In this document: piece after piece, positions 1 to 64,000 of the stretch
Numbering within the stretch: position 1 is the first letter of the stretch
How the letters are laid out: every line of letters begins with the position of its first letter
From: Cyanidioschyzon merolae
Taxonomy: Eukaryota
DNA: 64,000 bases
Reading direction: 5' to 3' (one strand)
NCBI GenBank assembly: GCA_000091205.1
Contig: AP006483.2
Program-made: the position numbers and the translations under genes
Notes under the pieces: generated by a model
The model's input: only the letters and a program-made list of their open reading frames with translations
What the model was told of the DNA's origin: nothing
Databases searched by the model: none

Positions 1-13
1 GCTGTGGCTGCGC

Positions 14-1372
14 TTGTCACCACGTGAGGCGTCAGTATCAAGGGGGAACCTGACTGCGGAAGCGATCGAAACCCTCCAGTCGTACCTGCGCATCGACACT
101 GCCCAGCCACAACCTCAGTACCGTAAGGCAGTTCGCTTCATCAAGCAGGCCTGCAAACGAGCTGGTCTTGAAGGTTTCCACCAGTTCTCGTTTCAGCGTG
201 GTCGACTCGGGGCGGTCTGTAGTGTCCAGGGACGCGAGCCGCACCTTGGAGCGGTGGTGCTGAACTCGCACATTGACGTCGTGCCGGCCGAGTCGTCCGC
301 CTGGCGCCTGGCGCCTCCTTTCTCAGCAGCTATTGTCGACGGAAACGTGGTCGCTAGGGGCTCACAAGATATGAAGACGCAAGGAGTGCAGTACCTGGAG
401 GCGCTGCGTCGGCTACGCGCACAGGCCGGCGACAAGTGGCCTATGCGGCGAACGGTCCACGTGCTCTTTGTGCCGGATGAGGAGGTCGGTGGTCGCACGG
501 GGATGGCTTCGCTGGTGAACTCCAGTCTATGGCGTGATACATTGCGCCCGGCAGTGCTGATCGACGAGTGTCTTCCCGAGACTCGCCTCGGTGTCTACAA
601 AGTATGCTATGGCGAGAGACAGCCCTGGTGGATGACCATTCGAACGAGCCATCACACTGCGCATGGCGGAACGCTCCCCGCAGATACGGCGATTCAACGT
701 CTTTTTGCGCTGTTAGACAACGTACTTGCGTATCGAGAGCAACAGCGCCTTGCTGTAGAGAGCCAGAGGAAAGCGCTGGGCGAGGTGCTTGGCGTCAATG
801 TGGTCCACTGGGCCAGCAGCGGCAACGGGAACGCCACCAATGTCATCCCGAGTGATGCAGAAATCCGACTGGATATGCGCGTCCCGCCACATATGTCTGA
901 ACTGGAGGTACTTGCGCTGTTAGAGGAGTGGACACGAGGCTCGTGCAACTGGCACTCGCACAACGGCGAACTTTTGTGTGCGAATGCTACGTACCGTATC
1001 CAGTTCATTGATCGAGTCATTGCACCGTATCGCGAAGTGGTTGACGAGGCCGAGTCTATGCTCTATCGGGCGATTGCCATCGCAGGAAGAGCACGAAACA
1101 TCAGTCTCGAACCGTTTGTGTTCCCCATGAGTACGGACTCGCGGTATGTGCGTCAGGCGGGTGTCCCAGCGTATGGTATCATGGCGCTGGACGGGGTCCT
1201 GCAGGGAGCGCAGTTACATCAGCCTGATGAGTCTGTGCCACTGACTGCGTTCGAGCGAGGTATTTCGTTTTACATGGAATTGGTGCGTCAACTCGCCGAG
1301 GAAGCGCACTGGGAAGCAACCGCAGACGTTGCGAACGTAACTGCCCGTCGGCATACTTCGGATGAACTGTAG
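14..1372 (+). CDS. Aminoacylase-1-like M20 family metallopeptidase (N-acyl-L-amino-acid amidohydrolase); 5' end runs off the window
   Basis: 452-aa continuous ORF. M20/ACY1 signature motifs are NSHIDVVP..WRLAPPF and ARGSQDMK. The N-terminus YLRIDTAQPQPQY aligns near residue 10 of animal ACY1. The frame is open to position 1 with no in-frame ATG, so the start codon lies upstream of the window. Confidence 0.7.
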   Translation: MSPREASVSRGNLTAEAIETLQSYLRIDTAQPQPQYRKAVRFIKQACKRAGLEGFHQFSFQRGRLGAVCSVQGREPHLGAVVLNSHIDVVPAESSAWRLAPPFSAAIVDGNVVARGSQDMKTQGVQYLEALRRLRAQAGDKWPMRRTVHVLFVPDEEVGGRTGMASLVNSSLWRDTLRPAVLIDECLPETRLGVYKVCYGERQPWWMTIRTSHHTAHGGTLPADTAIQRLFALLDNVLAYREQQRLAVESQRKALGEVLGVNVVHWASSGNGNATNVIPSDAEIRLDMRVPPHMSELEVLALLEEWTRGSCNWHSHNGELLCANATYRIQFIDRVIAPYREVVDEAESMLYRAIAIAGRARNISLEPFVFPMSTDSRYVRQAGVPAYGIMALDGVLQGAQLHQPDESVPLTAFERGISFYMELVRQLAEEAHWEATADVANVTARRHTSDEL

Positions 1373-1445
1373 CAGTGGTGCGGCATCGACGTCGTCGGTC
1401 GCATTATGGTGCGGATGTCCCGAATATGATCTTGAGTACCGCATT

Positions 1446-2492
1446 CGCGGTAGTAGCGAATCGCGGAATATCAGTATCGTTCCTGCAACCATTGCCCAGC
1501 AAATCCTTCCCAGTGTACCAGTACGGCGCTGTCGCCTTGGTGCAATGCTGAACACCACCGTACCCGTGCCAGGCTCCAGGCGGGAATCCAATGCCGTCTA
1601 TCCCGGGGTACGGATTCATTGGCATCGAAAGCCTTGCACATCCCAGCACAATGCCAATAACGTGTACCAAACAATCACCTTAGACGCCCGCTCGAGACAC
1701 AGCCGCTGGACGCCCCGAATGCCCCAGACTCTTCTTCCGAATGGTGATCGAGGTGTCCAGGTCTCGGTTCAGAGCGAAAACACTGGCCGGCACGGCGGCT
1801 ACTGGCATCACACCCTAGCAAGCATCTCACCAGGTCGAGTCCGTCGGTACATGACACTCGATCAGCTTACCGTACACCACAGAGTGTACCGGGCTCCGTT
1901 CTATCCGCATCTTGTCAGCCTGATTCAACGAGAACTCATGCTCGTAATGCAGGTATGTCGCCCTGGAGGCATCCACGGGTGTCTAACAAGAATCAGTCGC
2001 TGCACTTATCGTCCGGTCTCGTCCACGAGACGCGAATGGAGGCCACGCGCACTGCAACCCGTGCACCGTCACAGGCTACGACTCACAGAGGCGTCTTGCT
2101 AGTCACTTGGCTTCGTGCCGCTCACGGAATAAGTTCGTGAATGCACGCTCCTCGCTGCCGTACACGAGACGCAGTCTAGGACTCCAGCACTCTATCATGT
2201 ACGCCTGTCCAGGGATCGTCCGCAGGAGCCTGCGGGACGCTGAGGCACGCGCTGAAGCGCGGAATCCCTCGCATCAGTCTTCGTGTTTTTCGGTGGCATT
2301 CCGGTGAGCGGACAGCGCCTACATCAGGCGCGCTCCACACGGACTCGGTTACTCTTCTGGGTTTCGACTCTCGTTAGAAACGCTTTGGAGCTTGCCTCGA
2401 GTGTGCTGCAATCATTAGCATCGCTACTCGACGCGCCACTGTATTCGGGATCAGCTGGGCAACGTCGTTCGACGTGTTGCCAGCGTACTGCA
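1446..2492. repeat. Copy 1 of a ~1.04-kb dispersed direct repeat (LTR-like or segmental duplication)
   Basis: Near-identical to 7275..8323 (7 aa differences over ~215 codons, ~98-99% nt identity). Identity begins at cgcgg...tagcgaatcgcggaatatcagtatcg and ends at ...ccagcgtactgcatc. No recognisable coding content. Confidence 0.85.
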
Positions 2493-4477
2493 TCTCCTGT
2501 CGTGAACGTTGGCTGCAGGGTCGCAACAGATCTCGATCAAAGTATTCCAGATACATGTGAGCAGCTGGTAGCTCTGGTCCTTCAATTCCGAAAAGCAATT
2601 GCGTGATAGAGGGCGGCATGCCAAGAGAAGCTGGGCAAGCCATCCTCGAATGACAATTTCCACGATTCCCAATGACGTGCGGAATCTCACGTTTTGGAGT
2701 ATCATCCCGGTTCATGTATCGAAGCATGGAGTTCTTGACAACGATTTGAGACTGGTGCTTGCGCACCCGCATGTCGCCGTTAGCGTCATTCCCCGTTGTT
2801 TTTTCGAGATCAGCCTTGTCTCCGTTGTGCGATGGTTTTCTGCTCTTTTCTCGTCTCCGCCTGCTCCTCACTTACTTGGCCAGGCAGCGTGGATGTGGTC
2901 GCTGGACTCTACACCCGACCTGGTTCCTCGCGATTCAGGTAGGCTCGATGGACAGCTGGGCTGATGCGTGCCCTCTGTATATACGTATGAATCTACTATT
3001 CATCAAATACCTTTTTGTCACCGTCTCCGTCGCGAGCAAGCCCAAAGACAGATGCGCATCATGCCGCTTCCCCGCAAGCCCGAGCAGCGGAGCGAGCAAG
3101 CGAGCGAGCGGTCCAAGACTGATCAAGGCAGAGGTCGGCTTGTCGGAGAACGGCTTCCCCATGGGTTTCGTTCCCACGAATGCGAACGACTGGTCCATTG
3201 ATCAGTGAACGTCAAAATGGCGTCACATAACAGCGGAGATGCTATCGACTTGATTGAAACAGGGATAACACGCTGGCTCGAAAAGCAGCTCATCACGAAT
3301 CTCAGCGATGTACTCCACGAGCGCGTTTGTGTGATGAACAGCGACACTGTCTTACAGCGGGACTCAGACGTATAGCGAGCAGCCGCCCCAGAATGTGCAT
3401 CGATGAGCGATGTGGTGTTGAGCGACTCTATCTGTCCAGGGATGTATAGACGAAGACGCGATTGACTCGCTGCTCGGGGATGCTGATGTCGATGCGCTCA
3501 CCTGCCCCTTCTCCACGAACCGTTGTGTGCTCAGTTTTGAGTACACGGATACAGGTCTCATCTCTCTCTGAAATGGACGTCCATCGAGTGAGACGAACAC
3601 CGGCCGTCGACTGGAAAACGCATGCGCGTTTCACTACGAACTCACTCACGTGATGCTCAACAAACGACAGTCTCTCAGGGAAGCACGTCCTTCTCTTTCC
3701 GCAAACGTGTCCCTCTATCACACGTTTGAACGAACGATACGGAAACGTTCATACGCTGGCTCCTTTGGAATTATTTCATGGATAACGGATGGAGTGAAAT
3801 TGATTTACGACAGGACAGTCACGCGTATACAGTTTGGTGCGTTCTGTTTGCGATGCCCGACATTCAACCCAGGGAGTTCGAGACGGGCGCTTCATCCACC
3901 ACCTGCTGACCGTAGAATGACTAACTTGCATCCGCAAGACAATTTTTAGCATCAGCAGCAGTGACAGCATAGAGTTTTTTCTGGCCTTTCCCCAATTCAC
4001 AGGATCCATTAGTTGCGTAGCATACCGTCGAGGAAAAAACAATAACGTCATATAGGGTGTACCGGTATCCACGGACCAGCATTCACTGCTCTGAACATAA
4101 CGCTTTGGACGGGCAGCATTCGTCATGCTAGCGTCCGTCTCACCTTAGATTCCAGCGATAAGCTTTGGCGTTCGTTCCGCGGACTGGAGCCGCTTTCTTC
4201 ACCATGACACCTTTCGGTAAACGCGAACTATTCGACGGGGCCAGTTACTCCGTTCCGCTGCGATATCAGAAAAAAGCAACACGCTCTACAGCGCGCAGGA
4301 TAGTACCTGGCGTCGACAAATCAAGACCTCGAAGCACGCGCACTCGCCACGAAGAGCCAGCAACCTTGATTTATATGGACTGAACAGTACAACGGCACAG
4401 CAAAGCGTGAACGTACCTCGAGCTGTACCCGATGAAGACTACTGCCTAACCGTACGAACCTCTGTAGTTTTTCCGTC

Positions 4478-5060
4478 GCCGCGCTGCGCTCTAACGAAAG
4501 CACCTGTGGACGCGTTTACACTCATTCAGCGTATGAGGTTCCAGAAGCACCGAACACAAACCCCAAATAAGCACCCCTGGCTAGCTCCGCATACTTCTGC
4601 GCTATTCCCGTGCGTACACTGCGCTTTGGGAAGCACCGGTGGACGCGTTTACACTCATCCAGCGTATGGGGTTCCAGAAGCACCGCACTCAAAACCAAAA
4701 ATAAGCACCCCTGGCTAGCTCCGCATCCTTCTGCGCTATTCCCGTGCGTACACTGCGTTTAGAGAAGCACCGGTGGACGCGTTTACACTCATCCAGCGTA
4801 TGGGGTTCCAGAAGCACCGAACACAAAACCAAAAATAAGCACCCCTGCCTAGCTCCGCATACTTCTGCGCTATTCTCGTATGTATACTGCGCTTTGGGAA
4901 GCACCGGTGGACGCGTTTACACTCATCCAGCGTATGGGGTTCCAGAAGCACCGAACACAAAACCAAAAATAAGCAACCCTGGCTAGCTCCGCATCCTTCT
5001 GCGCTATTCCCGTGCGTACACTGCGTTTAGAGAAGCACCGGTGGACGCGTTTACACTCAT
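4478..5060. repeat. Tandem array, 134-bp unit x ~4.3 copies
   Basis: The gtggacgcgtttacactcat motif recurs at 4506, 4639, 4773, 4907 and 5041 (period 133-134 bp) with a few substitutions per unit. Confidence 0.85.
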
Positions 5061-5270
5061 GATCGTGCCCGACCCCAGCGACGACGACGGCAGCGGGTAC
5101 GCGCTGGGGGCGCACAGCGAGTCGACAGCGCCGCACCGCAGCACTCTGTAGCAGACGCGCTACCGTCTCGAGCAGCGTAACGTCGTCGCACGAGTGCCCC
5201 AACCGGTGTGCAGTGTTTTGTGGACGACAACCCGTCTTATACCCTTCGCCGTAACTGGGCTCATGAACTC

Positions 5271-6230
5271 ATGTTTATTGGTCCTATAGGTGCACTAGGT
5301 TCAAACCGGGGCTCGCCTAGAGCAGCAAGCACCCGTCCTAAGCCGTCTGCAGCTGCAGGAAGCCGCTGTCGTTACTGCCGGCACCTGAGGACGGCGAGTG
5401 CCAACCAGCGCTTTTGGCAACAAGAGTACTCGGGGACCGGTCCGGGGGTGACAAGACGCTCGTCTGCTGCGCTACGACGCAGGTGTCGTGGAACACGCTG
5501 GACGCTTGCAGCACCGACGCCTGCACGACGGCCTGGTGAGCGGTTTGGACGTCTCCACTTTCTGGGGCGACAAGCGTTGCTGGGGACGTGTCGGCCTCTA
5601 ATAGAGGCACCTGCTCATAACTGTCGACGAATTGCTGCTGCAGTGCAGATTAGTGCACCGATTGCTGTTCTATGGAAGGTACTGACAGACTATAATCACT
5701 TGGCGGAGTTTATTCCGAACCTTGCTGTGTCCCGTACGTGCCCGCATCCGAGCGGCGGAATTCGGCTGCAGCAGGAAGGTATCCAGAACGTTTTTGGGTT
5801 CCGTTTTCGCGCCGCAGTGCTCATGGACATGAGTGAGGTGGTAGGCAACCCAGACGAGGTGCCGCAGCGACGGAGTATCTATTTTGACATGGTTCAAAGT
5901 CGGGACTTTAGTCGCTTCGAGGGTGAATGGTATCTCGAGGAAATAAGAGAAACCGCAGACGATGCTGGGAGCGTATCACCAGCAGAGGAGGATCGTGCAG
6001 CTGCCGAGGGCGGTGACGCTACACATCCTGTACCCAGTACGATCCTAGGCTACGTGGTTGAGATCGTACCCCGTCATATGGTTCCCGTGCGATTGGTAGA
6101 ATGGCGCATTCGGGAGGATCTCGTACCGAATCTACTCGCTGTGAAGCGCGAAGCTGAAAGAAGATATCTTGAAGCGTACCGATCGGAAGCGATGCTGCAA
6201 GCGCAGCGAGAATCACCACCTTCGGGCTGA
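5271..6230 (+). CDS. SRPBCC (START/Bet v1-like polyketide cyclase-dehydrase / COQ10-like) domain protein with R/S/A-rich N-terminal presequence
   Basis: The domain region ISAPIAVLWKVLTDYNHLAEFIPNLAVSR ... SIYFDMVQSRDFSRFEGEWYLEEI matches the Polyketide_cyc2/COQ10 fold pattern. The ORF opens at 5208 (GTG) and the first ATG is at 5271. The N-terminal ~110 aa look like a transit peptide, so the domain assignment is more secure than the start. Confidence 0.5.
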   Translation: MFIGPIGALGSNRGSPRAASTRPKPSAAAGSRCRYCRHLRTASANQRFWQQEYSGTGPGVTRRSSAALRRRCRGTRWTLAAPTPARRPGERFGRLHFLGRQALLGTCRPLIEAPAHNCRRIAAAVQISAPIAVLWKVLTDYNHLAEFIPNLAVSRTCPHPSGGIRLQQEGIQNVFGFRFRAAVLMDMSEVVGNPDEVPQRRSIYFDMVQSRDFSRFEGEWYLEEIRETADDAGSVSPAEEDRAAAEGGDATHPVPSTILGYVVEIVPRHMVPVRLVEWRIREDLVPNLLAVKREAERRYLEAYRSEAMLQAQRESPPSG

Positions 6231-7274
6231 ACGACTGCGGTTTTTGTCGGGCGTGGGTGCATACTGAGCTAGTGCGCAGGACAGCGTGCCGGCATGACGC
6301 TGCTTCCAAACTCGACGCTTGTCTCGTATAGTCGAAGATGCTGATCCGAACACTGGGCGTCCTATGGCTCCAATACGGGAACCAGATCGATTCGAATGCA
6401 CACGAAGGTGCTGCTGTGTGCACCAGAAGTTTCCCTCCTGCCAGCATGGGAAACGAGGATATGCTATTTAGCCTGATCATCGCGCAGAAGACATGCAGGG
6501 AGCATCACGCTCGACCGCAGATACCCAACTCCTACAGACAGACCGAACCAGGAAACAGTATGTGATTGCTGCTTCTTGGCACATGCAAGCGACGATGAGC
6601 ACGATAGCGCGACACGGGTCTTGGATTCTTTGGCACAGTGTGTGTCTCGCCAAGCTGTGTATCAGGCATTGGCAAAGCAGCAGTCACGCCAAAACCTGTG
6701 TCCCGAGTCACACTCTTGCGGCAGGTCGTGCTCGCGTAAACGGTTTCAGCTCTAACACGTTTCCGAAGTTGGAATCGTGGCAGATACGCATACTTGCAAA
6801 AACTTTCATCCATTGCGTCGCGCCTTGGTAAAGTAACGTAGCGTTGCTTTCGGTCCGAAAAAGCGCCGAGACGATGCCGTCGTCAAGACTCATACATCAT
6901 TCCAGAATATGATGCAGCGAGCGTGACTTGCCTCATTGCGCTGTGGATGGGTCATCAGTTAGCGCTGATCCACGTTCGGATGGAACCTAGAGAGGGCGCG
7001 TCGCGAGCGCAGCGCAGCCTGGGCGCCAGAGCCGCTGTCCAACACAAGGAGCGTGCAGCCTCGCTTGTATTGTCTCCTGAGAGATCTGCGATATGCGCAG
7101 CTCGCACGGCTCAACGATACAAGGCGCAAATATTAAGAGGAAAGAGCGAGCAGGTACAAAGCCCGTATCCGACAGCTACGGATTGTAGAGCGAAAAGATG
7201 GGATTCAAAAGGAAATTAAAAAAGAGAGATGTGTCGTTATAGAAAATATTCCGCAACCACGCCTCCATGCCTAT

Positions 7275-8323
7275 ACGCGGGAATAGCGAATCGCGGAATA
7301 TCAGTATCGTTCCTGCAACCATTGCCCAGCAAATCCTTCCCAGTGTACCAGTACGGCGCTGTCGCCTTGGTGCAATGCTGAACACCACCGTACCCGTGCC
7401 AGGCTCCAGGCGGAAATCCAATGCCGTCTATCCCGGGGTACGGATTCATTGGCATCGAAAGCCTTGCGCATCCCAGCACAATGCCAATAACGTGTACCAA
7501 ACAATCACTTTAGACGCCCGCTCGAGACACAGCCGCTGGACGCCCCGAATGCCCCAGACTCTTCTTCCGAATGGTGATCGAGGTGTCCAGGTCTCGGTTC
7601 AGAGCGAAAACACTGGCCGGCACGGCGGCTACTGGCATCACACCCTAGCAAGCATCTCACCAGGTCGAGTCCGTCGGTACATGACACTCGATCAGCTTAC
7701 CGTACACCACAGAGTGTACCGGGCTCCGTTCTATCCGCATCTTGTCAGCCTGATTCAACGAGCACTCATGCTCGTAATGCAGGTATGTCGCCCTGGAGGC
7801 ATCCACGGGGGTCTAACAAGAATCAGTCGCTGCACTTATCGTCCGTTCTCGTCCACGGGACGCGAATGGAGGCCACGCGCACTGCAACCCGTGCACCGTC
7901 ACAGGCTACCACTCACAGAGGCGTCTTGCTAGTCATTTGGCTTCGTGCCGCTCACGGAATAAGTTCGTGAATGCACGCTCCTCGCTGCCGTACACGAGAC
8001 GCAGTCTAGGACTCCAGCACTCTATCATGTACGCCTGTCCAGGGATCGTCCGCAGGAGCCTGCGGGACGCTGACGCACGCGCTGAAGCGCGGAATCCCTC
8101 GCATCAGTCTTCGTGTTTTTCGGTGGCATTCCGGTGAGCGGACAGCGCCTACATCAGGCGCGCTCCACACGGACTCGGTTACTCTTCTGGGTTTCGACTC
8201 TCGTTAGAAACGCTTTGGAGCTTGCCTCGAGTGTGCTGCAATCATTAGCATCGCAACTCGACGCGCCACTGTATTCGGGATCAGCTGGGCAACGTCGTTC
8301 GACGTGTTGCCAGCGTACTGCAT
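7275..8323. repeat. Copy 2 of the ~1.04-kb direct repeat
   Basis: See copy 1. The two copies have the same orientation and lie 5.8 kb apart. A purine-rich tract (7190-7235) sits ~40 bp upstream. Confidence 0.85.
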
Positions 8324-9550
8324 CGCTGTTGGAGGCGTTATTCGGTCAGCATTGACCGAAGCACTCGAGTATCGTTTCAATTCAGTCCACGCCTGTGTCG
8401 GGATAGAAAGGAGCGCTTCCTCGAACATGAGCAGGCGCTCTGAATATTGCGTCGTTTTCTAATGTCATCAATACCTGGCTCTGAGTTTTTTGACTGCGAC
8501 TGCATCCTTTTCATCAACCGCGGTTGCCAGCAAGCGAGCGATACTACTGGCACTGTTATAGACGCGATTCGCTGCTTCCGGTTTTTCCCAACACATGCCA
8601 TGCACAGACAGATGATTCGATACGTGTGCTGCCTTTTATATCTATTTTGTTGTGCGTTTACACCCTCAGTGCCGCCTTCGCAGCGGTGACACATGACTAT
8701 GGGAATGCGTCCCTTGTGTCCGTCATACTATCTCCTTCGAGAACTGAACTGCGGCGCGTGAAGGCATGCTGTATTGTTCAGCACATGCTCGTGACGGCTA
8801 TCGAAATCGCTCCTGAGCGCTGTCCACGGTTTGCGCACCCTGTGCCGTACGCCATGATCACGACTTGCTCTGAGCGATGCGTCGTCAACGAGTCTGCTCA
8901 CTGCATCAACAAGCGCACTGCATCGCATTGGATAGAGCGTTTAGGGTATGCGACGTGCTCCACGATGAAATACGTACCGAAAGGAACAACCAGGCCGGAG
9001 CGACTCGAGAATTTTCGATCCATAGGCATGAGACTGGGAACCTCTCATCCACGGACGACGTCAACTAGAATGCCTCGTCGATTCAAAAAGTTCGATTTCC
9101 TGTGCCAACGAATTGCCTCGAAGCACAACATCGAAAATCTGAAAAATGCTGCATTCCAATATGCTGCACGCGAGAAGAGGTGAACACGCACGGGAGGCTT
9201 GTATGGATGCGCTTCTTCACAGTATCGGATTTTTTTCCAACGCTTGTTCCAGGGGGGTGCGAATCCTCTTGACGCTGGTGACGACACGAATTCCAGTGCA
9301 AGAACATCGAAACAGCCACTCCCAAGAGACAACCGAGCATCCCAAAACGATCGTTGAGTCCATAGGCCGGTAGTGCTGCACGTCGAATGTCGAGACTGTC
9401 CATCTAAAACACAACTGTAAACTTATGAACAAGATAGCACAGACCGCGTCATTCAGTGTCGCACTCGAATCCGACGTGTACGCAGTGGAGCAACGGACGC
9501 CATGCTACCGGTCGAGTCGATATCGAGACTCCGCACGTCCACGATGCACA

Positions 9551-12298
9551 TCATTCCAGAGGTGTTGCTCGTGGATCTCCAGTTTCATCAAGCTCCTCGG
9601 CACTGGTCCCAGGAACCCAGCGCGGAAACACTCGCTTGTACAAGCTCATGCAAACCGTATCACTGTGCAGGATCATTCCATCAAACGAGGCTTTCAGCGC
9701 TCCATGCGTACCGAGCGATTCCTCGATGCGTCCCAGACGACCGTGTTTTGTCCACAACGGTACGTGCCGGTAGTATTTCACATCTTCGGGATTAAAGAAC
9801 ATGTAGCGCACTGTTGCACGATTCTTGTGGGCGCGGTACGGTACCCCTGTGAGCACGATCCGTTTCAGCACAATCCGTTCGGGATTCGCACCCAGCACAG
9901 AGCCCCGAGCAACCAAGGCCGGCAGAACTGGAGTAGTGGCGGCAGTGCCTGCTGGACCAGTGCCGTGTGATGGGCGCGTCACCAGCACTGGTGCTGGCGG
10001 GAACGTCACCGGTGCGTAGAGCGAGGCTACGCTCCAGCGACCGGGCAATAGATAGCGTTCATAGCGATGCTTGTCGCATTTGGAATCAGCCTCGGAGAAT
10101 ATAGGACGAGCGAGAAGTCGGCGAAAGCCAATGTGGAAGCAAAGCAGCTGTCCAGCATGCACGAGTCCATTGTCTGGACAGGCCAACGCCGGGCTTTCGT
10201 TGTCTTCGGTGCTGGTCAAGTTGGTCATGACGTGATAGCGCTGTACCAGGCACTGCAGCACCGTGGGACGTTCTTCGTACGAAAGCAGGCACGACGCAAC
10301 CAGAGGGCCAGGCCAGCTCTCTAAGCGGCGCGCCTTCGGCTCGGCAATAGCATCCAGTACGAACGCGACAAAGCAGTGTGATTGCACGACTCCGTGGCAG
10401 GTTGCGTCCCGCGCTCGCTGGAACGCCTCGCGCGTCGCTCGTTGGAAGTGCTCGAACTGCACAATGCGTGCATACGCTGGCGGTAGACCAACGCTCGGAT
10501 CCCAGGGTGTTTTCCGAAACGAAGGCAACGGTCGATAGTTTGCGTACCGTTCCCGAACAGGGCAATCGGTGGGTGTATCGACCTCATCCGGAAAGAGGAG
10601 CTCGTCGCGTTCGACCTGCTGGGTATCGATCGCATCGAGCGAAGGTGTCTCCTCTGAAGACGTTTCCGCCTTTTCGGATGCAAGAGGCTCACGAGTCGCG
10701 CGTTGCCTGGAATGCGGAGCACTCGACGCATCGCTTGCAGTCCCTATGTCTGAAGCGTCATCGGATACCGAGTCGTCGTCGTCGTCGTCGTCATCGCTCG
10801 CAAGAGATGCGCTCCTGCTACCTGAGCCCATGCACGAATCCTCTGCTGCTTCCATTGGGGGTTTATCGTGCACCACAGCGACATTCTTTGTTGACGGTTC
10901 CAGAGGTACACCAGCCGCCGGTACACGGCCGTTCTGAGAAGGCATCTGGGAACGCTCGCTGGTTTCGAGCCATGCCGACTCGCACCTAAACGTTCCGGTT
11001 ATCGTTTCTACACGATTTTGGATATGAATGGCGCATCTTACCCGTGGGGGTTCGGTCTGCGACACGCTCCCTTGCCGGCACTGCATACCGGATAGAACGG
11101 CCGCCTCCATGGGGGATGACGATCCAAATGCCAGGCGCTCTGGAGCGTCATCTCCAAACGCAGGGAGTCCAGCAGCATCGGTTCCATCGGGAATGCGGAC
11201 TACAGGGTCCAAGCCTCCATTCCCAGCTGTTGGAAACGCAAATTTCGCACCATCAGATATGTCCATGGACGCGGGGTGATCAGTATACCCCCTGGGTGCC
11301 ATGTGTCGCGCATATGGCGCCTCGGCCCGCTCTAGACCCGCTACCACAAACGTGCCTACCCCAGTGATATGCAGTTGTTGGTGGACGCTGGCAGCGGCAC
11401 CCCGCAGCCATCCATAGAGCCGCACTCGACGACACGGTGCAGTCGGTGCCCGCTCACTGACGACACGTTCCACCAGGAGATACGAACGACTCGCTCGCCA
11501 GCGAATGGCTCGACGTTTGCCATATTCGAGCTGTCGTCGCGAATGCTCGACCTCGTCTGGATGACTTAGTACTCGAATGCGCACAGGTTCCTCTTTGGCA
11601 TCCAGAATCGACAGAGCGGCGAGACGTTGGTGACACTCGGCTAACCAGGTGGAGCTATCGGCAGCATGGGCAGAGCTCGCGTGCGCTCGGCCCCTGAATG
11701 GATGCTCGGAAACACCGGGGTGCTCTGCATCACATCGGTCAGCGTCCATCAGAGACTCGAGGGTGTTGGTGGCTCGTGGAAGCGCCACAGCGACGAAACT
11801 CAGGAGGCCTTGCGCTTGGATCGCCGCCAACCAGGAGTCGGCGACATCGTGCAGTCCCTCACCCTCGCCGTACACCAAGAGACCCAGATCAGCAACCTTG
11901 GCGGCGTCAAGCACCGCTTCAAGAGGAGCTTCAGCATCAAGGCATATCCACTGATGTACTAGACTGACTTGACGGGCGCGTCTGCGGGCCACTGTGTACC
12001 GCAGTCGATACCAGGGCGCAGTAGCGGGTTCGCCGCACTCCGTTGCCGTTGCCAGTGCCGTTGACTCCAACTGTTCGCCGGTCCGGCCACAGATTTCGGT
12101 ATATCCCCATTGCTTAAAGCAGTACGTCAGTGCCGGTGCGAGGCGTTGTGAAGAAGTGAGGCCCAAGACCACGATCAAAGTGGGGCTCGCGCCACTCGCC
12201 TCAGGACTTGTTGATACAGGTCGCTTGTTCGCACGCCGCTGTTTCCGTGCCAGGACCCTTTGGTGGACAACTGATCGCTGTCTTTTCCTCCCGGCCAT
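9551..12298 (-). CDS. TSR1: Pre-rRNA-processing / 40S ribosome biogenesis protein TSR1 (Bms1/Tsr1 family)
   Basis: 915-aa single ORF with an ATG at 12298. Lys/Arg-rich N-terminus, a middle HITGVGTFVV motif, and the C-terminal RIBIOP/AARP2CN-type domain (VLTGVPYRAHKNRATVRYMFFNPEDVKYYRHVPLWTKHGRLGRIEESLGTHGALKASFDG). No G1-G4 GTPase motifs are present, hence TSR1 rather than BMS1. Confidence 0.75.
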   Translation of the reverse strand: MAGRKRQRSVVHQRVLARKQRRANKRPVSTSPEASGASPTLIVVLGLTSSQRLAPALTYCFKQWGYTEICGRTGEQLESTALATATECGEPATAPWYRLRYTVARRRARQVSLVHQWICLDAEAPLEAVLDAAKVADLGLLVYGEGEGLHDVADSWLAAIQAQGLLSFVAVALPRATNTLESLMDADRCDAEHPGVSEHPFRGRAHASSAHAADSSTWLAECHQRLAALSILDAKEEPVRIRVLSHPDEVEHSRRQLEYGKRRAIRWRASRSYLLVERVVSERAPTAPCRRVRLYGWLRGAAASVHQQLHITGVGTFVVAGLERAEAPYARHMAPRGYTDHPASMDISDGAKFAFPTAGNGGLDPVVRIPDGTDAAGLPAFGDDAPERLAFGSSSPMEAAVLSGMQCRQGSVSQTEPPRVRCAIHIQNRVETITGTFRCESAWLETSERSQMPSQNGRVPAAGVPLEPSTKNVAVVHDKPPMEAAEDSCMGSGSRSASLASDDDDDDDDSVSDDASDIGTASDASSAPHSRQRATREPLASEKAETSSEETPSLDAIDTQQVERDELLFPDEVDTPTDCPVRERYANYRPLPSFRKTPWDPSVGLPPAYARIVQFEHFQRATREAFQRARDATCHGVVQSHCFVAFVLDAIAEPKARRLESWPGPLVASCLLSYEERPTVLQCLVQRYHVMTNLTSTEDNESPALACPDNGLVHAGQLLCFHIGFRRLLARPIFSEADSKCDKHRYERYLLPGRWSVASLYAPVTFPPAPVLVTRPSHGTGPAGTAATTPVLPALVARGSVLGANPERIVLKRIVLTGVPYRAHKNRATVRYMFFNPEDVKYYRHVPLWTKHGRLGRIEESLGTHGALKASFDGMILHSDTVCMSLYKRVFPRWVPGTSAEELDETGDPRATPLE

Positions 12299-12495
12299 GA
12301 ACTTAGTAAACTGCTATGATGCAGGCACTCAAAGCGTTCTAGGAACAAAGCGGTTGCGACAAACGTCTGAGCACGAGAGTCGACGTCCGCGTCGCAGTAC
12401 GCGCCGCAGACTGCTCCGCAGCGGCGACGTCCTCTGACTGCTTTTGTTACGCTGTTGACTGGAGTGCTGCTCGCGCTCGGTGTGAAGCACCTGAA

Positions 12496-12612
12496 CGGAC
12501 GGACAGACAGACAGATAGATAGAGAGGCAGAGAGGCAGACAGACAGACAGACAGAGAGGCAGAGAGGCAGACAGACAGACAGAGAGATAGATAGAGAGGC
12601 AGAGAGAGGTTT
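12496..12612. repeat. Compound microsatellite (CAGA)n/(GATA)n/(GAGAGGCA)n
   Basis: cagacagacagatagatagagaggcagagaggcagacagacagacagagaggcag... Confidence 0.9.
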
Positions 12613-13355
12613 GGTGTTCGCTTTCGTCGCAGAACAAGGGGTTACTGGAGAAGCTGGTGGATGCAGAAGGAGTAGCGCACACGCCTGAGCAGCGACTGGT
12701 GTAGAGAGCGTCCACGGTACGATCGCGCTAGTGCAAGCGAGTTGCAGAGCGACAGAACAGTAGAGAAGCAGTGCACGGGGTTTCGTTCCACACTTGTGTG
12801 AGTCACTGCTGAGATCGCGTTTCAGTTATATATAAGTCGTTGTAGGAACATCACCGGAAGTTTCAACGGTCTCCGAGCGGACTGCAGACGTTTCGCCGTA
12901 CACACGGCAGCGGCTGAGCGCTGTTCCCGAGCAGTGCGCGCTCGAGGTGCTCTCCTTGTGCTCGCGAAGGACGCTGATCTACTTCAGCTGCCACTGGGAA
13001 CACTCGGAAGGTCGTTCGGTACTCGAGGCGGGAAACGTTGTGACTCGTGAGCATCGAACGGAGTCTGGTCGGCGTCGTTGCAGCGAGCCTTCAGCACACG
13101 ACTCTTGTACGTAGGTAGCGGACGGGAGTTTCTCGGGGTGCGTTCATCCTCTCGGACACGCTGCCAACTGGCCTCCCAAGACTCATCTTTGGTTTGTTGG
13201 CGCTTCCGGGACCTAGCAGCAATTAGGAACGGCTTGTTCTTTGCTGCTGTCGCCGTTGTCGTTGCGCTCCTGGGGAAGACGCCGCTGAACGGTGTACTGT
13301 GCCGGCCCGCAAGACAACTTGCTGCTGCGTGAACACAATCCTTCTATAATAAATT

Positions 13356-13952
13356 ATGAACGGAACGGAACTACGAGAGACACTGGAGGATCTGATCAAA
13401 GAGGTGGTGCAAGCATCGCGGGAAGCGTTGGATACCCAGGGAGAGCTGAATGAGCGCAATGAAGCAGCCTTGCGCACGCTAGAGGCGCAGTGGAGGCAGC
13501 GCCTCATCGAAGAGCTGCACGAACAAGGCTCCTTACGAGTGGTACTCTGCAGGACGGATCTACTGGTACCGGGTTCTGGAGCAACTGGCACGACTACCAC
13601 GAATAGAACGGATCCGCTTCGTTACGTGTATGAAACTTTACGTCAAAGGGATCCCCGTGAGCGTCGACGGAGCTTACCGCCCGAACGTTCATCCCAGTCT
13701 TCAGAACTTGAGGATACCGGTACAGACTCAGGGGAAGCGCTTTCCTCTGGTGACGATGATGACGAGATATCCCAAGTTGCCGGCCAGCCAGAACCGGAAA
13801 CTGCGAATTACGTGCTTTCTCAGTACGAACGGGTTTTGGCACCTTCTACAAACAAGCAACGAATCTGGCGAGTCTTCCTTCGTGACGCTATGGTACACAT
13901 CAATGGCCAAGACCTTCTACTGAACCAACTTCAGTGTCAGTTCGACTGGTAG
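13356..13952 (+). CDS. TFIIA large subunit (alpha/beta, TOA1-like), short form
   Basis: The N-terminal helix LIKEVVQASREALDTQGELNE...EAQWRQRL resembles the TFIIA-L N-terminal four-helix region. There is an acidic DDDDE linker. The C-terminal beta-barrel motif NYVLSQYERV...NKQRIWRVFLRDAMVHINGQDLLLNQLQCQFDW matches the conserved TFIIA-L C-terminus (LCQYDKV..KNKWKC.LKDGI.HINGKDY.F..A.GEFEW). ATG at 13356, with TATA-like tataataaat ~30 bp upstream. Confidence 0.55.
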   Translation: MNGTELRETLEDLIKEVVQASREALDTQGELNERNEAALRTLEAQWRQRLIEELHEQGSLRVVLCRTDLLVPGSGATGTTTTNRTDPLRYVYETLRQRDPRERRRSLPPERSSQSSELEDTGTDSGEALSSGDDDDEISQVAGQPEPETANYVLSQYERVLAPSTNKQRIWRVFLRDAMVHINGQDLLLNQLQCQFDW

Positions 13953-16900
13953 CGGTTTCGACGGCTGGAAACGCACCTCTCATGCATTCATGGAGATGCT
14001 GCTGGTGACACGTGTATCGCCTCTCGAACGTGGGTGCTTCAGGCACTCATTTGAACTCTAGAACATCGACACGAAGAGTGATCCTGGTAGCAGAAGTCGT
14101 ATTCATGCACGCAGGAATGAGCGAACGGGTCTCACGGGTGGATCAGCGTGTTCGACGCACCAGCGCGTCCTCGCGGCTGCAAGTGACGTCCCCAAAATGA
14201 ATTGGATCATGAGCAACCTCGTATTCATGGACGCTGGAACACGAGGAATGCGTCGACGAGTGCATCAGTGTGGATGGCGTACCGCTGACTTGGCCCCGCT
14301 GGAAACTCCTCTAGAGCTGCCGCTTGAGGCAATCAGGTATCCGCGCGGAACGTCTTGAACGCGCAGTGCATACCACTTTGAGTTTCAACACCGAGTGTGC
14401 GGGTAGGCTCATGATCGCTTGTAGCATTTTGCTTAGAAAATATTCGGACTTGACCAAGTATTGTTTTTTCTTGCGTCATATTCGAGACTCCTGGCCCAGA
14501 GTTTTGAGGTAAGTGGTGTCGCAAACGCGTGCACGACGCGGGGTATGTGCGACGTGCCTGGCCTCGGCGGCCCTGTTTGGCAATCAGACCCGCTCGCGAC
14601 TACGCCCTTTGCATACCGTCGTCTGGAGTTCTGAAATATGACCTAGAAGCTCCGCATCTCGTTGAGATAATCGTAAAACGGAAAATGATCGCGAGGTGCC
14701 CATGTCGCTCTGCACGCCAGTGTGCATGCTTTATACCCGTATGCGAAACTAACGCAGCAGGGTCCGCGTACTCGGGCGTACAACGTAGATCTTTGGTCTG
14801 TGGGTTCTGTCGTCAGTGCCAGCCTTTGCGGGATTTCTGGACTGCAGTTCCTCTTCCTATCTGTTATCTTCGGCCGGAGGTAAGCCGGTTTCTGCTTTCC
14901 CTGCCAGCTCGATTGTCAGCAGTTGAGGGATGTCGATGGCAGCGTTCACGTCCCGATGTCACCGCTTTCTGCCCTGAGCGACGTATCCCATACGTAGGCA
15001 AAAGGTGCGAGCGATGATTTGCTTGATGAGTTTCGATACGTATAGTCCATGTTCGCGCTTCGCAGCGGAGACCCATTATTGTATGTACGTACTCCATTGT
15101 GTACACGAGCGCGACTCTGCAAAGAGCCGCCTTATGGCCTCGTAACGCTTGATCCATTGATTGGTACAAGTGATCAATGGGTACTGAGTGCTCCGCTTGG
15201 TGCCTTGCTCCGTTTCCGTGCACAGTACCGTGCTCAAAAATCATGGGTTTCATTCGGACAATCCCCTGGGCGAGTGCGCTGTCCGCTGTATACCAAAGCG
15301 CACACTATTCAATTCGATAACTCGTTACCAGCTTCCGAGCACGCTCGTCGTATGCTGTGTACGCTCCCCGCGAAACGTGTCCACGCGCATCAAGGGCATC
15401 AAGGCATGCCTCCAATTCGTGGGCAAAATGTGCACATGGCAGAGCGACTTGCGAGAATGCGTCCCAGACTTGTGAGACTCTTTTCGGTTTCGTTCGCACG
15501 CTCGTCGTTCTGTTCTTTTTATGTGCCTCCATCCGGTGAAACCAAGATGAGAGACGCGCGAGTACCACATAACGACAGTGGGTGCATTTTGGTGAATTTG
15601 GCAATCATGGCTATGAAGCGTCGCCGGTGTCAACAAGTCGTGTTCTTGTTGTTGGTGGCTTTTTTGTGTTTCAGGCTCCGCTTTGGGTCTAACGGAGGCG
15701 CAGGTGTAGAGATTCGCGCTACTGCGGCCTGCACCGATGCTCACCGCACTGCAGACCAACTTCTCGAGGCAAACGCATCTGCTTGGACATGGGAACTCCA
15801 CGTATTTCCTTATCTGAGCTTGGGGAGCGTTTCCGCTCCGAGACGGATCGTAAAGTGTCCGCGACACTCGCGTTGACGACCATGCATACTGGTATACACA
15901 GCACCGGTCTCGATAGCGGGCAGCAGGCCTCGTTGCCGACGTGCGAGCATCTCGCTGGTCCACATTTCCTCGCCTTTCGCATCTTTCTCTGTGCTCCGCC
16001 GATCTCGTTTCACCAATGGTTCACGAATTGCTTCGAATTTTTGTACAAAAAATTTACAGTCCACTTTATGAACGTGATAGCGCTGCTCAGCTCCTATTTG
16101 CTCGCCTCGAGTCTCTTGGTCTCCATCAAACGATGTTGTACCGACTATGCACAAGCGATTCCCTCTACAACGAAACGAAAAATGCACGAATCGAGGTGCT
16201 GGTGCAAGCGACCTGGAGACGCATTCGGAGCTGCATAAAAAGTCTATACTCATCAGGGGCGCTCTGAAAAAGCATACCAGACCCAGAAGCACAACGTCCT
16301 GCCTAGGTGGACTACACGCCAGCGGCAGCTGCATGTTCTCCTGAGTATCTTCGAGTCTGGGGAGTCTTCGATGACGTTTTCTCGTGTTCTCCATATGCGC
16401 CGAGTCGATGCTCTTCGGGATAGCGCCGGTTCTGAAGAGGTTCCTCATGCCGTCCCAGTCTAGTGACAGAATCGTCGCTCGTTTGCCAGCGCTGCATCGT
16501 ATCCATCACTGGCCGATGGCAGTGAGCACCCAGGTTATTCAGGACCGCAGTGCGTACTTTTCGGTCTTCGTGCTTGTCTGGAGAAAGCAGACCCCAGAGA
16601 ATTCGATGTGTCTCCTCGCTGTTCTTGCGTCGTGATGAAGGACTCTTCACAGTCATCGATCACTGCTGCCCAATGCCATATCGTCGATGGCAACAAATAG
16701 AGGAGCATGTGCCTCTCGAACGGAGTCGATTCTTTGACGTGACACGTTCATTGAGCTTTCGGTATGATCCTATGGACGAATCTTCACGAGATGACGTCAT
16801 GTTTGCTCTCCGTGTCAGTCCCGAAGCGCGAAGAACTGCACCCATTCGTTGCCATGGAACAGAGAGATCGAAACCTTGAGGAATGCGTGATATGAGTGTG

Positions 16901-17957
16901 CTGAACGTAGGAAAAAAAGAGAAGCGCAGAGGGTTGTACGTATGCCTTGAAAAATAATACAATTCGTTATCTTACGAACACTTGTTTGACGGCGTACTGA
17001 ATCACTTTGACAAAGGTGAGGTCACGAACTTCAGCGGTAAAGCATCGAGAGCGCCTCCCCGGAAACACAACCGAGAATCCAGAAACTGCATGTGCGTCCA
17101 TGAATCCTTTCTATTGCGGCACTTGGCATGTCGATACTGTACATCTAGCCAAACCTCCGAAAACCTGCAAATCACGCACAATTCGAGTGAATTTGTGTCC
17201 CACGTAAATCGAACACCGGTGCAGCCTCGAGCGCGACTCCCTACGAAGCCTCCAGGGCTAGGGGTCCGGAAATCTGCACGCGCGTCTCCCTGCTCCTGGT
17301 CGTTGAACGGGTACAGTGCCTATGGATCCAAATCATTTCAGCTGCTGGCATATAGGCACCATCCACACGACGAGAGAACGACCCTGGCGCCCGGCTTTGA
17401 CTAGTTGTGCGCCCTCGAGCGCATTTCGGGTACCAGGCATCGCGTGATCGATCGGCTATCGCCTTCTATGCACAAAAGGGTGTCGTTCGAGAAACCGTCC
17501 AGGGCCCCGAGCGGCTGGGAATTCCCCGGTACAAGCGGCGACGACCACGGCTTCAACGCAATCCAGTGGTTGCGTCTTAGGCTGCTTTGATCTTTTAGGG
17601 TCAATACATGCATCCCGAAATCTGTACTGAGACAGCAGATGGAGAAGGATCCATAGAAGCAGCAGCGCACTGCTTGGAAACGGACGAACAACTAATGAAC
17701 ATACATACTGTGTGTGTGCGCGTTCGCGTGTGCATGTACACCTGCCACAAACGCAGGCACCCCACACGAGCGACAAATGCGGTGTTGCGCAGTGCACTCC
17801 AAGTCTGCACTGAGCGCGACATCATAGGCGACCAGGATACGAACACACCCGGATGAAACTGCGAAAAGCAGCATACAGACAGGTCGGACGTACCGTGCTC
17901 GCGTTGAAACACGAGCCTAGTGCGAGAGCTGTGCACCGCATCACCAGGCACTGGAGA

Positions 17958-19628
17958 TTAGAAGCGAGCCGTCTTGGGTCGATGGTTGCGCAAATCATCC
18001 GACGGGGTGCCGTCGATGTCCGTCTCGGACTTGGCACCGCGCGGGACTCGTTCCAGGGTAGCGACCAATGCCTGCGCGACTTTCTCTTGCCGTGCACGAA
18101 CGTACTTATCGCTGACCTGCATCCGTTTGTAATAGCCATCGATTTCAACGGACTTGAGGCCTGCCGCAGAACAGATCGCTCGCTTCACTCGAGCTGCAAA
18201 CTCGGCGGCCGATTCATTCGGTTGTTGTTTCATGGGCTCCAGGAAGTAGACGTCAGCAACTAACGCCCAACTCGTCCAGATACGAAAGAGATGCCAAAGA
18301 AACGACTCCTCCATGGAGTTCCAGAACGCGTCCGCGAAAAGCTTGTTGTACTTGATTGCAACCGGGTAAATGACGGCATCCTTCATCTCGAAGGCGCCCT
18401 TCTTAAACATTAAGCAGTATTCATTGTTCACACAGGTACCCTCGGGAAAAATGAGCAGTGGTGGAACATTCGGCTTCTGAAGGTGTTCTTCGATCCGTTT
18501 CCGTACAAGCTGTCGATCCTGGAGGTCGTCGCGCGAGAACCAGATGCATCCAAGACACTCGAGGACGTGCTTTTGGAGCAAGCCCACGATACCACCGTGT
18601 GCCTGGCCAACGGTCGCAAACGGACACAGTTGCTGGAGCACAATCAAATCGATCAGCGACGAGTGATTCGCAACGTAAATCGCATGCGGTCGCATTCGTG
18701 GACGAGTTCCATGATACGCGATAACGCCGCTCATAGACATGATCCAGCACGCTGAGTACAAGACAATAAGCTTTCTTTCCAGCTCGTGACGACGTTCTGG
18801 ATTTCTTCGATAGAGCCATTTGGTTATGGAGAACGCGAGCGCGAAAAGCACGCTCCCACTCACGAGGCAGAGTACGCGCAAAGGCAGTAGGATGCCGTAT
18901 CGGATAACGACACCGAATACCCATGGTAAGAAAAGGTACACGTTCCAGTTCCACGCAGGGACAGGGGTCCGTTTGAAGCACCGCGAAAACTCATCTTCAA
19001 CCACATCCTCCATAGCTTCCGTCGCGAATGTCAGCGGAGCAAAGAGAAGCGGTAACCCGCTGACAGGCATTGCCTCTGTCCCGAGCACCTCCATGAGCGC
19101 CCGCTCGAAGCGCTCTTGCACGCGTTCGCGATCAGAGGAGGCATCCAGGTCACCACGTACCATTCCAGCAAGGTCGGCCCAGGATTCGCTTGCTCTCTGG
19201 AGCGCCAGTTTCGTGCGAGTCTGTCCTCGGGTAAGCAGACCCTCGCGCGGACCCTGGCTCCTTGCCGACGGCGACGCCTGCGCAGCATTCATCAAGACCG
19301 TAGATAACTCCTGGGTCACGGCCAGCGGCGAAGCGCGCTCCACTTGTTTTCCTTGACCTCGCATTGTCTGGGTGATGTCGTAGGCAGCGGGCCGCTCTTG
19401 AGGCGCCTCGATCAGAGGGGTTGGAGGTCTCTCCCTACTCAGTGGCGGTGCCGTTGCAGGTGACGTGTTCCGATCTCCGTCATCGAACACCTTATCTTGC
19501 GCTTTCGCGAAAGAACCAGTTCTCTTTTCAGCGTCGAGGTACTGGGCCACACGCGCGTCCACCGGAACGGGCTCTTCCCCAGGGTTCTCGCCCAGAGGCG
19601 GCTGTGCTTTGGCGGTGGTCGCTGCCAT
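17958..19628 (-). CDS. Glycerol-3-phosphate acyltransferase, GPAT3/GPAT4 (AGPAT6/9) type, LPLAT family
   Basis: 556-aa ORF with an ATG at 19628. Acyltransferase motif I is NHSSLIDLIV (HX4D) and motif III is LLIFPEGTCVNNEYCLMFKKGAFE (near-identical to the GPAT3/4 motif). Hydrophobic segments lie upstream. Confidence 0.8.
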   Translation of the reverse strand: MAATTAKAQPPLGENPGEEPVPVDARVAQYLDAEKRTGSFAKAQDKVFDDGDRNTSPATAPPLSRERPPTPLIEAPQERPAAYDITQTMRGQGKQVERASPLAVTQELSTVLMNAAQASPSARSQGPREGLLTRGQTRTKLALQRASESWADLAGMVRGDLDASSDRERVQERFERALMEVLGTEAMPVSGLPLLFAPLTFATEAMEDVVEDEFSRCFKRTPVPAWNWNVYLFLPWVFGVVIRYGILLPLRVLCLVSGSVLFALAFSITKWLYRRNPERRHELERKLIVLYSACWIMSMSGVIAYHGTRPRMRPHAIYVANHSSLIDLIVLQQLCPFATVGQAHGGIVGLLQKHVLECLGCIWFSRDDLQDRQLVRKRIEEHLQKPNVPPLLIFPEGTCVNNEYCLMFKKGAFEMKDAVIYPVAIKYNKLFADAFWNSMEESFLWHLFRIWTSWALVADVYFLEPMKQQPNESAAEFAARVKRAICSAAGLKSVEIDGYYKRMQVSDKYVRARQEKVAQALVATLERVPRGAKSETDIDGTPSDDLRNHRPKTARF

Positions 19629-20228
19629 GCCTCACCGACACCGTTCAGAACCAGGCGGAAGCTGCAGAAGCTGGATTCGCCACCGAAAACCCGACGGACG
19701 AAAGACTTGAGTCACGTCGGACCCGTCTCTGGAATAGAGAAAAAAGGTTTTGGCCAGTTTATCGTGACGTTGTCGAGCAGGCGTGCGCTGCGCCTCAGGG
19801 CGTGTGCTCCAGAGGCAACGCCAGTGCCGATTGGTGCCGGCGCACCGTATACCGCACTCAACTGAAGCGTGTTCCACACAAAGGTGTGTGGAAGTCGATG
19901 CTTTTTTCGTTGTATGTAGCAGACGCTATCGCAGGTCGTTCATTAGACGTGATAAAAAAATCTAAGGGAATGGTATGGGGGTGCTATGCGGAAATCCCGG
20001 AAGGCTTTCATTGCCGGGTTGAACAAAACTGGAAAGCCGTGCCGAGCATAGAGGAACGGGAAAGGACGATGCAGCAGAAGCAATCGCGCGAGGCCGGACG
20101 TTGAAAAGGATCTCGAAAGACGACAGTACGACGGGATGGTGGTGAAAGCCTCTTTTCTTGGCCATAGCTAGTATCCCTACAAAAAAAAGTTACGAGAAAC
20201 GATCAGAAACCTTGTCGAGTCGTATTCA

Positions 20229-20783
20229 ATGAGTATTATTGAGGCTTCTTCGGGACTGGTGCATATGGCGAAGGAGATGTACGACAATGTGACGGACATT
20301 CGAAGAGTCAAGATTCCGGACGAGTTTTTCGACAAGACCTTTATTCGTCACCTTGTGCTTGGTACAGGGGATGCGCGGGGTGAAAATGAGCGGGTGCACG
20401 TCCTCCACGAAAACTTTGCAGAATTCCGCTTCGAGGGTAATCGATACAGGGGTGACGCGGATGCTTACATATACGGGGCGATGAAGTATCTCACGAATCT
20501 GAAGAACCATTTGACAATGAACGTCGAACGTTTCATGATACGCCCCGTGTTTGCACTTTACGCGGGCATCTCTCGCAAAGGAATATGGGCAATTATCAAT
20601 GGCTTTACAAACAATCCCCAGCATGAAGATGAGGTTGAATTCGTCGACAAGAAGGCGTCACACAGGAGAAGGAATGAAGCTTCTGTAATCCGTGCGCCTA
20701 CTAAAGAGCACCGCGCAGAATTGGGACTGGCGAATCCAGCAGAAAAGATATCAGAGTTGAAAACAGATACGGAAAGATACTAA
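20229..20783 (+). CDS. Fanzor/TnpB-like nuclease, segment 1 (N-terminal, putative WED/REC-like region)
   Basis: ATG at 20229, 184 codons, ends at TAA 20781-20783. The next segment is in a different frame that opens at 20855. The join could be a short intron (for example GTAATC at 20685 to AAG at 20866) or a frameshift. Confidence 0.45.
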   Translation: MSIIEASSGLVHMAKEMYDNVTDIRRVKIPDEFFDKTFIRHLVLGTGDARGENERVHVLHENFAEFRFEGNRYRGDADAYIYGAMKYLTNLKNHLTMNVERFMIRPVFALYAGISRKGIWAIINGFTNNPQHEDEVEFVDKKASHRRRNEASVIRAPTKEHRAELGLANPAEKISELKTDTERY

Positions 20784-20866
20784 TATCTCATCCTGCGGTA
20801 TTTCGTGTTTTTGGACCGCGAGCTCGAACGCAAGGCGGAGATGATGCTAAGTGAGGAAAAAATGAA

Positions 20867-21646
20867 GTGCGGGAGAGACGGAAGGCTTTCCGAATGGGGG
20901 AGCGCTCCAACATCGTTCCGTTGTGCAACATCAAGTCACATTTTGTGCGTATTGATTCCGGCGTCCTTTACGGCATCATGAAGGGGATCTGTCCGGGGTT
21001 CGATGTAAGGAAGACAGAGTTCTCCGGTGAAACCCAGGAGACGTACTGGAAGAATATCTTCGATATCAAACGTCTCAAAGTGAGCAAGAAAAAGAAATTC
21101 ACTGGGATGATAGAAACTGATGGACTAGCCATATGTGTACACTATCGGCGGTTCAAGACAGATCGGCATGTTCCGTCTTCGGCTTTGCCCGAGACGAAGC
21201 ATGAAGATGAGAAGGAGGAGGATCCTGCGATGCAGAACGTGCAGAAGAACGACTTTTTCGTTGGCGCGGACCCCGGGAACACGAACATCGTAACCATCGC
21301 AGTACGCAGGCGTGCGGAAGATGGTACTGATGGTACCTTGCGTCGGAAAGAAATGCGTCTATTGAGATTCTCTAGAGCGAGATACGATCGAGAATGGGGA
21401 ATCATGAATGCGAGGAGGAAAATCGAGACTTGGAATGCAGGAGTGAAAGAGCACCTGGAAGCTATGAGCGAAGTGACGAGCCGCGAAGCAGACTTGAAAG
21501 CTTTTCGGGAGTCCATGGAAGTTCGCGTTGCGCATTGGGAGGCGCTGTGGGCGGCGGAGTATACAAAGCCCCGGTGGGCTCGTTTGCGAATGAATTTGTA
21601 TTTTGGGAAACAGCGTGCATTCGCGAATTTTTTTTCAATGAGTTGA
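20867..21646 (+). CDS. Fanzor/TnpB-like nuclease, segment 2 (RuvC-I)
   Basis: Contains [21 protein letters not shown] (RuvC-I Asp). It overlaps segment 3 in another frame. A T8 homopolymer at 21628..21635 is a candidate frameshift point. Confidence 0.55.
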
Positions 21647-22130
21647 GCGCCTTGAAGGAGGATGAAAGTCAGAGGCTCCTAGTAGCATACGGAGCAGGGC
21701 GATGGAAGATCCAAAAAGAAACTATGCCAGCTCCAACGACGAGAACATTCAAAGAGTGCGCAAGGCGCTTCGTTACGATACCTGTAGATGAGTTCCGAAT
21801 GTCCTACACACACCATGAACTGGGATGTACACTTCAGAACGTCGAGATGGAAAAGTGCCAGCGGAGCCCTGAGGAGGATATAGCAAAATATGGACCGCTG
21901 GCGGAAGAGCAAATGGAAAGGAGAGCGAAAGCTCGAGGACTACTTGCATTAGTAAGTACAACCAACGATGGCAAGAAACGGATGGAGTTTGTGAATCGAG
22001 ACTTGAACGCCGCGATCAATATACGGGGATGGGCGGTGATGGAGCATAAACCTCCAGACAGGACAAGAGTGAACTTTATCGGACAATCACTTCAAGTCGA
22101 ACTATATGAGAAAAAGTTGAAACCAGTAGT
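21394..22130 (+). CDS. Fanzor/TnpB-like nuclease, segment 3 (RuvC-II, zinc finger, RuvC-III); ancestral stop at 22128-22130
   Basis: Contains LLVAYGAGRW ... FVTIPVDEFRMSYTHHELGCTLQNVEMEKCQ ... KKRMEFVNRDLNAAINIRGWAV. Comparison with copy B (aaaaagccaagccgatag) shows a 1-nt insertion in A (aaaaagttgaaaccagtag). This shifts the ancestral TAG out of frame, so the track ORF reads through to 22365. Confidence 0.6.
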
Positions 22131-23055
22131 CGTTGGCCGGTCCAAAAAACTGGGAGGCGTCTGCACGTCACTTGGAGACTTCTTGTCTAGGGCAGGCTTC
22201 TCGCCACTATTGTACCACTGGCAGCAGCGTTTGTCTTTTGAAAGGCGTTTGTTGTTGGAGGTGGGCGTGAACGAAGGCCACTGTGAAAAGTCTGCGTCAA
22301 GTCGCTTTTTCTTTCGTACTCCCAGGCCTTCTGCAGCTGAGCAAACTACTGAACCGAGCGCTTAGGGCGACTCGGGTTTCTGTGAGAGGCAGCCCGCGGT
22401 TGGTATCATGGTGCGGCACACGCCTCGGCGAGGTTCGGGTGTGGGCACTGCAGCCCCAGCGGTTGCGTCCACATCCAGAGCAAAGCACGGACCTGTTGCT
22501 GCAACAGCGGTGCCACAGCAGGCATCCACACCCCCGTGCGATGTCTCTGGAGAGGACCATGCGTCCCAGCCAGGCGCCTCAGCGGAGACGCTTGAGGTGC
22601 CCAGCGACTTTGGGTGCGACGACTTGCGCCCTGCAGCAAGCGCAACCCGGGATTCGGGCAAGCACCTGGAGCCGGACGCCGAACGGTTTGGCTCTTTGGA
22701 ACAGGTGCGTCAGGAAGCCGAAGCAGGAACGGAACTGACGCGCTCTGCACTGGGTCCTCGCCAAGTGCGGAAGCGAGTGGTGCAGCGTCGGTCCGCGACA
22801 GGCGCTGCAGAGCGAGCCCCAGTGAGTACGCACCCGCCGTCTGATGCGGCTCCAAGGAGCGGCACCTCTGTCGGAGGAACCAACACAGGACAGAGCGGGC
22901 AGGATGCTTGGCACCCAGCGGGTGCTTCTGGACCGGATGCCCCGGAAACCCCAGCTGCGTTCATCACCAGTGCTGCTGTTCCCGAAAGCACCGGTGCTGA
23001 TCTTCGTTGGACGCCTGCTCCCTCATCGGAGCATCTCACCAGAGGCGCTGTCGTC

Positions 23056-24816
23056 ATGCGTTCGCCACAGGTCGACGGACCGGCCACAGCCGTCATCAAG
23101 CGCTGTCCGAACTGCGGGGGTGATGATCTCGAGTTTGGTAGCAGTTCGGGCCAAACAGCGTGCATGCTCTGCGGACATGTCGTTGAGGAGAACACCGTAG
23201 TCAATGAGCTCCAGTTCGTAGAGGGTGCTGGCGGTCACAGTGCCGTCGTAGGTCAGTTCGTACGCACCGGCAGCAGCGGAGCAGCGTCGCTGGGCGCAGC
23301 CGCTGCAGCCACCGCAGCCGGTGCGTCGCTGCTCTATAACGCATCCACGGCCGGTGTGACGCGTCTCACCATAGGGCATCGGGAGTCGCGGGAACTCACG
23401 TACGCAGCCGGACGCCGGAGAATCGCCACCATCGCTTCGCAGTTACACCTGCCGCCGCGGTTTGTGGATGCAGCGCATCGTTTGTTCACGCTGGCTGTCC
23501 AGCACAATTTCGTGCAGGGCAGGCGTACCCAGACGGTGGCGGCTGCAGCGCTCTACATTGTCTGTCGACGGGAGAAGACGCCGCATCTGCTCATTGACTT
23601 TAGCGATACGCTGCGTATCAATGTGTACGTCCTGGGTCATACTTATCTGAAATTGTGCCGCGTTCTGCATTTGGCATTGCCGATCATTGATCCTTCGTTT
23701 TACATTCACCGGTTTGCAAGTCGGTTAGATCTGGGCGAGAAGCAGAATGCAGTAGCGCAAACCGCACTGCGTCTGATCAGTCGAATGAAGAGGGACTGGA
23801 TCCATACTGGGCGGCGTCCGGCTGGTCTCTGTGGGGCAGCACTGCTCATTGCAGCTCGTATGCACGGCTTCCGTCGCTCGCAGCGTGAAATAGGTGCCGT
23901 CGTTCGTGTCGGTGATATGACCATTCGCCAGCGACTCTGTGAGATCGAAGAGACGCCCACTGGAACGCTCACTGGTCGAGAGCTTGCCGCCGAGTCGGGC
24001 TTGATCGAATCCGTTGCCGAGGAAGACACCACCGAGGCGCCTCTGGCGGCAACCGCGGATACCTCCGCAAACGCAGTGTCACCTGAGGCAGTTGACACAC
24101 TCGACGGCTGCGACCCGCCAGCGTTCCGGCGCCGGCACGCGTTGTCGTCGTCGTCGTCATTGGAGTGGCTCGAGCAGCAACACCACGTCCTGGAACAGAG
24201 CAAGGCAGCTGAACAGGACATTGTCGCGGATACCTCGCTTACCGAGCAGGAGCGAGCTTTTCTGGAAGCCTCCGCCACTGCCGAGGGCGAGCGCGTACCC
24301 GTAACGGTACTGGTGGCACCGGCAACGTCCCACGGTGCAGTCTCGAACTACGTCGGCTCGGTGAGGCGCGAGGCCTCGGGACCCCTGGCCCCGCTTGGCG
24401 CTGCAGCGGATGAGCGTGCCGCAAACCCGGTGACAACGGGCGTTATCGCTGGTACATCTGGTCTGTCGACGCGATCCGGCCCCGAGGGCGGAGCGAATTA
24501 TCGCTGGCTAAGCGACCGAGTCGAAGAGCTCAGCGACCTCGACTCCGAGGAGGAGGCTATGTTCGTGTGCACGCCCGAGGAAACTGCCTTTCGGGAGAAA
24601 ATATGGACGGCGATGAACCAGGAATGGATCGAGCGTGAGGCTGAAATCGCTCGTTGGGAACGCGACGATCCCGAGCGGTACCAGCGTCTCATGCGCAAAC
24701 GAGAGTACATGCGTGGTTTCTACAAATCCAACGCCAGCAACAGCGCCGCTGCTGAAGCGCCCTGGAGTCACAGCGCCACAGCAACAGCAGCAGCAGCAGC
24801 AGTTGCAACAACAACG

Positions 24817-24861
<45 letters not shown>

Positions 24862-25269
24862 CCTGGTGGCGAGCGTCCCAGTACAGTTGCACCTGCCGCA
24901 GTCGAGGCGGTCGTGCGCTCCGTACGCGACGCTGTGCGCAGCGCAGTGACGCACTCGAAGCGTACGAGCAAGAAAATCAACTATGATGCCCTAGAACAGT
25001 ACGACCTTGGCGGCCGTGGCGACTCGATTCCAACAAACGATGCCGAAACAGTCGCAGTCGCAGATGCTGCCGGGCGTCCATCGCAGCCAGCACCGAGTCT
25101 GTTTGACTTTGGTGATCAACCTGCACCCGAGAGACGACCACCGGTTGCGCAGTCGTCGATACCAGCACCAACGCGCGTAGCGAAACGCGTTGTTCGGCAG
25201 CAGCAGCACCATCAACAACAACAACAACGCGCCGCCTCCGCTACCCCTCAACCGACGCACCAGACATGA
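23056..25269 (+). CDS. BRF1: Transcription factor IIIB subunit BRF1 (TFIIB-related factor)
   Basis: Zinc ribbon CPNCGGDDLEF....CMLCGHVV sits directly after the ATG at 23056. Two cyclin-fold repeats follow (IASQLHLPPRFVDAAHRLFTLAV...; NAVAQTALRLISRMKRDWIHTGRRPAGLCGAALLIAARMHGF). A long C-terminal region carries a poly-Q/A tract. The track ORF opens at 22408 (216 codons upstream), but BRF1 proteins start at the zinc ribbon. Confidence 0.75.
24781..24862. repeat. (CAG/GCA)n trinucleotide tract encoding poly-Q/poly-A inside BRF1
   Basis: gcaacagcagcagcagcagcagttgcaacaacaacgacagcagcagcagcagcagcagcagcagcagcagcagcagcagc. Confidence 0.9.
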
Positions 25270-25705
25270 CGGAGCTAGGCGACGGAGCGTGCAGCAATCC
25301 AGGACGTTTCGTAATACATGGTGTTTAGGTACGGATCCGAGCGCATGACGGATACAAGGCTTACGCGTGTGCTGCTTCCGTTTCCCCGTATGCGCCTCGG
25401 ATGACTTGCGCAATAGACGGGACATATCCAGCTGCTTGGTGTAAACTCTGCTCGATGCTGCGTAGCGCCTGTGGACGTGAACCAGGCAAAGGCACGTGCA
25501 GGTCGGAACCTACCAACACCATCATCCTTGGATGCGAGGCTGGTGTTCGTGACCCTGAAGGTGGCGCGCGGGCCGGTGGATCACGGATGTCGCGTGCCTT
25601 CCTCCAGCGCGCAGCGCGAACGCAACGTATGACAGTAGCTAGCGGTGGTAGAGGCGAGTTGTTTCTGAACGCCTCGCGCGATACACGAGTCGAATGCGGG
25701 AGCGT

Positions 25706-28126
25706 TCAGTGATCCAGTGAGAAACTGCGGGAGAGCTCGCGAGAGCTTGCATCTGTCACCATGGAGATACGAGGCAAATCCGACGATGATTGCCTCGCGC
25801 GTGTCTTCTCCTGATGGCATCGAGGGCAGGCTTTCCATTCGGGCGGCAACCTTCGGACTTTTTCTGCGGTGACAATTTCTTCGACGCAAGCAGCTGCGTC
25901 TTCATCGCTTTCGTCGCCGGTGGTGTTCTCGGCATCGTCATGGTCATCATCATCATCATCATCGTCATCATCGTCGTCGTTATCATCGATCGCAGACGGT
26001 GTATACGACGACATGGCTCGTTGATTGGCCGTGTTCGACGTTAGTGTCGGTATATCGTCCATGGAATCGTCGAACGAGTGTCGTGCTTCATCTATCGTTC
26101 GAACCGATTCGATACTTGTCCGGTTCGTCTCGCCAAGCTGTGCGCTTTCCGAGCGCTCCATCCCTCGAGTTTTGCACATATCATTCTCACTACTTATGGT
26201 CGCCAGCACTGCCAGGAGCTGTTCTTTCGCGGGTCCGCGGATGACACCGTCACGTGGCCATTCTACATCGAATTCAATAAAAAGATCTCCATAGTCGAGC
26301 GGTGTACTTGCATATCTTCGCCGTTTTGGCATGCCCTTGTGCGGGATCCGTTTCACCGTGCCGGGGCGTGTCACGCTGCCGTCACGACTCTGCACCATGA
26401 TGGTGCGTCCGTCCAGAAGTTTCAGCGTAAACGAGAACCCGCACAACGCCTCTGCCAGTGTGAGCTTCTTGCGCATTCGCAAATCATCGCCTACACGGGT
26501 GAAGCGCGGATGCGGCTTCTCTCGCAGAACGAAGATGACAGCGCCGGCTTCCGCCCCTGGATACGCGGCGTTTCCGCATCCGGGGAATTCCACCCGATCG
26601 CCATCGCGCATGCCAGGTTCCACCCGGATCGTGAGCGCGCACTCCTCGCGGCAAGGTCGTCCGTCTAACCCAAAGCCCGATCTCTCAATCGCAACGCGTA
26701 TCGCCCGACCCCGGTAAAAGTCTGCCAGATCAAAAGCGAGCTCGTGCACGATGTTGTGCACAGCTGTTGCGTTGCTCGTCGATTTCGTGGCCCGCTGGCC
26801 ATCACCACGATCCGTGCCCTCGGTGCCAGTGCTCGCGCTCGAAGACAGGCTGTGCCCAGACCACAAGCTGAGCTTTTCAGGTTGCGAGGCAGAATCTGAC
26901 ACAGTATCACAGGGCATCTTGTGGAGGCACCGATCGAGACCTTGACGTTCCGCTATCGACGCGCTGCATCCGTTATCCCACCAGCCGTATGCGGGACCCC
27001 CAGCGCCAGTGAAACCGTACGGAGTCGTGGTCGCTGCATTAGCCGTCCCCTGATCAGTGCTAGCGTGATCGCCAGCGTTCGGTCCACTGCGATTCCGTGA
27101 GGCACGGAGCACCCGCTCCCGAAGCTGCCGAGTTTTCAAACTGCGACATCGAATGAAATCGCTCAGTTGCAGAATCATGTTCAAGAGACGCCGATCCCGC
27201 ACGCAGCGGTAACCAAACGTATCGTAGACGCGACGGCGCTCGGGGTCACTGATCGTCTCAAAGGCAAGTTGAATCTCTTGCGTTCGATCCACATACGCCT
27301 TTCGAATGTTCTCCAAACGTTCCAAGCCCTGCTCCGTCGTCTCTCTGCTGCAGTGAGCATGTTCACTACATCGTCGGTACGCGTTCATTAAGGCCGTTAT
27401 GCGATCTGGATGGTACTTGCATATCTCTCGAAGATACGCGTTCCGAATCTGACGCAAATTATGCATATCCCGCGGTATCCCAAGGACCTGATACAACCGG
27501 TCACGCTCCTCGGTCAGCGGCGGGGGCATTTGCAGCTGCTCGATCGAGTTCAGCACGGACGTGAGCCGTTGGGGTGCCTCTAGGTTGGCGCCTGAGTGCC
27601 CGTCCAGACAAGAAGCAGTTGCCTCCATCGATGCATGCTGCTCCGTTGAGGAATCGGAGTTTTGCGAGGACCGCAAACCGTTGGTCGCGCCATGCTCCAG
27701 CAAGTTACGCACACCAACGCCGAAAGGCGCCTGTGCCCTCGCCACGTTCGTTGTGCCTTGCGGTGCTTGCTCGCCGCCGGTCGGCCCATACAAGGACCCA
27801 AGGTCCTGCTGCCGCAAGGCGATATCCGGGAACGCGTTCACAGCGATGGCGGGACTCTCGGATATCGCACGTACAGCAGACGCCACCGGTCTCCCGAGCG
27901 TCTTGAACTGGGGCGTCCCCGACGGACGCATAGCGCGACGGACCGCACGCGCAGGGCTCCCGTCATGACCGAGCCGTTCATCGCTCCCGGAGTTTATCAT
28001 CCTGGTCTGTCCAGAAGCGTGAACAGAAGCCGCAGGTAACCTAGCGCTACCCGTCAAGTGGTGTGAAGCTCCGTCGCCCCCCAGCTCCATTCTGTTTCCC
28101 CCAAACCGTTCACCAGTGGGCAACAT
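25706..28126 (-). CDS. DnaJ/Hsp40 family protein with atypical (insert-containing) J domain and DnaJ C-terminal substrate-binding domain
   Basis: J domain is YQVLGIPRDMHNLRQIRNAYLREICKYHPDR ... ISDPERRRVYDTFG (HPD present, with ~25 aa inserted before helix IV). The DnaJ_C-like region is AIRVAIERSGFGLDGRPCREECALTIRVEPGMRDGDRVEFPG...LTLAEALCGFSFTLKLLDGRTIMVQ. A poly-Asp tail lies near the C-terminus. ATG at 28126. Confidence 0.6.
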   Translation of the reverse strand: MLPTGERFGGNRMELGGDGASHHLTGSARLPAASVHASGQTRMINSGSDERLGHDGSPARAVRRAMRPSGTPQFKTLGRPVASAVRAISESPAIAVNAFPDIALRQQDLGSLYGPTGGEQAPQGTTNVARAQAPFGVGVRNLLEHGATNGLRSSQNSDSSTEQHASMEATASCLDGHSGANLEAPQRLTSVLNSIEQLQMPPPLTEERDRLYQVLGIPRDMHNLRQIRNAYLREICKYHPDRITALMNAYRRCSEHAHCSRETTEQGLERLENIRKAYVDRTQEIQLAFETISDPERRRVYDTFGYRCVRDRRLLNMILQLSDFIRCRSLKTRQLRERVLRASRNRSGPNAGDHASTDQGTANAATTTPYGFTGAGGPAYGWWDNGCSASIAERQGLDRCLHKMPCDTVSDSASQPEKLSLWSGHSLSSSASTGTEGTDRGDGQRATKSTSNATAVHNIVHELAFDLADFYRGRAIRVAIERSGFGLDGRPCREECALTIRVEPGMRDGDRVEFPGCGNAAYPGAEAGAVIFVLREKPHPRFTRVGDDLRMRKKLTLAEALCGFSFTLKLLDGRTIMVQSRDGSVTRPGTVKRIPHKGMPKRRRYASTPLDYGDLFIEFDVEWPRDGVIRGPAKEQLLAVLATISSENDMCKTRGMERSESAQLGETNRTSIESVRTIDEARHSFDDSMDDIPTLTSNTANQRAMSSYTPSAIDDNDDDDDDDDDDDDHDDAENTTGDESDEDAAACVEEIVTAEKVRRLPPEWKACPRCHQEKTRARQSSSDLPRISMVTDASSRELSRSFSLDH

Positions 28127-28296
28127 TCAAACGCCAGCTCTGCCCTAGCCGCAATACATTCAAACCCTCGTTAATCCAATCACAAAAGCAGAAGAACAAT
28201 CCTCTAAACCGAGAAGCGCACACAAAACAAAAGCAAAGCACCTGCTCTAGACGACAGGGAAGCGCGCAGAGACGCACGCACCGACGTGTTCGTTAT

Positions 28297-28330
28297 GCGT
28301 GCGTGCGTGCGTGCGTGCGTGCATCTGCGC
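28297..28330. repeat. (GCGT)n microsatellite in CpG-rich divergent intergenic region
   Basis: tgcgtgcgtgcgtgcgtgcgtgcgtgcat. The surrounding 28.2-28.6 kb is extremely GC/CpG-rich. Confidence 0.85.
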
Positions 28331-30004
28331 GTCCATGCGTGCAAATCGATCCGCGCCAGCCACGGAACTGGAGACGACGGCGTCTGGAAGGCATCCAAAG
28401 TGCGTCTCGATCGCGCGCGCGCGCACGCAGGCGTGGGCCCCCAGAGCGCGATGCGCGCGAGCAACAGCAGCAGCGGCGGCGAGCGCGCGCGCGACGCATC
28501 ATCACGCCTTCGATCGCCGCCAGTGCATCGTGCAGGCAGGCGCTGAGATTGCGAGCGCGCTCCTACGACGCTCATGCGGATCGAAGCGGCACTGCTGCGT
28601 GAACGTGCGCTGGCGCGACGATTTGCAGCTGCGTGCCCCTGCGATCTCATCTGTCATCGAGAGACGCATCACGCATCACCGCAGGGACACGTGTCGCGCT
28701 CCGAGTGTTTTATTGCAGGCAGTAGGCTGCGAGGCGTACCTCGATTCGGACGGGCAGCTCGGTGGATATCTGCAGCACCACGTACGTTACTGCTTGGACC
28801 TGCTAGTATTTCTGGGTTGCTGGATAGTGCTCGTGCATGCCTATTTTCACGAGGCTGCTTCGGAAGCGCTCTCCACGCAATGTAGCCGCTGTTGGTAAGC
28901 GGTGTGGATAGCGAAATATGTGCGGCTGCGCTGCTGTCTGCTGCTTGGTTGAGTTTCACGATGAGCAAGAAAAGATGATTTTTCACCTGTTGCTTTACTG
29001 ATGCCTTGCTTGGTATTGGAATGCATCGCGCAAGCAAGGTCAAGTTGGGACATCCAGTACGACGCACTGCTGCATTGCTTGCGGCTTGCGCATGACGTAT
29101 GGGTGCGCGCTGCCGCATGCCCTGCTAGGCGCGATAGAGCACGCGGTCCACGACACCGGAGCTCGCGCAGTCACACCGGCACCGCTGCACTGCAAACAAT
29201 GGAAGCGTTGCTTGCAACATGGAAGAAATCGGATACGTCTGCTAGAAGAGTGCATCGCCCAAAAGCGCTATGATAGAGGTGTCCTGCTCGGTCGCGCACA
29301 GGCACCAGTCGCTGCACCTAGCAGCCTCCAATGGCAAATCAAACCAACCTAAAGCATTTATTAGCCTCTTTGATCCAAGCGTTCGACATACGCCCCACAG
29401 AGTACTTGGATATAGCTGTTCAAGGTGGTGCGTCGACGAGGCTTGCCGCTCCTGTCGTCCAGTCCCGTACGACGTGATATCGAGACTGAGCACCAATGAG
29501 CCCGATTCGTGAGGACGCTGAACTTTTGGATTGAGTCCAGAATCACCCGGGCTACCGAAAGACTTTCCAATGTACGTTTTACACACTTTGTGCAATGCAC
29601 TGACCTCGACGAAGCGTATGCTCCCCGACTCGGCCGCGGAAGAGCGAGCGGGCGCCTGCCGCCCAGCCGCCGGTCATGCCGCCGCGCACACCGCTGCACC
29701 CCAGCGCAGGCGCTGGTTTCGCGGCGGCTGCAACGCCTGCCAGCAAACACGATAGCGAGACGGCTGAAGCGCTGGCGAGCTTGCAGACAAGAACGCGTGC
29801 GTTGAGCTGTTTCGCCTCAGCACGTCGTTCTGTGCTTTCAGTTACGTCAGAGTGGGATTGCGTGCGGTGGCCAATTGTGCTGACGTGGAACGATCTCGTT
29901 GGCTTTGTCGTACACGAAAGCCATTCAAGTAGGTTAGGCGTTGGAGGTAGAGGTGCGCGAAGGGCGTTGGACTCGCAGCTGCTTGTCAGCGTTCATACAA
30001 TAGT

Positions 30005-31936
30005 ATGAGTTTGCTGTTTTCGTCCGCAGCTGCCTACAGCTCTGCCCGCGGACAGCGGCAGGCACTGGCGAGGGTTTCTTGCTGCCACGGTAGCTGGCGT
30101 TCGGAGCGAGCCCCACACCTGCCGTCAGCCGCCACCAGCAGGGTGCAGCCGCGCGCAGCTCGTCTGCCTTGGCGCATGGGAACGGACGCGCCTCCGCGGT
30201 CTGCTGAACCGGCTCCCGACTGGGATGGGCACCAAACTTTGCCCCGGTCTCATAAGAGTCCCTCTTTCCCACCGGACGGTCCGGAGAGTACCAGCGATGA
30301 GCGCACACGAGTTCTGGCGTTGGCGAACGAAAACGAACCTGAGCGAGCGCTTGCGCTCTGCACCACGCTCTATCAGCGCGGCGTTGCTGTGGATACACAT
30401 GCGTACACGTCTATTCTGAACGCCTACCGCCACAGAGGTGACGCTGACGGAGTGGTGCACGTGCTAGGAGTGATGGCGGCGCGCGGCGTGCCTGCGAGCG
30501 ACGTTACCGCACTGCTCGCTTTTCGAGCACTTCGAGATGCCCGCCGAGCAGACGCAGTGGTGCGCGCTGTGCAGCTCATTGAGAGTTCAGGTGGCACCAT
30601 TGGCCTTCGAGGATGGAGTAACGCGCTCTCCTGCCTTGCCGAAAGGATCCGCTCGTTACCCGCCTCACATCCGGACCTGGACACCTATACCAAAGCGGGC
30701 TGGACGGTACTAGCGCGCATGCAGCGCATGCGACAGCATCGGAAGCCGAATGCATATGTATTCAACTCGTGGATGGCAATGTACGCGTCTCGAGGCGACT
30801 GGGACGGCGCAATGGCAGTGTTCGGAGCTATGGTTGCCGGTGCTCGGGTATGTCCCGATGTTGTCAGCTACAACATCCTCTTTGAATGCCTTGCGCGCCG
30901 CTTTGCACGAACAAGGGTTCCGGCAGAGCGCGATGCCTGTCGAAAACTTGAAGCAGCGCTGGTGGAGTCCATGCGCTTGCACGGTATTGAACCAGATGCG
31001 CGGACGCTGTCGGCTCAGTTACGACTTGTTGAGCATGACCTCCACGCCGTACGCGCGATCGAGAGACGTGCCCTCTGGTACGGCGTCCGACTTGATTCTT
31101 TCTACGTGAACGCTTTAATTGATGCCTACGCTCGTATTGGTGAGCCAGCCGTAGCAGCAACCGTGCTGGAACGCCTCGCCGTCCACCATGATCAATGTCA
31201 AGCGGCAGCAGCGCAGGGACGATTCTCAGCGGAAACCGCCGCCTGTCCAACGGCGCTGCCGCCGATCACTGCCTACGCTCTGAACGGCGTGCTGAAAGCG
31301 TGTGCGCGAACCGGTGACGCTGAGCGTGCCTGGAAACTCGTACAAGGGATGGAGGAACGTTTCGGCATTCAACCAGATGCCATCTCGTTTACCTGTGCCA
31401 TAACAGCAGCGGGCAAGGCGTACGCGACGACGCTTGCACGCCATCTCTACGAACAGGCACGCGAACGCCTTTCCGACAAGGCGAACGTACGCTTGGCGAC
31501 TGCTGCGATCTTGGCAGAGCACGAAGATCCGGAGCCTGCCATTCGAGTATTCGAGCGGTTGCTACGCGATGCCGAGAAACTTCCATCAGCAGGCGCGTCT
31601 CTGTCTGGGTCATCCGCATCCGGCTCCATGGACCTCAGGGTACCTGTGCAGGCGCTTGTGCGCGTGTGTGGTCGAGCCCGTGCTCCTGCGCGAGCCAGAG
31701 AGATAATTTTAGCTGTCAAGCGGAGGCGCCTCTGTTTTATTGACTTGACCTATTACCAGTCGTTCATGAAAGGTGTTCAGGAATCGCAGGAACGTCGTCG
31801 CAAGCAGGGCATACGCGATCTGACGCCCCTGTCACCGCTCTCTGCACCATCACTCTACCTCTTGAAACTAGAGTGCACTGCACTCGGAGACACCCCGAAG
31901 ATTGGTAACTATGGTTCATCGTGGACGATTCGGTAA
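30005..31936 (+). CDS. Pentatricopeptide repeat (PPR) protein, probably organelle-targeted
   Basis: Repeated ~35-aa PPR-like units (YTSILNAYRHRGDADGVVHVLGVMAARGV; YVFNSWMAMYASRGDWDGAMAVFGAMV; VSYNILFECLARR; FYVNALIDAYARIGEPAVAATVLERL; ALNGVLKACARTGDAERAWKLVQGMEERFGIQPDAISFTCAI). ATG at 30005. Confidence 0.6.
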   Translation: MSLLFSSAAAYSSARGQRQALARVSCCHGSWRSERAPHLPSAATSRVQPRAARLPWRMGTDAPPRSAEPAPDWDGHQTLPRSHKSPSFPPDGPESTSDERTRVLALANENEPERALALCTTLYQRGVAVDTHAYTSILNAYRHRGDADGVVHVLGVMAARGVPASDVTALLAFRALRDARRADAVVRAVQLIESSGGTIGLRGWSNALSCLAERIRSLPASHPDLDTYTKAGWTVLARMQRMRQHRKPNAYVFNSWMAMYASRGDWDGAMAVFGAMVAGARVCPDVVSYNILFECLARRFARTRVPAERDACRKLEAALVESMRLHGIEPDARTLSAQLRLVEHDLHAVRAIERRALWYGVRLDSFYVNALIDAYARIGEPAVAATVLERLAVHHDQCQAAAAQGRFSAETAACPTALPPITAYALNGVLKACARTGDAERAWKLVQGMEERFGIQPDAISFTCAITAAGKAYATTLARHLYEQARERLSDKANVRLATAAILAEHEDPEPAIRVFERLLRDAEKLPSAGASLSGSSASGSMDLRVPVQALVRVCGRARAPARAREIILAVKRRRLCFIDLTYYQSFMKGVQESQERRRKQGIRDLTPLSPLSAPSLYLLKLECTALGDTPKIGNYGSSWTIR

Positions 31937-32169
31937 TGCCGTCCGACGCGAGGCTGTCGTCGATCCGTGGTGCCGCTACGGCTCTAGTCTAGAGGTTGCG
32001 ACTGCGTCCAAGTGTTAACAGGAAACAATTTCGAGCCTAAGAAGCGAAGCCGGCTGACCCAAATTGTTTGGGCATTCACGCGGAAATCGTCCCATGTGAA
32101 GATCTCGAAACTGCTTGTTCTGGTTCTCATTGTAGACGTCAAGAAGCGCAAACCTCCTGGTGTTTTCTG

Positions 32170-33483
32170 TTAGGCCGTTCCAAGCCCTGGTTCGGTTAGC
32201 ACATCTGCATGATCATTCGGCGAGACCGAATCAGCACACTCGCAGTTCTTTTGTGCACAGGTCTTCTTTTCATAAGGTTTGCGCCGCTTCTGAGCCGCTG
32301 CGACTGCATCGGCGCCGCAGGTTGAGGCTATGAGCAAGGGCGCGAGGTTCGGACGCATGCGACCGCCCGCAGATTGGCGCATTCGCGCGCGGAGAATGTT
32401 CCGAAACTTGTCTTTGAGATTCATTGGCGTGCGTTTCGGATGGAAGCCCTCCATCTTATTGAGGATTGTCTTCCAGTTCCCGATGCCATAGAGCGCGACG
32501 CCTTCGAGAAGGAGCCGCTCCTCTTCCTCGGTAAACCGCAGATACGCCATCCGTTCTTCTTTCTTTTTCTTGGGCTTTTTCATCCGCTGGTCAGCATGCG
32601 TTAACGTTGCGTCGCTCCCCGAAGATGGCATGTCGGTGACATTTCCAGGTGGCGATGCAGCCGCGGCGGACGGAACTGCTAATGCTGGAACACCGTCCGG
32701 GCGTGCTGCCTGTCCGGCCATATGAGCAGCTCCCATAGGCCAGTACGCTGGATGCGGCACTGTCGGACAGGCCTGGACCTGTGGTGGCCATGATTGAGGA
32801 CTTGCATACCAGATCGGCCAGCTCATTTTCGAGCCAGACCCGACAACGCTAGTTGGGACGGCCCCAGTCGGAGGCAGGCACCGCGCCTCGTCGTTCCAGG
32901 ACGACTTGGTTGTGGACCAGCCCTTGACATTCCGCTCAGTATTTTGGGCGAATTGCACCGTCTGCCAACAGTTTCTGTCCAGCAACACGGGTGCCGAGTA
33001 GGAGGGGTTGGCGTAAACCACCGGCGCTCGGCAACTCGGTTGTAGTTTCGGTCGCATGTAGGCAGCATCCACGGGCTCAGCGCCCGCTAGATAGTGCCCG
33101 GCGTAGTTCCAGTATACTGGGAGCCTCGATTCGATCCAGTTCGAGCGCATAGCGTGCCTCTGTACGGCAGGATGGTCCAGGTCCCAGTACAGCGAGCCCT
33201 GTGTTGCTGAATTACTCGCAGTGTTTGCTAGAGCGTCGGGCCCAGTCCACCCGCCGCTCCGCTGCGGTGAGGCTGGGTCGTTCCCCGCCACCCACGTTCG
33301 CTGCGTCAGCGTCTTTGCGTCCGAATCGTGCGACCTCGAACCCGCACGCAGTCCGTACGCACCGAGTCGCCCACAGGGCTTCGGTATAGTAGGCTGCGCT
33401 GGAGCGTCTCCAGGCGTTGACGAGGCCAACACGTCTGCAGCTCGAGAACCGCAGTGCGCAGCAGAGCACCACTCCGCCTCCAT
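32170..33483 (-). CDS. Pro/Ala-rich protein with C-terminal Myb/SANT-like DNA-binding domain
   Basis: C-terminal YLRFTEEEERLLLEGVALYGIGNWKTILNKMEGFHPKRTPMNLKDKFRNILRAR is a single Myb/SANT (telobox-like) repeat preceded by a KKPKKKK basic patch. The track ORF starts at a GTG (33573) and the first ATG is at 33483. The middle region is low-complexity, so the gene model is uncertain. Confidence 0.45.
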   Translation of the reverse strand: MEAEWCSAAHCGSRAADVLASSTPGDAPAQPTIPKPCGRLGAYGLRAGSRSHDSDAKTLTQRTWVAGNDPASPQRSGGWTGPDALANTASNSATQGSLYWDLDHPAVQRHAMRSNWIESRLPVYWNYAGHYLAGAEPVDAAYMRPKLQPSCRAPVVYANPSYSAPVLLDRNCWQTVQFAQNTERNVKGWSTTKSSWNDEARCLPPTGAVPTSVVGSGSKMSWPIWYASPQSWPPQVQACPTVPHPAYWPMGAAHMAGQAARPDGVPALAVPSAAAASPPGNVTDMPSSGSDATLTHADQRMKKPKKKKEERMAYLRFTEEEERLLLEGVALYGIGNWKTILNKMEGFHPKRTPMNLKDKFRNILRARMRQSAGGRMRPNLAPLLIASTCGADAVAAAQKRRKPYEKKTCAQKNCECADSVSPNDHADVLTEPGLGTA

Positions 33484-33719
33484 GTTCAAGTGGTGTCCAG
33501 ACTCGTATAAAAAACAAACGTAGCTGACGTTCTGACGTCCACGCAGCGCCCCAACGAGAACAGGGCACGACACACCACCCGTCAGCCAACTGAACGCACG
33601 CGCAGAAAAGACCTCCAGGGCGAATGCACGACTCTAGAGGCACATGCGCCGCAGCGGCTGTCACTCGACGATGCCATGCCCCGAACCGCCGCCATCACCT
33701 GCCTTGCCTGCGCCAGGGT

Positions 33720-33995
33720 ATCGCCAGCGTCGCCGCCGCCAACGCCATCGCTGCAGGCAGCCGCAAGGCATTGAGATTGTGATCGTTTCCTGGAGCGCGC
33801 CTGCGTTGCTGCAGTGCAGATATTTCTGATGCGCCGCCGCCGCCGCCAACGCCATCGCTGCAGGCAGCCGCAAGGCATTGAGATTGTGATCGTTTCCTGG
33901 AGCGCGCCTGCGTTGCTGCAGTGCAGATATTTCTGATGCGTCGTCGCCGCCGCCAACGCCATCGCTGCAGGCAGCCGCCAATCCGCCTTCAATCG
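33720..33995. repeat. Minisatellite, 107-bp unit x ~2.6
   Basis: gccatcgctgcaggcagccgcaaggcattgagattgtgatcgtttcctggagcgcgcctgcgttgctgcagtgcagatatttctgatg recurs at 33744, 33851 and 33958. Confidence 0.85.
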
Positions 33996-35526
33996 ATTTT
34001 TCGTTGGATATAAGGTTTCCATCGTGGACCACGGATGCCGGATGGCGAGTTGACTACGGGCATTCGCGAAAGCGTCCATGATTCTTTACTCTGCGTCCAT
34101 TTTCCATGATCCGTACTTCCTCCTGAGTGTACGAATCGTTTTGGTGATTCCATCGTGCGCTGAGCGTCTGCTCTGCTGCACCCGCAATGGCGCCTATATC
34201 CTAGTGCGGATACAGCTCGAAGACAGGACGAGATGGTCATATGAATGAGGGCGCCAGCTCGAGGCATGATTCATTCAATACGGGATCGGAATTCACCATC
34301 TTTCTGGGAGCCTGCGTACTGCGCAGACAGACCAAGTGCGTGCGGCAGTGCGAAGCGATACGCTAGGAGCAAACGCTACCAGCGCGACACCGAAATGCAC
34401 TCCAGCCACTCCTAGTCGCAGAACAAAATGCGCTATGAACAAACTGTTCAGATGTTGCAACAGGACCGGGTACTACGGGATACCTTGCTTCAGTTTTAAG
34501 CGCCCGGTGCCGTACTTGGCGATTATGAGCGTCTTCCAGGCGATCTCGCCGACAAGTACACTGTGCGCTGTACACGCAAGATCACGCTGTTCCATGCGAT
34601 AGCGCTGCTGTGGAACGCGATGTCGTCGATGATGAAACATCTACCAGAATGAGAATCCAGATCAGAAAAGCATTCGAGAGATTTTTGGCTGAGTGTATGT
34701 TCCATTCGTGCGAAGCGGTGACGCTCTCTCTATAAGAAGCGATCACTGCACCGACTCCAGTCTGAATGCAAGACCCTCTCCCTTGCAATCGGAAAGACGG
34801 GGAATGCCCTGCCATTCAATGATGCTGCTGGTGCTGCTCCTATTGAATGCCGCTCCGTCGATGGTTTTACAAAGACACACGAGGATTCGGCTGCGGAACG
34901 GGTTGATTATTCGGCGCAACAAGTTTCATAAACTACCGGCATACGCTAATGAAAAAGCCTTCAAGGCATGATGAAAATTTTCTACTCGTATATCCAGCAG
35001 AACGTATCGTGGCGCCCACGAGTTTCCTTCCAACAGAAAGATTCAAGGCTCGAAGCATGCGTGATTCGGACACGCTGACTGTAAGGAAAGGCAACGAATG
35101 GAGGCCTGTACTTATACATTGGATGGTGATATCCGTCATTATATGAAACCCCTTGTTCGAGAGCGCCACGAGTCATCTTGACGCGGGTGCCGTCACGCAT
35201 TCCAACGGCAATACGTCAACGTATCCACTCCAAAAGACCACCGAGTATGCCGAGACTGCGCATAAATCCGTATGTTCTTGTTGCTGAGCTTTGAATGGCT
35301 AAATAGCGCATCTGAAAAGCGTTCTGAAAAATTCTGAAAGGCACGAACAGAGCAAGCACTTCTACATCCATTCTAACCTGACACGAGCGTAGCGCCCAGA
35401 CGCCAGCCAGCGTTGTCAAGTTCCACGATAATCCGGCTCGTTCACAGGCGTTATCGGGCGCCATCATGGGACCAAGGTGGGCCGGTCCCGTTGCGCTCTT
35501 TTCTCGACAGTGGCCCCAGCTTCGAT

Positions 35527-35547
35527 TGCACACACACACACACACAC
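35527..35547. repeat. (CA)n dinucleotide microsatellite
   Basis: gcacacacacacacacacacc. Confidence 0.9.
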
Positions 35548-36878
35548 CATTTCGTTAGGCGTGATCATGGCCAGCAGATGCAGCTCTCGATTGTCCTTCG
35601 CTAGATCCGTAAATAGGTGTGCCTTGTGCCATGCACATGTTGAAACTGCTTCGAGCACGTTAACCTGCAAAACCAAGCTGCTGGTTTTGGTAAGTACACA
35701 AAGCGTATCTGAAAAAGGTAACCAAAATGGAACCACAGGTCTCGGTACACACACGACGATATCTCCCTGGGACGGGACCGTGTTCGTGATCCGACGCACA
35801 AGTCTTGCTTGACTACGAAATACGACGGCTGCTTTAGCCGAATCAGGGAATGCTCTAGCGTGCGACAAGTGGGACATATTGAATGCTAGTTTACGGGCGT
35901 CTGCTGCGGCCGTCGAAGTAGCCTAGGCTGTCAGTGCGGCACTGTCCTACTGGAATCGTTGTTTTCCCGCTCACAGCAACTAAACGTCATCATGCAAGGT
36001 GCAGTCCAAAATAGTCCGCCCGACTCACAGTTTCCGGACGAAGCTCATGGATTTGCAGCATCGGTACCGGAAACGAATGTCCCCAAACAAAAGCGCAGCG
36101 TTTGTGCAACCGCAACGCTCGTCGTATACCTGGGACCTCTAATTTGCTCTTGAGCAAAGGTATGCGCTCATTAGCGGCATCCCGCTCACCACGACGTCCA
36201 TGGGCCTGGCTTTCGTTCACCTCGTGCGCATGCCATTCGTAAAAGCAGCTCGGTCTGCACGTACAGTGCGATATGCATCGTCGTCGTCGTCGTCGTCGTT
36301 GTCTGTGTGCTCGATACACATACCCCATAAACAGCCGAGTTGTCTCGCCGCAAAGCGATCGTGCCTGTTGCAACCGAGCGCTGCCTACGCTACGAAGCGA
36401 CCATGCACGGGCACCAGCGTTGACGGACAACTTTATAGAGTCGCGCTTTTCGTCGACCGACTCGAGTTGGATCCACTGGTCGCTGCGCGCCTCCGGATGC
36501 ATCAGGGACTGCGAAGCGAGCAAGTCTCACGCCGCATCCCGGTGTGATGGGCCAGCTGATAGAAACCGCTGCACGTCCGGACCATGGAGAAACCTCGATG
36601 TCGGAGAATTTAACTTTACGTTCTTACCATTGCCATGCAACACATTGCGACCTCTTGTGTCTCACATCTAGCGCATGCACTGCATCATGCGACGATATCA
36701 TTGGCTACCCATACGTTTCGCAGACGACAGATGTCGCTACGGTCGCGTTCCGCGCTCCATCGCCAGCATTCATTCGAATTCTCTCGTAGAGCTTCCCAGC
36801 ATTTTACACTTGACGGTCTCGATGACGACATCATTTTTGGGTTATACGGAAAGCGCGTTCGTTCGCCGAGCCCTCGCG

Positions 36879-37529
36879 CTAGCTCGCCAGACACGACGAG
36901 TTAAAGACGATCCCGACGCCGGATTCAGCGCCGAAGAACGTCGAGTACTCCGCTGTCGAGACATTGAACACGCTTGCCATCACAGATGGTGAGGTTTGTT
37001 CAAAGACGCTTGCCCGGCTCGCAAGGAAATAGACCTGTGGAAGACCGCTCAGATAGTTGGCGAGGAGCACCAACGGTGTCGATGATGTCTCCGGCCCGGT
37101 GATCATGTGCGGCCACCCGGCCGGGATTATCATGAAGCTCCCGTTGGTTATGGGCGTCTTCAGGTGGACAACAGAGCCGTTCGAGGACCAAAGGCTGAAG
37201 GTGCCCGTACCGGAAATGACGAAATAGAACTCGGGTGTATTGGTGTGAACGTGCGGCTCCAGAATCGCGCACTTCTTCAACGTGAAATACAAAGCAGCCG
37301 AGCCGACAGAGTTCAACAACGGATTCCGTGTCCCTTCATATGCCTGTACGGACCCTGCCGCAGTTGAGAGTGCAACCACACCGTCGACAAAGATATTCTC
37401 TACGTACTGAGAAGCCGGAGCTTCCAGCAGCTCTTGGATCGTACCAGCTTGTGGACGCGCGAACGCAGACTGCACGAGTGCTATGACGCACCACAAACCC
37501 CAAAACGAAAGCAAAGTTCTGCGCATCAT
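36879..37529 (-). CDS. Secreted germin-like / cupin_1 domain protein
   Basis: The first ATG gives MMRRTLLSFWGLWCVIALVQSAFA (signal-peptide-like). Cupin motif 1 is LEPHVHTNTPEFYFVISGTG (HxH...E). Motif 2 is IIPAGWPHMI (P.G..H). Single exon. Confidence 0.7.
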   Translation of the reverse strand: MMRRTLLSFWGLWCVIALVQSAFARPQAGTIQELLEAPASQYVENIFVDGVVALSTAAGSVQAYEGTRNPLLNSVGSAALYFTLKKCAILEPHVHTNTPEFYFVISGTGTFSLWSSNGSVVHLKTPITNGSFMIIPAGWPHMITGPETSSTPLVLLANYLSGLPQVYFLASRASVFEQTSPSVMASVFNVSTAEYSTFFGAESGVGIVFNSSCLAS

Positions 37530-37849
37530 GATTTTCGTTTTTCTTGACAACACAAATATCCGTTCGTGAATGAATTAGGGAAAAGCGTTTCGCGGTATCA
37601 TAGCGGGAGATGCTACCGCTCACTCAAGAACAGTGCCCCAGCGCATCCCAAATTAGATCCTCCGCTTGGTGCACCGACACCGCACACGCCGCGTTGGAGG
37701 GTAATCGCAGGCGGCACTGTTCATTGTTGTTCAACTTAATTGTGTTCCGCCCCCAGGTGATTGATATCAAATGGCATTTCGCGGCGCATAGCGGATGCGC
37801 TCATCCTTCGCTCATTCTCAAACCAACGAATTCCAAGCTACAGGTACAG

Positions 37850-38323
37850 ACATGGACGTCAGAGATCCCGCGGAGCCGTCATCGCCGCGTGCCAGAGAAA
37901 TCCGTGCAAAATACGCTTTTCATCGACTATCGAGCGTCGAAGAGGAAGAAGAACAAGAAGAGGTGAGGTAGGCGAGAAAAGATGCTTGCCCGACGGGACG
38001 ATAACGAGACTGTATCGGCCCAGAGGGCACGTGTTCGAGGACTTGTCGCGTCGGTGAGTTCAGGCAGCGGCAATGCACGCAATGAGTTCGTGAACCGGGA
38101 CTTTAGCGCCGCTATGCAGAGTAGACGATTTGCGGTGCTGAAGATGAGATTCGAGGAGCTGACGCCATCGAACTTTATGGGGCAGCCTCTCTGGCTCGAA
38201 GTGTGCCTGGATAAAAAGCCAAGCCGATAGCTAGCGGCCGGTCGAAAAATGCCAGGAGGCGTCTTTGAGCGGGAGTGCACATACACTCTATGGTTGAGGG
38301 ACATTTTTTTGCTTCATTGACAT
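37850..38323 (+). mobile_element. Fanzor-family 3'-terminal remnant, copy B (Tc1-like junction plus RuvC-III end plus right-end tail)
   Basis: Encodes ...SGSGNARNEFVNRDFSAAMQ... (RuvC-III remnant) ending at TAG 38228-38230. Then ggaggcgtct ... ttcattgacatg (38323), a right end shared with copy D. Upstream ~37700-37900 is homologous at DNA level to the transposase-tail region of copy D (gatcccgcggagccgtcatcgcc). Confidence 0.6.
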
Positions 38324-41300
38324 GTGGAGCAATCGTGTTCACATGACCGGTGATTCGCTGCAGACGGGTTCAGGAAACGACGGGGCAGCAGGAGAAATGC
38401 ATCGCCAATCGGATGCGGTGGATCGCGGCACCCTTCTGGTTGACAGACCGTTTACGGAAATCAGGGATGCCCTGTTGTACACCATGGGTAAACGCAGTGC
38501 CGTGATCGGTGGAACACCTGTGCGAGGACGCATTTTTGCTATTTATGGATGGCTTTTTTTGCGGATAGTCAATAAAAGGAAGGTATTCTATTGGTTGGAA
38601 AAAGTTCGCTGAAAGACTTGATGCCGTCACTGCGAGTCTGCAAAAAAAGGTCTTTTTTGTCCAAGTCAGTTCTTCTACGCTCAGCAAGCGGATGAAGCGC
38701 ATTTCTCGTTGTCCATATTGTAAAGGCCATGCACCCTAGACGGAAGTTGTTAAACCGCATCAATACGACTGTCTTCGGGTATATGCATTCTACTCCATAG
38801 ATTGTTTGACGAATGCTGATACAGAAGCCAAAGATTCTGAACTTTCCGAAACAATGACACGAATGGTGAAGAAGAAACGGGCGCGGAGAAAGAAAAAAGC
38901 GCGCTTCTCTGGGAGATCGTCGGGCGTTGAATGATACACGGCAGGTTCTATCATGTAACGTGACCGCCTATAGCAGGAGCGACGCGTATTCGTCTCGTTC
39001 GATGGGACATCATTCGGGAGAAATCGCAGTCTTCTATGTAGATGCTTAAAGAGAGGCAATCTGCTGCTCGCTAATATGAGAGAAGCGAGCGTGACGAAAC
39101 CATGACCCCGAACGGCAATCATACCGAGTGGGCGCCCAGCATTCTCTCAACGGACAGAGTTGTTGAACGCCTCCGGCTTTGTTGAAGCGCTCTTCATGGC
39201 ATCTCCTTCCAGCACTCTAAAGTCCTGCTATAAAAGAAAACCACATTCCATCAAGAAGAAACGGTGAAAGCGTATGCAGCTGAAACTGGCTTTGATCTGC
39301 TCTTCGTGTCAGCGTATTAGACTTGCTTCCGTCTAGTCAAAGACGTCTCCTCTGTTGCCAAACGCCATTTCTATGTCCAGCGCACGATAGACGGCTCGTT
39401 CGCATCCGTGACACCAAAGTTCTGTGGCAAGTCGCTCGCTGTTACCTTCACCAGTCCTGAACTACTGTATTGCCCCCGAGCCCGTACACGACATCGAGCG
39501 TAGAGGTGCGCTTCGGTCTGTGCGCGTGATCGCGACGCAGAACGGAACAAAAAACCCTGCTGGAATACGCAGTGCATTCGTAGAGGAGGCGCGCTTCAGT
39601 GCAATCGATCATCCAGATCGTCTGAGAATCTAAGAATCAAAGAGATGCGGAGTGTAGCGATCACAAGCGTGACATCCCACCATGTAAAGAACACAGCGAC
39701 AAACGAGATGAGGTAGAAACCATCCGACAAAGGAGAGGCAGATCCCGCAGAAAAACAACGAGGACGAGGAGGGACAGCGATGAAAACCTGTCGGAGCAAA
39801 ATAGTCAGTTTGAAACCACTGTCAAGGTTTCGCTCCGAAAAATGCAGCGTGGGGATTCTGCAAAACAAACCGAGATGCAGAGCGCCATGATGGATAGTAT
39901 ATAGCTTCGTACTCGATCAAGGCTCGCCTAGCTTGCCTCACCATGAAGCGTCATCTCGAGGAACGATTTCTAGACGTTCCGGATGCAGGGCTCCCATCTG
40001 TCCATATTCCCCTGGAAGTTCTCGATCAGACCTTCGTGCGCTAACACAACTGGTGCTCGGCACAGAAGCGGCAGTACGGCCGGGATCGGAGGATCAGCGA
40101 TTTCGGCACGCGCTTCTCAGAATACCATGACGAGTTGCCATGCCGTATCGGCGATGGGCACAATCCACTGCGCAGTTGCCGAAAATCATCAAAGCAATCT
40201 CGAAAACCGTATGCGAGATAATCAAGAGGGTTTCATAGAAAGCACGCAGTGGGCGTTGCAGCCTCACCAGACTGACCCAAACATGAGGAACTTCATGAAA
40301 GCGGCTCTCCAGTTCGGAGATTACACGGGCGTCAGAATGGCTCACGCGAAGGAGCTTTGGCGGCAGTGCATGATACTGCGCTTTGGATCACCATCGGTTT
40401 CGGTTGTGCGGAGGCAAGAAGCTTGGATTCGCCAATTTGTTCAGCGAGCTGGAAAAGGAAACGATCGAGAAAACACGGCGCGAGCTCGTGGTAGCCTATG
40501 GAGCTGGACCTGCGGTACCAGGCGCGCGCCGCACCCCTGGCCCTTCGACGACAGCAAGCAGCAAGTGCAGGCATCGATTGTAACCGATTCTCATCCTTGG
40601 ATTCAGAAGGATCGAACCGCATCACGAGCACGGTCACACGCTGGAACAGGTAGAGAAAATGAACATGAAACGGATCCAGATGCACGAAACGGTAAACACT
40701 AAGATGGCTGAATATCGATTGGTGAGGCAATCGAGATTTCCTGGCTTCGTATGGTGTGATTCCACCAGCAGCGGAGCGCGCGAGCTCGCCATGCACAACC
40801 TCGTGAACGCCTCGATCCACGTCCGGAAATGTCGTGTGTTTCCGGAGCGCCCAGCAGCATTGCATCGAGCGAACTTTCAAGGAAATCACTGAGTATTCAG
40901 TGTGGACGTAATGCTGAACCGCTGAAGAGTCTCGATGAAAAACCAGCGGCCGTCAGAGGTGCATTGGATGCGCATCTAGAGCAATGCAATGGACTGGTAC
41001 GCGTTCGTAATGCAGAAAGGAATGGATTCCCGATATATACAACGAGAAAGGTTCTCTCGGACAATTGGTGATCGCTCACGGTAGTCCATTACTCGAAATT
41101 CCTCTGTGGCTGCTTTCATTGTCTGCAGAGAGGGATCGCATCGCACGTAAGATCAAGAAATTATAGACGAAGCATCCGGGGCCTACTGCCAGCGAATCTT
41201 CATATTCAAATGAAAGTCCATGGAATGGTGGCAGCGGCACTGGCGGTGTTAGATTTATGGAGACTGGAGGACATAAGGCGCAACCATGAAGGCTCCCTCG

Positions 41301-41860
41301 GATGTCGATACCAGTCGCGCCGTTCGGGATATCTCGCTCGTGTCCACAAAATCCAACACAGCCTAAAAACCCAGAGCGGGATGCGGCTACGAATATCTCA
41401 CGATAAACGGATGCTGGACGATGAGCCCTGAAGCACCCGACGTGTCTAGATGAGCAGCTAGTTTCTGGAATAGCCCGCTGCCAATCAACGGCGCTATCCA
41501 CATACCTGTGGCCCTGCGAGATGGAGCACCTGGAACGCAGCTCGTTCCTGGAAGTGCCTTGCAACCTTAAAAGTGTACATCCTTGGGCCCTTATCGCAGA
41601 CAAGAGGTAGTTCTTTCGTGGCGACTCGCCTCAAGCGAATGCATATGCCGTAGGTTACTTTATAATCGGGGGTGTTTCTAGAACGGGTATCTCTTGCTGG
41701 GTCGTATGCTTTTTCTGAGCGGAAGCGCACGAGCGAACGTTTCAGGTCGCTGAGGCCTTGGACGCCTCCCGCTGCGACGATAAACGACGCGCGTGACTTG
41801 GCCACAGTCGTTCTGCGCACCCGCACCCAGCTGTTCGCACAAAGCAGCACTGGTGCGGTC

Positions 41861-43189
41861 TCAACGACGACGAGACTCGGAGCGTTTTCCCGCTGTTACA
41901 TGCGAAAGCGCTTCAGCATTACTATCGAGCTTGCTTAGTATCGAGGCAGCAACAGCGTCAATGCGTGCGAGAATTTCAGTTTTCAAGGCTTGCAGGTCTG
42001 CCGGTGTTACCGCCGCAACCGACACGGGCGCAGACTTTGGCACCGGGCGTGAGCTCCGACCAGCACCAGCACCAGCACCAGAACCGGGCGCACCACTCAC
42101 TTCCTCGCCAGCGACCAGTCCGGTATGCACCTGTCTTCGTCGACCGGCTGCACCGCTTGGAGCAGCCCCCGTTGGATGAGAGGTTGCGCTCTGGGTGGTC
42201 TGGGCTTCGCCACTGGCCTGGAGTGGTCCGGCACCAGCAATCGTACCCGCTGCTGTCTGATGTTTCCCGTCGGTGCCCGTTCGCCCATGCGCAGGCCCGT
42301 TCGGTTTCGGAACACCGACACGAGCTGGTCGCCAGCGTGTGCCGCCACGCTCGAGGTTGAGCATCTCACTGGACTGCGTCTCTGGGAAAAACACCTCATA
42401 GAGTCCAGTGCCCTCATCCATACGCAGAATCGTGCACCCCATCCAGGCACGCAGTGGCGCGTAGAAGACCTCGATATCCGTATTCGGGTGTAGGTGTGGT
42501 CGAAGAAGACGTTCGCGCTGCTGAATATGAACTTCAAGTTCTTTTAGCCTCGCGTCCGCAGCGGCAGCTTGCTCCTCGTAGGCAGCAACTTCGGCGCGAT
42601 ATTCCAGCGCCCTCTCCTCGGCTGCCTCTAGAAGAAGCTCGGCGTGCTGACACACCCAGTTCTCCGCTGGATCCTGGTTGTACGCTAGTGTGTTGTCACG
42701 CATGAGACGCACGTCGGCGAGGAAGGCATCCAAACTCGCGTACATGTTTTTGCGAGCCCGTTCCCGGAAGTGGTTCAGAAAAACAGGCTGTTTGATCCTC
42801 CGCCGATAGTCATTGGTGGGCGGAATCCGCGTAAAGTCCACCCCGGTATTCGCCGGACGCGACAAGAGCGTCGCATTCGGCGGCCTCTGCTCCACCGGAA
42901 GTGACCGCGGCACGCGTCGAATGACCAAGCGCACTGGGTCATTGAGCTTCGCCGTGGCCTCTTGGTCGATGTACGCCAGCTCCTCGTTCCGAAGGGCTTC
43001 CTCGATGGCCAGTATCACCCGATTAATACGCTCGCGAGCTTCATCTCGTCGTTTCCGTTGTGCAGCTACCTCTTCGGCCTCAAGCGCCGTTATTTTCGTG
43101 AGCAAGTCGAGGTACTCTTCGTCGAGCCGTTTCCGTTTTTCAACAAAGTCCTCCAGCTTGGTCGTTGGCGTCACCTCGGCAAGTACCAT
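41861..43189 (-). CDS. Bromodomain-containing protein (probable) with coiled-coil N-terminus and Ala/Gly/Pro-rich C-terminus
   Basis: ATG at 43189. The segment IKQPVFLNHFRERARKNMYASLDAFLADVRLMRDNTLAYNQDPAENWVCQHAELL follows the bromodomain helix B-C pattern (Y..L..F..D..LM..N...YN.....V), with the ZA-loop region upstream. Confidence 0.45.
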   Translation of the reverse strand: MVLAEVTPTTKLEDFVEKRKRLDEEYLDLLTKITALEAEEVAAQRKRRDEARERINRVILAIEEALRNEELAYIDQEATAKLNDPVRLVIRRVPRSLPVEQRPPNATLLSRPANTGVDFTRIPPTNDYRRRIKQPVFLNHFRERARKNMYASLDAFLADVRLMRDNTLAYNQDPAENWVCQHAELLLEAAEERALEYRAEVAAYEEQAAAADARLKELEVHIQQRERLLRPHLHPNTDIEVFYAPLRAWMGCTILRMDEGTGLYEVFFPETQSSEMLNLERGGTRWRPARVGVPKPNGPAHGRTGTDGKHQTAAGTIAGAGPLQASGEAQTTQSATSHPTGAAPSGAAGRRRQVHTGLVAGEEVSGAPGSGAGAGAGRSSRPVPKSAPVSVAAVTPADLQALKTEILARIDAVAASILSKLDSNAEALSHVTAGKRSESRRR

Positions 43190-43289
43190 CTTGCCCCAGT
43201 GGAAGATACACTCTGCCGTCTAGCGCTCTAGGCCCGACAGACCCCGACGCCAAGCCCTGTAACGCACAGTACGGCGCACGGGATGGTGT

Positions 43290-43836
43290 GCGCTGCGCCC
43301 CCGACGCAATTCTCAAAATCGCTGTGCGGAATTCGGAGCGCAGTGCCCCCGATGCACAGCCCTGAATCCCTGGGGGAATTCTCAAAATCGCTGTGCGGAA
43401 TTCGGAGCGCTGTGCCCCCGATGCACAGCCCTGAATCACTGGGGGGGAATTCTCAAAATCGCTGTGCGGAATTCGGAGCGCTGCGAACCCGATGCACCGC
43501 CCTGAATCACTGGGGGGAATTCTCAAAATCGCTGTGCGGAATTCGGAGCGCTGCGAACCCGATGCACAGCCCTGAATCCCTGGGGGGAATTCTCAAAATC
43601 GCTGTGCGGAATTCGGAGCGCTGCGAACCCGATGCACAGCCCTGAATCCCTGGGGGAATTCTCAAAATCGCTGTGCGGAATTCGGAGCGCTGTGCCCCCG
43701 ATGCACAGCCCTGAATCCCTGGGGGGAATTCTCAAAATCGCTGTGCGGAATTCGGAGCGCTGCGAACCCGATGCACAGCCCTGAATCCCTGGGGGGAATT
43801 CTCAAAATCGCTGTGCGGAATTCGGAGCGCTGTGAA
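43290..43836. repeat. Satellite array, ~62-bp unit x ~9, EcoRI site (gaattc) twice per unit
   Basis: gaattctcaaaatcgctgtgcggaattcggagcgctg(tg/cg)(cccc/aacc)cgatgcacagccctgaatc(c/a)ctgggggg is repeated head-to-tail with point variants. Confidence 0.9.
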
Positions 43837-44089
43837 TGGTATCCCTCGTAGAGATGCTATGGATGCTATTCTTAAGAGTGATGGTATGAATGTTGACGAT
43901 GATTCTGCTTCCCGTGTCGCTCGCAAACGTTCGTGCGATTGCAGCAGCGCGTTCCATGTGCACAGCTACGTATCCGGTTGGAGATTGTGCGAGACATTGC
44001 AGGAGTCTCACGTGCGTGCATGTCGTCAGGCTTGATGACGAATCGTTTACCATGGAACATTGCTGCATCTTACGGACGTTCAATGCAAT

Positions 44090-45480
44090 GCTGTCCAATT
44101 CCCGCTGAGTGTAGTCGACTGCTTTTTCGCAGCGTTGAGCAGGAGATCGAAACCGCTGTAGGATGTACCCGATAGATCGTAGCCGAATCGCTTGTCGGCT
44201 ATATTTTCCCTACTGGAGCGTACAAGCAGGATTGCATTCATCATTCAGGAAGGCCATACCGCAGTACTCAGATGATTGAGGAACAATGAAACAAAGAAGT
44301 ATCTGCGCTCTACGTCAGAAACTGATTTTGTCAAAGACTGTTTGCTGTCCATGGGACAAGTAACAACGGTTGATCATCTTACGGGACGCAAAAGCGACGA
44401 TCGAAGCAACCACGCATGTCACGGTTTCGCAGAAGCTGGCGCGTGCGGACCCGAAAACCCTGGGATACAATCGCCAAAAAAGTTCTAGTTCACGCGCGGC
44501 CATCTTCCAACGAAATCTCAACGACAGCATTCCTGGAACTTTGCGACCGGTGTGAAGCACAGGAGCATCGGTTAGTTCTTCCAGTTGATGACGCTTGATT
44601 TGGCCGAAACAGTCAGAGCGTATGTGGGTAATCGCGGGGCGCGGAGCCCGTTATATGAAAGATCGGACTCGAAAAGACGGACATCATCATGTGTTCTAGC
44701 TGCAGAGGATCTTTTTGGCGGCCTCAGTTTCGCAATTGGAGAGGACTCGTACACCACCGACCACTTCGTCGATTCAACGAAGACGTTTCCCTGGAATCTG
44801 GCGACGTCCTTCTATTGGACAACGTTTCATTTGACCATTCCCATTGGGTTCGAGCTTTTGCCGATCCTATCGGGGTAGAGGAGCTTTTCATTCCTCCGTA
44901 ATCTCCGTGGCTCAACCAGATTGAAAGAGTTTTTTCTAGTCCGAAACATAATGATCGCTCCACTGAGCGTTTTGCCGAAGCGTTCAGCTCACGATGTCAA
45001 ACCAGGGCGCATGTCGTCATTGTTGCACAGGTGCTTCTACCTCCTGCAATGACTTCATCTATGGGCATAAAGGAGCCAGTTCATTCAAAAAAAATTCAGG
45101 GATGAGCTTCGGTATACACTAGAGAAGGTCGAGATGGAGAGAGGGCAGCGGAGCGCTTCGGCGACAGGAACGCATTCAGAGCCGACGGAGTAGCAAATGG
45201 TAAAAAAGGCACGAGTCCGAGGAATCCTTGCATCGGTGACTTCAACCAGCGGCAAACAACGCATGGAATTCGTGTACCGAGACGTCAACGCTGCTATCTG
45301 TACCAGAAGATGCGTGGTTCTGAACACGAGCTCAGAAGAGATGACGCGATCGCACTTCGCGGTGCAGCTTGCAAGGCTCGAAGCGTACAATCGAAAACTG
45401 AAGCCGGTAGCATTCCGCCGGTCCGCAGAGGCGAGAAGACGACTGTGAGTGAGTACCTATATTGACCCTCCATGGACTTC
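44090..45480 (+). mobile_element. Composite degenerate element, copy C: Tc1/mariner-type (DDE_3) transposase remnant fused to Fanzor 3'-terminal fragment
   Basis: The 44585..44940 region encodes ...SGDVLLLDNVSFDHSHWVRAFADPIGVEELFIPP*SPWLNQIERVF (the DNxxxH ... LPPYSP.LNPIE signature of Tc1/mariner/IS630 transposases, with stop and frameshift). The 45125..45448 region encodes EVEMERGQ...GKQRMEFVYRDVNAAIC (Fanzor zinc-finger/RuvC-III remnant, Cys to Gly). DNA is homologous to copy D throughout. Confidence 0.65.
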
Positions 45481-47012
45481 AAACATTTTTCGTTGTACTC
45501 TACATAGCAGAAGCCGCTGGATGCTCGAATGCTGTAGGCCGCGGGGCACGAGGCTGTAGATCCACTGTCAAAATGTTCTCGTTGCCCGAATGCCAGATCC
45601 GACTTCCAGCCCAGCACCACGGTTAGATTCAAGGAGATTTCAGACAATTGATCGTTGCACGACTACCAGACCAGACATTCTATCGGGTATCACGGTCAGA
45701 TTCAGGGATTTTCCAGATACAGAGCCTACCGTGGGTATCTACTGTGGCATTGGAAGCTCCGCTTTGAATGCCATACGGAGACAGCACGGCTTCACAGGAA
45801 GCGCGTCGGGTACTCGAATGTTCATCGCCAAGGCACGCAGTACTCGGGTACGCTACACGCCAGTTTCGCATCAGGCTGTGAGGGCGGCTTCAGAGCGCCC
45901 GACGTGCTTATCATATAGACCTCAATACAGCGTCCAGTTGACGCTCAGGGTGCAGTAACTAGGGTATGTGTGTGTTATGCTTCCCGCTCTGCCAGACACG
46001 ACGTGTCCAGCCCGAACGTCCCAGTTGACCGTGGCGTTCGTGCTGTTGAGAACAAGGCATGGATGCACTTGGGCCACGCCTGGGCCACCTCGAAGCAGTC
46101 CCTTTACCAGTGCGCCCGGGGCACGCAGTTGGTCCCAGCTGCACGTCACCGCCAGCGCCAGAGGCTTTGGAAACTTTTACTGGTTCGTAACGCAATGCTG
46201 CATATCAACAGTTCTCCCGTATGTTCTGGCGACTTTGGGTGCAAGATGCAAAGCCACAAGCCCACAATGACGGATGCACGAGCTGCGAATATGCATCGAT
46301 ACATCTGAACATCCTCGAGTGCGTTCACCATGGCCGCATGACCCTCATCGCGAATGCTGAAACGGCATGGCAGCGTTTGCCACAGAGTTCAGCAGCAGTC
46401 TGGGACGATAGCTTTTGCGCTGGCACTTATGCCATCACGACGCCAAGGTGTGCAAGGCCCCGAAAATGCCGGCGGTTCTCCGCGCCACTAGGAATCCGTT
46501 TCTCGACCGCATGACGAGAAAGAGAATCCGAAAACGAGCAAAAGAGGCGGCTGTACCTGCGCCCTCTGGTCACTGTCGTTTATGGTTAGAGGCATGCAAT
46601 TTCGATCGCGTTCGGGGTGTTTCGGCACCGGTCCGGCCCTGAGCAAAACCGATGCCAGCTGTCTGCAGCAACTGCCCATCATGGTATTCAGGTCTGCATA
46701 ACGAAAAACATATCGTTCGCATAGAAACCTGCGTAGCATACCAGGCTCTAACGCAACTCCCGATACGGTATGGATCTGCATAGCTGCTATTCGACCTGGA
46801 CGGCACTTGCGCAATATTCCCCACGGTAACGAACCGAAGCGCGCAAGACCGCAGCGATCAATGTGAAGAGGCCATGCACCGGGCTATCGCGTTTCCAGGC
46901 ATTTTCCACGTTCACACGTTGCAGCACAACCTGATTCGTCTCGAAATCGAATGATCGTGTCCGGTGCTCCAAGCAATCAGCATGCTGTAGTGCACAGTTC
47001 GTACAAAGCGGA

Positions 47013-48131
47013 TCAGCGGTGCACCTCGCTGATCCCGAATGCGTCGCTCTGCTTCACGCGCTCCAGCACTGCGGTGAGCGCCTCCTCTGTGGCGAGTGGG
47101 CCGCTAAATGTGCTCAGTTTCCATTCGGGGTGTTCTTGAATTACGGCCCGCACGTGCTCATGGGAAACACTCGGCAGGTAGGCGCTCCCGCACCATTCAG
47201 CGAGTTCGATGTCGTTGTCGTCGTCGATCATGGCAACGGCCTGGTCCCTAGTACAACCAGTTCGCGCTAAAATGTATTCGGCTACATTGCGCTTCCCAGA
47301 GCATCCGGGAAACACATCCAGCTTTCCCAAATTGGACGCTGTCTGCAAGCCCAGCGGGGTGACTCGAGCCCGGATATCCGCGGTTGCGGCCTGCATGTGC
47401 TGCTCGGTGACGACTCCGTTGACCGCGCTCGTCGCTGCTGTCGACGACGCAGGGCGTTCCCACTGCACGTTCCTAGACCGCAGCGACGACGCGATGTCGA
47501 CGCGGAATGCAGTGTAATATTCGCGGGTGTCGAGCATCCATCCAGCAGTCGCCAGCTCGGACGCCGCTTGCCACAGTGGTGCAACGGGGTCAGGGTGCTC
47601 GTCACTGCTCCCATCGACCGCCGTGGACGGGTACGGGCTATCCTGCTCCCGCGGTACCACGCACTCGTCAGCTGCACACCAGGGGTGCGGACCAGTCCAC
47701 GGCTCGAGCCGTCGCGCCCATGTGACGTCCTCAACGTACGCTGTGTCCGCTCGCCACATCAGACGTCCGCCGTTCTCCCACGCGATAGCGTCGACCACCG
47801 GCAAGAGCGGCAGTCGGCGGTAGAGGGTGCTGGAGCGCGCTCCAGTCAACAGCGCCACGAAGACGCCGTGCACCCGAAGCGTGTCCACGAGTTCGACAAC
47901 GCGTTCGCTAAGGTATCCGCAACCTTTGGTCAAAGTCGGGAGCACCCTACAGGGAACGATTGTCTTCGGTAGGGTGTCGTAGACGAGGTTGACTCGACCG
48001 GAGACTCCGTCGTCCGGCTCGATTCGAATTCCATCACTGAGCTGGTCCTCATAGTGTATGAGTGTCCCGTCCAGGTCACTGAAAAGCGCAAGCGCGTACT
48101 TGCGAGCGTTCTGCTTCCGTGGTACCTCCAT
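47013..48131 (-). CDS. HAD-superfamily (subfamily IIB-like) phosphatase
   Basis: Motif I is LFSDLDGTL close to the first ATG (48131; the track ORF starts at a TTG at 48215). Motif II is VFVALLTGARSS. Motif III/IV is GKLDVFPGCSGKRNVAEYI ... AMIDDDNDIELA. Confidence 0.55.
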   Translation of the reverse strand: MEVPRKQNARKYALALFSDLDGTLIHYEDQLSDGIRIEPDDGVSGRVNLVYDTLPKTIVPCRVLPTLTKGCGYLSERVVELVDTLRVHGVFVALLTGARSSTLYRRLPLLPVVDAIAWENGGRLMWRADTAYVEDVTWARRLEPWTGPHPWCAADECVVPREQDSPYPSTAVDGSSDEHPDPVAPLWQAASELATAGWMLDTREYYTAFRVDIASSLRSRNVQWERPASSTAATSAVNGVVTEQHMQAATADIRARVTPLGLQTASNLGKLDVFPGCSGKRNVAEYILARTGCTRDQAVAMIDDDNDIELAEWCGSAYLPSVSHEHVRAVIQEHPEWKLSTFSGPLATEEALTAVLERVKQSDAFGISEVHR

Positions 48132-49521
48132 GTACCCCGCAGCGCAGACGACGGTGAGCGGTGTGTGTCCCGGTGATCGAGTCCCAGCGTGGCGTTCCAG
48201 CCACTCCAGCCTCAAACCAGAGATAAAGCGTTCAACACACCGGTTAACTCGGTCGATAACAGTGTTTCAGGGCAGGGTTACGTAATCCCGTTACCCTGGC
48301 ACCGACGCCGCGGCGCTCATGGACGCAGGTGCTTGGATGCCGAGCACGCGGCGAATGTAGTTGCGATTTCGCTTCCGACAACAAAAACGCTTACATGGAC
48401 CATGGATCCAAACTTGTGGGATGTATAGGTATTTGCTTTCTCGAGAGCATCCATCATGCTGCTGTGCTTTACCTCCAGGTTCCACTACTGATAGTTCCTC
48501 TCGGATGTACTGGTCGTTTCGTGCGTTCTATCGTGCGCCGGGCGCCTGCCTTGCTGCACCCGCAACCGCAGCGACACCGTTGGTACGAATGCATCAACGA
48601 GGTCGAACGGCATTCTCATATCACTGAGGGCGTCTGATCGACGCGTTTTTCTGTACGACACGAAATCGGATTTCATCATCATTCTGGGGGCCTGCAAGCT
48701 GCGCAGACAGGTACATTGCCTGCGACAGCGCAAAGCGGTCTACTAGGAGTCCAGTATGACCACCACGACACCTGGATGCAGCCTGAATAACCTCAGTCCC
48801 AGAATAAACTGCGTTTCGGACGAGTTGCTGCTCTGAACTCACCACGGCACTCGCTACTGCTGAGGCAGATAATGCGCGAGTCGAGCAGACTCGTCCGACG
48901 TACTGGACCTGCCTCCTAGGAGGTGAATTTTCGATAATATGGAAACCTTTTCACACTTTTCAACGTTTACCGCAGAGGAGTAAAGAAGCTGTTGTCTCGT
49001 TGCTAGTTCGTGCCTAGATTCTAGGCTTTTTTTCTGTTTATAGAGTGCGCCGCGTGCACGCACTGCAATCTCGCACGCAATCCGCACAGCGACGTGCGCG
49101 GCAGCGGGCGCTTGTGAGAACGCACTCATAGCCTTGGCGCTCGCCCGCTCTACGCTTATACTGCTCGTGTGGAGTCGTGCTCCGCACTCGCTCAGTGCAG
49201 GTAGGAAGTGGTCGTGTGTGTACACTCACAACGCACTTGTGACCTGTGCGAGCGCTGTACATAACGCGCTTGGTGTTTGTCAAGCGCACAGGAGTTGGCG
49301 GAGACCGGCATCGAGTTCAACACTGCGCTACGCGCTTCTGCGCTGGCTACGACAGAACGCGGGTGCGGCACCAGGAAACACACGTGCGTTCTAGAGAGGT
49401 ACCCGTTTCCTGTACACTGTAAAAGCGTACGTGACGGCGCTTTGGTCCTGGGCGGGTGGTGTTGCAAAGTGCTTTCACGCGTCGTTTAAACCGTCTGCCA
49501 AGAGTAACAGACGCAAAGACG

Positions 49522-50676
49522 ATGCCAGACGCTGGAGACGCATCTGTTGCCGCTGCGAGGTGGCTCGAAACGCTCGGATATAGTCCCGAGCGCCCTGCCG
49601 AAGCGCTTGCGTTGGCGGTGCACGCGCTGCTCCTACGCCACGGCTTGCGGACGCGTGAGACTGCCCTCGAGGTGGACCTGAACCGGGACCCGTTGCCTCA
49701 GGCACCGGCAGCGCTGCCGAGCGACTGGCTGCCGACCACCGAGCACGCCGGCTACGGAACCCAGTATCGACATTTCCGCAGCGCTCTGCTTTTCCAGATT
49801 CGCTCCGTACCGTGCGGTGTGGATCGACTAATGGTGACTGGTTTCGCCACCGAGGAACCGGACCGAGTTGCGACGCTGTCGCTTCGAATCAGCGACTACA
49901 TTCGGACACATGTCTGGGAACAGAGTCGCGCTGCTGGCTCGCCACCCGATTGGACCATGCTTGTCCAGGGCTGGCAGCGTCTCGCAACCCTCGTCCAAGT
50001 TGACCTGGTGCACACGTTGATTCCGGATAGTGCCAAAGATGGATACGAAGCTCGTGTACAGGCACAGTCGGCGACCGCCGGGAATCCGTCGACAGCGGCC
50101 TCGACGGGCGACCACGGTGCCGGCACCCGAAGCGAGCCCCGCAGTGGAGGCGGCCCCAGCGCGGTGCCGTTCGGGTACCGCCAGCCGCGGCCCCCGCAGC
50201 CACAGTTGCCGTCATCAGGGGTGCTTCCAGTCGTTGGCGACGATGATCGCCTGCCCGCACTGGGACCTGTTGGCGACTGGCGCGGCCCGTCTGTACCGGG
50301 ACTGGGGCCCCCGTTCCGCACCGATGATGAACGTCTTGGAGGCGGAATGCTCATGGGCCCGCGCCATCCGGTTTTCCGCTCGGGCTTTGAAGACGACGAC
50401 GACGACGACGCACTGCATCGCTTCAACGACCCTGACCGCGATCCCGGTTTCCCGCCTGACCTGCGGCGCCGTGGTGAGCGCCCTCGCCGAATGACGGAAC
50501 GGGAACGTCTTGCGCTGTTGCCGCCAGGCTCGCGGGTGCCGCCGCCCCCGGGCGCGCGTATCGATCCGTTCGGGCCGCCGCTCCCGTCGCCACCCGACGG
50601 GTACGGTCAGGGAGCTTCTCGTCATCGTCGGTACGGCGATCTGGACCCGCCACCACCGGATACCATGTATATGTAA
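49522..50676 (+). CDS. Pro-rich protein of uncertain function (possible PI31/FP-domain proteasome-regulator-like)
   Basis: First ATG at 49522 (track ORF starts at a GTG at 49456). The N-terminal globular part has ...LALAVHALLLRHGL ... ATLSLRISDYIRT, reminiscent of the PI31 FP domain. The C-terminal half is Pro/Gly-rich with an acidic DDDDDD and FNDPD. Assignment is tentative. Confidence 0.25.
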   Translation: MPDAGDASVAAARWLETLGYSPERPAEALALAVHALLLRHGLRTRETALEVDLNRDPLPQAPAALPSDWLPTTEHAGYGTQYRHFRSALLFQIRSVPCGVDRLMVTGFATEEPDRVATLSLRISDYIRTHVWEQSRAAGSPPDWTMLVQGWQRLATLVQVDLVHTLIPDSAKDGYEARVQAQSATAGNPSTAASTGDHGAGTRSEPRSGGGPSAVPFGYRQPRPPQPQLPSSGVLPVVGDDDRLPALGPVGDWRGPSVPGLGPPFRTDDERLGGGMLMGPRHPVFRSGFEDDDDDDALHRFNDPDRDPGFPPDLRRRGERPRRMTERERLALLPPGSRVPPPPGARIDPFGPPLPSPPDGYGQGASRHRRYGDLDPPPPDTMYM

Positions 50677-51039
50677 AGCTATCGAGTTCTTGAAATGTAT
50701 CCACTGTTCTTTCGCGTATGTATCCCAAGGGGATTTTCTACCCGATACCATATACAGGTAAATCTATCGAGTTCTTGACATGTATCCACTGTTTACACCA
50801 GTGCGTATTCGATAAAATTCCCCTTGCATGCTGCCCATTTTTGCATCGCAGGGCGTTCCGCAGCGTGCTCTAACAAATCCACGTCCGAACAAGCTGCAGC
50901 ACACAACTGCAACGCTAGAGCAGCGCGCCCCTCCAACGCACAAGCATGTCGCCAATATACATACCGATGCAGAGGCAGAAGCAGAAGCACCAGCAACAAC
51001 AGCACCAACGACGGCCGATACCTCAGCCGGCATGCCTCC

Positions 51040-54000
51040 TCAACCTGCACGCTGACGTTTCACCTTGAACACGCGCTCCCGCGACGGACGCACCAGCTCG
51101 CGCAGCACACCGATCGCATGGCGCTCGCTGTCCACCGGCTTTCGTTTCGCCCCAGGACGCCGGTCACCGACCAGGGGCACGTAGGCGTACGGCTCCAGTA
51201 GGACGCGCCTCCCGTCGTCACGTCGGACGGCACGGGGTCGATCGCCGCGTGCACCGCGCGCCCGAAAGCGCACCCACGACCCCGATGATGCCGGGCGCCG
51301 CGAGCGCGCCAACGAACGCCGCCCTGCTGCTGGCGCAGTCGCAATCGTGGCGCGCATCGCACCAGCGTCATCGGGGTCATCGTCGCTAGCGGCGGCGGCG
51401 GCGGCGGCGGCGGCGTTGCTGCTGCTCCTGCTACTGCTGCTGCTGACACCGGCGTGCGGCACGCGCGCAGAGGCGACTGGCGCGCGGGCGGCAGGCATCG
51501 CGCCTCGATCGCCATCGCCGATTCCCGGGTCGATCGGCTGCACGTGCAGGCGGCCGCCATCATCCCAGAACATGGACAGTTCGGAAGCATCGCTCGAGGC
51601 ATCAGCGGCCGTGACGCTGCCGCTGCGTGCCATCGATCGCTTGGACAGCGCATGCGCCGGGCGCTCTGCGGCAGCGCCGCGTCTCCGTGTAGCGGCATCG
51701 GGGTGCTGCTCCAGTGCCCGCGCAGCGTGTCGCCTACACGGGTGCGCTGCGTCCATTCGCGGCAGCGGCTGCTGCGTGCCGCGGATGCGCCTTACCCGAT
51801 CCAATCTGGTTGACGCTGACGCATGCCATTGATCGCGCACGGTATCGCGTCTATCCACCAGGGTTGCTGCTCCATTCGGCTGCGAGGGCATCATGGAAAC
51901 GAGCAGGGCAGCGGTGTTGTCGTTGTCGGTGTCGTCGTCGTTGTTGCTGATGCCGCCAATCATGGACTGCTGACGCGACGCGTTCTGTCGTTGCCAATGG
52001 CGCAGGCGTTTCCTGGCGGACTGCAGCACTGCTTTCAGTGCTGCGCTTCGACAGAGCGATTCGAGCAGGGAATCAGGGCAGCGCCTTGCCATGCGCATCA
52101 CCAGACCTCGTATCTCGCTGGCGGTACGCGTATGGATCGTGCCCCGAGCCAGGAGGCGGTCAAGCGCCTGCACCACGCTTCGCAGTAACGGTTCAATGCT
52201 GGCTTGTTCCAGTGCGCCATTCGGAGCGGATCCATGCGCGCTAGACCGTGCTTTGACTAGTTGAAACCAGAAAGGGATAAAATGCTTCCATGCGCGCAGC
52301 AGCGCTTTGGTTACGATCGGTGTCTGTTCGCGGTGCAGGAGTGCGCGCAGCGGCTCCCAGAATGCTCGCTCGAGATCGCGGACCAGTGCCGACTGTTGCA
52401 CCTGTGGTTGGCGTTTTTGGTCACGGAGCGCGTGGTAAACGCGTTTCGTTGTCAACGAGCATGCGTCGAGGCAGGCGGCAATTGCCGACGTTCGATCCGC
52501 CAGCAGACCGGCTAAGAACAGCGCAACGAGGCGCTGGGACGGTCGCGGATGCTCTTGCTGCACTCGCCTGTCCACTAGAAGGAGCAACGTCGTCCGTGCA
52601 GACGCCCGAGCGCGGCTGGATGCTGCGCGTAGACCGAACACGACCTCATACAGCAGCGTCGTTTCGGCTTCGGCTACTGGACTGGGAGCTTCCATTACGT
52701 CCGACGCAGATGCGGCGTTCATGCTTCGCTGAAAGTACCGATGAATACAAGCGAGACGAACCGCTTCGGCTGCGCTGTGCGACTGACGATATGCGGCAGC
52801 AAGCGCCATCACGACCTGTTCCAGGGACACTGTCAGATTCATGGCCTGCAGCAGTGCTCGGTACGCTCGTTTCTGGACCTGCATAGGGGCAGGTGCGCCA
52901 AGAGCGCCCCTCACGGCATCGAAGAGCAGCGGAGCAGTCTCGGAGTCGACCAGTGCGGTTGTGATTTCAAGCAACAGCGCAATCGCTTCGGCGTTCGGCC
53001 CGGCTGCAGGCTGAGAACTGAGCTGCGCCAGACGCTCCAAAGCCTGGTGAAAGTACAGACGACGTGTCGCATCGTCCGCTAAACGCAAGCTCGTCGATCG
53101 TATTGCTGCCAAATATGGGGCGCGTCGATCTACTGACGCCGCACAGGCGCGCTCGAACTGCGCGCGCAGGAGCGCCTCGACAGTCGGCCGAAACGCAGGC
53201 GCCTGAACTGCTGTGTGTGGTGCAGCATCGTTCGTTGACTGCACCAGCGCCGGCACGTTCTCGCCCAGCGCAACCATGTACTGGCAAGCAAGCAAAGCCC
53301 ATGGCGATGCTGTCTCGTCCGCCGCGGCCTGCTGCATCCCAGCAGTTCCATCATCTGCAGTGACCAACCATTCACGCAGACGCTCCAAAATCGTGCCCCA
53401 CAATGCATCGTGCCCGGGCTCCCAAAGCTCTCGCGCCCCACGACAGACTGCCGGCCCGATCAACCATAAATCATACCGCAGAGCGTCGACCTGCGCAGCG
53501 TCATCCGCTGATTCCGCACCAAAGCGCTCCGCGCGCAGTTGGCTATCCCAGCGTTCCGCCCATTCTACGTACGCTCCGAGATGTGACGACTCCAATGAGT
53601 GGCGCAAAATCGGTAACAGCCAGGGAAAGAAGGAACGGCAATCTCCGTGATGCGCCAGAAAGGCTGCAGTACCGAGTGCGCGCACCGCCATCACAAGGAG
53701 CGATCGCAGCGCACGCGCGCTTTGCGGCCGTGCGTGCCCCGCGCAGACGCACGCATCGTAGCGTGTCAGCAGATGCGCCACCACCAGATGCATGCATGGT
53801 AACCAGGGACACGTGTCCGCCTGGATGCATGCATCGGCACGCAGCGGCGTCGATTCGTGTGCCCTGTATAGTGTCCGTTTCGAGAGGCGCCCCGCTGCAT
53901 CGAATCGGCGATTCCCAGTCAGCGCCGAGGTCATCGTGCCACAGCGCCGTACCTGCTGGTGTTCATCGAGTCTCTGCTCGGCGCCGGGACGCATCCTCTG

Positions 54001-55404
54001 AGACCCTGCTGCATGGACGCGTGCATGTGTCGCCACAAGCGCTCGCAGCGGCTGCTTCAAGAACGGCCATAATGGCTCCAGAGCTGGTTCGAGAAACTCC
54101 TGGATGAGTTCTGCATTTCGATCTGGCTCTGTGAACTGCATCAATCTGGCCAAAAGCGACATGAACACCGAGATCTTGTCTTGGTGACCCAGGTGGCGGC
54201 AGAGCGTTCGCGCCAGCCAAGCGAGTGCACGGCTGAGAAGCGCATCCGCTGCTGGGACCGGCTTCGTAGCCGATGCGTTGCCTTCAATGGGCGATGCTCG
54301 CAGATGCACCGGCATCGGCCGTCCATCGACCCAGACGTGCTCCGAGCGCTCCATGATCGACACGAGACATGTCGTCCACAGGATGAGCCGCCGGCCGGCA
54401 AGTTGGGTCCGACTCTGGAGATACTCCAGAATCTTAGTGCCGAGTGTGACGAGCTTTTCGCGGGTGGCCGGCGGCTCCGTGCGCGCATACGGATGCCAGA
54501 CGCTCATCTTTAGCAGCGTCAACAACGATTCATGCCGACTCTCCGGAAGATCCCGATTCAGCAGAGTCTCTGCGAGTAGTTCAAGCGTCGCCAACGGGAC
54601 AATGGCATCCGCAGTCCGCATCCAGAGAACGACAAGGCGCCAGACAGGCGATGATGGAAGCTGTCGCCGGTCAGAGGGCGCCGCTTCCACGCCAGAAGCT
54701 CGCTGGAAAGATTCGCGCTCGAGCAGTTCGGCCAGGGCGTCTTCCAGGATATGATAAACTTCCTCTGCAACACGCTCGTGCAGCGCCGGCTTCAACGACT
54801 GCGTATCAATGGCAACGCTCTGCAGCAGCCAGCGCCGACAAGCGCGCCGCACCGCCGCGAGACGCCATGTCGCACGGTCCGCCGGCAGATACCGCACCAG
54901 CTTCGCACAGACAGCCTGAACATAGGCTCGATCTTGGTCGGCTGTTGGTCCGGAGCCAGCGGCTTGTTCGCTTACGTCTGCGTGTTCCAGGACAGCGGGC
55001 TTTGCGTCAAGCACAAACTCCAGGGCTTCAAGTGCGATAGGTGCCACCTGAGCGAGAAACGCCTCGGTCCAGTCATCGGTACGGTTGAGGCACCACGACA
55101 CGCGTCCTGCGGCCTCACTAGCGACCCGCCATAGTGCCGCCCGCTCTCCCGGCTTTGCGTGTTGCAGTTGTGCTCGACAATTGAGGATGAGCGTGATCTC
55201 GTGCATCAAGTCAGCTGGCGCAGCTCTCTGTTCCTGCGACGTACATCCAGGCAGTTCAGCACACTTGTCAGTTGGGAACGCAACCGGCACGTGCTCCACG
55301 CTATGGACTGCAGGGCTATGCCCGTCATGCTGATTGGCCGCGAGTTCCAGTTCGGCAACCGTGCCCGCGAGCAAAGACACCCGCAGATCACGTAGGTTCT
55401 CCAT
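51040..55404 (-). CDS. Large (~1450 aa) helical-repeat (HEAT/ARM-like) protein, possibly a ribosome-biogenesis/nucleolar factor; function not assigned
   Basis: Continuous 1483-codon ORF with the first ATG at 55404. Long Leu/Ala-rich helical-repeat-like N-terminal 1100 aa. The C-terminal region is low-complexity Ser/Ala/Arg-rich with poly-Ala and a KR-rich tail (PGAKRKPVD...KVKRQRAG). I could not match any catalytic motif. Confidence 0.35.
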   Translation of the reverse strand: MENLRDLRVSLLAGTVAELELAANQHDGHSPAVHSVEHVPVAFPTDKCAELPGCTSQEQRAAPADLMHEITLILNCRAQLQHAKPGERAALWRVASEAAGRVSWCLNRTDDWTEAFLAQVAPIALEALEFVLDAKPAVLEHADVSEQAAGSGPTADQDRAYVQAVCAKLVRYLPADRATWRLAAVRRACRRWLLQSVAIDTQSLKPALHERVAEEVYHILEDALAELLERESFQRASGVEAAPSDRRQLPSSPVWRLVVLWMRTADAIVPLATLELLAETLLNRDLPESRHESLLTLLKMSVWHPYARTEPPATREKLVTLGTKILEYLQSRTQLAGRRLILWTTCLVSIMERSEHVWVDGRPMPVHLRASPIEGNASATKPVPAADALLSRALAWLARTLCRHLGHQDKISVFMSLLARLMQFTEPDRNAELIQEFLEPALEPLWPFLKQPLRALVATHARVHAAGSQRMRPGAEQRLDEHQQVRRCGTMTSALTGNRRFDAAGRLSKRTLYRAHESTPLRADACIQADTCPWLPCMHLVVAHLLTRYDACVCAGHARPQSARALRSLLVMAVRALGTAAFLAHHGDCRSFFPWLLPILRHSLESSHLGAYVEWAERWDSQLRAERFGAESADDAAQVDALRYDLWLIGPAVCRGARELWEPGHDALWGTILERLREWLVTADDGTAGMQQAAADETASPWALLACQYMVALGENVPALVQSTNDAAPHTAVQAPAFRPTVEALLRAQFERACAASVDRRAPYLAAIRSTSLRLADDATRRLYFHQALERLAQLSSQPAAGPNAEAIALLLEITTALVDSETAPLLFDAVRGALGAPAPMQVQKRAYRALLQAMNLTVSLEQVVMALAAAYRQSHSAAEAVRLACIHRYFQRSMNAASASDVMEAPSPVAEAETTLLYEVVFGLRAASSRARASARTTLLLLVDRRVQQEHPRPSQRLVALFLAGLLADRTSAIAACLDACSLTTKRVYHALRDQKRQPQVQQSALVRDLERAFWEPLRALLHREQTPIVTKALLRAWKHFIPFWFQLVKARSSAHGSAPNGALEQASIEPLLRSVVQALDRLLARGTIHTRTASEIRGLVMRMARRCPDSLLESLCRSAALKAVLQSARKRLRHWQRQNASRQQSMIGGISNNDDDTDNDNTAALLVSMMPSQPNGAATLVDRRDTVRDQWHASASTRLDRVRRIRGTQQPLPRMDAAHPCRRHAARALEQHPDAATRRRGAAAERPAHALSKRSMARSGSVTAADASSDASELSMFWDDGGRLHVQPIDPGIGDGDRGAMPAARAPVASARVPHAGVSSSSSRSSSNAAAAAAAAASDDDPDDAGAMRATIATAPAAGRRSLARSRRPASSGSWVRFRARGARGDRPRAVRRDDGRRVLLEPYAYVPLVGDRRPGAKRKPVDSERHAIGVLRELVRPSRERVFKVKRQRAG

Positions 55405-55818
55405 CCGTTCGACTCTGGTCGCGGTGTACCAGAGTGCACTAGGTGCACGCTCGATGTCAGCAGCACCCCAGGCAGGCCAACGGTCAAGCAAGCCCTGACT
55501 CGTGCAACGACTAGACCGCAGCAGCCGCAGCTACGGCCGCCGCCGGTGTCGCCTGCCGATGCCGTGCCCTGCACTGCACTTCGCCGTTGTAGTCGTGCTG
55601 CTAACGCGCAACTCCCGCTTCTGCGCAAGAGCGAAACTGGTGCTCGTTACGAGCAACGAAACATGTTACCTGCCTTCACGTTCAGTGTCACTGCTCCTGA
55701 TTCGAGGAGCTTCTCACTACACCATCGATGGAGCGCTCGTGGTGCCGTGAGGTTCGTAACACCTCACCGACGGTGTCGGCTGTGGCGAGGGCGGCGGCTC
55801 GCAGCCGGTGACCTCCAG

Positions 55819-57795
55819 ATGACCCTTGCGGAAGAGGCGAAGTCGCCATCGAACGCGCCCCGGTCGCATCAGAAGCTCGTATCAGAGCTATTTCCGGAAC
55901 GTTTTCGCCCTTTTTTAAAAGCTCTTGACGACGGATCACTGCCTCTGGAGGATATACCCGCCTTCAACGCTCGTCGAACGAAGATCGTCTGCACTATTGG
56001 GCCCGTAACTGCGAGCTATGAACAGTTGCTCAAAATGGCAGCGCTCGGAATGAACGTCGTGCGCTTGAATATGTCGCACGGTGACTATATGTTCCACGAT
56101 CAGGTCATTGGGCACGTTCGACGAATCAACACCGAATCGCCGTTCGTGCTCGCGACGATGCTGGATATTGGCTCATTCGATCAGGTTCGCCTGGGTGAAT
56201 TTCCCGGCAACGATCTCGTGCTTCGTTCGGGTGATATGTTGACGATTACCGCTCGGCATGAAGCATCGTATCCGGAGAACGTTACGGAGGTGAGCGACGA
56301 TGCGTTTATAGAGGTAGTCCAGCCCGGCGATGTTATTGAGATTCTTGCGAGTCCGGACGGGAACATGGTGCTACTCCGGGTTCAGTCGCTGTCGAACGAC
56401 GGCAAAGATGCACACTGTGTTGTCATGGAGGCAGGACGTGTCCGCAGTCGTTCACCGGTGGCGATTCGTGGAAAGAGTTTCAAGACGCGACCGCCTCAAA
56501 GCGGCGCCTTTGAGCACGACCTTGAATTTGCGATACGAGAACGCGTCGAAATGATTGCGCTTTCATTTGTGGAGCACCCAGAACAGATTCTAGAGGTAAG
56601 ATCGCTGCTTCGGCAGAACGGTGCGAACAATACTGCGATTGTCGCGAAGATCGAAAGTGCTGCTGCGCTGCAGAACTTGCCAGCGATTATACAAGCGACA
56701 GATGCTGTAATGATCGCTCGCGGTGACCTCGGCACTGATATTCGTTACGATATGGTGCCGTTCTGGCAACAGCGAATAGGCCAAATTTGTCGCGCTTATG
56801 CAAAGCCGTGTATCGTGTCAACGCATTTCCTCGAAAGCATGGTTCTTTATCCAACCCCCACGCGGGCTGAGGTCACGGATATTGCCGAAGCAGTGAAGCA
56901 GCAGGCCGACGCCCTCATGCTGACTGCGGAAACCGCCAGCGGCAAGTATCCGCTGCGGGCGCTGAGCCTTATGAGCCGCGTTGCGCTGCGCATAGAGCAG
57001 CGCTTGGCAGCCGGCATGCGACGCCTCAACGCGGTACCCGCCTTCGAATCGAACAACAACTGGTCACCGGAGGTGCTGCGGAACACAGAGCGAGTCTGTG
57101 CTACAGCGTGCACAATCGCAGAGCAACTGCGAGCAGCTGCGATTTTATGCTTCACACAGCGAGGCTTCATGGCTACGTTGCTTTCGCGATGTCGCCCGCA
57201 TTGCCCCCTCTATGCTTTTACCAGCAGCGTCATGGCAAGAAACAAGATGAGCATTCTCTACGGTGTGCGAGCATTTCGGATATTGTTTGATGGAGACCCT
57301 GAGGTCACCGTTCAGCGCGCTATGGATGAGTTGCGAGACCGTCGGGCGCTGCAACCCGGTGATCGCGTCGTCGTGGTAGCCGACGTGCTCGGTGGGCGCA
57401 ATCGAGCCACAGAGGAGGAGATGCTTTTCGTCTTTGGCAATCTCGATGTGGAGAATCGTGGCTATATTAGCCGTGCGCTTGTCCGGCGAGGTTTACGGGA
57501 ACTCGGTCTCAAAGCTGGCGACGATGTAGAGCTGGAAACCTGGCTCGATGATTATGAGCAGGATCAAGCGCTCATTGAGGAATGTGCTGTTGCACCGGAT
57601 TTTGAGGAATGTATGGAGCGCGTTGCAGGTTCAACTGAGCGTGATGGCACCGAACCTGCGTCGCTGGAAACCGCTCGCACCGGAACGACAGGTCGTCGGC
57701 GGGTGCTCGATCAGGTGGATTATGCTGCTTTCCGTCAACTTGCCCAGGATAGCGCTGAAATTGTTCAAACGATTCAGTTTCGCATCATGGAGTAG
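55819..57795 (+). CDS. Pyruvate kinase with ~190-aa C-terminal extension
   Basis: RRTKIVCTIGP, NVVRLNMSHG, the K+/substrate-site region, MIARGDLGTDI, and a C-terminal allosteric-domain motif LQPGDRVVVVAD. Candidate starts are ATG 55819 (MTLAEE) or ATG 55663; the track ORF opens at 55546. The extension after ~aa 560 carries pseudo-EF-hand-like stretches (NLDVENRGYISRAL). Confidence 0.75.
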   Translation: MTLAEEAKSPSNAPRSHQKLVSELFPERFRPFLKALDDGSLPLEDIPAFNARRTKIVCTIGPVTASYEQLLKMAALGMNVVRLNMSHGDYMFHDQVIGHVRRINTESPFVLATMLDIGSFDQVRLGEFPGNDLVLRSGDMLTITARHEASYPENVTEVSDDAFIEVVQPGDVIEILASPDGNMVLLRVQSLSNDGKDAHCVVMEAGRVRSRSPVAIRGKSFKTRPPQSGAFEHDLEFAIRERVEMIALSFVEHPEQILEVRSLLRQNGANNTAIVAKIESAAALQNLPAIIQATDAVMIARGDLGTDIRYDMVPFWQQRIGQICRAYAKPCIVSTHFLESMVLYPTPTRAEVTDIAEAVKQQADALMLTAETASGKYPLRALSLMSRVALRIEQRLAAGMRRLNAVPAFESNNNWSPEVLRNTERVCATACTIAEQLRAAAILCFTQRGFMATLLSRCRPHCPLYAFTSSVMARNKMSILYGVRAFRILFDGDPEVTVQRAMDELRDRRALQPGDRVVVVADVLGGRNRATEEEMLFVFGNLDVENRGYISRALVRRGLRELGLKAGDDVELETWLDDYEQDQALIEECAVAPDFEECMERVAGSTERDGTEPASLETARTGTTGRRRVLDQVDYAAFRQLAQDSAEIVQTIQFRIME

Positions 57796-58149
57796 TTCGC
57801 GATCCGTACGGAAACGAGTGCATCATTTCTAAGAACGTGATGAAAGGCTGCAGGATGCCCCGCGTGAGCATAGTTGCGAGTCTTCGCACGTCCGTTCGTA
57901 GCAGAGGCGAATCATAAACGAGAATGCACGGTACCAGATGAACTCGATGAAGGACAGGGTGCACGGGTACGGAGTATCTGCAGCTTTCGCTGGTACAGAG
58001 ACGCACGCGCTTTAAGTGGCATCGGATGCGCCAGGTCGTTGACCCTAAGCTTGCCTCGTTGGCGTTGCGCAACAAGGCAGTGGCCGCCGCTGCTACGCAC
58101 TGCGTTACGTTCCTTGCTGTACGCCATGCTTATAGTCTTTCGTTTCAGT

Positions 58150-59588
58150 CTTTTCCCCTTTTCTGGATGTAATCGAGTGCTTTTTTTTGTAGTGCATAGC
58201 AGGAGATCGCCATCAAGATGCAATGTACTCTATAGATCGTAGATGGATTGCCTGAAGGATACATGCTTTACTGAATCGTGCAAGGAGGACTGCATACCTC
58301 CTTAAAATGAGTCGTATCATAGTACTCAGATGGTTGAGGAACTCTGAAAGAAACAAGTATATGCTCTCGCGACAGAAACCCGATATTCCTGCCGGCTGAT
58401 TGCGGTAAACGGTAGTGAAGCGGTTCCTTGAACATCTTACAAGCAGCAAAAAGCGACCATTGAGGTCACGATAAGCGTCTCTGGTCTTGTCCAGCTCGTT
58501 CGAGTGGTCCTCAAATCACTGGAATACAGTTGCAAAAAAGTCCAGTATCACGTACGGTCATCTTCCAGTGAAGTCGCAACGACCGCGTTCCTGAAATGCA
58601 GCGATCCATACGAAGCACAGGGACGTCGCCTTGTTTTTTTCGGTTGACGATCGTTGCTTCGGGCACACTGGTCGGAACGTATATGGGTACTTGCGTCTGC
58701 GGAGCTCGTTCCATGTGCAATCGAACCCGTAGAGCGCGATATCATCATCTGTTCGAGCTGCAGTGGATTCATTTGACGGCTTCAGTTTCGCTCACAAAGA
58801 AGGTTCATACAACAGCACCAACCACGTTGTCGAATCATTGAAGACTTTTCCCTTGAAGTCTGGCATCGACCTTCTATTCGACAACGTCGCATTTCAGCAT
58901 GCAGCTTGCTTCAGATCTTTTGCAGATTATGTTGGGGTAGAGCTGCTGTTCATCCGTCCGTACTCCCGGTGGTTCAGTTCCGTCGAAAGAGGGTTTTCGA
59001 TCGCGAGACACAATGATCGATTCACTCGGCGAATTAATGATAACCGATGGGCATACAGAGTTCCGTCGATTCGGTGAAATAAGAAATCCCAGGGAAAGGT
59101 ATGGGCGTGCAAGTCGGGGATCCCGGCGGGCGGTCATCGCCGGCTGCCCAAGAAAAAAAACGAAAATATCCCGTTCTCACCGACCATCGAGCGAAGAAGA
59201 GCAACTGTCGAAGAAGACGACGCAAAAAAAGGGAGACAGATGAGAGAACGTGTTTCCCCGACGGGTCGAGGACGAGACTGTAGTAGCACAGGAGGCATGA
59301 ATTCGGGAAATCCTTGGAACAGTGCGTCCACTCAGCAGTAATGCACGCAAAGAGCTCATGAACTCAGACCGCAAAGCGCTTTCAACATCAGACAATGTTT
59401 GGTGCTGAAGACAAGACCGGAGGAGCTGATGCGAGCCAACTTCGTGCGGTAGCTTCTCAATGTCGAAATGTACAAGGAGAAACAAAAACCGACGAGAGGT
59501 TGCCGGTCGAAAACGGCTAGGAGGCGTCTGCGTCTGGGCTTCCATGCACTCTATATTATTGTGAAACGTTGTTTGTTTCATTGACATG
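58150..59588 (+). mobile_element. Composite degenerate element, copy D: Tc1/mariner-type transposase remnant fused to Fanzor 3'-terminal fragment with right end
   Basis: The 58763..59077 region encodes DLLFDNVAFQHAACFRSFADYVGVELLFIRPYSRWFSSVERGF (DDE_3 C-terminal signature). The 59300-59590 region is homologous to copy B (cagtaatgcacgcaa..., ggaggcgtct at 59521, ending ttcattgacatg at 59588). The 5' part is homologous to copy C (atagatcgtag...cagtactcagatg[ag]ttgaggaac). Confidence 0.65.
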
Positions 59589-59657
59589 CATGTAGTGGCT
59601 GCGTTCATGCGCACGTCCACCATTTCGTTCCGTAGCCTCAGAATCCGACAGCAATAC

Positions 59658-59693
59658 GCACCACCACCACCACCACCACCACCACCACCACCA
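59658..59693. repeat. (CCA)n trinucleotide microsatellite
   Basis: caccaccaccaccaccaccaccaccaccaccat immediately downstream of copy D's right end. Confidence 0.9.
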
Positions 59694-61086
59694 TCAACAT
59701 CACTACCTATCCATCTCTCTGGAGATCACGGGTCATTCGTGCGTTCCACTGGATGCGAAGCTGTGACGCCAATTGTCTCCAAACTTGGTTCGTGCATCTC
59801 TATGGTATACGCGAACGGTTGATGAGTCGGCCTTGAAGTAGTGCATACGGCCTCGAATCTCGTTTGGATTCAGTCCAATAGATTTGCACGAGCATCCGAT
59901 CGAGCGACACGGGATCCACGAAGGCGCGTTTCCCGTCCGGAGCAATGCACGTGGGCATCAGCTCGAACGCTTCGGACGTCGGCATGCGGTGCTGCCTCGT
60001 CTGCAGGGTCCGCTCCAGGTTCTGAAAATGCTGGATACGGCGAACGTCTTGCATCCATTGTCCCGAGATCGCAGACGCATACCAGTCGGTAAAGATTCTT
60101 CCTGGTGCAGCGCATGATGTTGTCCCCTGAAATTCCAGCGGACGCAGAAAACAAACTGGTAACCGGGGAACAGGCATCGCGTTTGTTTTCCACAGCGTCT
60201 GCCACGTTCTACCCGTATCAGAGAGGCGCCCTCGTACATGCGGCTCCATCGAAGCTGACCGATAACATCGCAGCAGGCGAGTCGCACGCTGCACATTCGT
60301 ACTGATCACCCGTTGAATACAGGGTATACACTGCAGCGCATGCACCCTACAAGACACTGGGGCGCTTCAACGTCGACTCAACTGCCGTGGCGTTCCGACT
60401 CGCACATCAGGTCTATGTGTGCGGACGCGGTTACCCATTTCCAAACCTGGACGCTCGGTGGGCATTGGGTCCCGGCCAGCGAGAGCGACAGCATCGGCAA
60501 ACGGGTATGCCCCTGTGTCATCATCCGGTTCTCTGGGCACCCCGCCCCCTGATTAGGATTCTCGGAAATAGAGTGCATCTGAATACGTGTTGGCACGCGT
60601 TTGGTCGATGAAGACGGCTCCGGCTTCACGACGCAAACCTGATGTGTTCCGCAAAGACGAAACCTCGCACACACGAAGGATTGCATGGCGTCGAAGCAGG
60701 TCCAAGTACCGTACCGGTCGACGCCAGAGAAAAAAGCGATGCCATGGCCGAGACTCGTCTCTTTCAGAGCCAAACTTTATGCACGCGTAACGCGCTCACG
60801 ACACTCTAGACGACACGGGGTTTGCTGCGGTGACGCCCGTGCACAGCGCGAATGATGCGTTCAGACGTGAAAGAGTTGCTCCGGCGTTTCCGATTCTTGG
60901 ATCCTCCCGCATGTTTACCAGAAAAAATGCTACCATCCCCCGGGGCTCTACCGAAAGTCGTCCACCCCAAGTTTCTCGCGACTAGGATTGAACACGCTCT
61001 GTGGACGCCTGACGAAAGCACGATCCGGGGCAGCGTTCAGCACAGAGTACGTTGCTTTGTTGGCGAGACTGCTGCCATGGTCTTGT

Positions 61087-63186
61087 CTAGTCAGTGTGCA
61101 GCGCATCAGGCCATGAAGTGCTTGAAGCGACTTGCTGAAGCGGATCGCCTCCAGCTGCTTTGCTATAACCGATGAGCGAGGTGGAAGCGCGAGACGCCCA
61201 TACCCCTTGGACAACGGGACCGCTCGGTGCGGTTACCACGTTACCGTCTGCGGTACGCAGCGCCAGAAAATCGTCGTCGTTCAACGCTTGCCGCGTGGAT
61301 GCAACTTGCGCGTGCCCCGGGTCGTCGTCAGCTGGGAACGCTTTGCGCACGCTCGCATCACTCGCTTCAGCATTCGTGTCAGGAGGCGTCGTCTGGCTCC
61401 CGCTAGGGACCAGTTTCGGAACGGGAGCGTGCTCTCGGTGTAGCGTCTCCCCCTTAACCACGGAATGCGGTTCAGTGTCTGCTGAATACACTGGTGGCGA
61501 CTTGAGAACACCGCCTAGCTCCGTACTCGTCTCCGTGCTGGCGGGATGCGACGATGTCGCAGAGGCGTCATCCTCGGCGATATCCAGATCATTCTCCAAC
61601 GCTTGAATGCGTGCGAGTCTTCGCGAACGCTCATTTTCTAGAAATACCTGGCTTTTCTCCTGCCATGCCTTTTTGGCAGCAACCGCTTGTGCGGCACATG
61701 CTGCAACCTCGGCCATCGCTGCCGGTACCTGAACACCACACTTGTGAAATGCGAAAATAACCTCAGCAGCAAAGTTCAGCGCATTCGTCTGGCGGCGAGC
61801 AGGCCCCGTGCGCTGCGCCACTGCATGCTTGGAGGCGTCACGTTGGCTAGGCATCCCGCGAGTCTTGTTTGGTTTTCTTGCATAGAGCTCATCCACGCCA
61901 TCTCGATCTGCGGCTACTTTTCCCACAGGTCTAAAGCCGGCCAGTGAGGCCACGTTGCCGCGCAGCTGATCTGCTGCGTCGTGCGCTTTGCGCACTTCCG
62001 TATCGACTGCGGCAGCTTCGCTGGATGCATTCGCAGACGAGATCGCATGCGCAACCGTCGTTGGACTTGGACTCGGGAGAAGCGCGCGAATCTCCGCCTG
62101 AATCGCATCATCCTCCGGCAGCATGCTTTGAAGCGCTCGAAGCACTAGATCACAGGAGTGCTTCTGTTCGATGTACGGGTCAACTGGCTCCTCGCGGAGA
62201 CGAGCCAGTTCCCGCTGCTTCCACTGCTCACGTCGACGGGCTGCTTCCGCCTCACGCCGCTCTTGTCGAGCTTGCCGTTCCTGCTCCCACCAGAGCCGCT
62301 CATTCTCTTTCCATTGGCGGTCTGATTCGCGAAACGAATCCCACGCCGACTGTATCTCCTGACGCAACGCAGCCATTCTTGCATGCAGCGACTCTCGATT
62401 GACGGGCCCAGCAGCAGCCTCTACCTCTTCGACTTGTCGATCGATGCGTTTCCGTAGCTCGTCCAGTTGGTCGCGCTGGCGATCCAGGTCGGTGCGGGCC
62501 TTGTTCAGCGCATCGTCGAGTTCGCGACGCTGAGCTTCAAGTTCTTCCCGCGCAAGACGAAGTTTTTCTACTTGTTCGCGTCGGCTTTCGTGTTCGATTT
62601 CCGCTCGGCGAGCTTCTTCGCGTGCGTGGATCCGCAAGTAGGTGAGCTCTGAAATGAGCCGTTTCTCATCAGAAAGGCTCAGTGTCGAGTGCGCTTGCGC
62701 TCCTTCAAGCTCTGCGATGCGTGCGTCGACTTCTGCTACGGAGCGGTACTTTCGCGTTACAGCCGGCGCACTCGTTTTCGGCCCTGATGCAGAAGTGCTC
62801 TCGCGCAAACGCTCCTGCACAGCACGCTTTCTGTCCAGGAGCTCGCGCCAGCGCTGCTGCGCTTCCTGGAAAGCGGCCTTTGCCGATTGCAGTTCAGCCT
62901 GATAGCGTTCTCGTATCGCCCGCACTTGCTGTCGCGACTTTGCCGACTTGGAGAGCTCTTGTCGAATGCGATCCACCTCAGAAAGTTTCTCCGCCTCCAG
63001 CTTCTTGATCTCGTCAATACTCGGGCGCGGGTAACGTTTTACTCGGGTGTGCGAAGTACCTTCTTGCAGAAGTTCACCTCGAGAGCCAGCAGCTGGCGTC
63101 GCATCAGGCACCGACGTCAGCGCTGCCGTCTTCGCGTTCTCAGCACCGATTATCGGAGCCGATGGCCACTCGGACGGCTCCATCAT
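61087..63186 (-). CDS. Coiled-coil protein, possibly Bfr1-like (nuclear segregation / mRNP-associated) family
   Basis: First ATG at 63186 (MMEPSEW); the track ORF starts at a GTG at 63252. Long heptad-rich regions follow (KKLEAEKLSEVDRIRQELSKSAKSRQQVRAIRERYQAELQ...; REQVEKLRLAREELEAQRRELDDALNKARTDLDRQRDQLDELRKRIDRQVEEVE). A YPRPSIDEI motif precedes the first coil, as in Bfr1-type proteins. Family assignment is tentative. Confidence 0.35.
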   Translation of the reverse strand: MMEPSEWPSAPIIGAENAKTAALTSVPDATPAAGSRGELLQEGTSHTRVKRYPRPSIDEIKKLEAEKLSEVDRIRQELSKSAKSRQQVRAIRERYQAELQSAKAAFQEAQQRWRELLDRKRAVQERLRESTSASGPKTSAPAVTRKYRSVAEVDARIAELEGAQAHSTLSLSDEKRLISELTYLRIHAREEARRAEIEHESRREQVEKLRLAREELEAQRRELDDALNKARTDLDRQRDQLDELRKRIDRQVEEVEAAAGPVNRESLHARMAALRQEIQSAWDSFRESDRQWKENERLWWEQERQARQERREAEAARRREQWKQRELARLREEPVDPYIEQKHSCDLVLRALQSMLPEDDAIQAEIRALLPSPSPTTVAHAISSANASSEAAAVDTEVRKAHDAADQLRGNVASLAGFRPVGKVAADRDGVDELYARKPNKTRGMPSQRDASKHAVAQRTGPARRQTNALNFAAEVIFAFHKCGVQVPAAMAEVAACAAQAVAAKKAWQEKSQVFLENERSRRLARIQALENDLDIAEDDASATSSHPASTETSTELGGVLKSPPVYSADTEPHSVVKGETLHREHAPVPKLVPSGSQTTPPDTNAEASDASVRKAFPADDDPGHAQVASTRQALNDDDFLALRTADGNVVTAPSGPVVQGVWASRASTSLIGYSKAAGGDPLQQVASSTSWPDALHTD

Positions 63187-63469
63187 ACTGCCTGCTTCCT
63201 GCCGACTAAACAAGATCCCCGTCCAGAAGCAAGCAATGAGTAAACCTGCCACACGCTTCGCGACCTGTCACGAGCACCGTCTCACTGCACGGTGCGGCTA
63301 GGCAAGCGCAACGATAACCGTTTGACTGGGCCCCAGCGCCGCAAAGCTGCGGCGTACGCGTCCACAGGTGCCCCCGCAGGCGTTGCCCCGACGCACTCAG
63401 TACCGCCGGGTATCCGCTGCGCTCTGGCGATGTTTTGATGCAGCGCGTGCCGTGACACCAGCGGATCTA

Positions 63470-63700
63470 TTGATCGATCCATCGATCCATTTTCTCATCG
63501 GCAAAACGTTTCCCTAGGCCAGCGTTCTCCGATTATGCGCATTTTTTTTCTTTCTTTTTTTGTGTTATTTTTTCAGTGCGCGGTATCGATCCATCGATCC
63601 AAAGATCCTCCGGCAAAACGTTTCCCTAGGCCAGCGTTCTCCGATTATGCGCATTTTTCTTTTCTTTCTTTTTTTGTGTTATTTTTTCAGTGCGCGGTGA
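63470..63700. repeat. Tandem duplication, ~117-bp unit x 2, upstream of the coiled-coil gene
   Basis: atcgatccatcgatcca...ggcaaaacgtttccctaggccagcgttctccgattatgcgcattttt(t)cttt(t)ctttctttttttgtgttattttttcagtgcgcggt occurs twice in tandem. Confidence 0.85.
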
Positions 63701-64000
63701 AGTATCCGTCGATGCATGCAGCTTCGTTTGAGGCGCCTGGCAAACCGCGCGATTACTGAAGAAACGTCGCTGTTCGATGATAGCCATGCAAGCAGCGTAT
63801 GACGTGATGAAACATCGCCTGTCCATTGTAGCTACCAAAAATCGTGTGTTGCGGTGAAACGTTGCTATTGGATAGCGGTAGCTTCTGTGCTGATTTCGGA
63901 GCAACGTACACGCACGTGGACGAACGTTTCATGCAGACGACGATCCACTGGCGAGAAGTGAGGAGATCTGGCATCCGCCGTGCACCCGTCGAAGCTCTCA

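Follow-up and report, generated by a model that had tools for sequence, protein, structure and literature searches.

Fanzor1 elements are already known from the red alga Cyanidioschyzon merolae. Approximately 150 copies of a ~3-kb Fanzor1 element, CMe-1A, have been reported from its genome; terminal inverted repeats (TIRs) are absent from it and its target-site duplications (TSDs) undetermined (Bao & Jurka 2013, PMC3627910). A 253-copy, 3.2-kb "WSV486-like" element has also been described (Nozaki et al. 2007, PMC1955436), and the "novel interspersed repetitive element / WSV repeat" is here taken to be the same as CMe-1A (PMC3627910; PMC1955436). C. merolae is reported to lack LTR retrotransposons (PMC1955436).

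The window analysed here, a stretch of 64 kb, is located on chromosome 1 of C. merolae 10D. A sequence-only reading of the window had drawn attention to two near-identical direct repeats, R1 and R2, and had suggested an LTR-type element, two solo LTRs or a recent local segmental duplication. We consider it probable (roughly 80%) that the pair represents two ends of decayed Fanzor1 elements around a resident gene, kept alike by gene conversion. To our knowledge, this near-identical local pair has not been described previously.

The repeat pair and its resident genes

The locus contains the following features:
14–1372, plus strand: M20-peptidase gene, left neighbour (Pfam, synteny)
1443–2494, minus strand: R1, by self-blast and nhmmer the 3'-terminal 1052 bp of an element, E1
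4498–5060, no strand: 134-bp minisatellite upstream of the SRPBCC gene (TRF; 4.2 copies, 92% matches)
5271–6230, plus strand: SRPBCC (Polyketide_cyc) gene (Pfam, E 5e-9), with the ORF open from 5208
7190–7238, plus strand: purine-rich tract, 73% purine, stopping 34 bp before 7273
7273–8324, minus strand: R2, probably a 5'-truncated copy with the same element end as R1
8392–9700, plus strand: unrelated B-type dispersed repeat occupying most of the gap between R2 and Tsr1 (nhmmer)
9551–12298, minus strand: Tsr1 ribosome-biogenesis gene, right neighbour, 100% identical to C. merolae 10D BAM78737.1

A blastn self-comparison aligned R1 and R2 in the same orientation over 1052 bp at 98.67% identity, with 14 mismatches, no gaps and an offset of 5830. 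Three of the 14 mismatches (1445, 1451 and 1453) fall inside the first 11 bp of R1. The high-identity core of R1, at 1454–2494, is 1041 bp long and 98.9% identical, which agrees with the ~1.04 kb and ~98–99% given earlier. The stop codon of the M20 gene lies 70 bp before R1; the boundaries of R2 are sharp, and its flanks are without homology. No third copy was found within the 64 kb by self-comparison at E<1e-10, and when metagenomes were scanned with a degenerate 35-nt pattern taken from the repeat, all matching contigs were from this locus. TRF and Pfam bear out the presence of a 134-bp array and an SRPBCC ORF between the repeats.

All four junctions between the repeats and their flanks were seen again in independent assemblies of ~99%-related strains. 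Contig L006 runs from M20 through R1 into the interior and contig L008 from the interior through R2 and the right flank into Tsr1; both R2 junctions are present in L008 and L011, and contigs L009, L010 and L004 further support the structure. The possibility that the reference contains a 1-kb block duplicated in error, for which nothing speaks beyond the general risk with repeats, is refuted by this recurrence across JGI, ENA and Logan data. Furthermore, the copies differ at 14 sites and the reference assembly is finished (PMC1955436).

In the distant relative L001 the SRPBCC gene is flanked by the same M20-peptidase and Tsr1 genes, and alignment with the window is limited to these three coding sequences. 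The two spacers measure 1042 and 1027 bp in L001, without detectable repeat DNA, versus 4104 and 3286 bp in the window, an excess that corresponds approximately to E1 plus the array on the left and to R2 plus the B-type repeat on the right. Because the same two neighbours flank the gene in L001, with no repeat DNA detectable in the spacers, the SRPBCC gene is on this comparison a resident gene and not captured DNA. Its sequence is unchanged (100% identity) in other strains. The copy number of the minisatellite varies by assembly, with 3.1 copies in L004 and 2.2 in L009 (TRF). The B-type repeat has nhmmer matches at 14734–15328, 16663–17232 and 34484–35591, and at 916–2431 of contig L003.

Homology to decayed Fanzor1 elements

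Homology searches identified a second set of features:
1443–4083, minus strand: E1, full A-type dispersed element, 2.64 kb (nhmmer homology to E2)
1641–2000, minus strand: Fanzor1 C-terminus remnant in R1 (hmmsearch, tblastn; profile positions ~506–613; E 2e-3)
2590–2805, minus strand: Fanzor1 N-terminus remnant in E1, just outside R1 (hmmsearch, A2 profile, E 6e-5; positions 8–79)
7474–7824, minus strand: Fanzor1 C-terminus remnant in R2 (hmmsearch E 2.4e-4, positions ~506–613; tblastn E 1.3e-5)
20076–22116, plus strand: CMe-1A-like Fanzor1 pseudogene, nearly full-length, frameshifted (hmmsearch, positions 7–623)
37784–38343: 3'-terminal fragment of a sister family, aligning to the 3' end of C-type elements
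38491–41107, plus strand: E2, the other A-type element, inverted relative to E1 (nhmmer, Fanzor1 profile matches)
39746–40044, plus strand: Fanzor1 N-terminal remnant in E2 (hmmsearch, positions 5–101)
40392–40889, plus strand: Fanzor1 C-terminal remnant in E2 (hmmsearch, positions 449–614)

E2 is the sole other A-type element in the window. It aligns with E1 (1457–4076 vs 41095–38520; nhmmer, E 1e-134) at a uniform ~57% identity, and the mismatches are without codon-phase bias. Homology to E2 begins 2–13 bp from the left edge of the repeat, at 7275 in R2 and at 1456 in R1, and the A-type 3' terminus is thereby placed to ~15 bp on the basis of one other element at 57% identity. R2 aligns to E2 at 41107–40119 only. 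Since the homology between R1 and E2 extends 1.6 kb beyond the right edge of R1, the repeat is, judged by this alignment, no discrete unit but the terminal 1.05 kb of a longer dispersed element. The sense strand of E1 is the minus strand of the window, and the element consists of a 5' region (4083 to 2830), a pseudo-ORF (2830 to 1640) and a ~200-bp 3' tail (1640 to 1443) that abuts the 3' end of M20. No Pfam domain was found in any frame of E1. Both elements are dead, given their stops, internal deletion and neutral divergence, and no function is implied.

The family was identified with the pseudogene at 20076–22116 as reference. Its profile matched the PDB entries of Fanzor1 from Parasitella (9CF0, E 6e-21), Fanzor from Spizellomyces (8GKH, E 9e-12) and Fanzor1 from Guillardia (9CER, E 1e-4). 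Profile matches in E2 reach E 2e-24; inside the repeat itself there is a weak match (E 1e-5 to 2e-3; tblastn query, ORF 21394–22365), supported partly by transitivity through E2. The frame of the R1 remnant is interrupted by stops, and within it, at 1772–1737, a RuvC-III-like motif, LNRDLDTSITIR, parallels FVNRDLNAAINIR. Taken together, we infer that each repeat is the 3' end of a Fanzor1 (TnpB-like) element of the CMe-1 or "WSV repeat" kind that has undergone internal deletion.

This bears directly on the LTR interpretation, in which a non-autonomous retroelement (LARD- or TRIM-like) with 1.05-kb LTRs would have captured host DNA, or two solo LTRs would remain. It draws on two near-identical, same-orientation repeats 5.8 kb apart and on a purine-rich tract within 100 bp upstream of R2. 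The tract is real, but the adjacency claimed for it is not, with a 34-bp gap separating it from R2. No TSD was found, either around the pair as a single element or around R1 and R2 taken separately, and TG..CA ends are absent from both R1 and R2, which end in AT(T/A)CGCGG...CTGCATC; this lack, and that of gag, pol and integrase, had been correctly noted before, and no retroelement domains were found in the interior. Furthermore, the repeat continues into 1.6 kb of E2 homology, E2 has one R-like end and no terminal direct repeat, Fanzor1 remnants lie inside the repeat, the interior gene keeps its neighbours in L001, where no repeat DNA is detectable in the spacers, and the genome is reported to be without LTR retrotransposons (PMC1955436). 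An LTR retroelement is thus effectively refuted by the missing TSD, TG..CA ends, abutting purine tract and retroelement domains. With the SRPBCC gene resident, the LARD-like capture falls as well, and of the two solo LTRs there remains the idea of fragments of one transposable-element family, which is Fanzor1 and not LTR.

Gene conversion and the origin of R2

Only three sites (1445, 2080 and 2106) differ consistently between R1 and R2 in every assembly examined, and ~15 polymorphisms are common to both copies. R1 and R2 inside one variant group differ at 10–14 sites, the same copy across variant groups at 18–22. As polymorphisms are shared by both copies across the strains' contigs, this comparison indicates homogenisation by gene conversion, i.e. 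concerted evolution across strains. The contigs (metagenome and Logan) come from different samples, with linkage into single strains assumed, and the L004 repeat may be a consensus of R1 and R2. Of 32 polymorphisms, 19 fall on third codon positions of the decayed Fanzor frame, an unexplained excess.

Conversion invalidates the insertion date that the sequence-only reading hoped to draw from the ~1–2% divergence. The duplication predates strain divergence. Of the proposed recent local segmental duplication, the local pair without another near-identical copy stands, whereas "recent" and "simple tandem" do not.

We propose that an ancestral compact order, M20 peptidase–SRPBCC–Tsr1, was later invaded by dispersed repeats in both spacers. 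The M20–SRPBCC spacer would have received E1, a non-coding, internally deleted Fanzor1 element of 2.64 kb, and the SRPBCC–Tsr1 spacer a second, like-oriented copy of this element that comprises no more than its last 1052 bp at the 3' end. The apparent LTR pair would then be two homologous element ends, and the interior would comprise the resident SRPBCC gene, the minisatellite and the remainder of E1. R1 and R2 may since have been kept near-identical by the efficient homologous recombination of this alga.

R2 is probably a sister copy of E1, truncated at its 5' end: its intact edge coincides with the 3' terminus of the element, and at 37784–38343 a sister family is likewise represented by a 3'-terminal fragment, so truncated ends recur. 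Alternatively, ectopic double-strand-break repair or template switching, independent of any transposon mechanism, might have duplicated the 1052 bp that adjoin M20 at a site 4.8 kb downstream, the match to an element end being chance. This is consistent with just two copies, both found here, with sharp boundaries in non-homologous flanks, and with a family that looks long dead (~57% E1–E2 identity, stops, neutral divergence). The lack of a TSD also favours it, and no TIR or target motif was found that would mark R2 as an insertion rather than a local copy. However, an arbitrary duplication does not predict that the repeat edge lies within 2–13 bp of the element terminus, a coincidence with a ~1–2% chance if the breakpoint falls at random in an element of ~2.6 kb beside unique DNA. 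We therefore regard plain local duplication as unlikely.

Slightly less likely still is that the 5.8-kb unit of repeat plus interior exists in at least some natural populations as a tandem array or excised circle formed by recombination between R1 and R2, the reference being the minimal two-repeat form. In its favour, contig L004 (Ga0080006_1125170) closes on itself through an exact 121-bp overlap of its ends and spans precisely one unit; within its repeat the markers are those of copy 2 as far as 2425, and the repeat leads into the right flank of copy 1. In contrast, the ENA MEGAHIT contigs L009 and L010 break off one k-mer (141 bp) short of the repeat boundary, which is what a single chromosomal arrangement of two repeats around the interior would give. 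Any direct repeat that collapses in a de Bruijn assembly can come out as a cycle, the same marker pattern can result from conversion of copy 1, and every other assembly fits a linear chromosome; the circular reading is drawn from assembled contigs.

As decayed element ends, the repeats are ordinary genome debris. Their sole functional consequence is to leave the 5.8-kb SRPBCC cassette open to deletion, duplication or excision.

Comparison with known systems

E1 and E2 resemble CMe-1A in belonging to the same genome, in being ~3-kb dispersed elements, old and diverged, without TIRs or recognisable TSDs, and in having a ~200-bp 3' tail behind a Fanzor1 (TnpB-like, RuvC) ORF; the window also contains a CMe-1A-like pseudogene of nearly full length. 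Unlike CMe-1A, they are internally deleted, retaining only ~100 N-terminal and ~160 C-terminal codons, and their 1.25-kb 5' region has no match to Fanzor1 family profiles. They are also far more diverged, with 57% identity to each other and ~29% amino-acid identity to the CMe-1A-like ORF. We infer their copy number and relation to the CMe-1A consensus.

With LARDs, TRIMs and solo LTRs the locus shares two long same-orientation direct repeats a few kb apart and the lack of gag/pol coding. Unlike LTR derivatives, it has no TSD, TG..CA ends or abutting polypurine tract; the repeat is part of a longer, DNA-transposon-type (Fanzor1) element, and the interior contains a resident syntenic gene.

As in the prokaryotic IS200/IS605–IS607 TnpB elements, a TnpB-type RuvC nuclease gene lies on the 3' side, TIRs and TSDs are lacking, and derivatives keep the ends and lose coding sequence. 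The elements differ in being eukaryotic and nuclear, with no TnpA-like transposase seen and no support for an omega-RNA in the repeat (fold z-score -0.56, no Rfam hit, a 3' tail more polymorphic than the rest).

Finally, R1 and R2 differ from interlocus gene-conversion pairs, such as segmental-duplication pairs flanking genes, in being transposon ends rather than duplicated genes and in that a rearranged allele is only a potential. They are like such pairs in forming two local copies with shared polymorphisms, in that copies within a strain group are closer than the same copy between groups, and in that the gene between them could be deleted or duplicated.

The repeat pair and its resident gene

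The direct repeat consists of two same-orientation, near-identical stretches, 1443-2494 (copy 1, R1) and 7273-8324 (copy 2, R2), each of 1052 bp and offset by 5830 bp, with 14 mismatches and no gaps (98.67% identity, blastn self-comparison). Three of the 14 mismatches crowd into the first 11 bp, and the high-identity core is therefore taken as 1454-2494. The self-comparison revealed no third copy in the 64-kb window at E<1e-10, and no homology was found past the repeat edges as a sign of an older, longer duplication. An assembly artefact was rejected, as all four repeat/flank junctions recur in strains diverged by ~1-1.5%. The sequence-only reading had described the repeats, an array and an SRPBCC ORF, and blastn, TRF and Pfam placed all of these within 3 bp of that description.

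Genes and array at the repeat locus
4498-5060, tandem array of 134 bp x 4.2, upstream of the SRPBCC gene (TRF)
5208-6230, ORF of the SRPBCC gene, with a Polyketide_cyc/SRPBCC domain (Pfam)
9551-12298, minus strand, Tsr1 homologue, a 915-aa ORF 100% identical to C. merolae 10D BAM78737.1, by which the window belongs to chromosome 1 of the finished 10D genome

The shared orientation and near-identity of the copies are LTR-like, and the pair had been interpreted as a possible LTR derivative of the LARD type. The ends do not agree with this: the repeat begins AT(T/A)CGCGG and finishes CTGCATC, not 5'-TG...CA-3', a departure from canonical ends that had been noticed before. The proposed search for TSDs was negative: within +/-8 bp of the junctions, neither the pair nor a copy taken singly is flanked by a direct repeat of 5 bp or more, the sole 5-mer found being displaced. 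A purine-rich tract is indeed present upstream of copy 2 (7190-7238, 73% purine), but it stops 34 bp before 7273, and in that gap the purine content is 44%, so that no polypurine tract abuts copy 2. A tRNA scan found no tRNA genes in the window or the fetched loci, and the bases that follow copy 1 (TCCTGTCGTGAACG...) do not begin with TGG. The reported lack of gag, pol and integrase in the interior was confirmed, as no retroelement domains were found in the six frames of 1443-4497 or in any ORF of 80 aa or more from 4407 to 8355. Furthermore, the repeat is not a discrete unit. Copy 1 lies within a longer element, E1 (1443-4083), whose homology to an inverted element, E2 (38491-41107), runs 1.6 kb past the right edge of copy 1, and E2 has a single R-like end. 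Nor is the interior LTR-borne element DNA, since the SRPBCC gene is resident and the remainder is the rest of E1 and the minisatellite. The 10D genome has been reported to contain no LTR retrotransposons, 26 non-LTR elements and 8 class II elements (PMC1955436). The structure is thus not an LTR element; it is two dead Fanzor1-type transposon ends around a resident gene, real yet ordinary, and of a family already described in the C. merolae genome.

Capture of host sequence had also been suggested. In a contig of a distant relative (L001, Tsr1 67% identical) the M20 peptidase, SRPBCC and Tsr1 genes are found in the same order and orientation, and in the nhmmer comparison of the two genomes no more than these three coding regions align. 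No repeat DNA was detectable in the L001 spacers around SRPBCC. The M20-SRPBCC spacer is 1042 bp in L001 versus 4104 bp in the window, the excess being E1 (2.64 kb) and the minisatellite (0.56 kb); the SRPBCC-Tsr1 spacer is 1027 bp versus 3286 bp, the excess being copy 2 (1.05 kb) and an unrelated dispersed repeat at 8392-9700 (~1.1 kb within the spacer). Because it has the same neighbours in L001, where no repeat DNA could be detected in the spacers, SRPBCC is a host gene at its ancestral position and not captured DNA.

Conserved order extends across window 1-28126 and L001 1-18039, comprising M20, SRPBCC, Tsr1, acyltransferase and Brf1, and probably DnaJ, the last by the L001 annotation alone. 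The C. merolae region is ~1.5x longer than that of L001, and in the two spacers around SRPBCC dispersed repeats and the minisatellite account for the extra length.

Fanzor1 remnants in dispersed elements

Positions 1457-4076 in E1 (2.64 kb) are homologous over their full length to 41095-38520 in E2 (2.6 kb), inverted, at a uniform ~57% identity (nhmmer, E 1e-134), and copy 2 aligns only to the matching 1 kb in E2. As the homology covers the whole length, copy 1 makes up 1.05 kb at the end of a dispersed element of 2.64 kb, and as E2 homology begins 2-13 bp from the left edge of the repeat, that edge is the element terminus. The ends of E1 and E2 carry only chance-level, non-homologous candidate TIR pairs, none of them conserved.

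A weak protein match, via the motif LNRDLDTSITIR versus FVNRDLNAAINIR, connects the minus strand of the repeat to an ORF at 21394-22365. This ORF is part of a nearly full-length Fanzor1 pseudogene located immediately upstream of Brf1 (22408-25269). Homologues of the 20076-22116 gene number hundreds at 55-80% in Cyanidioschyzon metagenomes, and 1447 representatives were found at E<=0.001 in a global library. Neither single sequences nor a shallow family alignment (A1) gave Pfam or PDB matches to the Fanzor ORF, and the AlphaFold2 model built on that alignment had too low a confidence to be used (pLDDT 32); only a diverse profile (A2), built from 54 diverse members of the family, was effective. 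The family profile matches the solved Fanzor1 proteins of Parasitella (9CF0, E 6e-21), Spizellomyces (8GKH, E 9e-12) and Guillardia (9CER, E 1e-4). Its conserved motifs are GxDPGRxNI, AYGxAKF..GE and FVNRDLNAAxNIR, which we take to be the three RuvC motifs of TnpB/Fanzor proteins. Searching the six-frame translated window with family profiles located the following remnants.

Fanzor1 pseudogene and remnants
20076-22116, tail to ~22289, plus strand, pseudogene of ~620 codons with two frameshifts
39746-40044, E2 remnant, profile 5-101, E 6e-5 to 6e-4
40392-40889, E2 remnant, profile 449-614, E 2e-24
2590-2805, minus strand, E1 N-terminus remnant, profile 8-79, E 6e-5
1641-2000, minus strand, E1/R1 C-terminus remnant, profile 506-613, E 2e-3
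7474-7824, minus strand, R2 C-terminus remnant, profile 508-610, E 2e-4

The C-terminal remnants in R1 and R2 (E 2e-3 to 1e-5) contain the NRDL..I.IR motif. Since profile matches lie in E2, E1, R1 and R2, these A-type elements are internally deleted, decayed Fanzor1 elements with their sense strand on the minus strand of the window. The repeat is the 3'-terminal 1052 bp of an A-type element, comprising a ~200-bp tail and the C-terminal, RuvC portion of the dead ORF.

A live gene in the repeat was rejected. Its plus-strand 246/221-aa ORF and minus-strand 88-aa and 165-aa ORFs gave no Pfam match and no exact protein matches on record; concatenated into a single query, they found no homologue in a search of 5.8 billion proteins; and the E1-E2 mismatches show no codon-phase bias. 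Polymorphic sites across strains (1454-2494, 7284-8324) fall in one codon phase in 19 of 32 cases (16 of 28 in a second count). The favoured phase corresponds to third codon positions in the dead minus-strand Fanzor1 frame, and the excess is unexplained; a hidden gene was rejected here too, as neither strand is open in that phase (~14 stops). In active Fanzor/TnpB-type systems omega-RNAs are encoded at the 3' end. The fold of 1443-1700 on the minus strand is no better than shuffles (z -0.56), no Rfam families were matched in the window, and polymorphism is denser in the 3' tail (13 sites in 240 bp) than in the remainder of the repeat (22 sites in 815 bp). The evidence does not favour a functional omega RNA at the 3' end; a decayed one is possible.

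The window and 8.7 kb of flank contain two A-type elements and the R2 fragment, one near full-length Fanzor1 pseudogene and four C-type elements, in addition to other repeats.

Other repeats, including those in L003, a further fetched locus
44069-45585, 58118-59609, 37784-38343 (partial) and 21815-22289, with L003 6919-8579, all plus strand, C-type dispersed repeats, ~72% identical to one another
8392-9700, 14734-15328 + 16663-17232 and 34484-35591, with L003 916-2431, always plus strand, B-type dispersed repeat
34009-34476 and 48376-48860, D-type dispersed pair (nhmmer E 1e-42), the first copy abutting a B-type copy
43308-43836, 33728-33978, 63473-63698 and 12498-12607, intergenic tandem arrays with periods of ~70, 107, 112 and 32-40 bp

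In the C-type repeats the last ~470 bp alone (Fanzor C-terminus and tail) match the CMe-1A-like gene; the Fanzor1 family profiles found nothing in the ~1 kb upstream, so that the C-type repeats resemble chimeric non-autonomous derivatives with a common 3' module. No Fanzor remnant was detectable in the B-type repeat. A B-type alignment, 9087-9698 versus 34997-35591, appears to extend ~150 bp into Tsr1 coding sequence at its 3' end. Minisatellites seem to be common in the spacers of this region.

Strain variation and gene conversion

Metagenomes scanned with a degenerate 35-nt pattern taken from the repeat yielded four contigs, every one from this locus, and exact look-ups of the SRPBCC protein, which is identical across the other strains, added ten further loci (L008-L017). 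Thirteen repeat sequences with 35 variable sites were compared, the contigs coming from different samples, with strain assignment inferred. Sites 1445, 2080 and 2106 distinguish copy 1 from copy 2 in every assembly examined, and ~15 polymorphisms are common to both copies. Inside one variant group the two copies differ at 10-14 positions, whereas the same copy differs at 18-22 between groups. The shared polymorphisms, and the clustering of copies by variant group and not by copy, indicate that the two copies undergo concerted evolution by gene conversion. This is plausible because C. merolae has efficient homologous recombination. The duplication itself, as the sequence comparison indicates, is older than the divergence of the strains. 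Of the recent local segmental duplication suggested earlier, the local pair thus stands and the recency does not. An insertion date had been expected from the ~1-2% divergence; since the copies exchange sequence and evolve in concert, the 1.3% observed is not usable as a clock at this locus.

Contig L004 (Ga0080006_1125170, 5815 bp) is a closed loop of exactly one repeat plus interior unit, the two ends overlapping exactly by 121 bp. The repeat in it carries copy-2 markers, yet is joined to the right flank of copy 1. This suggests that the 5.8-kb cassette (SRPBCC gene, minisatellite and remainder of E1) may have been tandemly amplified, or excised as an extrachromosomal circle, through repeat recombination in some natural Cyanidioschyzon populations. 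We consider this improbable; the loop may be an assembler cycle, and the ENA contigs stop one k-mer before the repeat edge. If true, the dead transposon ends would switch the copy number of a host gene, and this in an extremophile whose genome is otherwise minimal. The copy number of the 134-bp minisatellite also varies by assembly, from 4.2 (window 4498-5060) to 3.1 (L004 4064-4481) and 2.2 (L009, one of the look-up loci, 2145-2439), which could be true polymorphism or assembly collapse.

Origin of copy 2 and relation to known elements

Copy 2 would be a 5'-truncated sister copy of E1 that kept the 3' terminus. We infer this origin in preference to an arbitrary DNA-level duplication because copy 2 has its intact edge at the element 3' terminus, and because the C-type sister family has a 3'-terminal fragment at 37784-38343. 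No insertion hallmark was found at copy 2.

The main value of these results is a correction of annotation, from an LTR-like structure with a captured gene to dead Fanzor1 (TnpB-like) ends around a resident gene, in a repeat-poor model genome. The Fanzor1 repeats of C. merolae include internally deleted and 5'-truncated derivatives retaining the 3' end. Public metagenome contigs sufficed to show that the copies of a 1-kb repeat pair evolve in concert in wild populations, and the pair provides a natural substrate on which the SRPBCC cassette could be deleted or amplified. None of these points would surprise specialists.

CMe-1A has been described as a ~3-kb Fanzor1 element with ~150 copies in C. 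merolae, no TIRs and undetermined TSDs, and Fanzor1 has been listed in WSSV (Bao & Jurka 2013, PMC3627910). The pseudogene at 20076-22116 is probably a copy of this element. Nozaki et al. (2007, PMC1955436) reported an interspersed element of 3.2 kb, present in 253 copies, whose truncated ORF has weak similarity to WSSV protein WSV486. As C. merolae CMe-1A and WSSV Fanzor1 both appear in PMC3627910, this "WSV486-like" repeat is likely CMe-1A, the WSSV Fanzor1 gene being named as WSV486 in neither paper. Variable 5' ends have been noted in the unrelated fungal Fanzor family MCi-2 too, although they are alternative 5' regions and not truncations (Bao & Jurka, PMC3627910). E1 and E2, with no recognisable TSDs, fit the published description of dispersed ~3-kb Fanzor1 elements (PMC3627910), and the A-type elements share with the CMe-1 group of Bao & Jurka a Fanzor1 RuvC remnant or ORF, a length of ~3 kb and the lack of TIRs.

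Follow-up and report, generated by a model that had tools for sequence, protein, structure and literature searches.

The closest described system is CMe-1A of Cyanidioschyzon merolae, a transposon whose protein, CMe-1, was classed as Fanzor1 in the 2013 paper that named Fanzor (PMC3627910). About 150 copies of CMe-1A are described; the consensus measures 3169 bp and encodes a protein of 734 aa in a single exon (Bao & Jurka 2013, Mobile DNA 4:12, PMC3627910; Repbase). The family table lists CMe-1 with one exon, some copies of CMe-1A are intact, and its 5' 635 bp are common to TE-N2_CMe (PMC3627910). The element has neither terminal inverted repeats nor a transposase of its own, its sole gene being that of the Fanzor1 protein. 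A C4 zinc finger located between a [TS][TS] motif and RD belongs to the Fanzor signature (PMC3627910). The CMe-1A consensus and CMe-1 protein sequences used here were taken from the supplement of that paper.

Solved Fanzor1 enzymes include PpFz1 (9cf0-9cf3), SpuFz1 (8gkh and 9ceu-9cez) and GtFz1 (9cer-9cet) (Saito et al. 2023; Xu et al. 2024, PMC11423790), and the catalytic residues of SpuFz1 are D383, E541 and D606 (PMC11423790). The CMe-1 family shares with them the D-E-D RuvC positions, a transposon-borne gene and, according to the predicted structure, the overall fold, whereas a CMe-1 member is only 13-18% identical to them in structural alignments. The family also differs by a TNB domain without the C4 zinc ribbon and by a variable 25-aa tandem repeat before RuvC-I, and the copy described here is moreover non-coding. 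The RuvC fold and the motif order are likewise shared with Cas12 and with bacterial TnpB of IS200/IS605 and IS607 elements (e.g., ISDra2 TnpB, 8h1j). Unlike these bacterial systems, the CMe-1A consensus carries a single ORF with no TnpA partner, resides in a eukaryotic nucleus and encodes a protein roughly twice the size of TnpB, and the CMe-1 family gives no significant match to OrfB_IS605 (PF01385) or OrfB_Zn_ribbon (PF07282).

A CMe-1A relic between two housekeeping genes

The relic is located on chromosome 1 of C. merolae strain 10D, in a 64,000-nt stretch hereafter called the window, all positions being those of this stretch. It lies between an acyltransferase gene (GPAT/LPAAT, PF01553), the start codon of which stands at 19628, and BRF1 (PF08271, PF00382, PF07741). 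Both neighbors, already named in the original prediction, are divergently oriented with the relic between them.

The whole relic spans 19831..22258 (+) and corresponds to consensus positions ~768-3169 followed by a semi-conserved, T/G-rich tail of ~11 nt. Indeed, a family profile aligns its positions 768-3166 with 19831-22246 (nhmmer, E=0), and the published consensus, from 955 to 3169, aligns to 20021-22247 with 85.4% identity over 2233 aligned positions (blastn). The 3' terminus is complete, as the last consensus base, 3169, falls at 22247. Coverage by family copies drops steeply past ~22250, and the 3' limit of the relic is either 22247, the consensus end, or 22258 when the 11-nt tail (TTTGTTGTTGG, plus strand) is included; the element thus seems ~11 nt longer than its published 3' end. 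At the other extremity, consensus positions 1 to ~767 found no match at the locus by blastn, local alignment or the nhmmer profile. The relic is 5'-truncated, being devoid of the TE-N2_CMe block (consensus 1-635) and of the initial ~125-150 bp of its core. The TE-N2 block is also missing from most metagenome copies. In other respects, the copy resembles CMe-1A closely: same organism, a consensus match to the exact 3' end, no terminal inverted repeats and a copy-to-consensus divergence near the published ~80%. Inactivation by stops and frameshifts sets it apart from the consensus.

Because the coding remnant begins upstream of 20229, the element starts ~200 bp from the GPAT ATG, as the profile match reaching 19831 also indicates, and not 600 bp away as first proposed; the distance to the BRF1 ATG is 150 bp. 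Only two accession numbers, for the two large ORFs in between, separate those of the flanking proteins, BAM78739 and BAM78742, so the genome annotation probably holds no gene model at the relic. The same 64 kb also house several TE-N2_CMe copies, with TE-N2-like sequence at 48384-49081 and 34023-34478, and no fewer than five other relics derived from Fanzor. For annotation, masking of 19831-22258 as a relic of CMe-1A is advisable, and that of the other Fanzor and TE-N2_CMe relics of the window likewise.

Probable neutral drift and the 3' end

The locus is very probably a fixed, 5'-truncated and pseudogenised copy of the Fanzor1 transposon CMe-1A, inserted between GPAT/LPAAT and BRF1 and drifting neutrally. 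The insertion would predate the divergence of the sampled Cyanidioschyzon strains, and the copy would have drifted neutrally since then. The element differs by 1.3-1.85% from its orthologous copies, versus 0.45-0.85% for the flanking coding sequences.

An alternative is that the relic was exapted, the protein being dead while its DNA serves as promoter or spacer for GPAT and BRF1 or as a donor of omega-RNA acting in trans. In its favor, the insertion is fixed throughout the sampled strains, lies close to both start codons and keeps a complete 3' terminus. However, the evolutionary rate of the relic is two to four times that of the neighboring coding sequences and about equal to that of the unique intergenic segment 19629-19830, in contrast to the 149 bp directly upstream of BRF1, which are 100% conserved. 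The 3' end counts against this alternative as well. The 3' untranslated part of the element, 22191..22258 (+), holds the position of a subterminal hairpin (~22228-22247) that most family copies have, ~11 nt before their apparent end, and that is degraded here (MFE -4.0, z -0.4), and the 3' 199 nt of the window copy fold no better than shuffled sequences (z=0.03). Exaptation is therefore improbable.

An omega-RNA structure was also looked for at the family level. The CMe-1A consensus has a folding z-score of -1.79. No consensus RNA structure was obtained with RNAalifold from 49 family 3' ends, and the ribosum-scored alifold structure displays no covariation above shuffles (89.4% of cells paired vs 89.1%). 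A crude helix enumeration returned noise only, and conservation of the family 3' UTR does not exceed that of third codon positions. The window gave no match in an Rfam scan, and its tRNA scan was empty.

The carrier class of CMe-1A was also considered. Helitrons are recognized by a 3' subterminal hairpin ~10-12 nt from the end, a 5'-TC, a 3'-CTRR and insertion between A and T. The CMe-1A family recalls them by its heterogeneous 5' ends and by a hairpin located ~11 nt before the apparent end, but neither a CTRR terminus nor a T after the end is seen, and there is no RepHel gene. The terminal signatures agree imperfectly with a Helitron or IS605-like carrier, and, as in the original paper, CMe-1A is not assigned to a carrier class here.

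Lesions of the coding remnant

The consensus ATG falls at ~19973 and opens a degenerate N-terminal coding remnant, 19973..20102 (+), delineated by local alignment to consensus 795-1056 and three-frame translation. The phase is lost there, with at least one further frameshift within 19973-20102; indels comprise +6 at 20070-75 and +1 at 20103. Next comes a frame-0 remnant of the N-terminal half, 20103..20864 (+), covering consensus residues ~46-294 (75.5% identity to CMe-1 residues 46-294, tblastn). It is interrupted by two in-frame stops, a TAG at 20169-20171 (+) and a TAA at 20781-20783 (+), the latter replacing a sense codon within conserved coding sequence. An A6 run at 20857..20862 (+), 1 nt shorter than the A7 of the consensus, takes the reading from frame 0 to frame 2. 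The frame-2 remnant, 20861..21634 (+), covers residues ~294-552 (77.7% identity, tblastn) and includes a single 25-aa repeat unit at ~21190-21268 (+) as well as the RuvC-I motif. A T8 run at 21628..21635 (+), representing a net gain of 2 nt over the CTTTTT of the consensus, then moves the frame from 2 to 1, and the frame-1 remnant, 21631..22155 (+), covers residues ~550-723 (82.3% identity, tblastn), with the RuvC-II Glu codon, a TNB region devoid of zinc ligands and the RuvC-III Asp codon. Finally, an A6 run at 22144..22149 (+) carries a strain-specific 1-nt deletion, orthologous copies having seven A. As a consequence, the ancestral stop TAG at 22188-22190 is bypassed and reading continues to 22365.

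Altogether, the lesions of the copy amount to two in-frame stops plus four or more frameshifts (~20103, +1; 20857-20862, -1; 21628-21635, +2; 22144-22149, -1). The three ORFs initially described, 20229-20783, 20867-21646 and 21394-22365, do lie in three different frames, and the T8 run is present where it had been reported; the splitting over three frames therefore stands, with more breaks than had been counted. The loss of the ancestral stop had been ascribed to a 1-nt insertion, and it results in fact from a deletion relative to both the consensus and the orthologous copies. The window copy displays no uninterrupted ORF and no other conserved ORF. The decay is not extreme, since none of the three catalytic codons is damaged and long stretches of ORF remain. 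Judged from its reading frames, the copy is a pseudogene and would be unable to make protein.

These surviving features could suggest a functional Fanzor gene in which the frame breaks are introns, as had been envisaged for 20685-20866 and for the 21394-21646 overlap, or programmed frameshifts. However, the window is colinear with the single-exon consensus throughout the supposed introns, with no extra sequence, and the intron alternative is rejected on this ground. The breaks themselves consist of a TAA in place of a sense codon and of 1-2-nt length changes in A or T runs, and the TAG at 20169 and the degenerate N-terminus lie further upstream. C. merolae is reported to have ~27 introns genome-wide (Matsuzaki et al. 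2004), which also counts against spliced breaks. Together with the single exon given for CMe-1 in the family table (PMC3627910), these observations make a functional gene at this locus very unlikely.

It could also be argued that the organism has an intact gene, the frameshifts having been introduced into homopolymer runs of the reference genome by faulty sequencing or assembly, since three of the four shifts fall in A6 or T8 runs. Yet the 20857 A-run deletion and the T8 run are both identical in the orthologous contigs L085-L088, which come from independent metagenome assemblies, and the same lengths of both runs are found in L001-L002; only the 22144 A-run differs between strains. Both nonsense codons are substitutions and not length errors, and they accompany the 20857 and 21628 frameshifts in orthologous metagenome contigs (98.2-99% identity). 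The recurrence of these lesions in independently assembled contigs establishes that they are real, and an artefact of the reference is extremely improbable.

Fanzor1 identity and features of the CMe-1 clade

The three RuvC motifs are all found on the plus strand at the positions originally assigned to them: RuvC-I at 21260-21301 (Asp codon 21269-21271), RuvC-II (VDEFRMSYTHHELGC) at 21784-21828 (Glu codon 21790-21792) and RuvC-III (KRMEFVNRDLNAAINI) at 21976-22023 (Asp codon 22000-22002). The EKC element is visible in the sequence at 21850-21858 (+). The catalytic triad had been described as intact, which holds for the codons at 21269, 21790 and 22000. Four colinear pieces of the window copy align to the CMe-1 Fanzor1 consensus, with amino-acid identities of 75-82%, and the homologues collected number 142 proteins of 58-86% identity. 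The 85.4% consensus match, the profile match with E=0 and these 142 homologues go far beyond chance.

Used to search the PDB, a diverse family profile (A3) that includes the members P0043, P0057 and P0077 matched PpFz1 (9cf0, E=3.8e-21), SpuFz1 (8gkh, 1.3e-13) and GtFz1 (9cer, 2e-5). The D, E and D of the family align to D777, E935 and D1000 of 8gkh_P, which are D383, E541 and D606 of SpuFz1 with a constant offset of 394, so they occupy the RuvC catalytic positions. Asp206 and Glu378 (P0043 numbering) do not vary among 67 clade members, in which Asp447 reaches a conservation of at least 90%. An AlphaFold (AF2) model was built for P0043 with alignment A5 instead of the broken window copy (pLDDT 81.5, pTM 0.75); a 10-sequence alignment had given an uninformative model (pLDDT 34). 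When the P0043 model was compared with the PDB by Foldseek, Fanzor1 structures took the first seven places (E 1e-11 to 2e-6); weaker matches to Cas12o and Cas12i (from E=5e-5) and to TnpB 8h1j (E=1.6e-3) came next.

Profile searching was less informative with general models. No Pfam match, including PF01385 and PF07282, was obtained for the three window ORFs and five full-length homologues; the set scanned did not contain PF26935/DUF8286, which is assigned to family proteins in precomputed tables. Hence, the kinship anticipated from profiles is borne out by the diverse family profile against solved Fanzor1 enzymes and not by OrfB_IS605 or OrfB_Zn_ribbon. The absence of Pfam matches and the failure of a narrow family profile to find anything in the PDB except a chance Angiogenin match could be held to mean that the three motifs are RuvC-like by accident and that no TnpB/Fanzor kinship exists, a reading with a negligible chance of being right and refuted by the diverse profile, the structure prediction and the published classification, which all designate Fanzor1. 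By sequence comparison and predicted fold, the locus is a eukaryotic TnpB homologue of the Fanzor1 kind with a D-E-D RuvC architecture, and the Fanzor-like assignment of the original prediction is upheld. This identification is correct and not new, as the Fanzor1 family and its presence in C. merolae have been known since 2013 (PMC3627910). The novelty and possible activity implied at first are thereby withdrawn, the window copy being unable to make the protein.

A Cys/His zinc finger had also been placed after the RuvC-II Glu. From the catalytic Glu to RD, the 67 clade members contain 1.2 Cys on average, and none of them reaches four Cys or has two CxxC. PF07282 was found neither in the window ORFs nor in family proteins, and distant relatives give only sub-threshold matches (E=0.002-0.09). 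The zinc finger is thus unsupported, and the TNB region of the CMe-1 clade, as deduced from these alignments, lacks the C4 zinc ribbon of canonical Fanzor and TnpB. Of ten distant relatives, a single one has a name, a protein from the green alga Tetrabaena socialis annotated as hypothetical.

The CMe-1 family is represented by more than 500 related loci. It has modular, heterogeneous 5' ends and propagated deletion derivatives, and the copy number of the 25-aa tandem repeat in the linker before RuvC-I varies among its members. The core of the element is almost always preceded by ...AT; PpFz1, the closest solved relative, uses an ATN TAM.

Family copies display a coding-type conservation pattern, with 0.895, 0.910 and 0.844 at codon positions 1, 2 and 3, respectively. 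Near-complete open frames occur in hot-spring metagenome contigs, one of which (L011) reaches 778 codons, counted from stop to stop with the start codon unchecked. The CMe-1 clade might tentatively be regarded as a still-functional, zinc-ribbon-less branch of Fanzor1 in thermoacidophilic red algae. By homology with the solved Fanzor1 enzymes, intact members of ~734 aa would be expected to act as these do: the protein would bind a putative omega-RNA encoded by the 3' end of the transposon, recognize a short target-adjacent motif and cut DNA at its D-E-D RuvC site.

Reading the raw sequence correctly recognized a Fanzor1 remnant, the copy at this locus being an unannotated and neutrally decaying pseudogene. 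The family observations, namely the missing zinc ribbon, the variable repeat, the 3' hairpin, the modular 5' ends and the deletion derivatives, are not properties of the window locus and may interest those mining for thermostable editors or classifying CMe-1A. Should intact members prove to be active RNA-guided nucleases, they would represent editors adapted by nature to heat and acid, with a cysteine-poor TNB domain and a copy-number-variable 25-aa repeat before RuvC-I as unusual features.

A copy of the published CMe-1A family

The three ORFs of the Fanzor-like locus (20229-20783, 20867-21646 and 21394-22365) and every motif quoted in the original prediction exist in the window, all on the plus strand: the RuvC-I motif carrying the DPG Asp (21260-21301), the RuvC-II motif VDEFRMSYTHHELGC (21784-21828), the RuvC-III motif KRMEFVNRDLNAAINI (21976-22023) and a T8 run (21628-21635). 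Used as a protein query, the third ORF retrieved 142 homologues at 58-86% identity, all metagenomic. The paper defining Fanzor (Bao & Jurka 2013, PMC3627910) records a single Fanzor1 family for C. merolae, named CMe-1A. Its roughly 150 copies each have ~80% identity to a consensus of ~3 kb; the element has no terminal inverted repeats, its target-site duplications are given as undetermined, and its 5' 635 bp recur in a second repeat, TE-N2_CMe. The supplement of the paper gives the sequences of both the 3169-bp element and its 734-aa protein (CMe-1), encoded by one exon. The window sequence 20021-22247 aligns to this consensus at 85.4% identity, from position 955 to the very last base, and the CMe-1 consensus protein matches it in four colinear segments (73-82% identity). 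With a profile of 174 family hits, the match reaches 19831 (hmm 768-3166, E=0), and a local alignment gives evidence of homology as far upstream as about 19858. Thus, the consensus, protein and profile alignments identify the locus as one copy of CMe-1A, and the novelty first implied for it is not upheld.

A Pfam-A set that does not include PF26935 returned no matches for the window ORFs or the full-length homologues, and the PDB contained no match to a narrow family profile. An exhaustive HMMER search found 1456 relatives among 1.84 billion representatives. A diverse profile of 66 sequences, three of them CMe-1 family proteins, matches in the PDB the Fanzor1 enzymes of Parasitella (PpFz1, E=3.8e-21), Spizellomyces (SpuFz1, E=1.3e-13) and Guillardia (GtFz1, E=2e-5). 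In the MBP-fusion chain 8gkh_P, the counterparts of the family's DPG Asp, DEFRT Glu and NRD Asp are residues 777, 935 and 1000. A constant offset of 394 makes these SpuFz1 D383, E541 and D606, named by Xu et al. 2024 (PMC11423790) as the catalytic residues that coordinate the scissile phosphate. Across 67 clade members, the first Asp and the Glu never vary, and conservation of the second Asp is at least 90%. An AlphaFold model of the family member P0043, built from a deeper alignment (pLDDT 81.5, pTM 0.75), was compared with the PDB by Foldseek: the best seven matches (E 1.3e-11 to 1.6e-6) are all to Fanzor1 structures, and Cas12o, Cas12i and TnpB come next. The identification as a Fanzor-type TnpB homologue therefore stands, because significant profile matches were obtained and the D/E/D triad falls on catalytic positions. 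In precomputed Pfam tables, PF26935 (DUF8286) is assigned to Fanzor1 homologues (P0016, P0037 and others), including proteins on the contigs L002 and L085, and apparently matches part of the CMe-1 Fanzor1 clade.

The predicted Cys/His zinc finger is not borne out. The interval from the catalytic Glu to the RD motif (window 21790-22002) averages 1.2 Cys across the 67 clade members, and in not one of them does it contain four Cys or a pair of CxxC. The sole common Cys column of this interval is LLWC, with Leu or Ala there in CMe-1, and PF07282 is sub-threshold at best, in distant relatives. By sequence, the clade, which includes a Tetrabaena socialis protein, thus lacks the C4 zinc finger that belongs to the Fanzor signature as defined in 2013, whereas its fold and catalytic residues agree with that definition.

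Decay of the copy and its fixation between GPAT and BRF1

The locus is a dead, 5'-truncated copy. Introns, proposed as an alternative cause of the frame breaks, are ruled out by alignment of the window copy with intact homologues and the consensus, which displays simple stops and indels. An in-frame TAG replaces a Lys codon at 20169-20171, and an in-frame TAA at 20781-20783 replaces a Tyr codon within the conserved ERCYRLILRYFVFLDRELERK, after which the same frame resumes. Frameshifts result from a 1-nt deletion in an A run (20857-20862), a net +2 change in the T run (21628-21635) and a 1-nt deletion in another A run (22144-22149), the last of which lets translation pass the ancestral TAG at 22188-22190; this C-terminal lesion had been read as an insertion, the wrong direction. 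All lie on the plus strand, as do the scrambled first ~40 codons (19973-20102), and the copy also carries in-frame length changes of +6, +3 and +3. Everything up to consensus ~767 is absent, comprising the TE-N2 block and the first ~125-150 bp of the core, and the 5' hairpin known from other copies falls in this missing stretch.

Four large ORFs of the window match proteins of C. merolae 10D chromosome 1 exactly. The neighbours were correctly named as GPAT and BRF1. On one side, the minus-strand ORF 17958-19628 is, by exact-sequence look-up, XP_005535025.1 of C. merolae 10D, a 'probable lysophosphatidic acid acyltransferase' carrying PF01553; on the other, the counterpart of ORF 22408-25269 in orthologous contigs has Zn_Ribbon_TF, TFIIB and BRF1 domains. 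The genome annotation appears to hold no gene model at the Fanzor locus, as there is no gap for one in the accession numbering of the annotated genes around it. The Fanzor region has a G+C content of 0.49 vs ~0.59 in the flanks, relative to which it is also strongly purine-skewed. Neither tRNA genes nor Rfam matches were detected in the 64-kb window.

The GPAT-element-BRF1 locus is also found in independently assembled hot-spring metagenome contigs whose GPAT is identical or slightly different, with the element at 98.2-99.0% identity in all of them. Indels among these copies are confined to 19954, 20180 and 22143; both stops and the lengths of the T run and the 20857 A run are common to them, and the 22144 deletion is peculiar to the window's strain. 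Between strains, divergence is 1.3-1.85% for the element, 2.0-2.5% for the unique intergenic sequence 19629-19830 and 0.45-0.85% for the GPAT and BRF1 coding sequences, the picture expected of a relic that is fixed and evolves neutrally. The 149 bp from the element end to the BRF1 start codon (22259-22407) are 100% identical in three diverged strains and probably represent a constrained BRF1 promoter or 5' UTR.

Older relics and repeats in the window

Further family relics within the 64 kb are older than this copy. Two plus-strand internal-deletion derivatives of ~500 bp (37722-38264 and 59041-59536/59588) join consensus ~785-1065 directly to ~2838-3088. Their alignments to each other and to copies in contigs L051, L018 and L033 run through one shared junction at 66-71% identity, so an old non-autonomous derivative seems to have propagated. 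Diverged Fanzor1 pseudogene fragments, with stops and 26-50% amino-acid identity to CMe-1, lie at 43940-45453 and 40394-40886 (plus strand) and at 7564-7809 and 1668-1979 (minus strand). Beside the two minus-strand fragments lie the units of a direct repeat (1443-1742 and 7273-7572), 300 nt long and 98% identical, suggestive of a segmental duplication. Solo plus-strand TE-N2_CMe copies, 72-77% identical to the CMe-1A 5' block with no Fanzor core attached, occur at 48384-49081, 34023-34478 and 45672-45819. Tandem arrays unrelated to the element are located at 43303-43906 (~70-nt period, seven overlapping 185-nt copies), 4498-5060 (~134-nt period, four units), 33728-33941 (a 107-nt unit, twice) and 63499-63685 (a pair spaced 112 nt).

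Architecture and proposed activity of CMe-1A

Directly before the RuvC-I Asp, family members carry a 75-78-bp tandem repeat encoding an acidic, KHEEKKEADPATQEVQENDFVV-like 25-aa unit, disordered in the AlphaFold model and present in 1-5 units per copy (L007, L009, L017, L024, L030 and other loci), with one unit in the window copy (~21190-21268). The core starts with a small hairpin, GCGCTC-GGT-GAGCGC, at consensus ~645 (loci L007-L083), and is joined to at least four unrelated 5' 'heads', namely TE-N2 direct, TE-N2 inverted and two other shared sequences. The head-core junction almost always reads ...AT; the TAM of PpFz1, the closest solved relative, is ATN. Near the 3' end, most copies possess a subterminal hairpin that takes one of two sequence forms at the same position, either CGTTTTTC-TTTT-GAAAGGCG or the 10-bp CGTCGTTCGA-CTT-TCGAACGGCG; it is degraded in the window copy. 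About 11 semi-conserved T/G-rich nt follow it, past the end of the published consensus, and hairpin and tail together correspond to window 22228-22258. Like Bao & Jurka (PMC3627910), the analysis assigns CMe-1A to no class of transposition mechanism.

The search for an omega-RNA at the 3' end of the element did not demonstrate one. RNAalifold gave no consensus structure in 49 3' ends, the covariation of the ribosum-scored structure was not above shuffles, and the omega-RNA search returned no Rfam match. The 3' 199 nt of the window copy fold no better than shuffles (z=0.03), and the consensus 3' end mildly better (z=-1.79). Conservation in the 3' UTR (0.81) is no better than at third codon positions (0.84). 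On the model of Fanzor1 enzymes with known structures, the predicted role of an intact CMe-1 protein is to bind an omega-RNA derived from the 3' end of the element and to cut TAM-flanked DNA that matches the guide. Across the family, codon positions 1, 2 and 3 are conserved at 0.895, 0.910 and 0.844, with the strongest pattern in the RuvC half. This pattern indicates that the CMe-1 protein was under selection while the family spread, in agreement with a remark in the 2013 paper (PMC3627910).

Follow-up and report, generated by a model that had tools for sequence, protein, structure and literature searches.

A decayed member of the Fanzor1-encoding CMe-1A family on chromosome 1 of Cyanidioschyzon merolae, with lesions that vary among natural alleles

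The window analyzed here, a stretch of 64,000 nucleotides taken at its full length, is part of chromosome 1 of strain 10D of Cyanidioschyzon merolae, a nearly intron-free red alga. The element under study (copy A) lies in a 2.8-kb spacer with an acyltransferase gene on one side and a BRF1-like gene on the other (Table 1). It is read in three consecutive open frames, with segment 1 in frame 0 (running to the TAA at 20781-20783), segment 2 in frame 2 (20867-21646) and segment 3 in frame 1 (21394-22365); the overlap of segments 2 and 3 in different frames at 21394-21646 had been pointed out in a preliminary description of this DNA and is confirmed by these ORF boundaries. An exact look-up of the 323-aa product of segment 3 returned no record, and an Rfam scan of the window gave no match. 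Several tandem arrays are also present in the window, including one of 70-nt period and ~8 copies beside the gene CMA025C (among arrays at 43303-43906, 4498-5060, 33728-33941 and 12490-12609), others of 134-nt period (four copies) and 107-nt period (two copies), and a (GACA/GAGG)n microsatellite.

Table 1. Copy A, its motifs and lesions, related pieces and identified genes in the window (position 1 is the first letter of the window)
Feature	Position	Strand	Basis or remark
Acyltransferase gene (lysophosphatidic-acid)	17958-19628	minus	Exact match to C. merolae 10D entry BAM78739
Copy A, 5'-truncated CMe-1A	20021-22247	+	Matches consensus 955-3169 at 85-86% identity (blastn and global alignment)
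Nonsense TAG	20169-20171	+	AAG (Lys) in consensus and alleles L004-L009; P0159 reads ..LGHSKYPY..
Nonsense TAA	20781-20783	+	TAT (Tyr) in consensus and allele L012/P0156
A6 run, -1 frameshift from frame 0 (segment 1) to frame 2 (segment 2)	20857-20862	+	A7 in consensus, L011 and L012
RuvC-I motif GADPGNTN	21263-21286	+	Asp invariant in the wider family
T8 run, +2 frameshift from frame 2 (segment 2) to frame 1 (segment 3)	21628-21635	+	Alignment to consensus, paralogs and alleles
PVDEFRMS motif	21781-21804	+	Glu invariant in the wider family
RuvC-III motif NRDLNAAINI	21994-22023	+	
TAG named in the preliminary description, an out-of-frame trinucleotide in cca gTA Gtc (P V V)	22127-22129	+	Four-way alignment; consensus protein ..KKLEAVVGGRSKK..
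A6 run, the actual 3' lesion (A7 to A6, -1)	22144-22149	+	Alignment of alleles and consensus
Ancestral stop codon TAG (..GRSKKTGRRLHVTWRLLV*)	22188-22190	+	P0153, consensus protein, four-way alignment
Copy B, 232-bp fragment	38033-38264	+	~71% identical to consensus 2850-3082
CMA025C	41861-43189		Exact match to C. merolae 10D entry
Copy C	45102-45357	+	72% identical to consensus 2737-2995; copy A's frame kept through ..RKLKPVAFRRS..
Further CMe-1A fragments	34027-34467, 48384-49012, 59093-59531		Similarity to consensus

CMe-1A is the sole Fanzor1 family described in the C. merolae genome (Bao & Jurka 2013, Mobile DNA 4:12, PMC3627910). It comprises ~150 copies, each ~80% identical to a 3169-bp consensus and only some of them intact, has no TIRs and TSDs given as undetermined, and encodes the CMe-1 protein in a single-exon ORF of 734 aa that ends ..GRSKKTGRRLHVSWRRFV; a short element, TE-N2_CMe, has its 5' 635 bp in common with CMe-1A (PMC3627910). 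Comparison with the consensus DNA and protein from the supplementary files of that paper (PMC3627910) places copy A in the family by nucleotide similarity to the 3169-bp consensus, with 1901 of 2211 aligned bases identical (86%) and 9 indels. Consensus positions 1-954 gave no blastn match beside copy A, where only 393 bp are available up to the start codon of the acyltransferase gene; from the absent match and the lack of upstream room we infer a 5' truncation by which the first 954 bp, including the ATG at consensus position 906, are gone. Of the two parts expected at the 5' side of a complete element, the 635-bp TE-N2_CMe-like region and the start codon, copy A has neither. In its motifs, junction sequence and C-terminus copy A is like the published family, and the copy-number and decay picture also agrees; it is unlike the consensus in being 5'-truncated and in carrying two nonsense and three frameshift lesions. 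A family ORF of at least 700 aa is kept at only 3 of 82 family loci and, since an off-length A tract is common in the paralogs (see below) and so few loci retain a long ORF, copy A is typical of its family. It is an ordinary decayed member of an already-known family published in 2013.

Identification of the encoded protein required distant comparisons. An exhaustive profile search yielded 1466 related cluster representatives, and a profile (A3) combining an allele of copy A as seed with distant relatives matched the solved Fanzor1 structures from Parasitella (PpFz, 9cf0, E=7.4e-22), Spizellomyces (SpuFz, 8gkh, E=2.4e-15) and Guillardia (GtFz, 9cer, E=3.3e-6), while an hhalign comparison with the Fanzor1 PUl-1 of Pythium gave 87% probability (E=3.7e-6). 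The breadth of A3 was needed, as profiles built from the close-family alignments A1 and A2 returned nothing relevant from the PDB; in Pfam, likewise, neither the three window segments nor full-length relatives matched any family above threshold, the only hit being a faint PF07282 at E=0.23. A first AlphaFold model (P0013, shallow alignment) was unusable at pLDDT 35. For P0153, an allele of copy A, AlphaFold2 gave a model of pLDDT 83.4 and pTM 0.79; when this model was compared with the PDB by Foldseek, its first seven matches were all Fanzor1 structures, at E=3e-13 to 5e-10, and Cas12 and TnpB came next. Two residues of P0153, Asp D126 and Glu E299, are invariant across 82 relatives, and D369 is conserved in at least 90% of them; E299, the Glu of the PVDEFRMS motif, is likely the catalytic glutamate. 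With sequence profile, RuvC-type fold and conserved acidic residues all in agreement, the family of copy A belongs to Fanzor1.

The solved Fanzor1 proteins SpuFz (8GKH), PpFz (9CF0) and GtFz (9CER) are omega-RNA-guided DNA endonucleases, whereas the C. merolae family is known here by sequence and predicted fold. They have the GxDPG, DE(F/Y)RTS and NRDxNA motifs in common with it and reach query-normalised TM-scores of 0.49-0.63 to the predicted fold, but they are only 13-18% identical to it, and copy A itself is non-functional. Bacterial TnpB (IS200/IS605, e.g., ISDra2; PDB 8H1J) and Cas12 have the RuvC fold and the C-terminal TNB region in common with the C. merolae element (Foldseek E=1e-3 to 8e-5). 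The relationship is nevertheless distant, the element being eukaryotic, without a TnpA partner, and with its Zn-finger cysteines largely replaced (..SYTHHELGCTLQ..); PF07282 matches of the C. merolae family are sub-threshold, whereas Pythium PUl-1 passes the PF07282 cut-off. A precomputed Pfam label, PF26935 (DUF8286), is attached to ORFs of the alleles L004 (7984-8736) and L010 (86-1381) and to many relatives, and is absent from the local Pfam scan; because the labelled ORFs are parts of the Fanzor1 protein, DUF8286 seems to cover a Fanzor1 region. Just upstream of RuvC-I (window 21190-21268; columns 400-520 of alignment A1) lies an acidic tandem repeat of ~75 nt (25 aa, ..KHEDEKEADPAxQEVxDNDLVV..), present as one unit in copy A and as two to ~five units in other copies (P0007, P0017, P0019).

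The junction of segments 2 and 3 coincides with the T run, an exact T8 and, as had been proposed, the only low-complexity site of the overlap, in which no other homopolymer of at least 5 nt occurs. The preliminary description had taken this run to separate the two segments; indeed, a tblastn alignment of a full-length family protein stays in frame 2 up to 21637 and is picked up in frame 1 from 21631, so that the switch falls inside the run. It had also suggested that a change of one nucleotide, in either direction, would join the segments, and the joined product (..ANFF+FNELSALK..) does exist, as the T9 allele P0149/L011, but the T8 itself represents a +2 change. This follows from the CMe-1A consensus, which reads AAC TTT TTC AAT (..ANFFN..), i.e., T5, at this site, from more than 12 metagenomic homologues that read through the site in one frame, and from the comparison with other genomic copies that had been recommended as a check, in which 73 of the 76 paralogous loci covering the site have the consensus length and are in frame while T8 is off. 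The ancestral state is T6 at the copy A locus and T5 in the family consensus.

At the copy A locus itself, T6 is carried, in frame (..ANFFNEL..), by L005 and L010/P0153; T7 by L012/P0156, P0150, P0157 and P0161; T8 by the window, L004 and the protein clusters P0025 and P0027; and T9, again in frame (..ANFFFNEL..), by L011/P0149. Run lengths appear on both backgrounds of a linked T/G polymorphism at 21603, which points to recurrent slippage or change at the run or to recombination. A synonymous, locus-specific AAC to AAT change would have lengthened the family T5 to T6, with subsequent drift to T7, T8 and T9 in different haplotypes; such a lengthening may explain why the tract is unstable at the copy A locus only and stable in the paralogs.

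At the 3' end, the strings from which the preliminary description argued do exist (copy A, AAAAAGTTGAAACCAGTAGTC at 22111-22131; copy B, AAAAAGCCAAGCCGATAG at 38213-38230), yet most of what it drew from them has to be revised. The TAG that it placed at 22128-22130 lies at 22127-22129, one base away, and was never the stop that copy A had supposedly put out of frame: the same TAG is out of frame in the consensus (GCA GTA GTG), copy A (cca gta gtc), copy B and copy C alike. A single-T insertion proposed for copy A (22117) appeared because copy A had been aligned to copy B only, and a four-way alignment of the consensus and copies A, B and C runs without a gap there. The TAG of copy B was considered as the ancestral stop and rejected on the same alignment, in which a private 2-nt insertion in copy B, just upstream of the quoted string, shifts the upstream frame onto it. 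The ancestral frame is that of copy A through ..KKLKPVVVGRSKK.., in agreement with ..KKLEAVVGGRSKK.. in the consensus and ..RKLKPVAFRRS.. in copy C. The ancestral stop has indeed been lost in copy A, as had been claimed, but by a deletion in the A run at 22144-22149, 15-20 nt downstream of the site originally proposed. Here the consensus reads AAAAAG, A7 is found in L004 and L010, and A6 in the window and L011; an A7 run leads to the terminus ..GRSKKTGRRLHVTWRLLV* at the TAG at 22188-22190, in line with the published C-terminus, and an A6 run keeps the frame open as far as 22365. Conservation of the paralogs extends ~60-70 nt beyond the stop codon, to the element end. The 3' ends of 26 paralogs are conserved for ~10 nt beyond the end of the published CMe-1A consensus (..GAAAGGCG|TTTGTTGT), and more weakly for another ~15 nt (window 22240-22260), and the true right end of CMe-1A may thus lie slightly past consensus position 3169.

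Copy A carries further lesions, and the preliminary list, although correct in including the T8, had left out the 5' truncation, an additional frameshift and both nonsense codons. Besides the window, only L011 and L012 have the TAG at 20169, whereas the TAA at 20781 is found also in L004, L005 and L011, and the A6 at 20857 also in L004, L005 and L010. Of 76 paralogs, 15 deviate in length at the corresponding A7 tract (consensus position 1783), 14 of these by a non-multiple of 3, so that, by this count, the A tract at 20857-20862 is a recurrent frameshift hotspot. Relative to the consensus, copy A additionally has small indels at 20030, 20070 and 20103, in-frame 3-nt insertions at 21550 and 21871, and a 2-nt deletion at 22214 in the 3' untranslated part. 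Considered as a gene, copy A in 10D has neither a start codon nor an uninterrupted frame, the start being missing and the coding region broken by the stops at 20169 and 20781 and the frameshifts at 20857, 21628 and 22144. Judged from its reading frames, no Fanzor protein can be made from it.

Natural alleles of copy A were recovered from Yellowstone metagenomes as orthologous contigs that are ~99% identical to the window and carry the same flanking host genes (acyltransferase or BRF1); according to the literature one allele dataset is a Yellowstone metagenome, and Obsidian Pool, in Yellowstone, is the source of one sequencing run. Four lesions of the window, namely the T8, the A6 runs at both positions and the TAA at 20781, reappear in Yellowstone metagenomes that were assembled independently. 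None of the alleles examined is intact, each having at least two of the inactivating point lesions, but no such lesion is common to all of them. Since each lesion is absent from at least one natural allele, the lesions are recent. Sequencing error is excluded as their cause, given that each homopolymer state of the window was found again in an independent assembly and that two of them are substitutions. Of the two possibilities left side by side in the preliminary description, recent inactivating lesions or sequencing errors in an active gene, the former is thus retained and the latter set aside. Using exact-flank matching in the same way for copy and flank, we found that three of four runs of at least 6 nt vary in length among alleles inside copy A vs. 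none of seven in flanking DNA. A further flanking run that varies is the A7 run at 19954-19960, in the spacer upstream of copy A, which is A6 in L004-L008.

Two observations on the alleles count against a plain pseudogene reading. The allele P0153/L010 retains a C-terminal ORF of 431 aa that is free of interruptions and includes the three catalytic motifs, and the allelic substitutions (36 non-synonymous and 25 synonymous, site ratio 3.6) correspond to a dN/dS of ~0.4, below the strict neutral expectation. The latter value could stem from function having been lost very recently, from transition bias, or from paralogs contributing sequence by conversion or chimeric assembly, and there is a small chance that some alleles were functional until recently. 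The allele L011 (JGI 3300050367) shows ~21 differences in 400 bp (~5%) in the equivalent of window 21768-22151, vs. ~1% elsewhere, and is without the GAG at 21871, like the family consensus; this divergent 3' stretch resembles the outcome of gene conversion with a paralog as donor, or of chimeric assembly of the metagenome.

Taken together, we consider it highly probable that copy A is a dead copy of CMe-1A, a Fanzor1-encoding element, with real, young lesions, i.e., an ordinary pseudogene. CMe-1A is a non-autonomous transposable element whose Fanzor1 is a eukaryotic relative of the bacterial RNA-guided nuclease TnpB; its 5' 954 bp with the start codon would have been lost first at this locus, and the point lesions gathered afterwards. 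Homopolymer length changes (A7 to A6, T6 to T8 and A7 to A6) make up three of the five downstream lesions in 10D, the other two being nonsense substitutions, and such changes are as expected from replication slippage in sequence free of selection. That the three frameshifts are instead sequencing or assembly errors in an active Fanzor gene is exceedingly improbable: they do lie in homopolymer runs, which are classic error sites, and the window is not matched by L004 and L010 at the 22144 run or by L005 and L010 at the T run, but independent Illumina assemblies reproduce the T8 (L004 and the P0025 and P0027 clusters), the A6 at 20857 (L004, L005 and L010) and the A6 at 22144 (L011), both nonsense codons stem from substitutions, and the ATG is gone together with the rest of the 5' 954 bp. 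Moreover, the C. merolae 10D genome is a finished Sanger assembly.

We assign an equally minute probability to the T8 being a programmed recoding site. In such a scenario, known from some bacterial IS elements, segments 2 and 3 would be expressed as one product through either a -1 shift of the ribosome on U UUU UUU or slippage during transcription. The protein made after a -1 slip on T TTT TTT would be identical to that of the natural T9 allele; against this, the published consensus and 73 of 76 paralogs have T5 and run straight through in one frame, the published element is listed as a single-exon 734-aa ORF, alleles of the copy A locus are in frame with T6 or T9, and the upstream stops and missing start codon block translation anyway. 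A slippery T7-T8 tract with a downstream stimulatory structure conserved in the paralogs was not seen, and the in-frame reading of the consensus and the paralogs rules out programmed frameshifting. We also considered, and rejected, an intron that would join the segments, as the published ORF is a single exon and the alleles join the frames by run length alone. A hypermutable T run that toggles a still-useful (domesticated or truncated) Fanzor ORF in natural populations would explain the four run lengths (T6-T9) among six alleles that differ by ~1%, on both 21603 T/G backgrounds, as well as the dN/dS of ~0.4 and the one allele with an intact 431-aa RuvC-containing ORF. However, no allele is intact over the whole coding region, each having at least two lesions, the other homopolymers of copy A vary too, as neutral decay predicts, and the N-terminal half (RNA/DNA binding) is interrupted in alleles that are in frame at the T run, making such a switch highly improbable. 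Also very unlikely is the related scenario of a truncated insertion that was still coding in a recent ancestor of the Italian (10D) and Yellowstone populations, with both the T and A tracts switching an expressed, possibly domesticated RuvC protein.

The preferred reading, an ordinary pseudogene of CMe-1A, has its parallels in homopolymer slippage as known from other pseudogenes, bacterial contingency loci and IS frameshift tracts, where length changes in short A/T runs switch the frame and several lengths segregate, as in copy A. Contingency loci and IS tracts differ from copy A in that the latter gives no sign of the switching being used and in that its tract is absent (T5, stable) in the rest of the CMe-1A family. 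The biological weight of this pseudogene is small, the family and its Fanzor1 protein having been described in 2013 and most copies being known to be degenerate. Its value lies rather in annotation: segments 1-3 are to be treated as one CMe-1A pseudogene and not as three hypothetical ORFs, and the 323-aa ORF to 22365 as a frameshift artefact. What is new is that the lesions still segregate between the reference strain and the Yellowstone populations, that slippage would lie behind three of the five downstream lesions of copy A, and that the precomputed DUF8286 label sits on part of a Fanzor1 protein.

Other pieces of the family and its relatives are scattered over the window (Table 1). The fragments at 34027-34467 and 48384-49012 are stand-alone 5' parts of CMe-1A (consensus ~8-619, 72-77% identity) and fit TE-N2_CMe. 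More divergent Fanzor-like remnants are found at 40401-40883 (+ strand, 35% amino acid identity to CMe-1), 1734-2207 (- strand, 23%) and 7564-7995 (- strand, 24%), hinting at older or additional Fanzor lineages beyond the one family described in 2013. The latter two remnants adjoin a pair of 300-nt repeats that are 98% identical (1443-1742 and 7273-7572), and this repeat pair suggests a segmental duplication of ~5.8 kb.

Follow-up and report, generated by a model that had tools for sequence, protein, structure and literature searches.

The 3' ends of four dispersed copies of one Fanzor nuclease family (copies A to D) in a 64-kb stretch of DNA (64,000 nucleotides, hereafter the window) raise the question of whether the tail behind the nuclease gene encodes the scaffold of an omega-RNA, as had been suggested in a sequence-only reading. 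The whole window comes from the nuclear genome of Cyanidioschyzon merolae 10D. At 30005-31933, a PPR ORF exactly matches the C. merolae 10D protein XP_005535028.1, and the remaining long ORFs are intronless eukaryotic housekeeping genes; the exact protein match and these neighbours support a eukaryotic nuclear location of the Fanzor copies. All four copies, with the features described within them, lie on the plus strand.

Fold comparison with a predicted model indicates that the gene family is a true Fanzor1. Pfam gave a best match of only E = 0.33 for the Fanzor protein, and neither phmmer nor hmmsearch with a 12-sequence profile recognised it against the PDB, so the assignment was made by fold comparison, the one approach that recognised the protein. 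The AlphaFold model of a homologue (P0043; pLDDT 77, pTM 0.65), which aligns with the conceptual protein of copy A at 40% identity across 87% of its length, matched SpuFz best (E = 7.8e-16, TM 0.60/0.67), followed by PpFz, GtFz and then Cas12f. Across the three solved Fanzor1 structures, SpuFz, PpFz and GtFz, the E-values ranged from 8e-16 to 3e-14 and the TM scores from 0.47 to 0.67, which upholds the family assignment proposed from sequence. Additionally, the RuvC residues D398, E569 and D636 do not vary among 12 homologues, and the corresponding D…E…D motifs of the family (GxDPG, VDEFRTS and NRDxNAA) are present in copy A. RuvC-III is the sole RuvC motif kept in copies B (NRDFSAA) and C (YRDVNAA), while in copy D it is degenerate (NSDRKA); the retention of the NRDxNAA region, previously claimed for B, C and D alike, thus holds for the first two.

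Bao & Jurka (2013, Mob DNA 4:12; PMC3627910) have already published both the Fanzor family and its 3' terminus, as the C. merolae Fanzor1 transposon CMe-1A, and the right ends described here are an expected case of a known kind. CMe-1A was reported with approximately 150 copies of about 80% identity to a 3169-bp consensus, without terminal inverted repeats (TIRs) and with target site duplications (TSDs) not determined; it has its 5' 635 bp in common with TE-N2_CMe, and a methyltransferase role was proposed for it in 2013, before omega-RNAs were known (PMC3627910). In the supplementary consensus of that study, the ORF ends in …GRSKKTGRRLHVSWRRFV before the stop (in a longer view …GGRSKKTGRRLHVSWRRFV; an intact CMe-1A Fanzor has 734 aa), the TAG lies within GTCTAGGGCG, and the 3' terminus is …GAAAGGCG, also given as …GCAGCGTTTTTCTTTTGAAAGGCG (PMC3627910). 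The present analysis adds to the 2013 paper the RNA reading, the hairpins, the internally deleted mini-Fanzors and a mariner-linked subfamily. Solo TE-N2 copies, matching the CMe-1A/TE-N2 consensus, were found at 34027-34467 and 48384-49012. The Fanzor ORFs are under purifying selection, which for CMe-1A spans hundreds of copies from C. merolae 10D and related hot-spring strains.

Judged by its sequence, copy A is a pseudogenised CMe-1A copy. Its Fanzor1 pseudogene (19975-22190) shows 78-88% identity to the CMe-1A consensus (78% over consensus positions 955-1120 in the 5' coding part, 88% over the last 157 nt) and 80-84% identity to metagenome copies. Its reading frame is interrupted by a stop codon at 20781-20783 and shifted near 20860, near 21630 and, through loss of 1 nt from an A-run at ~22145-22150, in the last codons; the TAG that ends the ORF in the family corresponds to 22188-22190, and NRDLNAA and the other RuvC motifs are retained. 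Upstream of the gene, the 5' leader of the CMe-1A core unit, which is non-coding and diverged here, spans 19650-19974 with an approximate left edge; the upstream regions were aligned with 23 metagenome copies. The 635-bp TE-N2 part is missing from copy A, since an acyltransferase ORF (supported by the ORF and a Pfam match) ends at 19628.

Related copies outside the window were collected by scanning metagenome contigs with the C-terminal protein alignment, and 80 of more than 370 matches were taken as loci. The loci derive from a small number of JGI metagenomes, show 74-81% protein identity and evidently represent related Cyanidioschyzon populations. Among the window copies they match copy A alone, and their flanks are never shared. 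In these 80 loci, identity drops from ~0.6-0.8 to background right after …GAAAGGCGTT, a few nucleotides past the terminal hairpin (the A-type end), and at least 31 distinct 3' flanks, that is, independent sites, have this one boundary in common. Mean pairwise identity along 48 non-redundant tails was 0.84, 0.82, 0.83, 0.80, 0.75, 0.76, 0.71, 0.71, 0.65 and 0.58; beyond the end it falls to 0.29 and stays there. The information past the end is below 0.7 bit per position for nine positions and then ~0, the flanks being variable from +1 to +10 onward, and two loci (L073 and L080) are 98% identical as far as …GAACGGCGTT, with no relation beyond. The non-coding tail from the stop codon to the right end measures ~60 nt. 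In copy A, a covariance model of the A-type tail, trained on 32 sequences, matched 22157-22249 (…GGCGTT) with 89 bits, the published consensus end corresponds to 22247 (2 nt short of the right end mapped here), and no related copy aligned to copy A extends beyond 22256. Because some subfamilies share 8-13 nt past the A-type end (TGGTG[CT]G, TTCCAGGGGT, TGTTCGTGGT), copy A is taken to end somewhere from 22249 to ~22257. The sharp right end proposed for the family is thus borne out, and almost certainly the tails are where Fanzor1 transposons end on the right. A longer repeat that had simply decayed, which had been named as an outcome that would speak against such an end, is excluded for the A type, since independent sites break at one boundary. 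At the other end, the CMe-1A core unit begins with a hairpin ~268 nt 5' of the ATG; T-rich or GATTTTT-like sequence precedes the left end of TE-N2/CMe-1A at 15 sites or more, and core-only copies showed no common motif at their left ends. From the T-rich sequence, a T-rich TAM would be predicted.

Copies B and D belong to another branch. The CMe-1A consensus matches B, C and D over just 34-74 nt, and they are therefore regarded as a diverged sister subfamily. Copy B (37828-38324; ATG at 37852, with premature stops) and copy D (59083-59588; ATG at 59101) are mini-Fanzors carrying the same internal deletion. Each retains, besides its 3' end, a 5' leader, about 55 N-terminal codons and the last ~95 codons, and since the N-terminal and C-terminal parts meet at an identical breakpoint, the two copies are internally deleted, non-autonomous derivatives of a common ancestor. 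They had been described as mere 3' remnants, a description that their 5' parts contradict: positions 19955-20017 of copy A align with 59081-59143 of copy D, with the protein start MxVxDPxxxSSP… in common, and in copy B leader similarity to the family consensus may extend back to ~37720.

The abrupt 3' end common to B and D was confirmed. Both end in …TTCATTGACATG, a sequence found at just these two places in the window (38313-38324 and 59577-59588), so that the right end given earlier for D (59588) is correct and that for B (38323) was off by one base. Over 514 alignment columns, B (37828-38324) and D (59083-59588) are 66% identical, and the 100 nt beyond their ends are at shuffle level (25% identity ungapped; gapped 0.44 vs 0.43 for shuffled sequence). 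The end could in principle be shared by chance, or mark where a longer segmental repeat has decayed, as the modest identity of the two copies and a second 12-nt identical run elsewhere in the alignment, which equals the terminal one and exceeds all others in length, would allow. Against this stand the unrelated flanks, the probability of ~0.66^12 = 0.7% that the B/D alignment would close with 12 identical nt, and, for the family, the single boundary at 31 or more independent A-type sites with the published consensus within 2 nt, which together make such an origin most improbable. The B/D end itself is real but poorly defined, because it is known from two window copies and one diverged relative, the mini-Fanzor of metagenome locus L075. 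Homology of the B/D right end to the published TE-N2/CMe-1A 5' end was also considered and is no more than a lead, the local similarity being marginal for D (p ~0.01) and not significant for B and C.

The tails of the two branches do not form one alignable RNA family, as had been assumed for the four copies. Tails of the B/C/D type are ~30 nt shorter than A-type tails and can be aligned with them solely over the coding part. With filters off and E<=10, the A-type covariance model found nothing at B, C or D and no extra solo tails in the window. Copy A had been credited with a tail homologous to that of B and D, with the sequence ggaggcgtct; this is indeed present at 22153-22162 in A, as it is at 38255-38264 in B and 59520-59529 in D, but the relatedness is limited to coding sequence. 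In the family consensus, GGG AGG CGT CTG encodes G R R L 10 codons ahead of the real stop, so that ggaggcgtct falls within the last 13 ORF codons with the TAG 30 nt downstream. Gene calls on many related copies and the published consensus run through it to this TAG, and it is in frame in A and D. It appears after a stop in copy B only, because B has premature stops, and a conserved post-stop motif, as read before, does not exist at this place.

Copies C and D also contain sequence unrelated to Fanzor. The upstream part of copy C (44110-44964) is a Tc1/mariner-type DDE_3 transposase pseudogene (Pfam DDE_3, E = 6e-11, 42.8 bits), reading …LLLDNVSFDH… and IPP*SPWLNQIERVFS, and the upstream part of copy D (58168-59026) is a degenerate Tc1/mariner-type pseudogene 68% identical to it. 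The first ~900 nt of these copies, previously counted within them, are thus a dead transposase gene. Copy C continues with a Fanzor 3' fragment and a diverged tail (45102-45508); the fragment matches 21815-22017 of copy A, its ORF ends with a TGA at 45446-45448, and the right edge of the tail is tentative. Copy C is a separate deletion derivative within the B/D subfamily. The composite of DDE pseudogene and mini-Fanzor recurs in two metagenome loci (L075 and L067), and in a third (L014) the mini-Fanzor stands alone.

This arrangement offers another explanation of the B/D end, in which …TTCATTGACATG is the right TIR of a Tc1/mariner-type element, the Fanzor gene is a passenger and the mariner transposase sets the end. 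In C, D, L075 and L067 the DDE_3 pseudogene immediately precedes the Fanzor unit on the same strand, Fanzor1 genes within Mariner elements are already published, and by eye there is a weak inverted match of 8/11 bases near the left edge of C (44074-44090). Nevertheless, no TA duplication was found at the ends of B and D, where the next bases are TG and CA, respectively; no inverted copy of the terminal 12-mer with up to two mismatches was found near 44090 or 58150; copy B has no mariner part upstream; and the two or three copies examined yielded no convincing TIRs for the mariner-linked C and D. We consider this origin of the end unlikely, and even if it were true, Fanzor omega-RNAs normally cross the right TIR.

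Folding of individual A-type tails revealed three recurring elements: a hairpin at the stop codon, a GC-rich hairpin behind it and a terminal hairpin. The first (P2) has the form AGAC(G)…(C)GTCT with 4-5 bp. In copy A it is AGAC-loop-GTCT across the stop codon (22176-22188); in 32 family members 91% of the cells are paired, with one compensatory AGGC/GCCT variant. The second (P3), following the pattern GGCGNG-loop-CNCGCC, is GGCAGG-CTT-CTCGCC at 22191-22205 in copy A, was predicted by RNAalifold, has 93% of cells paired in the 32 sequences and is a candidate for stem-loop 1 of a scaffold. Its inner pair is G-C in 14/32 and C-G in 12/32 sequences (28 vs 25 on 69 tails), and on a star-like tree built from the coding DNA next to the tail the two states occur scattered; the swap may come from a single ancestral event that left two old haplotypes, since reshuffled by recombination. 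The pairing of this hairpin in the 32-sequence alignment was reached by 0/500 shuffles. The third element, at the very end of the tail, is a G.U-rich hairpin of 10-20 bp, in two types, CGTCGTTCGA-CTT-TCGAACGGCG (type 1) and ACGTTTTTC-TTTT-GAAAGGCGT (type 2), which pair one set of aligned columns in different registers. Copy A has type 2, per-sequence folds giving CAGCAGCG..TGTCTT-TTGA-AAGGCG..TGTTGTTG at 22222-22257. Interconversion of the types takes seven substitutions and turns a perfect 10-bp stem into a perfect 9-bp one, whereas no more than 2.6% of random 7-substitution derivatives fold equally well. RNAalifold on MAFFT tail alignments recovers the post-stop GC hairpin only; it misses the terminal hairpin because length classes and the two registers scramble the sequence alignment.

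Of the B/D-type tails, that of copy B has a hairpin GAGTG-CACATA-CACTC (GAGUG-CACAUA-CACUC as RNA) at 38273-38288, and that of copy D has a different one, the terminal hairpin GUGAAACG-UUGUU-UGUUUCAU at 59561-59581 followed by UGACAUG. The L075 mini-Fanzor forms GUGAAAUG-UUUAU-CAUUUUGC, with a U-A pair where D has C-G, and has lost the 12-mer.

Further comparisons gave a mixed picture of the tail structure. When 69 distinct tails were aligned with the covariance model, which also recovered the 88 known tails of the loci and a few on further copies, 82.7% of cells paired, against 34-49% with slid partners, and 12/19 pairs showed two-sided changes; the covariation score was 0.176 vs 0.127 for shuffled alignments (reached by 0/500 shuffles), in an alignment fitted to the very structure being scored. 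The sense strand folds more stably than the antisense in 31/33 copies, a bias that G+T-rich composition may partly explain. Relative to dinucleotide shuffles, the folding z-scores were +0.77 for A, +0.59 for C, -0.83 for D and -2.4 for B (family mean = -1.2), so that among the window tails copy B alone folds more stably than shuffled sequence. Hairpins with some compensatory change are conserved in the family alignments; individually, A, C and D fold no better than shuffled sequence. Swapping 3' arms between copies did not weaken the outer stem (own -21.4 vs swapped -20.2 kcal/mol), so no outer stem is claimed. The tail is conserved at 0.58-0.80 and third codon positions of the adjacent ORF at 0.65-0.84, and because the levels are equal, common descent of transposon copies explains the conservation of the tail. 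Third-position conservation did not rise toward the 3' end of the ORF, the signal of an overlapping RNA, and Rfam gave no match in the window. Taken together, the swaps in the GC hairpin and the two-register terminal hairpin provide moderate structural support for a tail RNA.

Fanzor systems in which the RNA has been characterised provide a template for these tails. Omega-RNA came from this region at all tested Fanzor loci (20 loci, ten organisms), and that of GtFz1 overlaps 17 codons (Saito et al. 2023). The corresponding fRNAs adjoin the right end in every tested case, and Mariner/Tc1 elements are among the associated transposons (Jiang et al. 2023); two stem-loops before the guide can suffice for Fz1 omega-RNAs (Xu et al. 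2024). The C. merolae tails fit this template, with a post-stop stem-loop, an end stem-loop and a variable flank. A literature search covering articles and supplements found no description of a C. merolae omega-RNA. With a probability of roughly 60%, based on this analogy and on the moderate structural evidence, we propose that the tails encode, or once encoded, an omega-RNA scaffold. Of the original case for such a scaffold, the position at the right end of a true Fanzor1 and the conserved hairpins stand; the supposed motif turned out to be coding and the conservation ordinary. The tail outliving most of the ORF, which had been counted as evidence for an RNA, is not specific to it, because deletion derivatives of any DNA transposon must retain both ends.

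The retention of both ends bears equally on a second reading, in which the tail is solely a cis-acting transposon end, the terminal hairpin with the few bases behind it being a cut or termination signal for a transposase acting in trans, and guide RNA is not produced. Precedents for such a signal are the hairpins at the 3' end of Helitrons and those near the ends of IS200/IS605 elements. A sharp common end is typical of every transposon family, internal-deletion derivatives would keep it with or without an RNA, and the tail is conserved no more than synonymous sites. Furthermore, the core unit also opens with a hairpin, T-rich sequence, resembling the reported Helitron2 targets, adjoins the composite left end on its 5' side, and the lack of TIRs in CMe-1A (PMC3627910) agrees with this reading. 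On the other hand, G.U pairs would be A.C mismatches on the opposite strand, and sense folds better in 31/33 copies. No HUH or other transposase adjoining A-type copies was seen in the ORF lists, and purifying selection on the Fanzor ORFs implies an active nuclease, which would need a guide. A role as cis end is moreover compatible with an RNA role, since TnpB and Fanzor elements have a right end that overlaps the omega-RNA. As a full account of the tails, this reading has perhaps a third of the weight that we give to the scaffold.

The tail might also be the ordinary 3' UTR of the Fanzor mRNA, with hairpins serving transcription termination or 3'-end formation. Its place directly behind the stop codon, its shortness (~60 nt), its moderate structure and the order of a GC hairpin followed by U-rich stretches are what such a UTR would show. 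This would leave the element boundary at the foot of the last hairpin unexplained, however, and omega-RNA was obtained from this region at 20/20 tested Fanzor loci; we regard it as improbable, slightly more so than the mariner TIR discussed above.

The history and proposed function of the copies are as follows. In a diverged sister subfamily of CMe-1A, one internal deletion took most of the nuclease gene and spared both termini, and B and D are old derivatives of this kind; in C and D a dead transposase gene of the Tc1/mariner type precedes the Fanzor unit. Under the preferred omega-RNA reading, and by analogy with SpuFz1, GtFz1, PpFz1 and bacterial TnpB, a sense transcript through the 3' end of the ORF and the tail could be processed to an omega-RNA, with the tail stem-loops as scaffold and 14-20 nt of host DNA beyond the right end as guide. 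An intact Fanzor made elsewhere in the genome would then cleave flank-matching sites beside a target-adjacent motif; any RNA from the window copies would need the nuclease of another copy, because all four are pseudogenes. The terminal hairpin probably also acts as a cis signal defining the transposon end.

Among the closest known systems, CMe-1A is the same family in the same organism as copy A (78-88% identity), whereas its matches to B, C and D are short. SpuFz1 has the Fanzor1 fold in common with the C. merolae family, as judged from the homologue model; its elements have 30-nt inverted repeats and a conserved left-end CA, whereas CMe-1A has no TIRs and a hairpin end, and its RNA, TAM and cleavage were shown by experiment, whereas the C. 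merolae omega-RNA is a candidate. SpuFz1 also has 134 ORF-less 'ghost' elements with identical ends (Saito et al. 2023), whereas B and D retain part of the coding sequence. The likeness to ISDra2 TnpB (IS200/IS605) lies in a guide RNA, putative in C. merolae, whose template covers the 3' end of the nuclease gene and stops where the element does on the right, in subterminal hairpins and lack of TIRs and TSDs, and in a TAM that would be expected beside the left end. In contrast to ISDra2, the C. merolae family resides in a eukaryote, no TnpA-type Y1 transposase was seen beside the A-type copies, any ORF overlap would be much shorter, and no sequence similarity was found, Rfam giving no match. 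In PUl-1 and PGv-1 (Mariner/Tc1) the Fanzor gene lies downstream of a DDE gene as in C and D, but TA duplications and TIRs were not found in the latter. Non-autonomous Helitron2 elements of Chlamydomonas (CRe-1 to CRe-3) are alike in their end hairpins and T-rich left flanks, but neither a RepHel gene nor asymmetric TIRs could be identified in the C. merolae copies. The parallels with both groups are resemblances only.

It is also conceivable, though doubtful, that the CMe-1A core is a self-sufficient TnpB-style element, spread by Fanzor and its omega-RNA through guided breaks and homology-directed copying, or by an unrecognised red-algal HUH-type single-strand mechanism. This idea draws on the hairpin at each end, the lack of TIRs and of a transposase in cis, and the purifying selection on the ORF. 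If it were true, the 8-13 nt shared past the end by some independent copies would be traces of targeting.

The current picture of Fanzor/TnpB organisation is unchanged by the C. merolae tails. If the omega-RNA reading is true, a red-algal Fanzor1 with a very short scaffold (~60-90 nt, two stem-loops) would join the few that have been characterised, and its thermo-acidophile host could make it of interest where genome editors that are compact and tolerate heat are sought. The long-known persistence of intact ORFs in CMe-1A despite the age of the family would likewise gain a function.

TE-N2_CMe is a 635-bp element that makes up the 5' part of the consensus of CMe-1A, a Fanzor1 transposon (PMC3627910), and two solo copies of it lie on the plus strand of the window, at 34027-34467 (72% identity) and 48384-49012 (77% identity). 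At no fewer than 15 independent left ends of TE-N2 or CMe-1A, the approximately 10 nt located 5' of CGATGAC… are T-rich, with the stretch frequently reading (G/C)ATTTTT(C)..C. Such flanks are found in the window (48366-48376 and 33995-34005) and in metagenome loci with related Fanzor copies (L020 at ~3000, L055 at ~1440, L078 at ~1375 and L049 at ~2005, and further L026, L028, L063, L005, L007 and L009). This T-rich flank could represent a target preference, a candidate target-adjacent motif, or an element start about 10 nt before that of the published consensus.

The right end of the internally deleted mini-Fanzors B and D (AAACGTTGTTTGTTTCATTGACATG) is loosely similar, in direct orientation, to the published left end of CMe-1A (CAAAACGTTTACATTGACCATGG). 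In local alignment, D (59560-59588) matched positions 1-29 of the CMe-1A consensus with a P-value of ~0.01, and the similarity of the right ends of B and of C, a Fanzor 3' fragment, to the consensus left end was not significant.

Tc1/mariner-type DDE_3 transposase pseudogenes are located immediately 5' of internally deleted Fanzor units and in the same orientation. They were detected at 44110-44964 and 58168-59026 in the window, and the same composite was also found on other contigs, with the pseudogene on the minus strand (6140-5270 in L075 and 6001-5131 in L067). TIRs or TA duplications were looked for around the DDE_3-Fanzor composite and none was found. In these two metagenome loci, a minus-strand mini-Fanzor and a plus-strand full-length copy also meet tail-to-tail, their right ends ~13 nt apart (L075 4590-4660, L067 4470-4540). 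Tandem Fanzor pairs with ~3.7 kb spacing are present in L017-L020 and L037 (copies at ~271-777 and 4001-4507). At least three different kinds of recurrent modules were observed 5' of the core unit (CMe-1A minus its TE-N2 part), and a module with a Fanzor 3' remnant precedes several full copies (e.g., L014 1287-1454).

Other repeats in the window include tandem arrays of a 70-nt unit (seven or more units, 43303-43906) and a 134-nt unit (4498-5060), a 300-nt duplicate with 98% identity and copies 5.8 kb apart (1443-1742 and 7273-7572), a 107-nt tandem repeat inside a GC-rich ORF (33728-33941), and a (CCA)n run just 3' of D (59656-59695).

In the Fanzor protein, acidic repeats of ~22 aa (…ATQEVEDNDLVVDVTKDEDEKEA…) are situated directly N-terminal to the RuvC-I motif, before GADPGNTN. 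Their number varies from one to more than five among homologous proteins (P0001, P0012, P0019, P0021 and P0023), and the decayed CMe-1A copy A has one unit. Over the 3'-terminal 169 codons of the ORF in the Fanzor copies of L002-L081, pairwise identity was ~0.87, ~0.90 and 0.72 at codon positions 1, 2 and 3, respectively. This pattern is the one expected of a protein under purifying selection, which agrees with the remark made in 2013 that old CMe-1A copies retain intact ORFs (PMC3627910).

Follow-up and report, generated by a model that had tools for sequence, protein, structure and literature searches.

The window, meaning the whole stretch of 64,000 nucleotides that was analysed, contains two related copies, C and D, in which pieces of two different genes lie side by side. 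Both are located on chromosome 1 of Cyanidioschyzon merolae 10D, with flanking ORFs identical to BAM78739 and CMA025C; all copies outside the window are from metagenome contigs of Cyanidioschyzon-like organisms. As the preliminary description stated, a Fanzor fragment lies downstream of a Tc1/mariner (DDE_3) transposase remnant in both C and D, on the same strand and with a gap of about 20 bp. The peptides quoted there were found in frame +3 of C (LLLDNVSFDHSHWVRAFADPIGVEELFIPP*SPWLNQIERVF) and in frame +2 of D (LLFDNVAFQHAACFRSFADYVGVELLFIRPYSRWFSSVERGF), and both copies have the three quoted DNA motifs.

Copy C (44073..45504, + strand; ends from the end5 and end3 HMMs) is a complete C-type deletion derivative of 1.4 kb, consisting of a 5' inverted repeat, a whole transposase pseudogene, a Fanzor 3' stub and a 3' inverted repeat. 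The 5' terminal inverted repeat (44073..44099, +) reads CGGACGTTCAATGCAATGCTGTCCAAT, and the family consensus is TAGTCTTTCAACTCAATTTTGTTCCAT; the 3' terminal inverted repeat region is at 45478..45504 (+; family consensus GTGAAACGTTTTTCGTTTCACTGACCA). The TA at the 5' flank (44071..44072, unstranded), read from the sequence at a position set by the nhmmer end model, is a putative target-site duplication; it is matched by the TA at 45505-45506, and thus both ends of C are TA-flanked. The transposase pseudogene is of the Tc1/mariner type (DDE_3, DD34E; 44163..45093, +) and is interrupted by several stops and frameshifts; its ATG is at 44163, the start reads MYPIDRSRIA, and tblastn with the consensus transposase as query matched 44370-45093. 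The Fanzor1 3' fragment (45098..45448, +; stop codon TGA at 45446-45448) corresponds to about codons 611-734 of CMe-1. It shares 50% identity with CMe-1 amino acids 612-729 (tblastn), and 45102-45357 is 72% identical to positions 2737-2995 of the CMe-1A Fanzor consensus (blastn). The RuvC-III motif YRDVNAAIC lies inside this fragment and is the sole motif of the RuvC triad left in C. The identity of copy C to the consensus, built from 12 distinct C-type copies, is 79.7% over positions 46-1411, and the junction ATG|AGCTGGGG is common to every C-type copy.

Copy D (58133..59587, +; ends from the terminus HMMs) is a complete D-type deletion derivative of 1.5 kb, with a TA at 58131-58132 in its 5' flank, and shows 79% and 76% identity to the consensus of 10 D-type copies. 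Its transposase pseudogene (58223..59041, +; ATG at 58223) keeps the DDE domain in one frame that is interrupted by a single stop, and it has lost the final ~50 bp of the ORF compared with C; the tblastn match of the consensus transposase is at 58441-59041. Two Fanzor stubs follow. The N-terminal stub (59093..59250, +), identified by its CMe-1A match, covers roughly codons 1-50 with the region of the start codon; 59093-59166 matches CMe-1A consensus positions 898-968, and the stub aligns with 19955-20017 of copy A and with copy B (both described below). The C-terminal stub (59345..59542, +; about codons 645-730, from CMe-1A and CMe-1 matches) is heavily mutated: 59352-59531 matches CMe-1A 2904-3084, identity to CMe-1 amino acids 675-730 is 48% (tblastn), and the third RuvC motif is mutated beyond recognition. 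C and D are Fanzor gene fragments rather than Fanzor genes.

The ends in the preliminary description, about 44090/45480 and 58150/59588, differ from those given by the terminus HMMs (44073/45504 and 58133/59587), in which the 5' ends lie about 20 bp further out. Its homology of C and D over 1.4 kb holds for the transposase part (about 860 nt) and the last ~250 nt; it is not continuous, because the deletions of C and D differ and the middle parts are unlike. The alignment of C 44110-44964 with D 58168-59026 gives 68% identity over 872 nt (E ~5e-75), a match that chance could not plausibly produce. The "shared 5' region" is indeed common to C and D, and it is the transposase N-terminus; the quoted 5' motif ...cagtactcagatggttgaggaac encodes TVLRWLRN of the putative helix-turn-helix. 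C and D are 14 kb apart on one chromosome, and a segmental duplication of host DNA rather than transposition might be considered. However, the homology ends sharply at shared terminal sequences in all copies, the neighbours are unlike (bromodomain and HAD hydrolase genes for C, pyruvate kinase for D) and no flank homology was seen, and the 68% identity between the copies goes with different internal deletions. Such a duplication is next to impossible as the origin of C and D.

The identity of both genes was supported by profile searches. Pfam DDE_3 scored 40.0 bits for C (gathering score 28.6) and 20.6 bits for D (E=4e-4), 72.5 bits for the 265-aa family consensus and 83 bits for the intact relative L077; the spacing from the second D to E is 34 residues in both the consensus and L077. 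HTH_33 on the family transposase gave 16 bits, which is below the cut-off. The N-terminus of the consensus (MYRIDRRRIA...VSHTTVLRWL) resembles that of L077 (MYSFDKRMIC...VSHTTIRRWI) when aligned by eye. For the second gene, a profile of CMe-1, L077, L096, L097 and L098 matched the solved structures of SpuFz1 of Spizellomyces (8GKH; E=3.3e-13) and of the Guillardia Fanzor1 GtFz1 (9CER; E=1.5e-5). A complete RuvC triad (D...E...D) in one ORF is absent from copies A, C and D.

Other related copies are also present in the window. Copy B (37724..38323, +; end5 HMM 37724-37795, end3 HMM 38106-38322) is a transposase-less derivative of 0.6 kb, which keeps a 5' inverted repeat of about 75 bp, the last ~35 bp of the transposase ORF, a D-type Fanzor stub and the 3' end, and aligns to D 59083-59588. 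It had been described as an older version of the junction in C and D; the transposase body is missing from it, and its identity of 82% to the 0.6-kb consensus of 4 copies indicates a similar age. Copy A (19850..22247, +) is a Fanzor-only element of the CMe-1A family with the same 5' inverted repeat and no transposase. It matches positions 955-3169 of CMe-1A at 85% identity and lacks positions 1-786, and its upstream region 19858-19978 aligns to CMe-1A 795-909, inverted repeat included. The Fanzor ORF of copy A has two frameshifts and falls into three tblastn frames; two RuvC motifs, one ending in [MT]S and the other being NRD[LF]NAAINI, are present in both copy A and CMe-1. An older fossil with the same gene order is located at 38584..40886 (+), with weak transposase remnants at 38584-39368 followed by Fanzor amino acids 536-700 at 40395-40886 (tblastn E=1e-4 for TpCons, 0.057 for the L077 transposase and 2e-18 for CMe-1). 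Another possible older fossil lies on the minus strand at 1668..3946, where putative transposase remnants (3946-3217) precede Fanzor amino acids 600-702 (1979-1668), at the weak tblastn E values of 0.083, 0.012 and 6e-4.

Twenty-seven distinct complete elements were found at unrelated loci, in size classes of 0.6, 1.4, 1.5 and 4.2 kb: 12 are C-type (~1.4 kb), 10 are D-type (~1.5 kb), four of ~0.6 kb have no transposase (including B), and one is full-length. The deletion junctions are class-specific, being the same within each of the C-type, D-type and B-type classes with unrelated flanks. In the C-type the Fanzor ATG is fused to about codon 611; the D-type retains Fanzor codons ~1-50 and ~645 to the end. 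Both ends are thus kept, the interior is gone and the junction is common to many dispersed copies, as expected for internal deletion. The proposal that C and D are internally deleted derivatives with a Fanzor 3' end was supported in this respect; instead of the transposase tail alone, the whole transposase gene (~310 codons) was kept. The full-length decayed parent that had been sought was found at L092 (5796-10008), which extends from the 5' end to the 3' end and holds the transposase and the entire Fanzor ORF; its sole interruption is a nested TE-N2_CMe. Moreover, 80 metagenome loci were retrieved with the transposase alone, using a single consensus protein as query, and nearly all transposase remnants at these loci have a Fanzor C-terminal fragment 10-250 bp downstream on the same strand. 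The linkage between transposase and Fanzor is not a matter of chance.

Intact relatives of the element were also found. L077 and L074 are two insertions of one 3455-bp element at different sites (99.9% mutual identity), which encodes a 305-aa transposase and a 745-aa Fanzor, has 28-nt inverted repeats (75% complementary in L077), and is bordered by TA on both sides. L097 has 30-nt inverted repeats with 90% complementarity and TA flanks. A transposase and a Fanzor within one TIR pair, which had been suggested as a check on the composite element, are therefore present in L077/L074 and in L097. The transposases of L096, L097 and L098 share 61%, 39% and 34% identity with that of L077, and the Fanzor1 homologue begins 45-55 bp downstream of the transposase in every case. 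The two proteins diverge in step (L077 vs L096: transposase 61%, Fanzor 59%; L077 vs L097: 39% and 29%), which supports Fanzor1 as a long-term passenger or partner of Mariner elements, not an occasional capture. The 3455-bp element appears to have been recently mobile, its two near-identical insertions being indirect evidence of cut-and-paste activity, and it could be a candidate for testing the use of Fanzor to a DDE transposon. The intact relatives are located on AT-rich contigs, and the contigs of the 3455-bp element are binned as the giant-virus genome GVMAG-S-1092401-23; scans of giant-virus contigs for further relatives gave no contigs beyond the two already found.

The adjacency in C and D could in principle be a coincidence, in which a CMe-1 Fanzor fragment twice came to lie beside an old Mariner fossil to which it is unrelated, with no common mobile unit. 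CMe-1-type elements are abundant (~150 copies; PMC3627910), and at least four more Fanzor-related fragments in the window make a chance adjacency conceivable. However, the junctions are identical to the nucleotide in 26 other distinct elements with unrelated flanks, the full-length L092 exists, and the intact relatives hold both genes within one inverted-repeat pair. The coincidental nesting which had been named as a refuting outcome was not seen, and it is extremely improbable.

The termini of the decayed family became visible only after many copies were aligned; a TIR search on C and D alone gave nothing convincing. Among 39 distinct 5' termini, positions 5-27 are conserved at 60-95%, and 29 distinct 3' termini share a CTGA core with 62-97% conservation. 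As an inverted repeat the consensus is weak, its 5' and 3' ends being complementary at 14 of 27 positions (p ~0.001-0.002); the inverted repeats of the decayed C. merolae family are homologous to those of the intact L077 and L097. A TA is present at the 5' flank in 11 of the 27 decayed elements and at the 3' flank in 4 of 27, so that the 3' side gives no support to a TA duplication for the decayed family. The TA flanks that the preliminary description suggested looking for are thus clear for C and for the intact relatives and not for the decayed family overall. A bias was found at the 5' flank only: T occurs at position -1 in 59% of the 39 termini, and GT|TA occurs in 4/4 intact copies.

Taken together, these data suggest that C and D are fossils of a two-gene Tc1/mariner (IS630-Tc1-mariner) DNA transposon carrying a transposase and Fanzor1, which were differently deleted; we assign this reading a probability of roughly 0.9. 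The autonomous ancestor would have been about 3.2 kb long with imperfect terminal inverted repeats of ~27 nt. Its transposase (DD34E, ~310 aa) would have started ~90 bp from the left end, and its Fanzor1, a TnpB-like RuvC nuclease of ~730 aa, would have begun ~18 bp past the transposase stop on the same strand and extended nearly to the right end. Internal deletions took away most of Fanzor, and in the C-type the join of the Fanzor ATG to about codon 611 lies at an ATG microhomology. Other derivatives, namely the 0.6-kb B-type and the Fanzor-only CMe-1A including copy A, would have lost the transposase. Each derivative multiplied to many loci, and all copies then decayed to ~80% identity to their consensus, so that none is functional now. 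By analogy with Tc1/mariner systems, movement might have been by cut-and-paste into TA. Knowledge of TnpB and Fanzor systems suggests that Fanzor, with a guide RNA encoded by the 3' end, might cut sites that are vacated or empty, which would lead to the element being copied back in.

Most copies were probably mobilised in trans, as known Tc1/mariner and TnpB/Fanzor systems would allow, because the consensus of most copies already has two frameshifts. The alternative is that the C-type and D-type elements were autonomous Fanzor-less Mariners, with the transposase intact during their spread and the Fanzor stub dispensable. They retain the full length of the transposase gene with its start and stop codons, the reading frame of the 12-copy consensus stays open for ~190 codons after the ATG, and the one-frame DDE domain of D is free of the two frameshifts of most copies. 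In both the 1.4-kb and the 1.5-kb class, nevertheless, two identical frameshifts persist in the catalytic domain of the majority consensus, which suggests that the masters were already defective, although consensus calls near indels are uncertain with 10-12 decayed copies per class. Autonomous spread of these two classes is therefore possible but unlikely. When an intact transposase of C. merolae was sought among proteins, six ORF fragments of 147-227 aa and no NCBI-annotated protein were obtained; since no intact family transposase was found there, past mobility in C. merolae is deduced from copy structure only. C and D in C. merolae itself are inert fossils, for which no function is expected.

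That Fanzor1 is carried inside Mariner elements, as the preliminary description stated, has been known since 2013 (Bao & Jurka 2013, PMC3627910). PUl-1 and PUl-2 from Pythium ultimum and PGv-1 from Phaeocystis globosa virus are Mariner elements with a transposase and Fanzor1 (PMC3627910). All three resemble the proposed ancestor in having the transposase followed by Fanzor1 on the same strand, a length of ~3.1-3.8 kb and TIRs of 24-33 bp. They also have TA duplications, for which the TA flanks of C and of the intact relatives would be the counterpart. The transposase of PUl-1 shares 28% identity with the C. merolae consensus (E=1.5e-11) and 25% with L077 (E=3e-22), and the TIR core, GAGAATGTCC, is similar to AGAATGTTCC of L077. 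In contrast to these elements, the host here is a red alga, none of the C. merolae copies is functional and the transposase identity to PUl-1 is low; moreover, C and D lost most of Fanzor and kept the transposase. The opposite loss is represented by PUl-4, which has Fanzor1 alone, together with Mariner TIRs and TA duplications (Bao & Jurka 2013, PMC3627910). Copy A, CMe-1A and the B-type elements correspond to it in that the transposase was lost and the Mariner end was kept, whereas in B most of Fanzor is gone too. The arrangement in C and D is already known in kind, and the elements described here are a further example of it. In bacteria, the IS200/IS605 and IS607 elements carry TnpA and TnpB, with a 3' guide RNA (omega RNA). 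These are also two-gene units in which a transposase travels with a RuvC nuclease of the TnpB family, of which Fanzor is the eukaryotic homologue; whereas they have a Y1 or serine recombinase and hairpin ends, the elements here have a DDE Tc1/mariner transposase and inverted repeats.

CMe-1A was described without TIRs, without a transposase and with unknown classification, and its copies are ~80% identical to the consensus (Bao & Jurka 2013, PMC3627910). It belongs to the same Fanzor lineage as C and D, whose stubs are 67-72% identical to its positions 2737-3084, and the ages are similar. Only positions 898-968 and 2737-3084 of its 3169 bp are matched by C and D (67-74%), which have no TE-N2_CMe 5' part of CMe-1A but do have a transposase. 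Positions 787-862 of the CMe-1A consensus contain the 5' TIR of the C/D family, which suggests that CMe-1A is a derivative that lost the transposase and has TE-N2_CMe in front of it. Its 3' end looks similar by eye to the family 3' TIR, but homology of the two was set aside as unproven: the local alignment score of 20 falls inside the range of shuffles (mean 14.8, maximum 31), and the HMM of 28 termini matches CMe-1A only to position 3092, the last ~80 bp being not significantly similar. CMe-1A, the one Fanzor family reported from red algae, thus gains a classification as derived from a Tc1/mariner element with transposase and Fanzor1. Among the papers covered by a literature search, none ties the C. 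merolae Fanzor to a Mariner transposase.

At least ~310 bp of the 3' end are present in all deletion derivatives. The host might have co-opted the retained pieces, perhaps as a locus for a regulatory or non-coding RNA, and they would then be conserved on that account. Yet the copies differ by about 20% from the consensus, like neutral DNA and as reported for CMe-1A, neither a consensus RNA structure nor hairpin covariation was found, and no ORF is intact; co-option is very unlikely. For the fossil transposon, a rather doubtful explanation of the retained end is that the last ~310 bp could encode the Fanzor guide RNA, and that C-type, D-type and B-type elements were still homed by Fanzor in trans. 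If so, this segment, which comprises the Fanzor 3' coding end and the 3' untranslated end, would not have been retained by accident; the Fanzor protein would come from full-length copies, and the derivatives would correspond, in a eukaryote, to satellite elements that carry a guide RNA only. The 5'-flank bias would then mirror a nuclease target-adjacent motif, not a transposase TA target. RNAalifold on the retained 3' 260 nt of 28 distinct 3' ends predicted no pairs, and the consensus hairpins GGGTA/TACCC and GTGAAAC/GTTTCAC showed no covariation (67.4% of cells paired vs 68.5% in shuffles). Folding of the 3' ends of the intact relatives gave z = -2.07 and -1.83.

Two decayed elements of the window, copy C (44073-45504) and copy D (58133-59587), carry a Tc1/mariner-type transposase remnant followed by a Fanzor1 remnant. 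The peptides quoted for both copies in the preliminary description were found in the sequence, and its claim that Fanzor fragments lie downstream of DDE_3 transposase remnants was confirmed by the DDE_3 scores, the C-D alignment and the matches to CMe-1A, a published C. merolae Fanzor element. Frame +3 of copy C scored 40.0 bits against Pfam DDE_3 (gathering score 28.6 bits), and copy D scored 20.6 bits (E=4e-4). The region 44110-44964 of copy C is 68% identical to 58168-59026 of copy D over 872 nt (E about 5e-75). The CMe-1A consensus (3169 bp) and CMe-1 protein (734 aa) are those given in the supplementary material to Bao & Jurka 2013 (PMC3627910). Copy C matches consensus positions 2737-2995 at 45102-45357 (72%), and copy D matches 898-968 at 59093-59166 and 2904-3084 at 59352-59531; the Fanzor-only copy A matches 955-3169 at 20021-22247 (85%). 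A profile built from CMe-1 together with four relatives also matched two Fanzor1 proteins of solved structure, one from Spizellomyces (8GKH, E=3e-13) and one from Guillardia (9CER, E=1.5e-5).

The same junction recurs in metagenomes. When the reconstructed C/D transposase served as a protein query, only six short ORF fragments were matched, all metagenomic, and their contigs showed the same transposase-Fanzor arrangement among neighbouring genes that are unrelated between loci. A consensus transposase was then built from an 8-copy alignment, and the scan of metagenome contigs with it revealed 80 loci; at nearly all of them a Fanzor C-terminal fragment follows the transposase remnant after 10-250 bp on the same strand. 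After both ends were placed by HMMs and duplicates were removed, 27 distinct complete elements were obtained: four measure ~0.6 kb, twelve 1.38-1.46 kb and ten 1.49-1.53 kb, and a single one is 4.2 kb long. Chance nesting of transposase and Fanzor remnants is excluded by this linkage at nearly all 80 loci and by the 27 distinct complete elements. The copies are ~80% identical to their own class consensus, and likewise ~80% identity was reported between CMe-1A copies and their consensus (Bao & Jurka 2013, PMC3627910).

The family consensus starts with TAGTCTTTCAACTCAATTTTGTTCCA and ends with ...GTGAAACGTTTTTCGTTTCACTGACCA, the two ends being complementary at 14 of 27 positions (p about 0.001-0.002). 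The transposase ATG lies ~90 bp from the element end and opens an ORF of ~310 codons; therefore the 'shared 5' region' noted earlier for C and D, which is present in both copies, is the transposase N-terminus. Copies C and D retain the whole transposase gene, N-terminus included, and not only its tail as first proposed. The consensus protein (MYRIDRRRIA...VSHTTVLRWL...SVDETCF...LLLDNVAFH...PPYSPWLNPIE) has a spacing of 34 residues from the second D to the E and scored 72.5 bits on DDE_3, and the Fanzor ATG follows its stop codon by ~18 bp. In the C-type, this ATG is followed directly by CMe-1A sequence from position ~2730, the fusion lying at an ATG microhomology (...GGGATG/AGCTGGGGTGTACAC...), leaving about codons 611-734 of Fanzor; in the D-type, Fanzor codons ~1-50 are fused to codons ~645-734. 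Copy B (37724-38323) is a 0.6-kb B-type element, in which the 5' ~75 bp of the element are fused to the final ~35 bp of the transposase ORF and a D-type stub comes next. Its class combines the transposase deletion breakpoints of CMe-1A and copy A with the Fanzor-internal deletion of the D-type, which suggests recombination between derivatives instead of two independent identical deletions.

A full-length member with both genes, as the preliminary description anticipated, was found on metagenome contig L092 (5796-10008), where the 5' end, transposase, Fanzor and 3' end of the C. merolae family are all present; this is the only full-length Cyanidioschyzon-type copy found. Its transposase (5827-6772) is 69% identical to copy C, and its Fanzor corresponds to CMe-1A 916-2241 (77.5%) and 2245-3084, separated by a nested copy of TE-N2_CMe, the 5' part of CMe-1A. 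The insertion (8155-9005) comprises TE-N2_CMe and an inverted partial copy within the Fanzor ORF, at CMe-1A 2241/2245.

CMe-1A was described in 2013 as having 'no TIRs, classification unknown' (PMC3627910); however, its consensus positions 787-862 match the family 5' inverted repeat and adjoining sequence (nhmmer E=2.7e-8). This internal repeat is followed by the last transposase-ORF codons and then by the Fanzor ATG. Copy A begins with the same repeat at about 19850 (19850-19980), with no TE-N2_CMe upstream. CMe-1A thus appears to derive from the same Mariner-Fanzor transposon by deletion of the transposase, with TE-N2_CMe in front.

Transposase and Fanzor within one inverted-repeat pair were found in an intact 3455-bp element on AT-rich contigs (33-37% G+C). 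Two insertions of it (L077 381-3835 and L074 79-3532) are 99.9% identical and have different flanks. The element encodes a transposase of 305 aa (DDE_3, 83 bits) and a Fanzor of 745 aa starting 30-60 bp past the transposase stop, and has 28-nt inverted repeats with TA at both sides. A second subfamily (L085 from 1643; L087 from 3733) is 86% identical. Three remoter transposases from other samples (61%, 39% and 34% identity to that of L077) each have a Fanzor1 homologue 45-55 bp downstream; L097 has 30-nt inverted repeats (90% complementary) and TA flanks. Among these intact relatives the transposase divergence parallels the Fanzor divergence, and their inverted repeats show recognisable homology to those of the C. 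merolae family. In IMG/VR the contigs of L077 and L087 are placed in a single giant-virus bin, the MAG GVMAG-S-1092401-23, and the flanks of their elements encode ORFans and a superfamily-1 helicase. The 5' flank reads GT/TA in all four of L077, L074, L087 and L085. Precomputed annotations place PF26935 (DUF8286) in the Fanzor1 ORFs L002 1-736 (window about 20893-21628) and L097 1336-3309, and the same proteins gave no family match against Pfam in this analysis; DUF8286 may be a Fanzor1 domain.

The 1.4-kb and 1.5-kb class consensuses contain the same two frameshifts in the transposase catalytic domain, so that most copies probably stem from already defective masters moved in trans (moderate confidence, with few decayed copies). 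Copy D is free of these frameshifts, and its DDE domain can be read through with one stop. TA flanks copy C on both sides and copy D only at the 5' side, and the TA duplication is weak in the decayed family (TA at 11 of 27 5' flanks and at only 4 of 27 3' flanks). Among the 5' flanks of 39 distinct termini (window 44070 and 58130, and loci L004-L092), T occupies position -1 in 59%, with a weak GCT further upstream; the 3' flanks showed no comparable signal and little TA. This asymmetry could reflect a target or nuclease-motif preference, or boundary error. No deletion derivative retains less than about 310 bp at its 3' end. Guide RNAs of Fanzor and TnpB are encoded at the 3' end in characterised systems. 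In the retained 3' end of the family no consensus RNA structure and no covariation were detected, and the folding z-scores for 3' ends of intact relatives were modest (-2.07 and -1.83).

Mariner elements with Fanzor1, with or without transposase, were already reported in 2013 (PUl-1, PUl-2, PUl-4 and PGv-1; Bao & Jurka, PMC3627910). The C/D family is alike in architecture, is found in a new host lineage and adds a number of deletion derivatives. The literature searched, with Repbase outside its scope, held no paper tying a C. merolae Fanzor to a Mariner transposase. The preliminary finding is correct and modestly informative.

Four long ORFs encode exactly the sequences of annotated C. merolae 10D proteins, including the lysophosphatidic acid acyltransferase BAM78739 (17958-19628) and the bromodomain protein CYME_CMA025C (41861-43189). 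These identities show that the window belongs to nuclear chromosome 1 of the red alga. Gene density is high, with nearly no introns. A 70-bp unit, unrelated to copy C and ~235 bp upstream of it, is repeated in tandem at 43308-43836 (7.6 copies, 95% identity), and a (CAC)n microsatellite (59660-59695) lies ~70 bp downstream of copy D. A 134-bp unit is repeated 4.2 times at 4498-5060. TE-N2_CMe-like elements with no Fanzor sequence attached occur at 34027-34467 (CMe-1A 22-460, 72%), adjoined by an array of a 107-bp unit (2.3 copies; 33731-33978), and at 48384-49012 (CMe-1A 8-619, 77%). Far older, weak fossils were also observed: a transposase remnant followed by a same-strand Fanzor C-terminal fragment at 38584-40886 (+) and possibly at 1668-3946 (-), and Fanzor aa 600-681 only at 7564-7809 (-).
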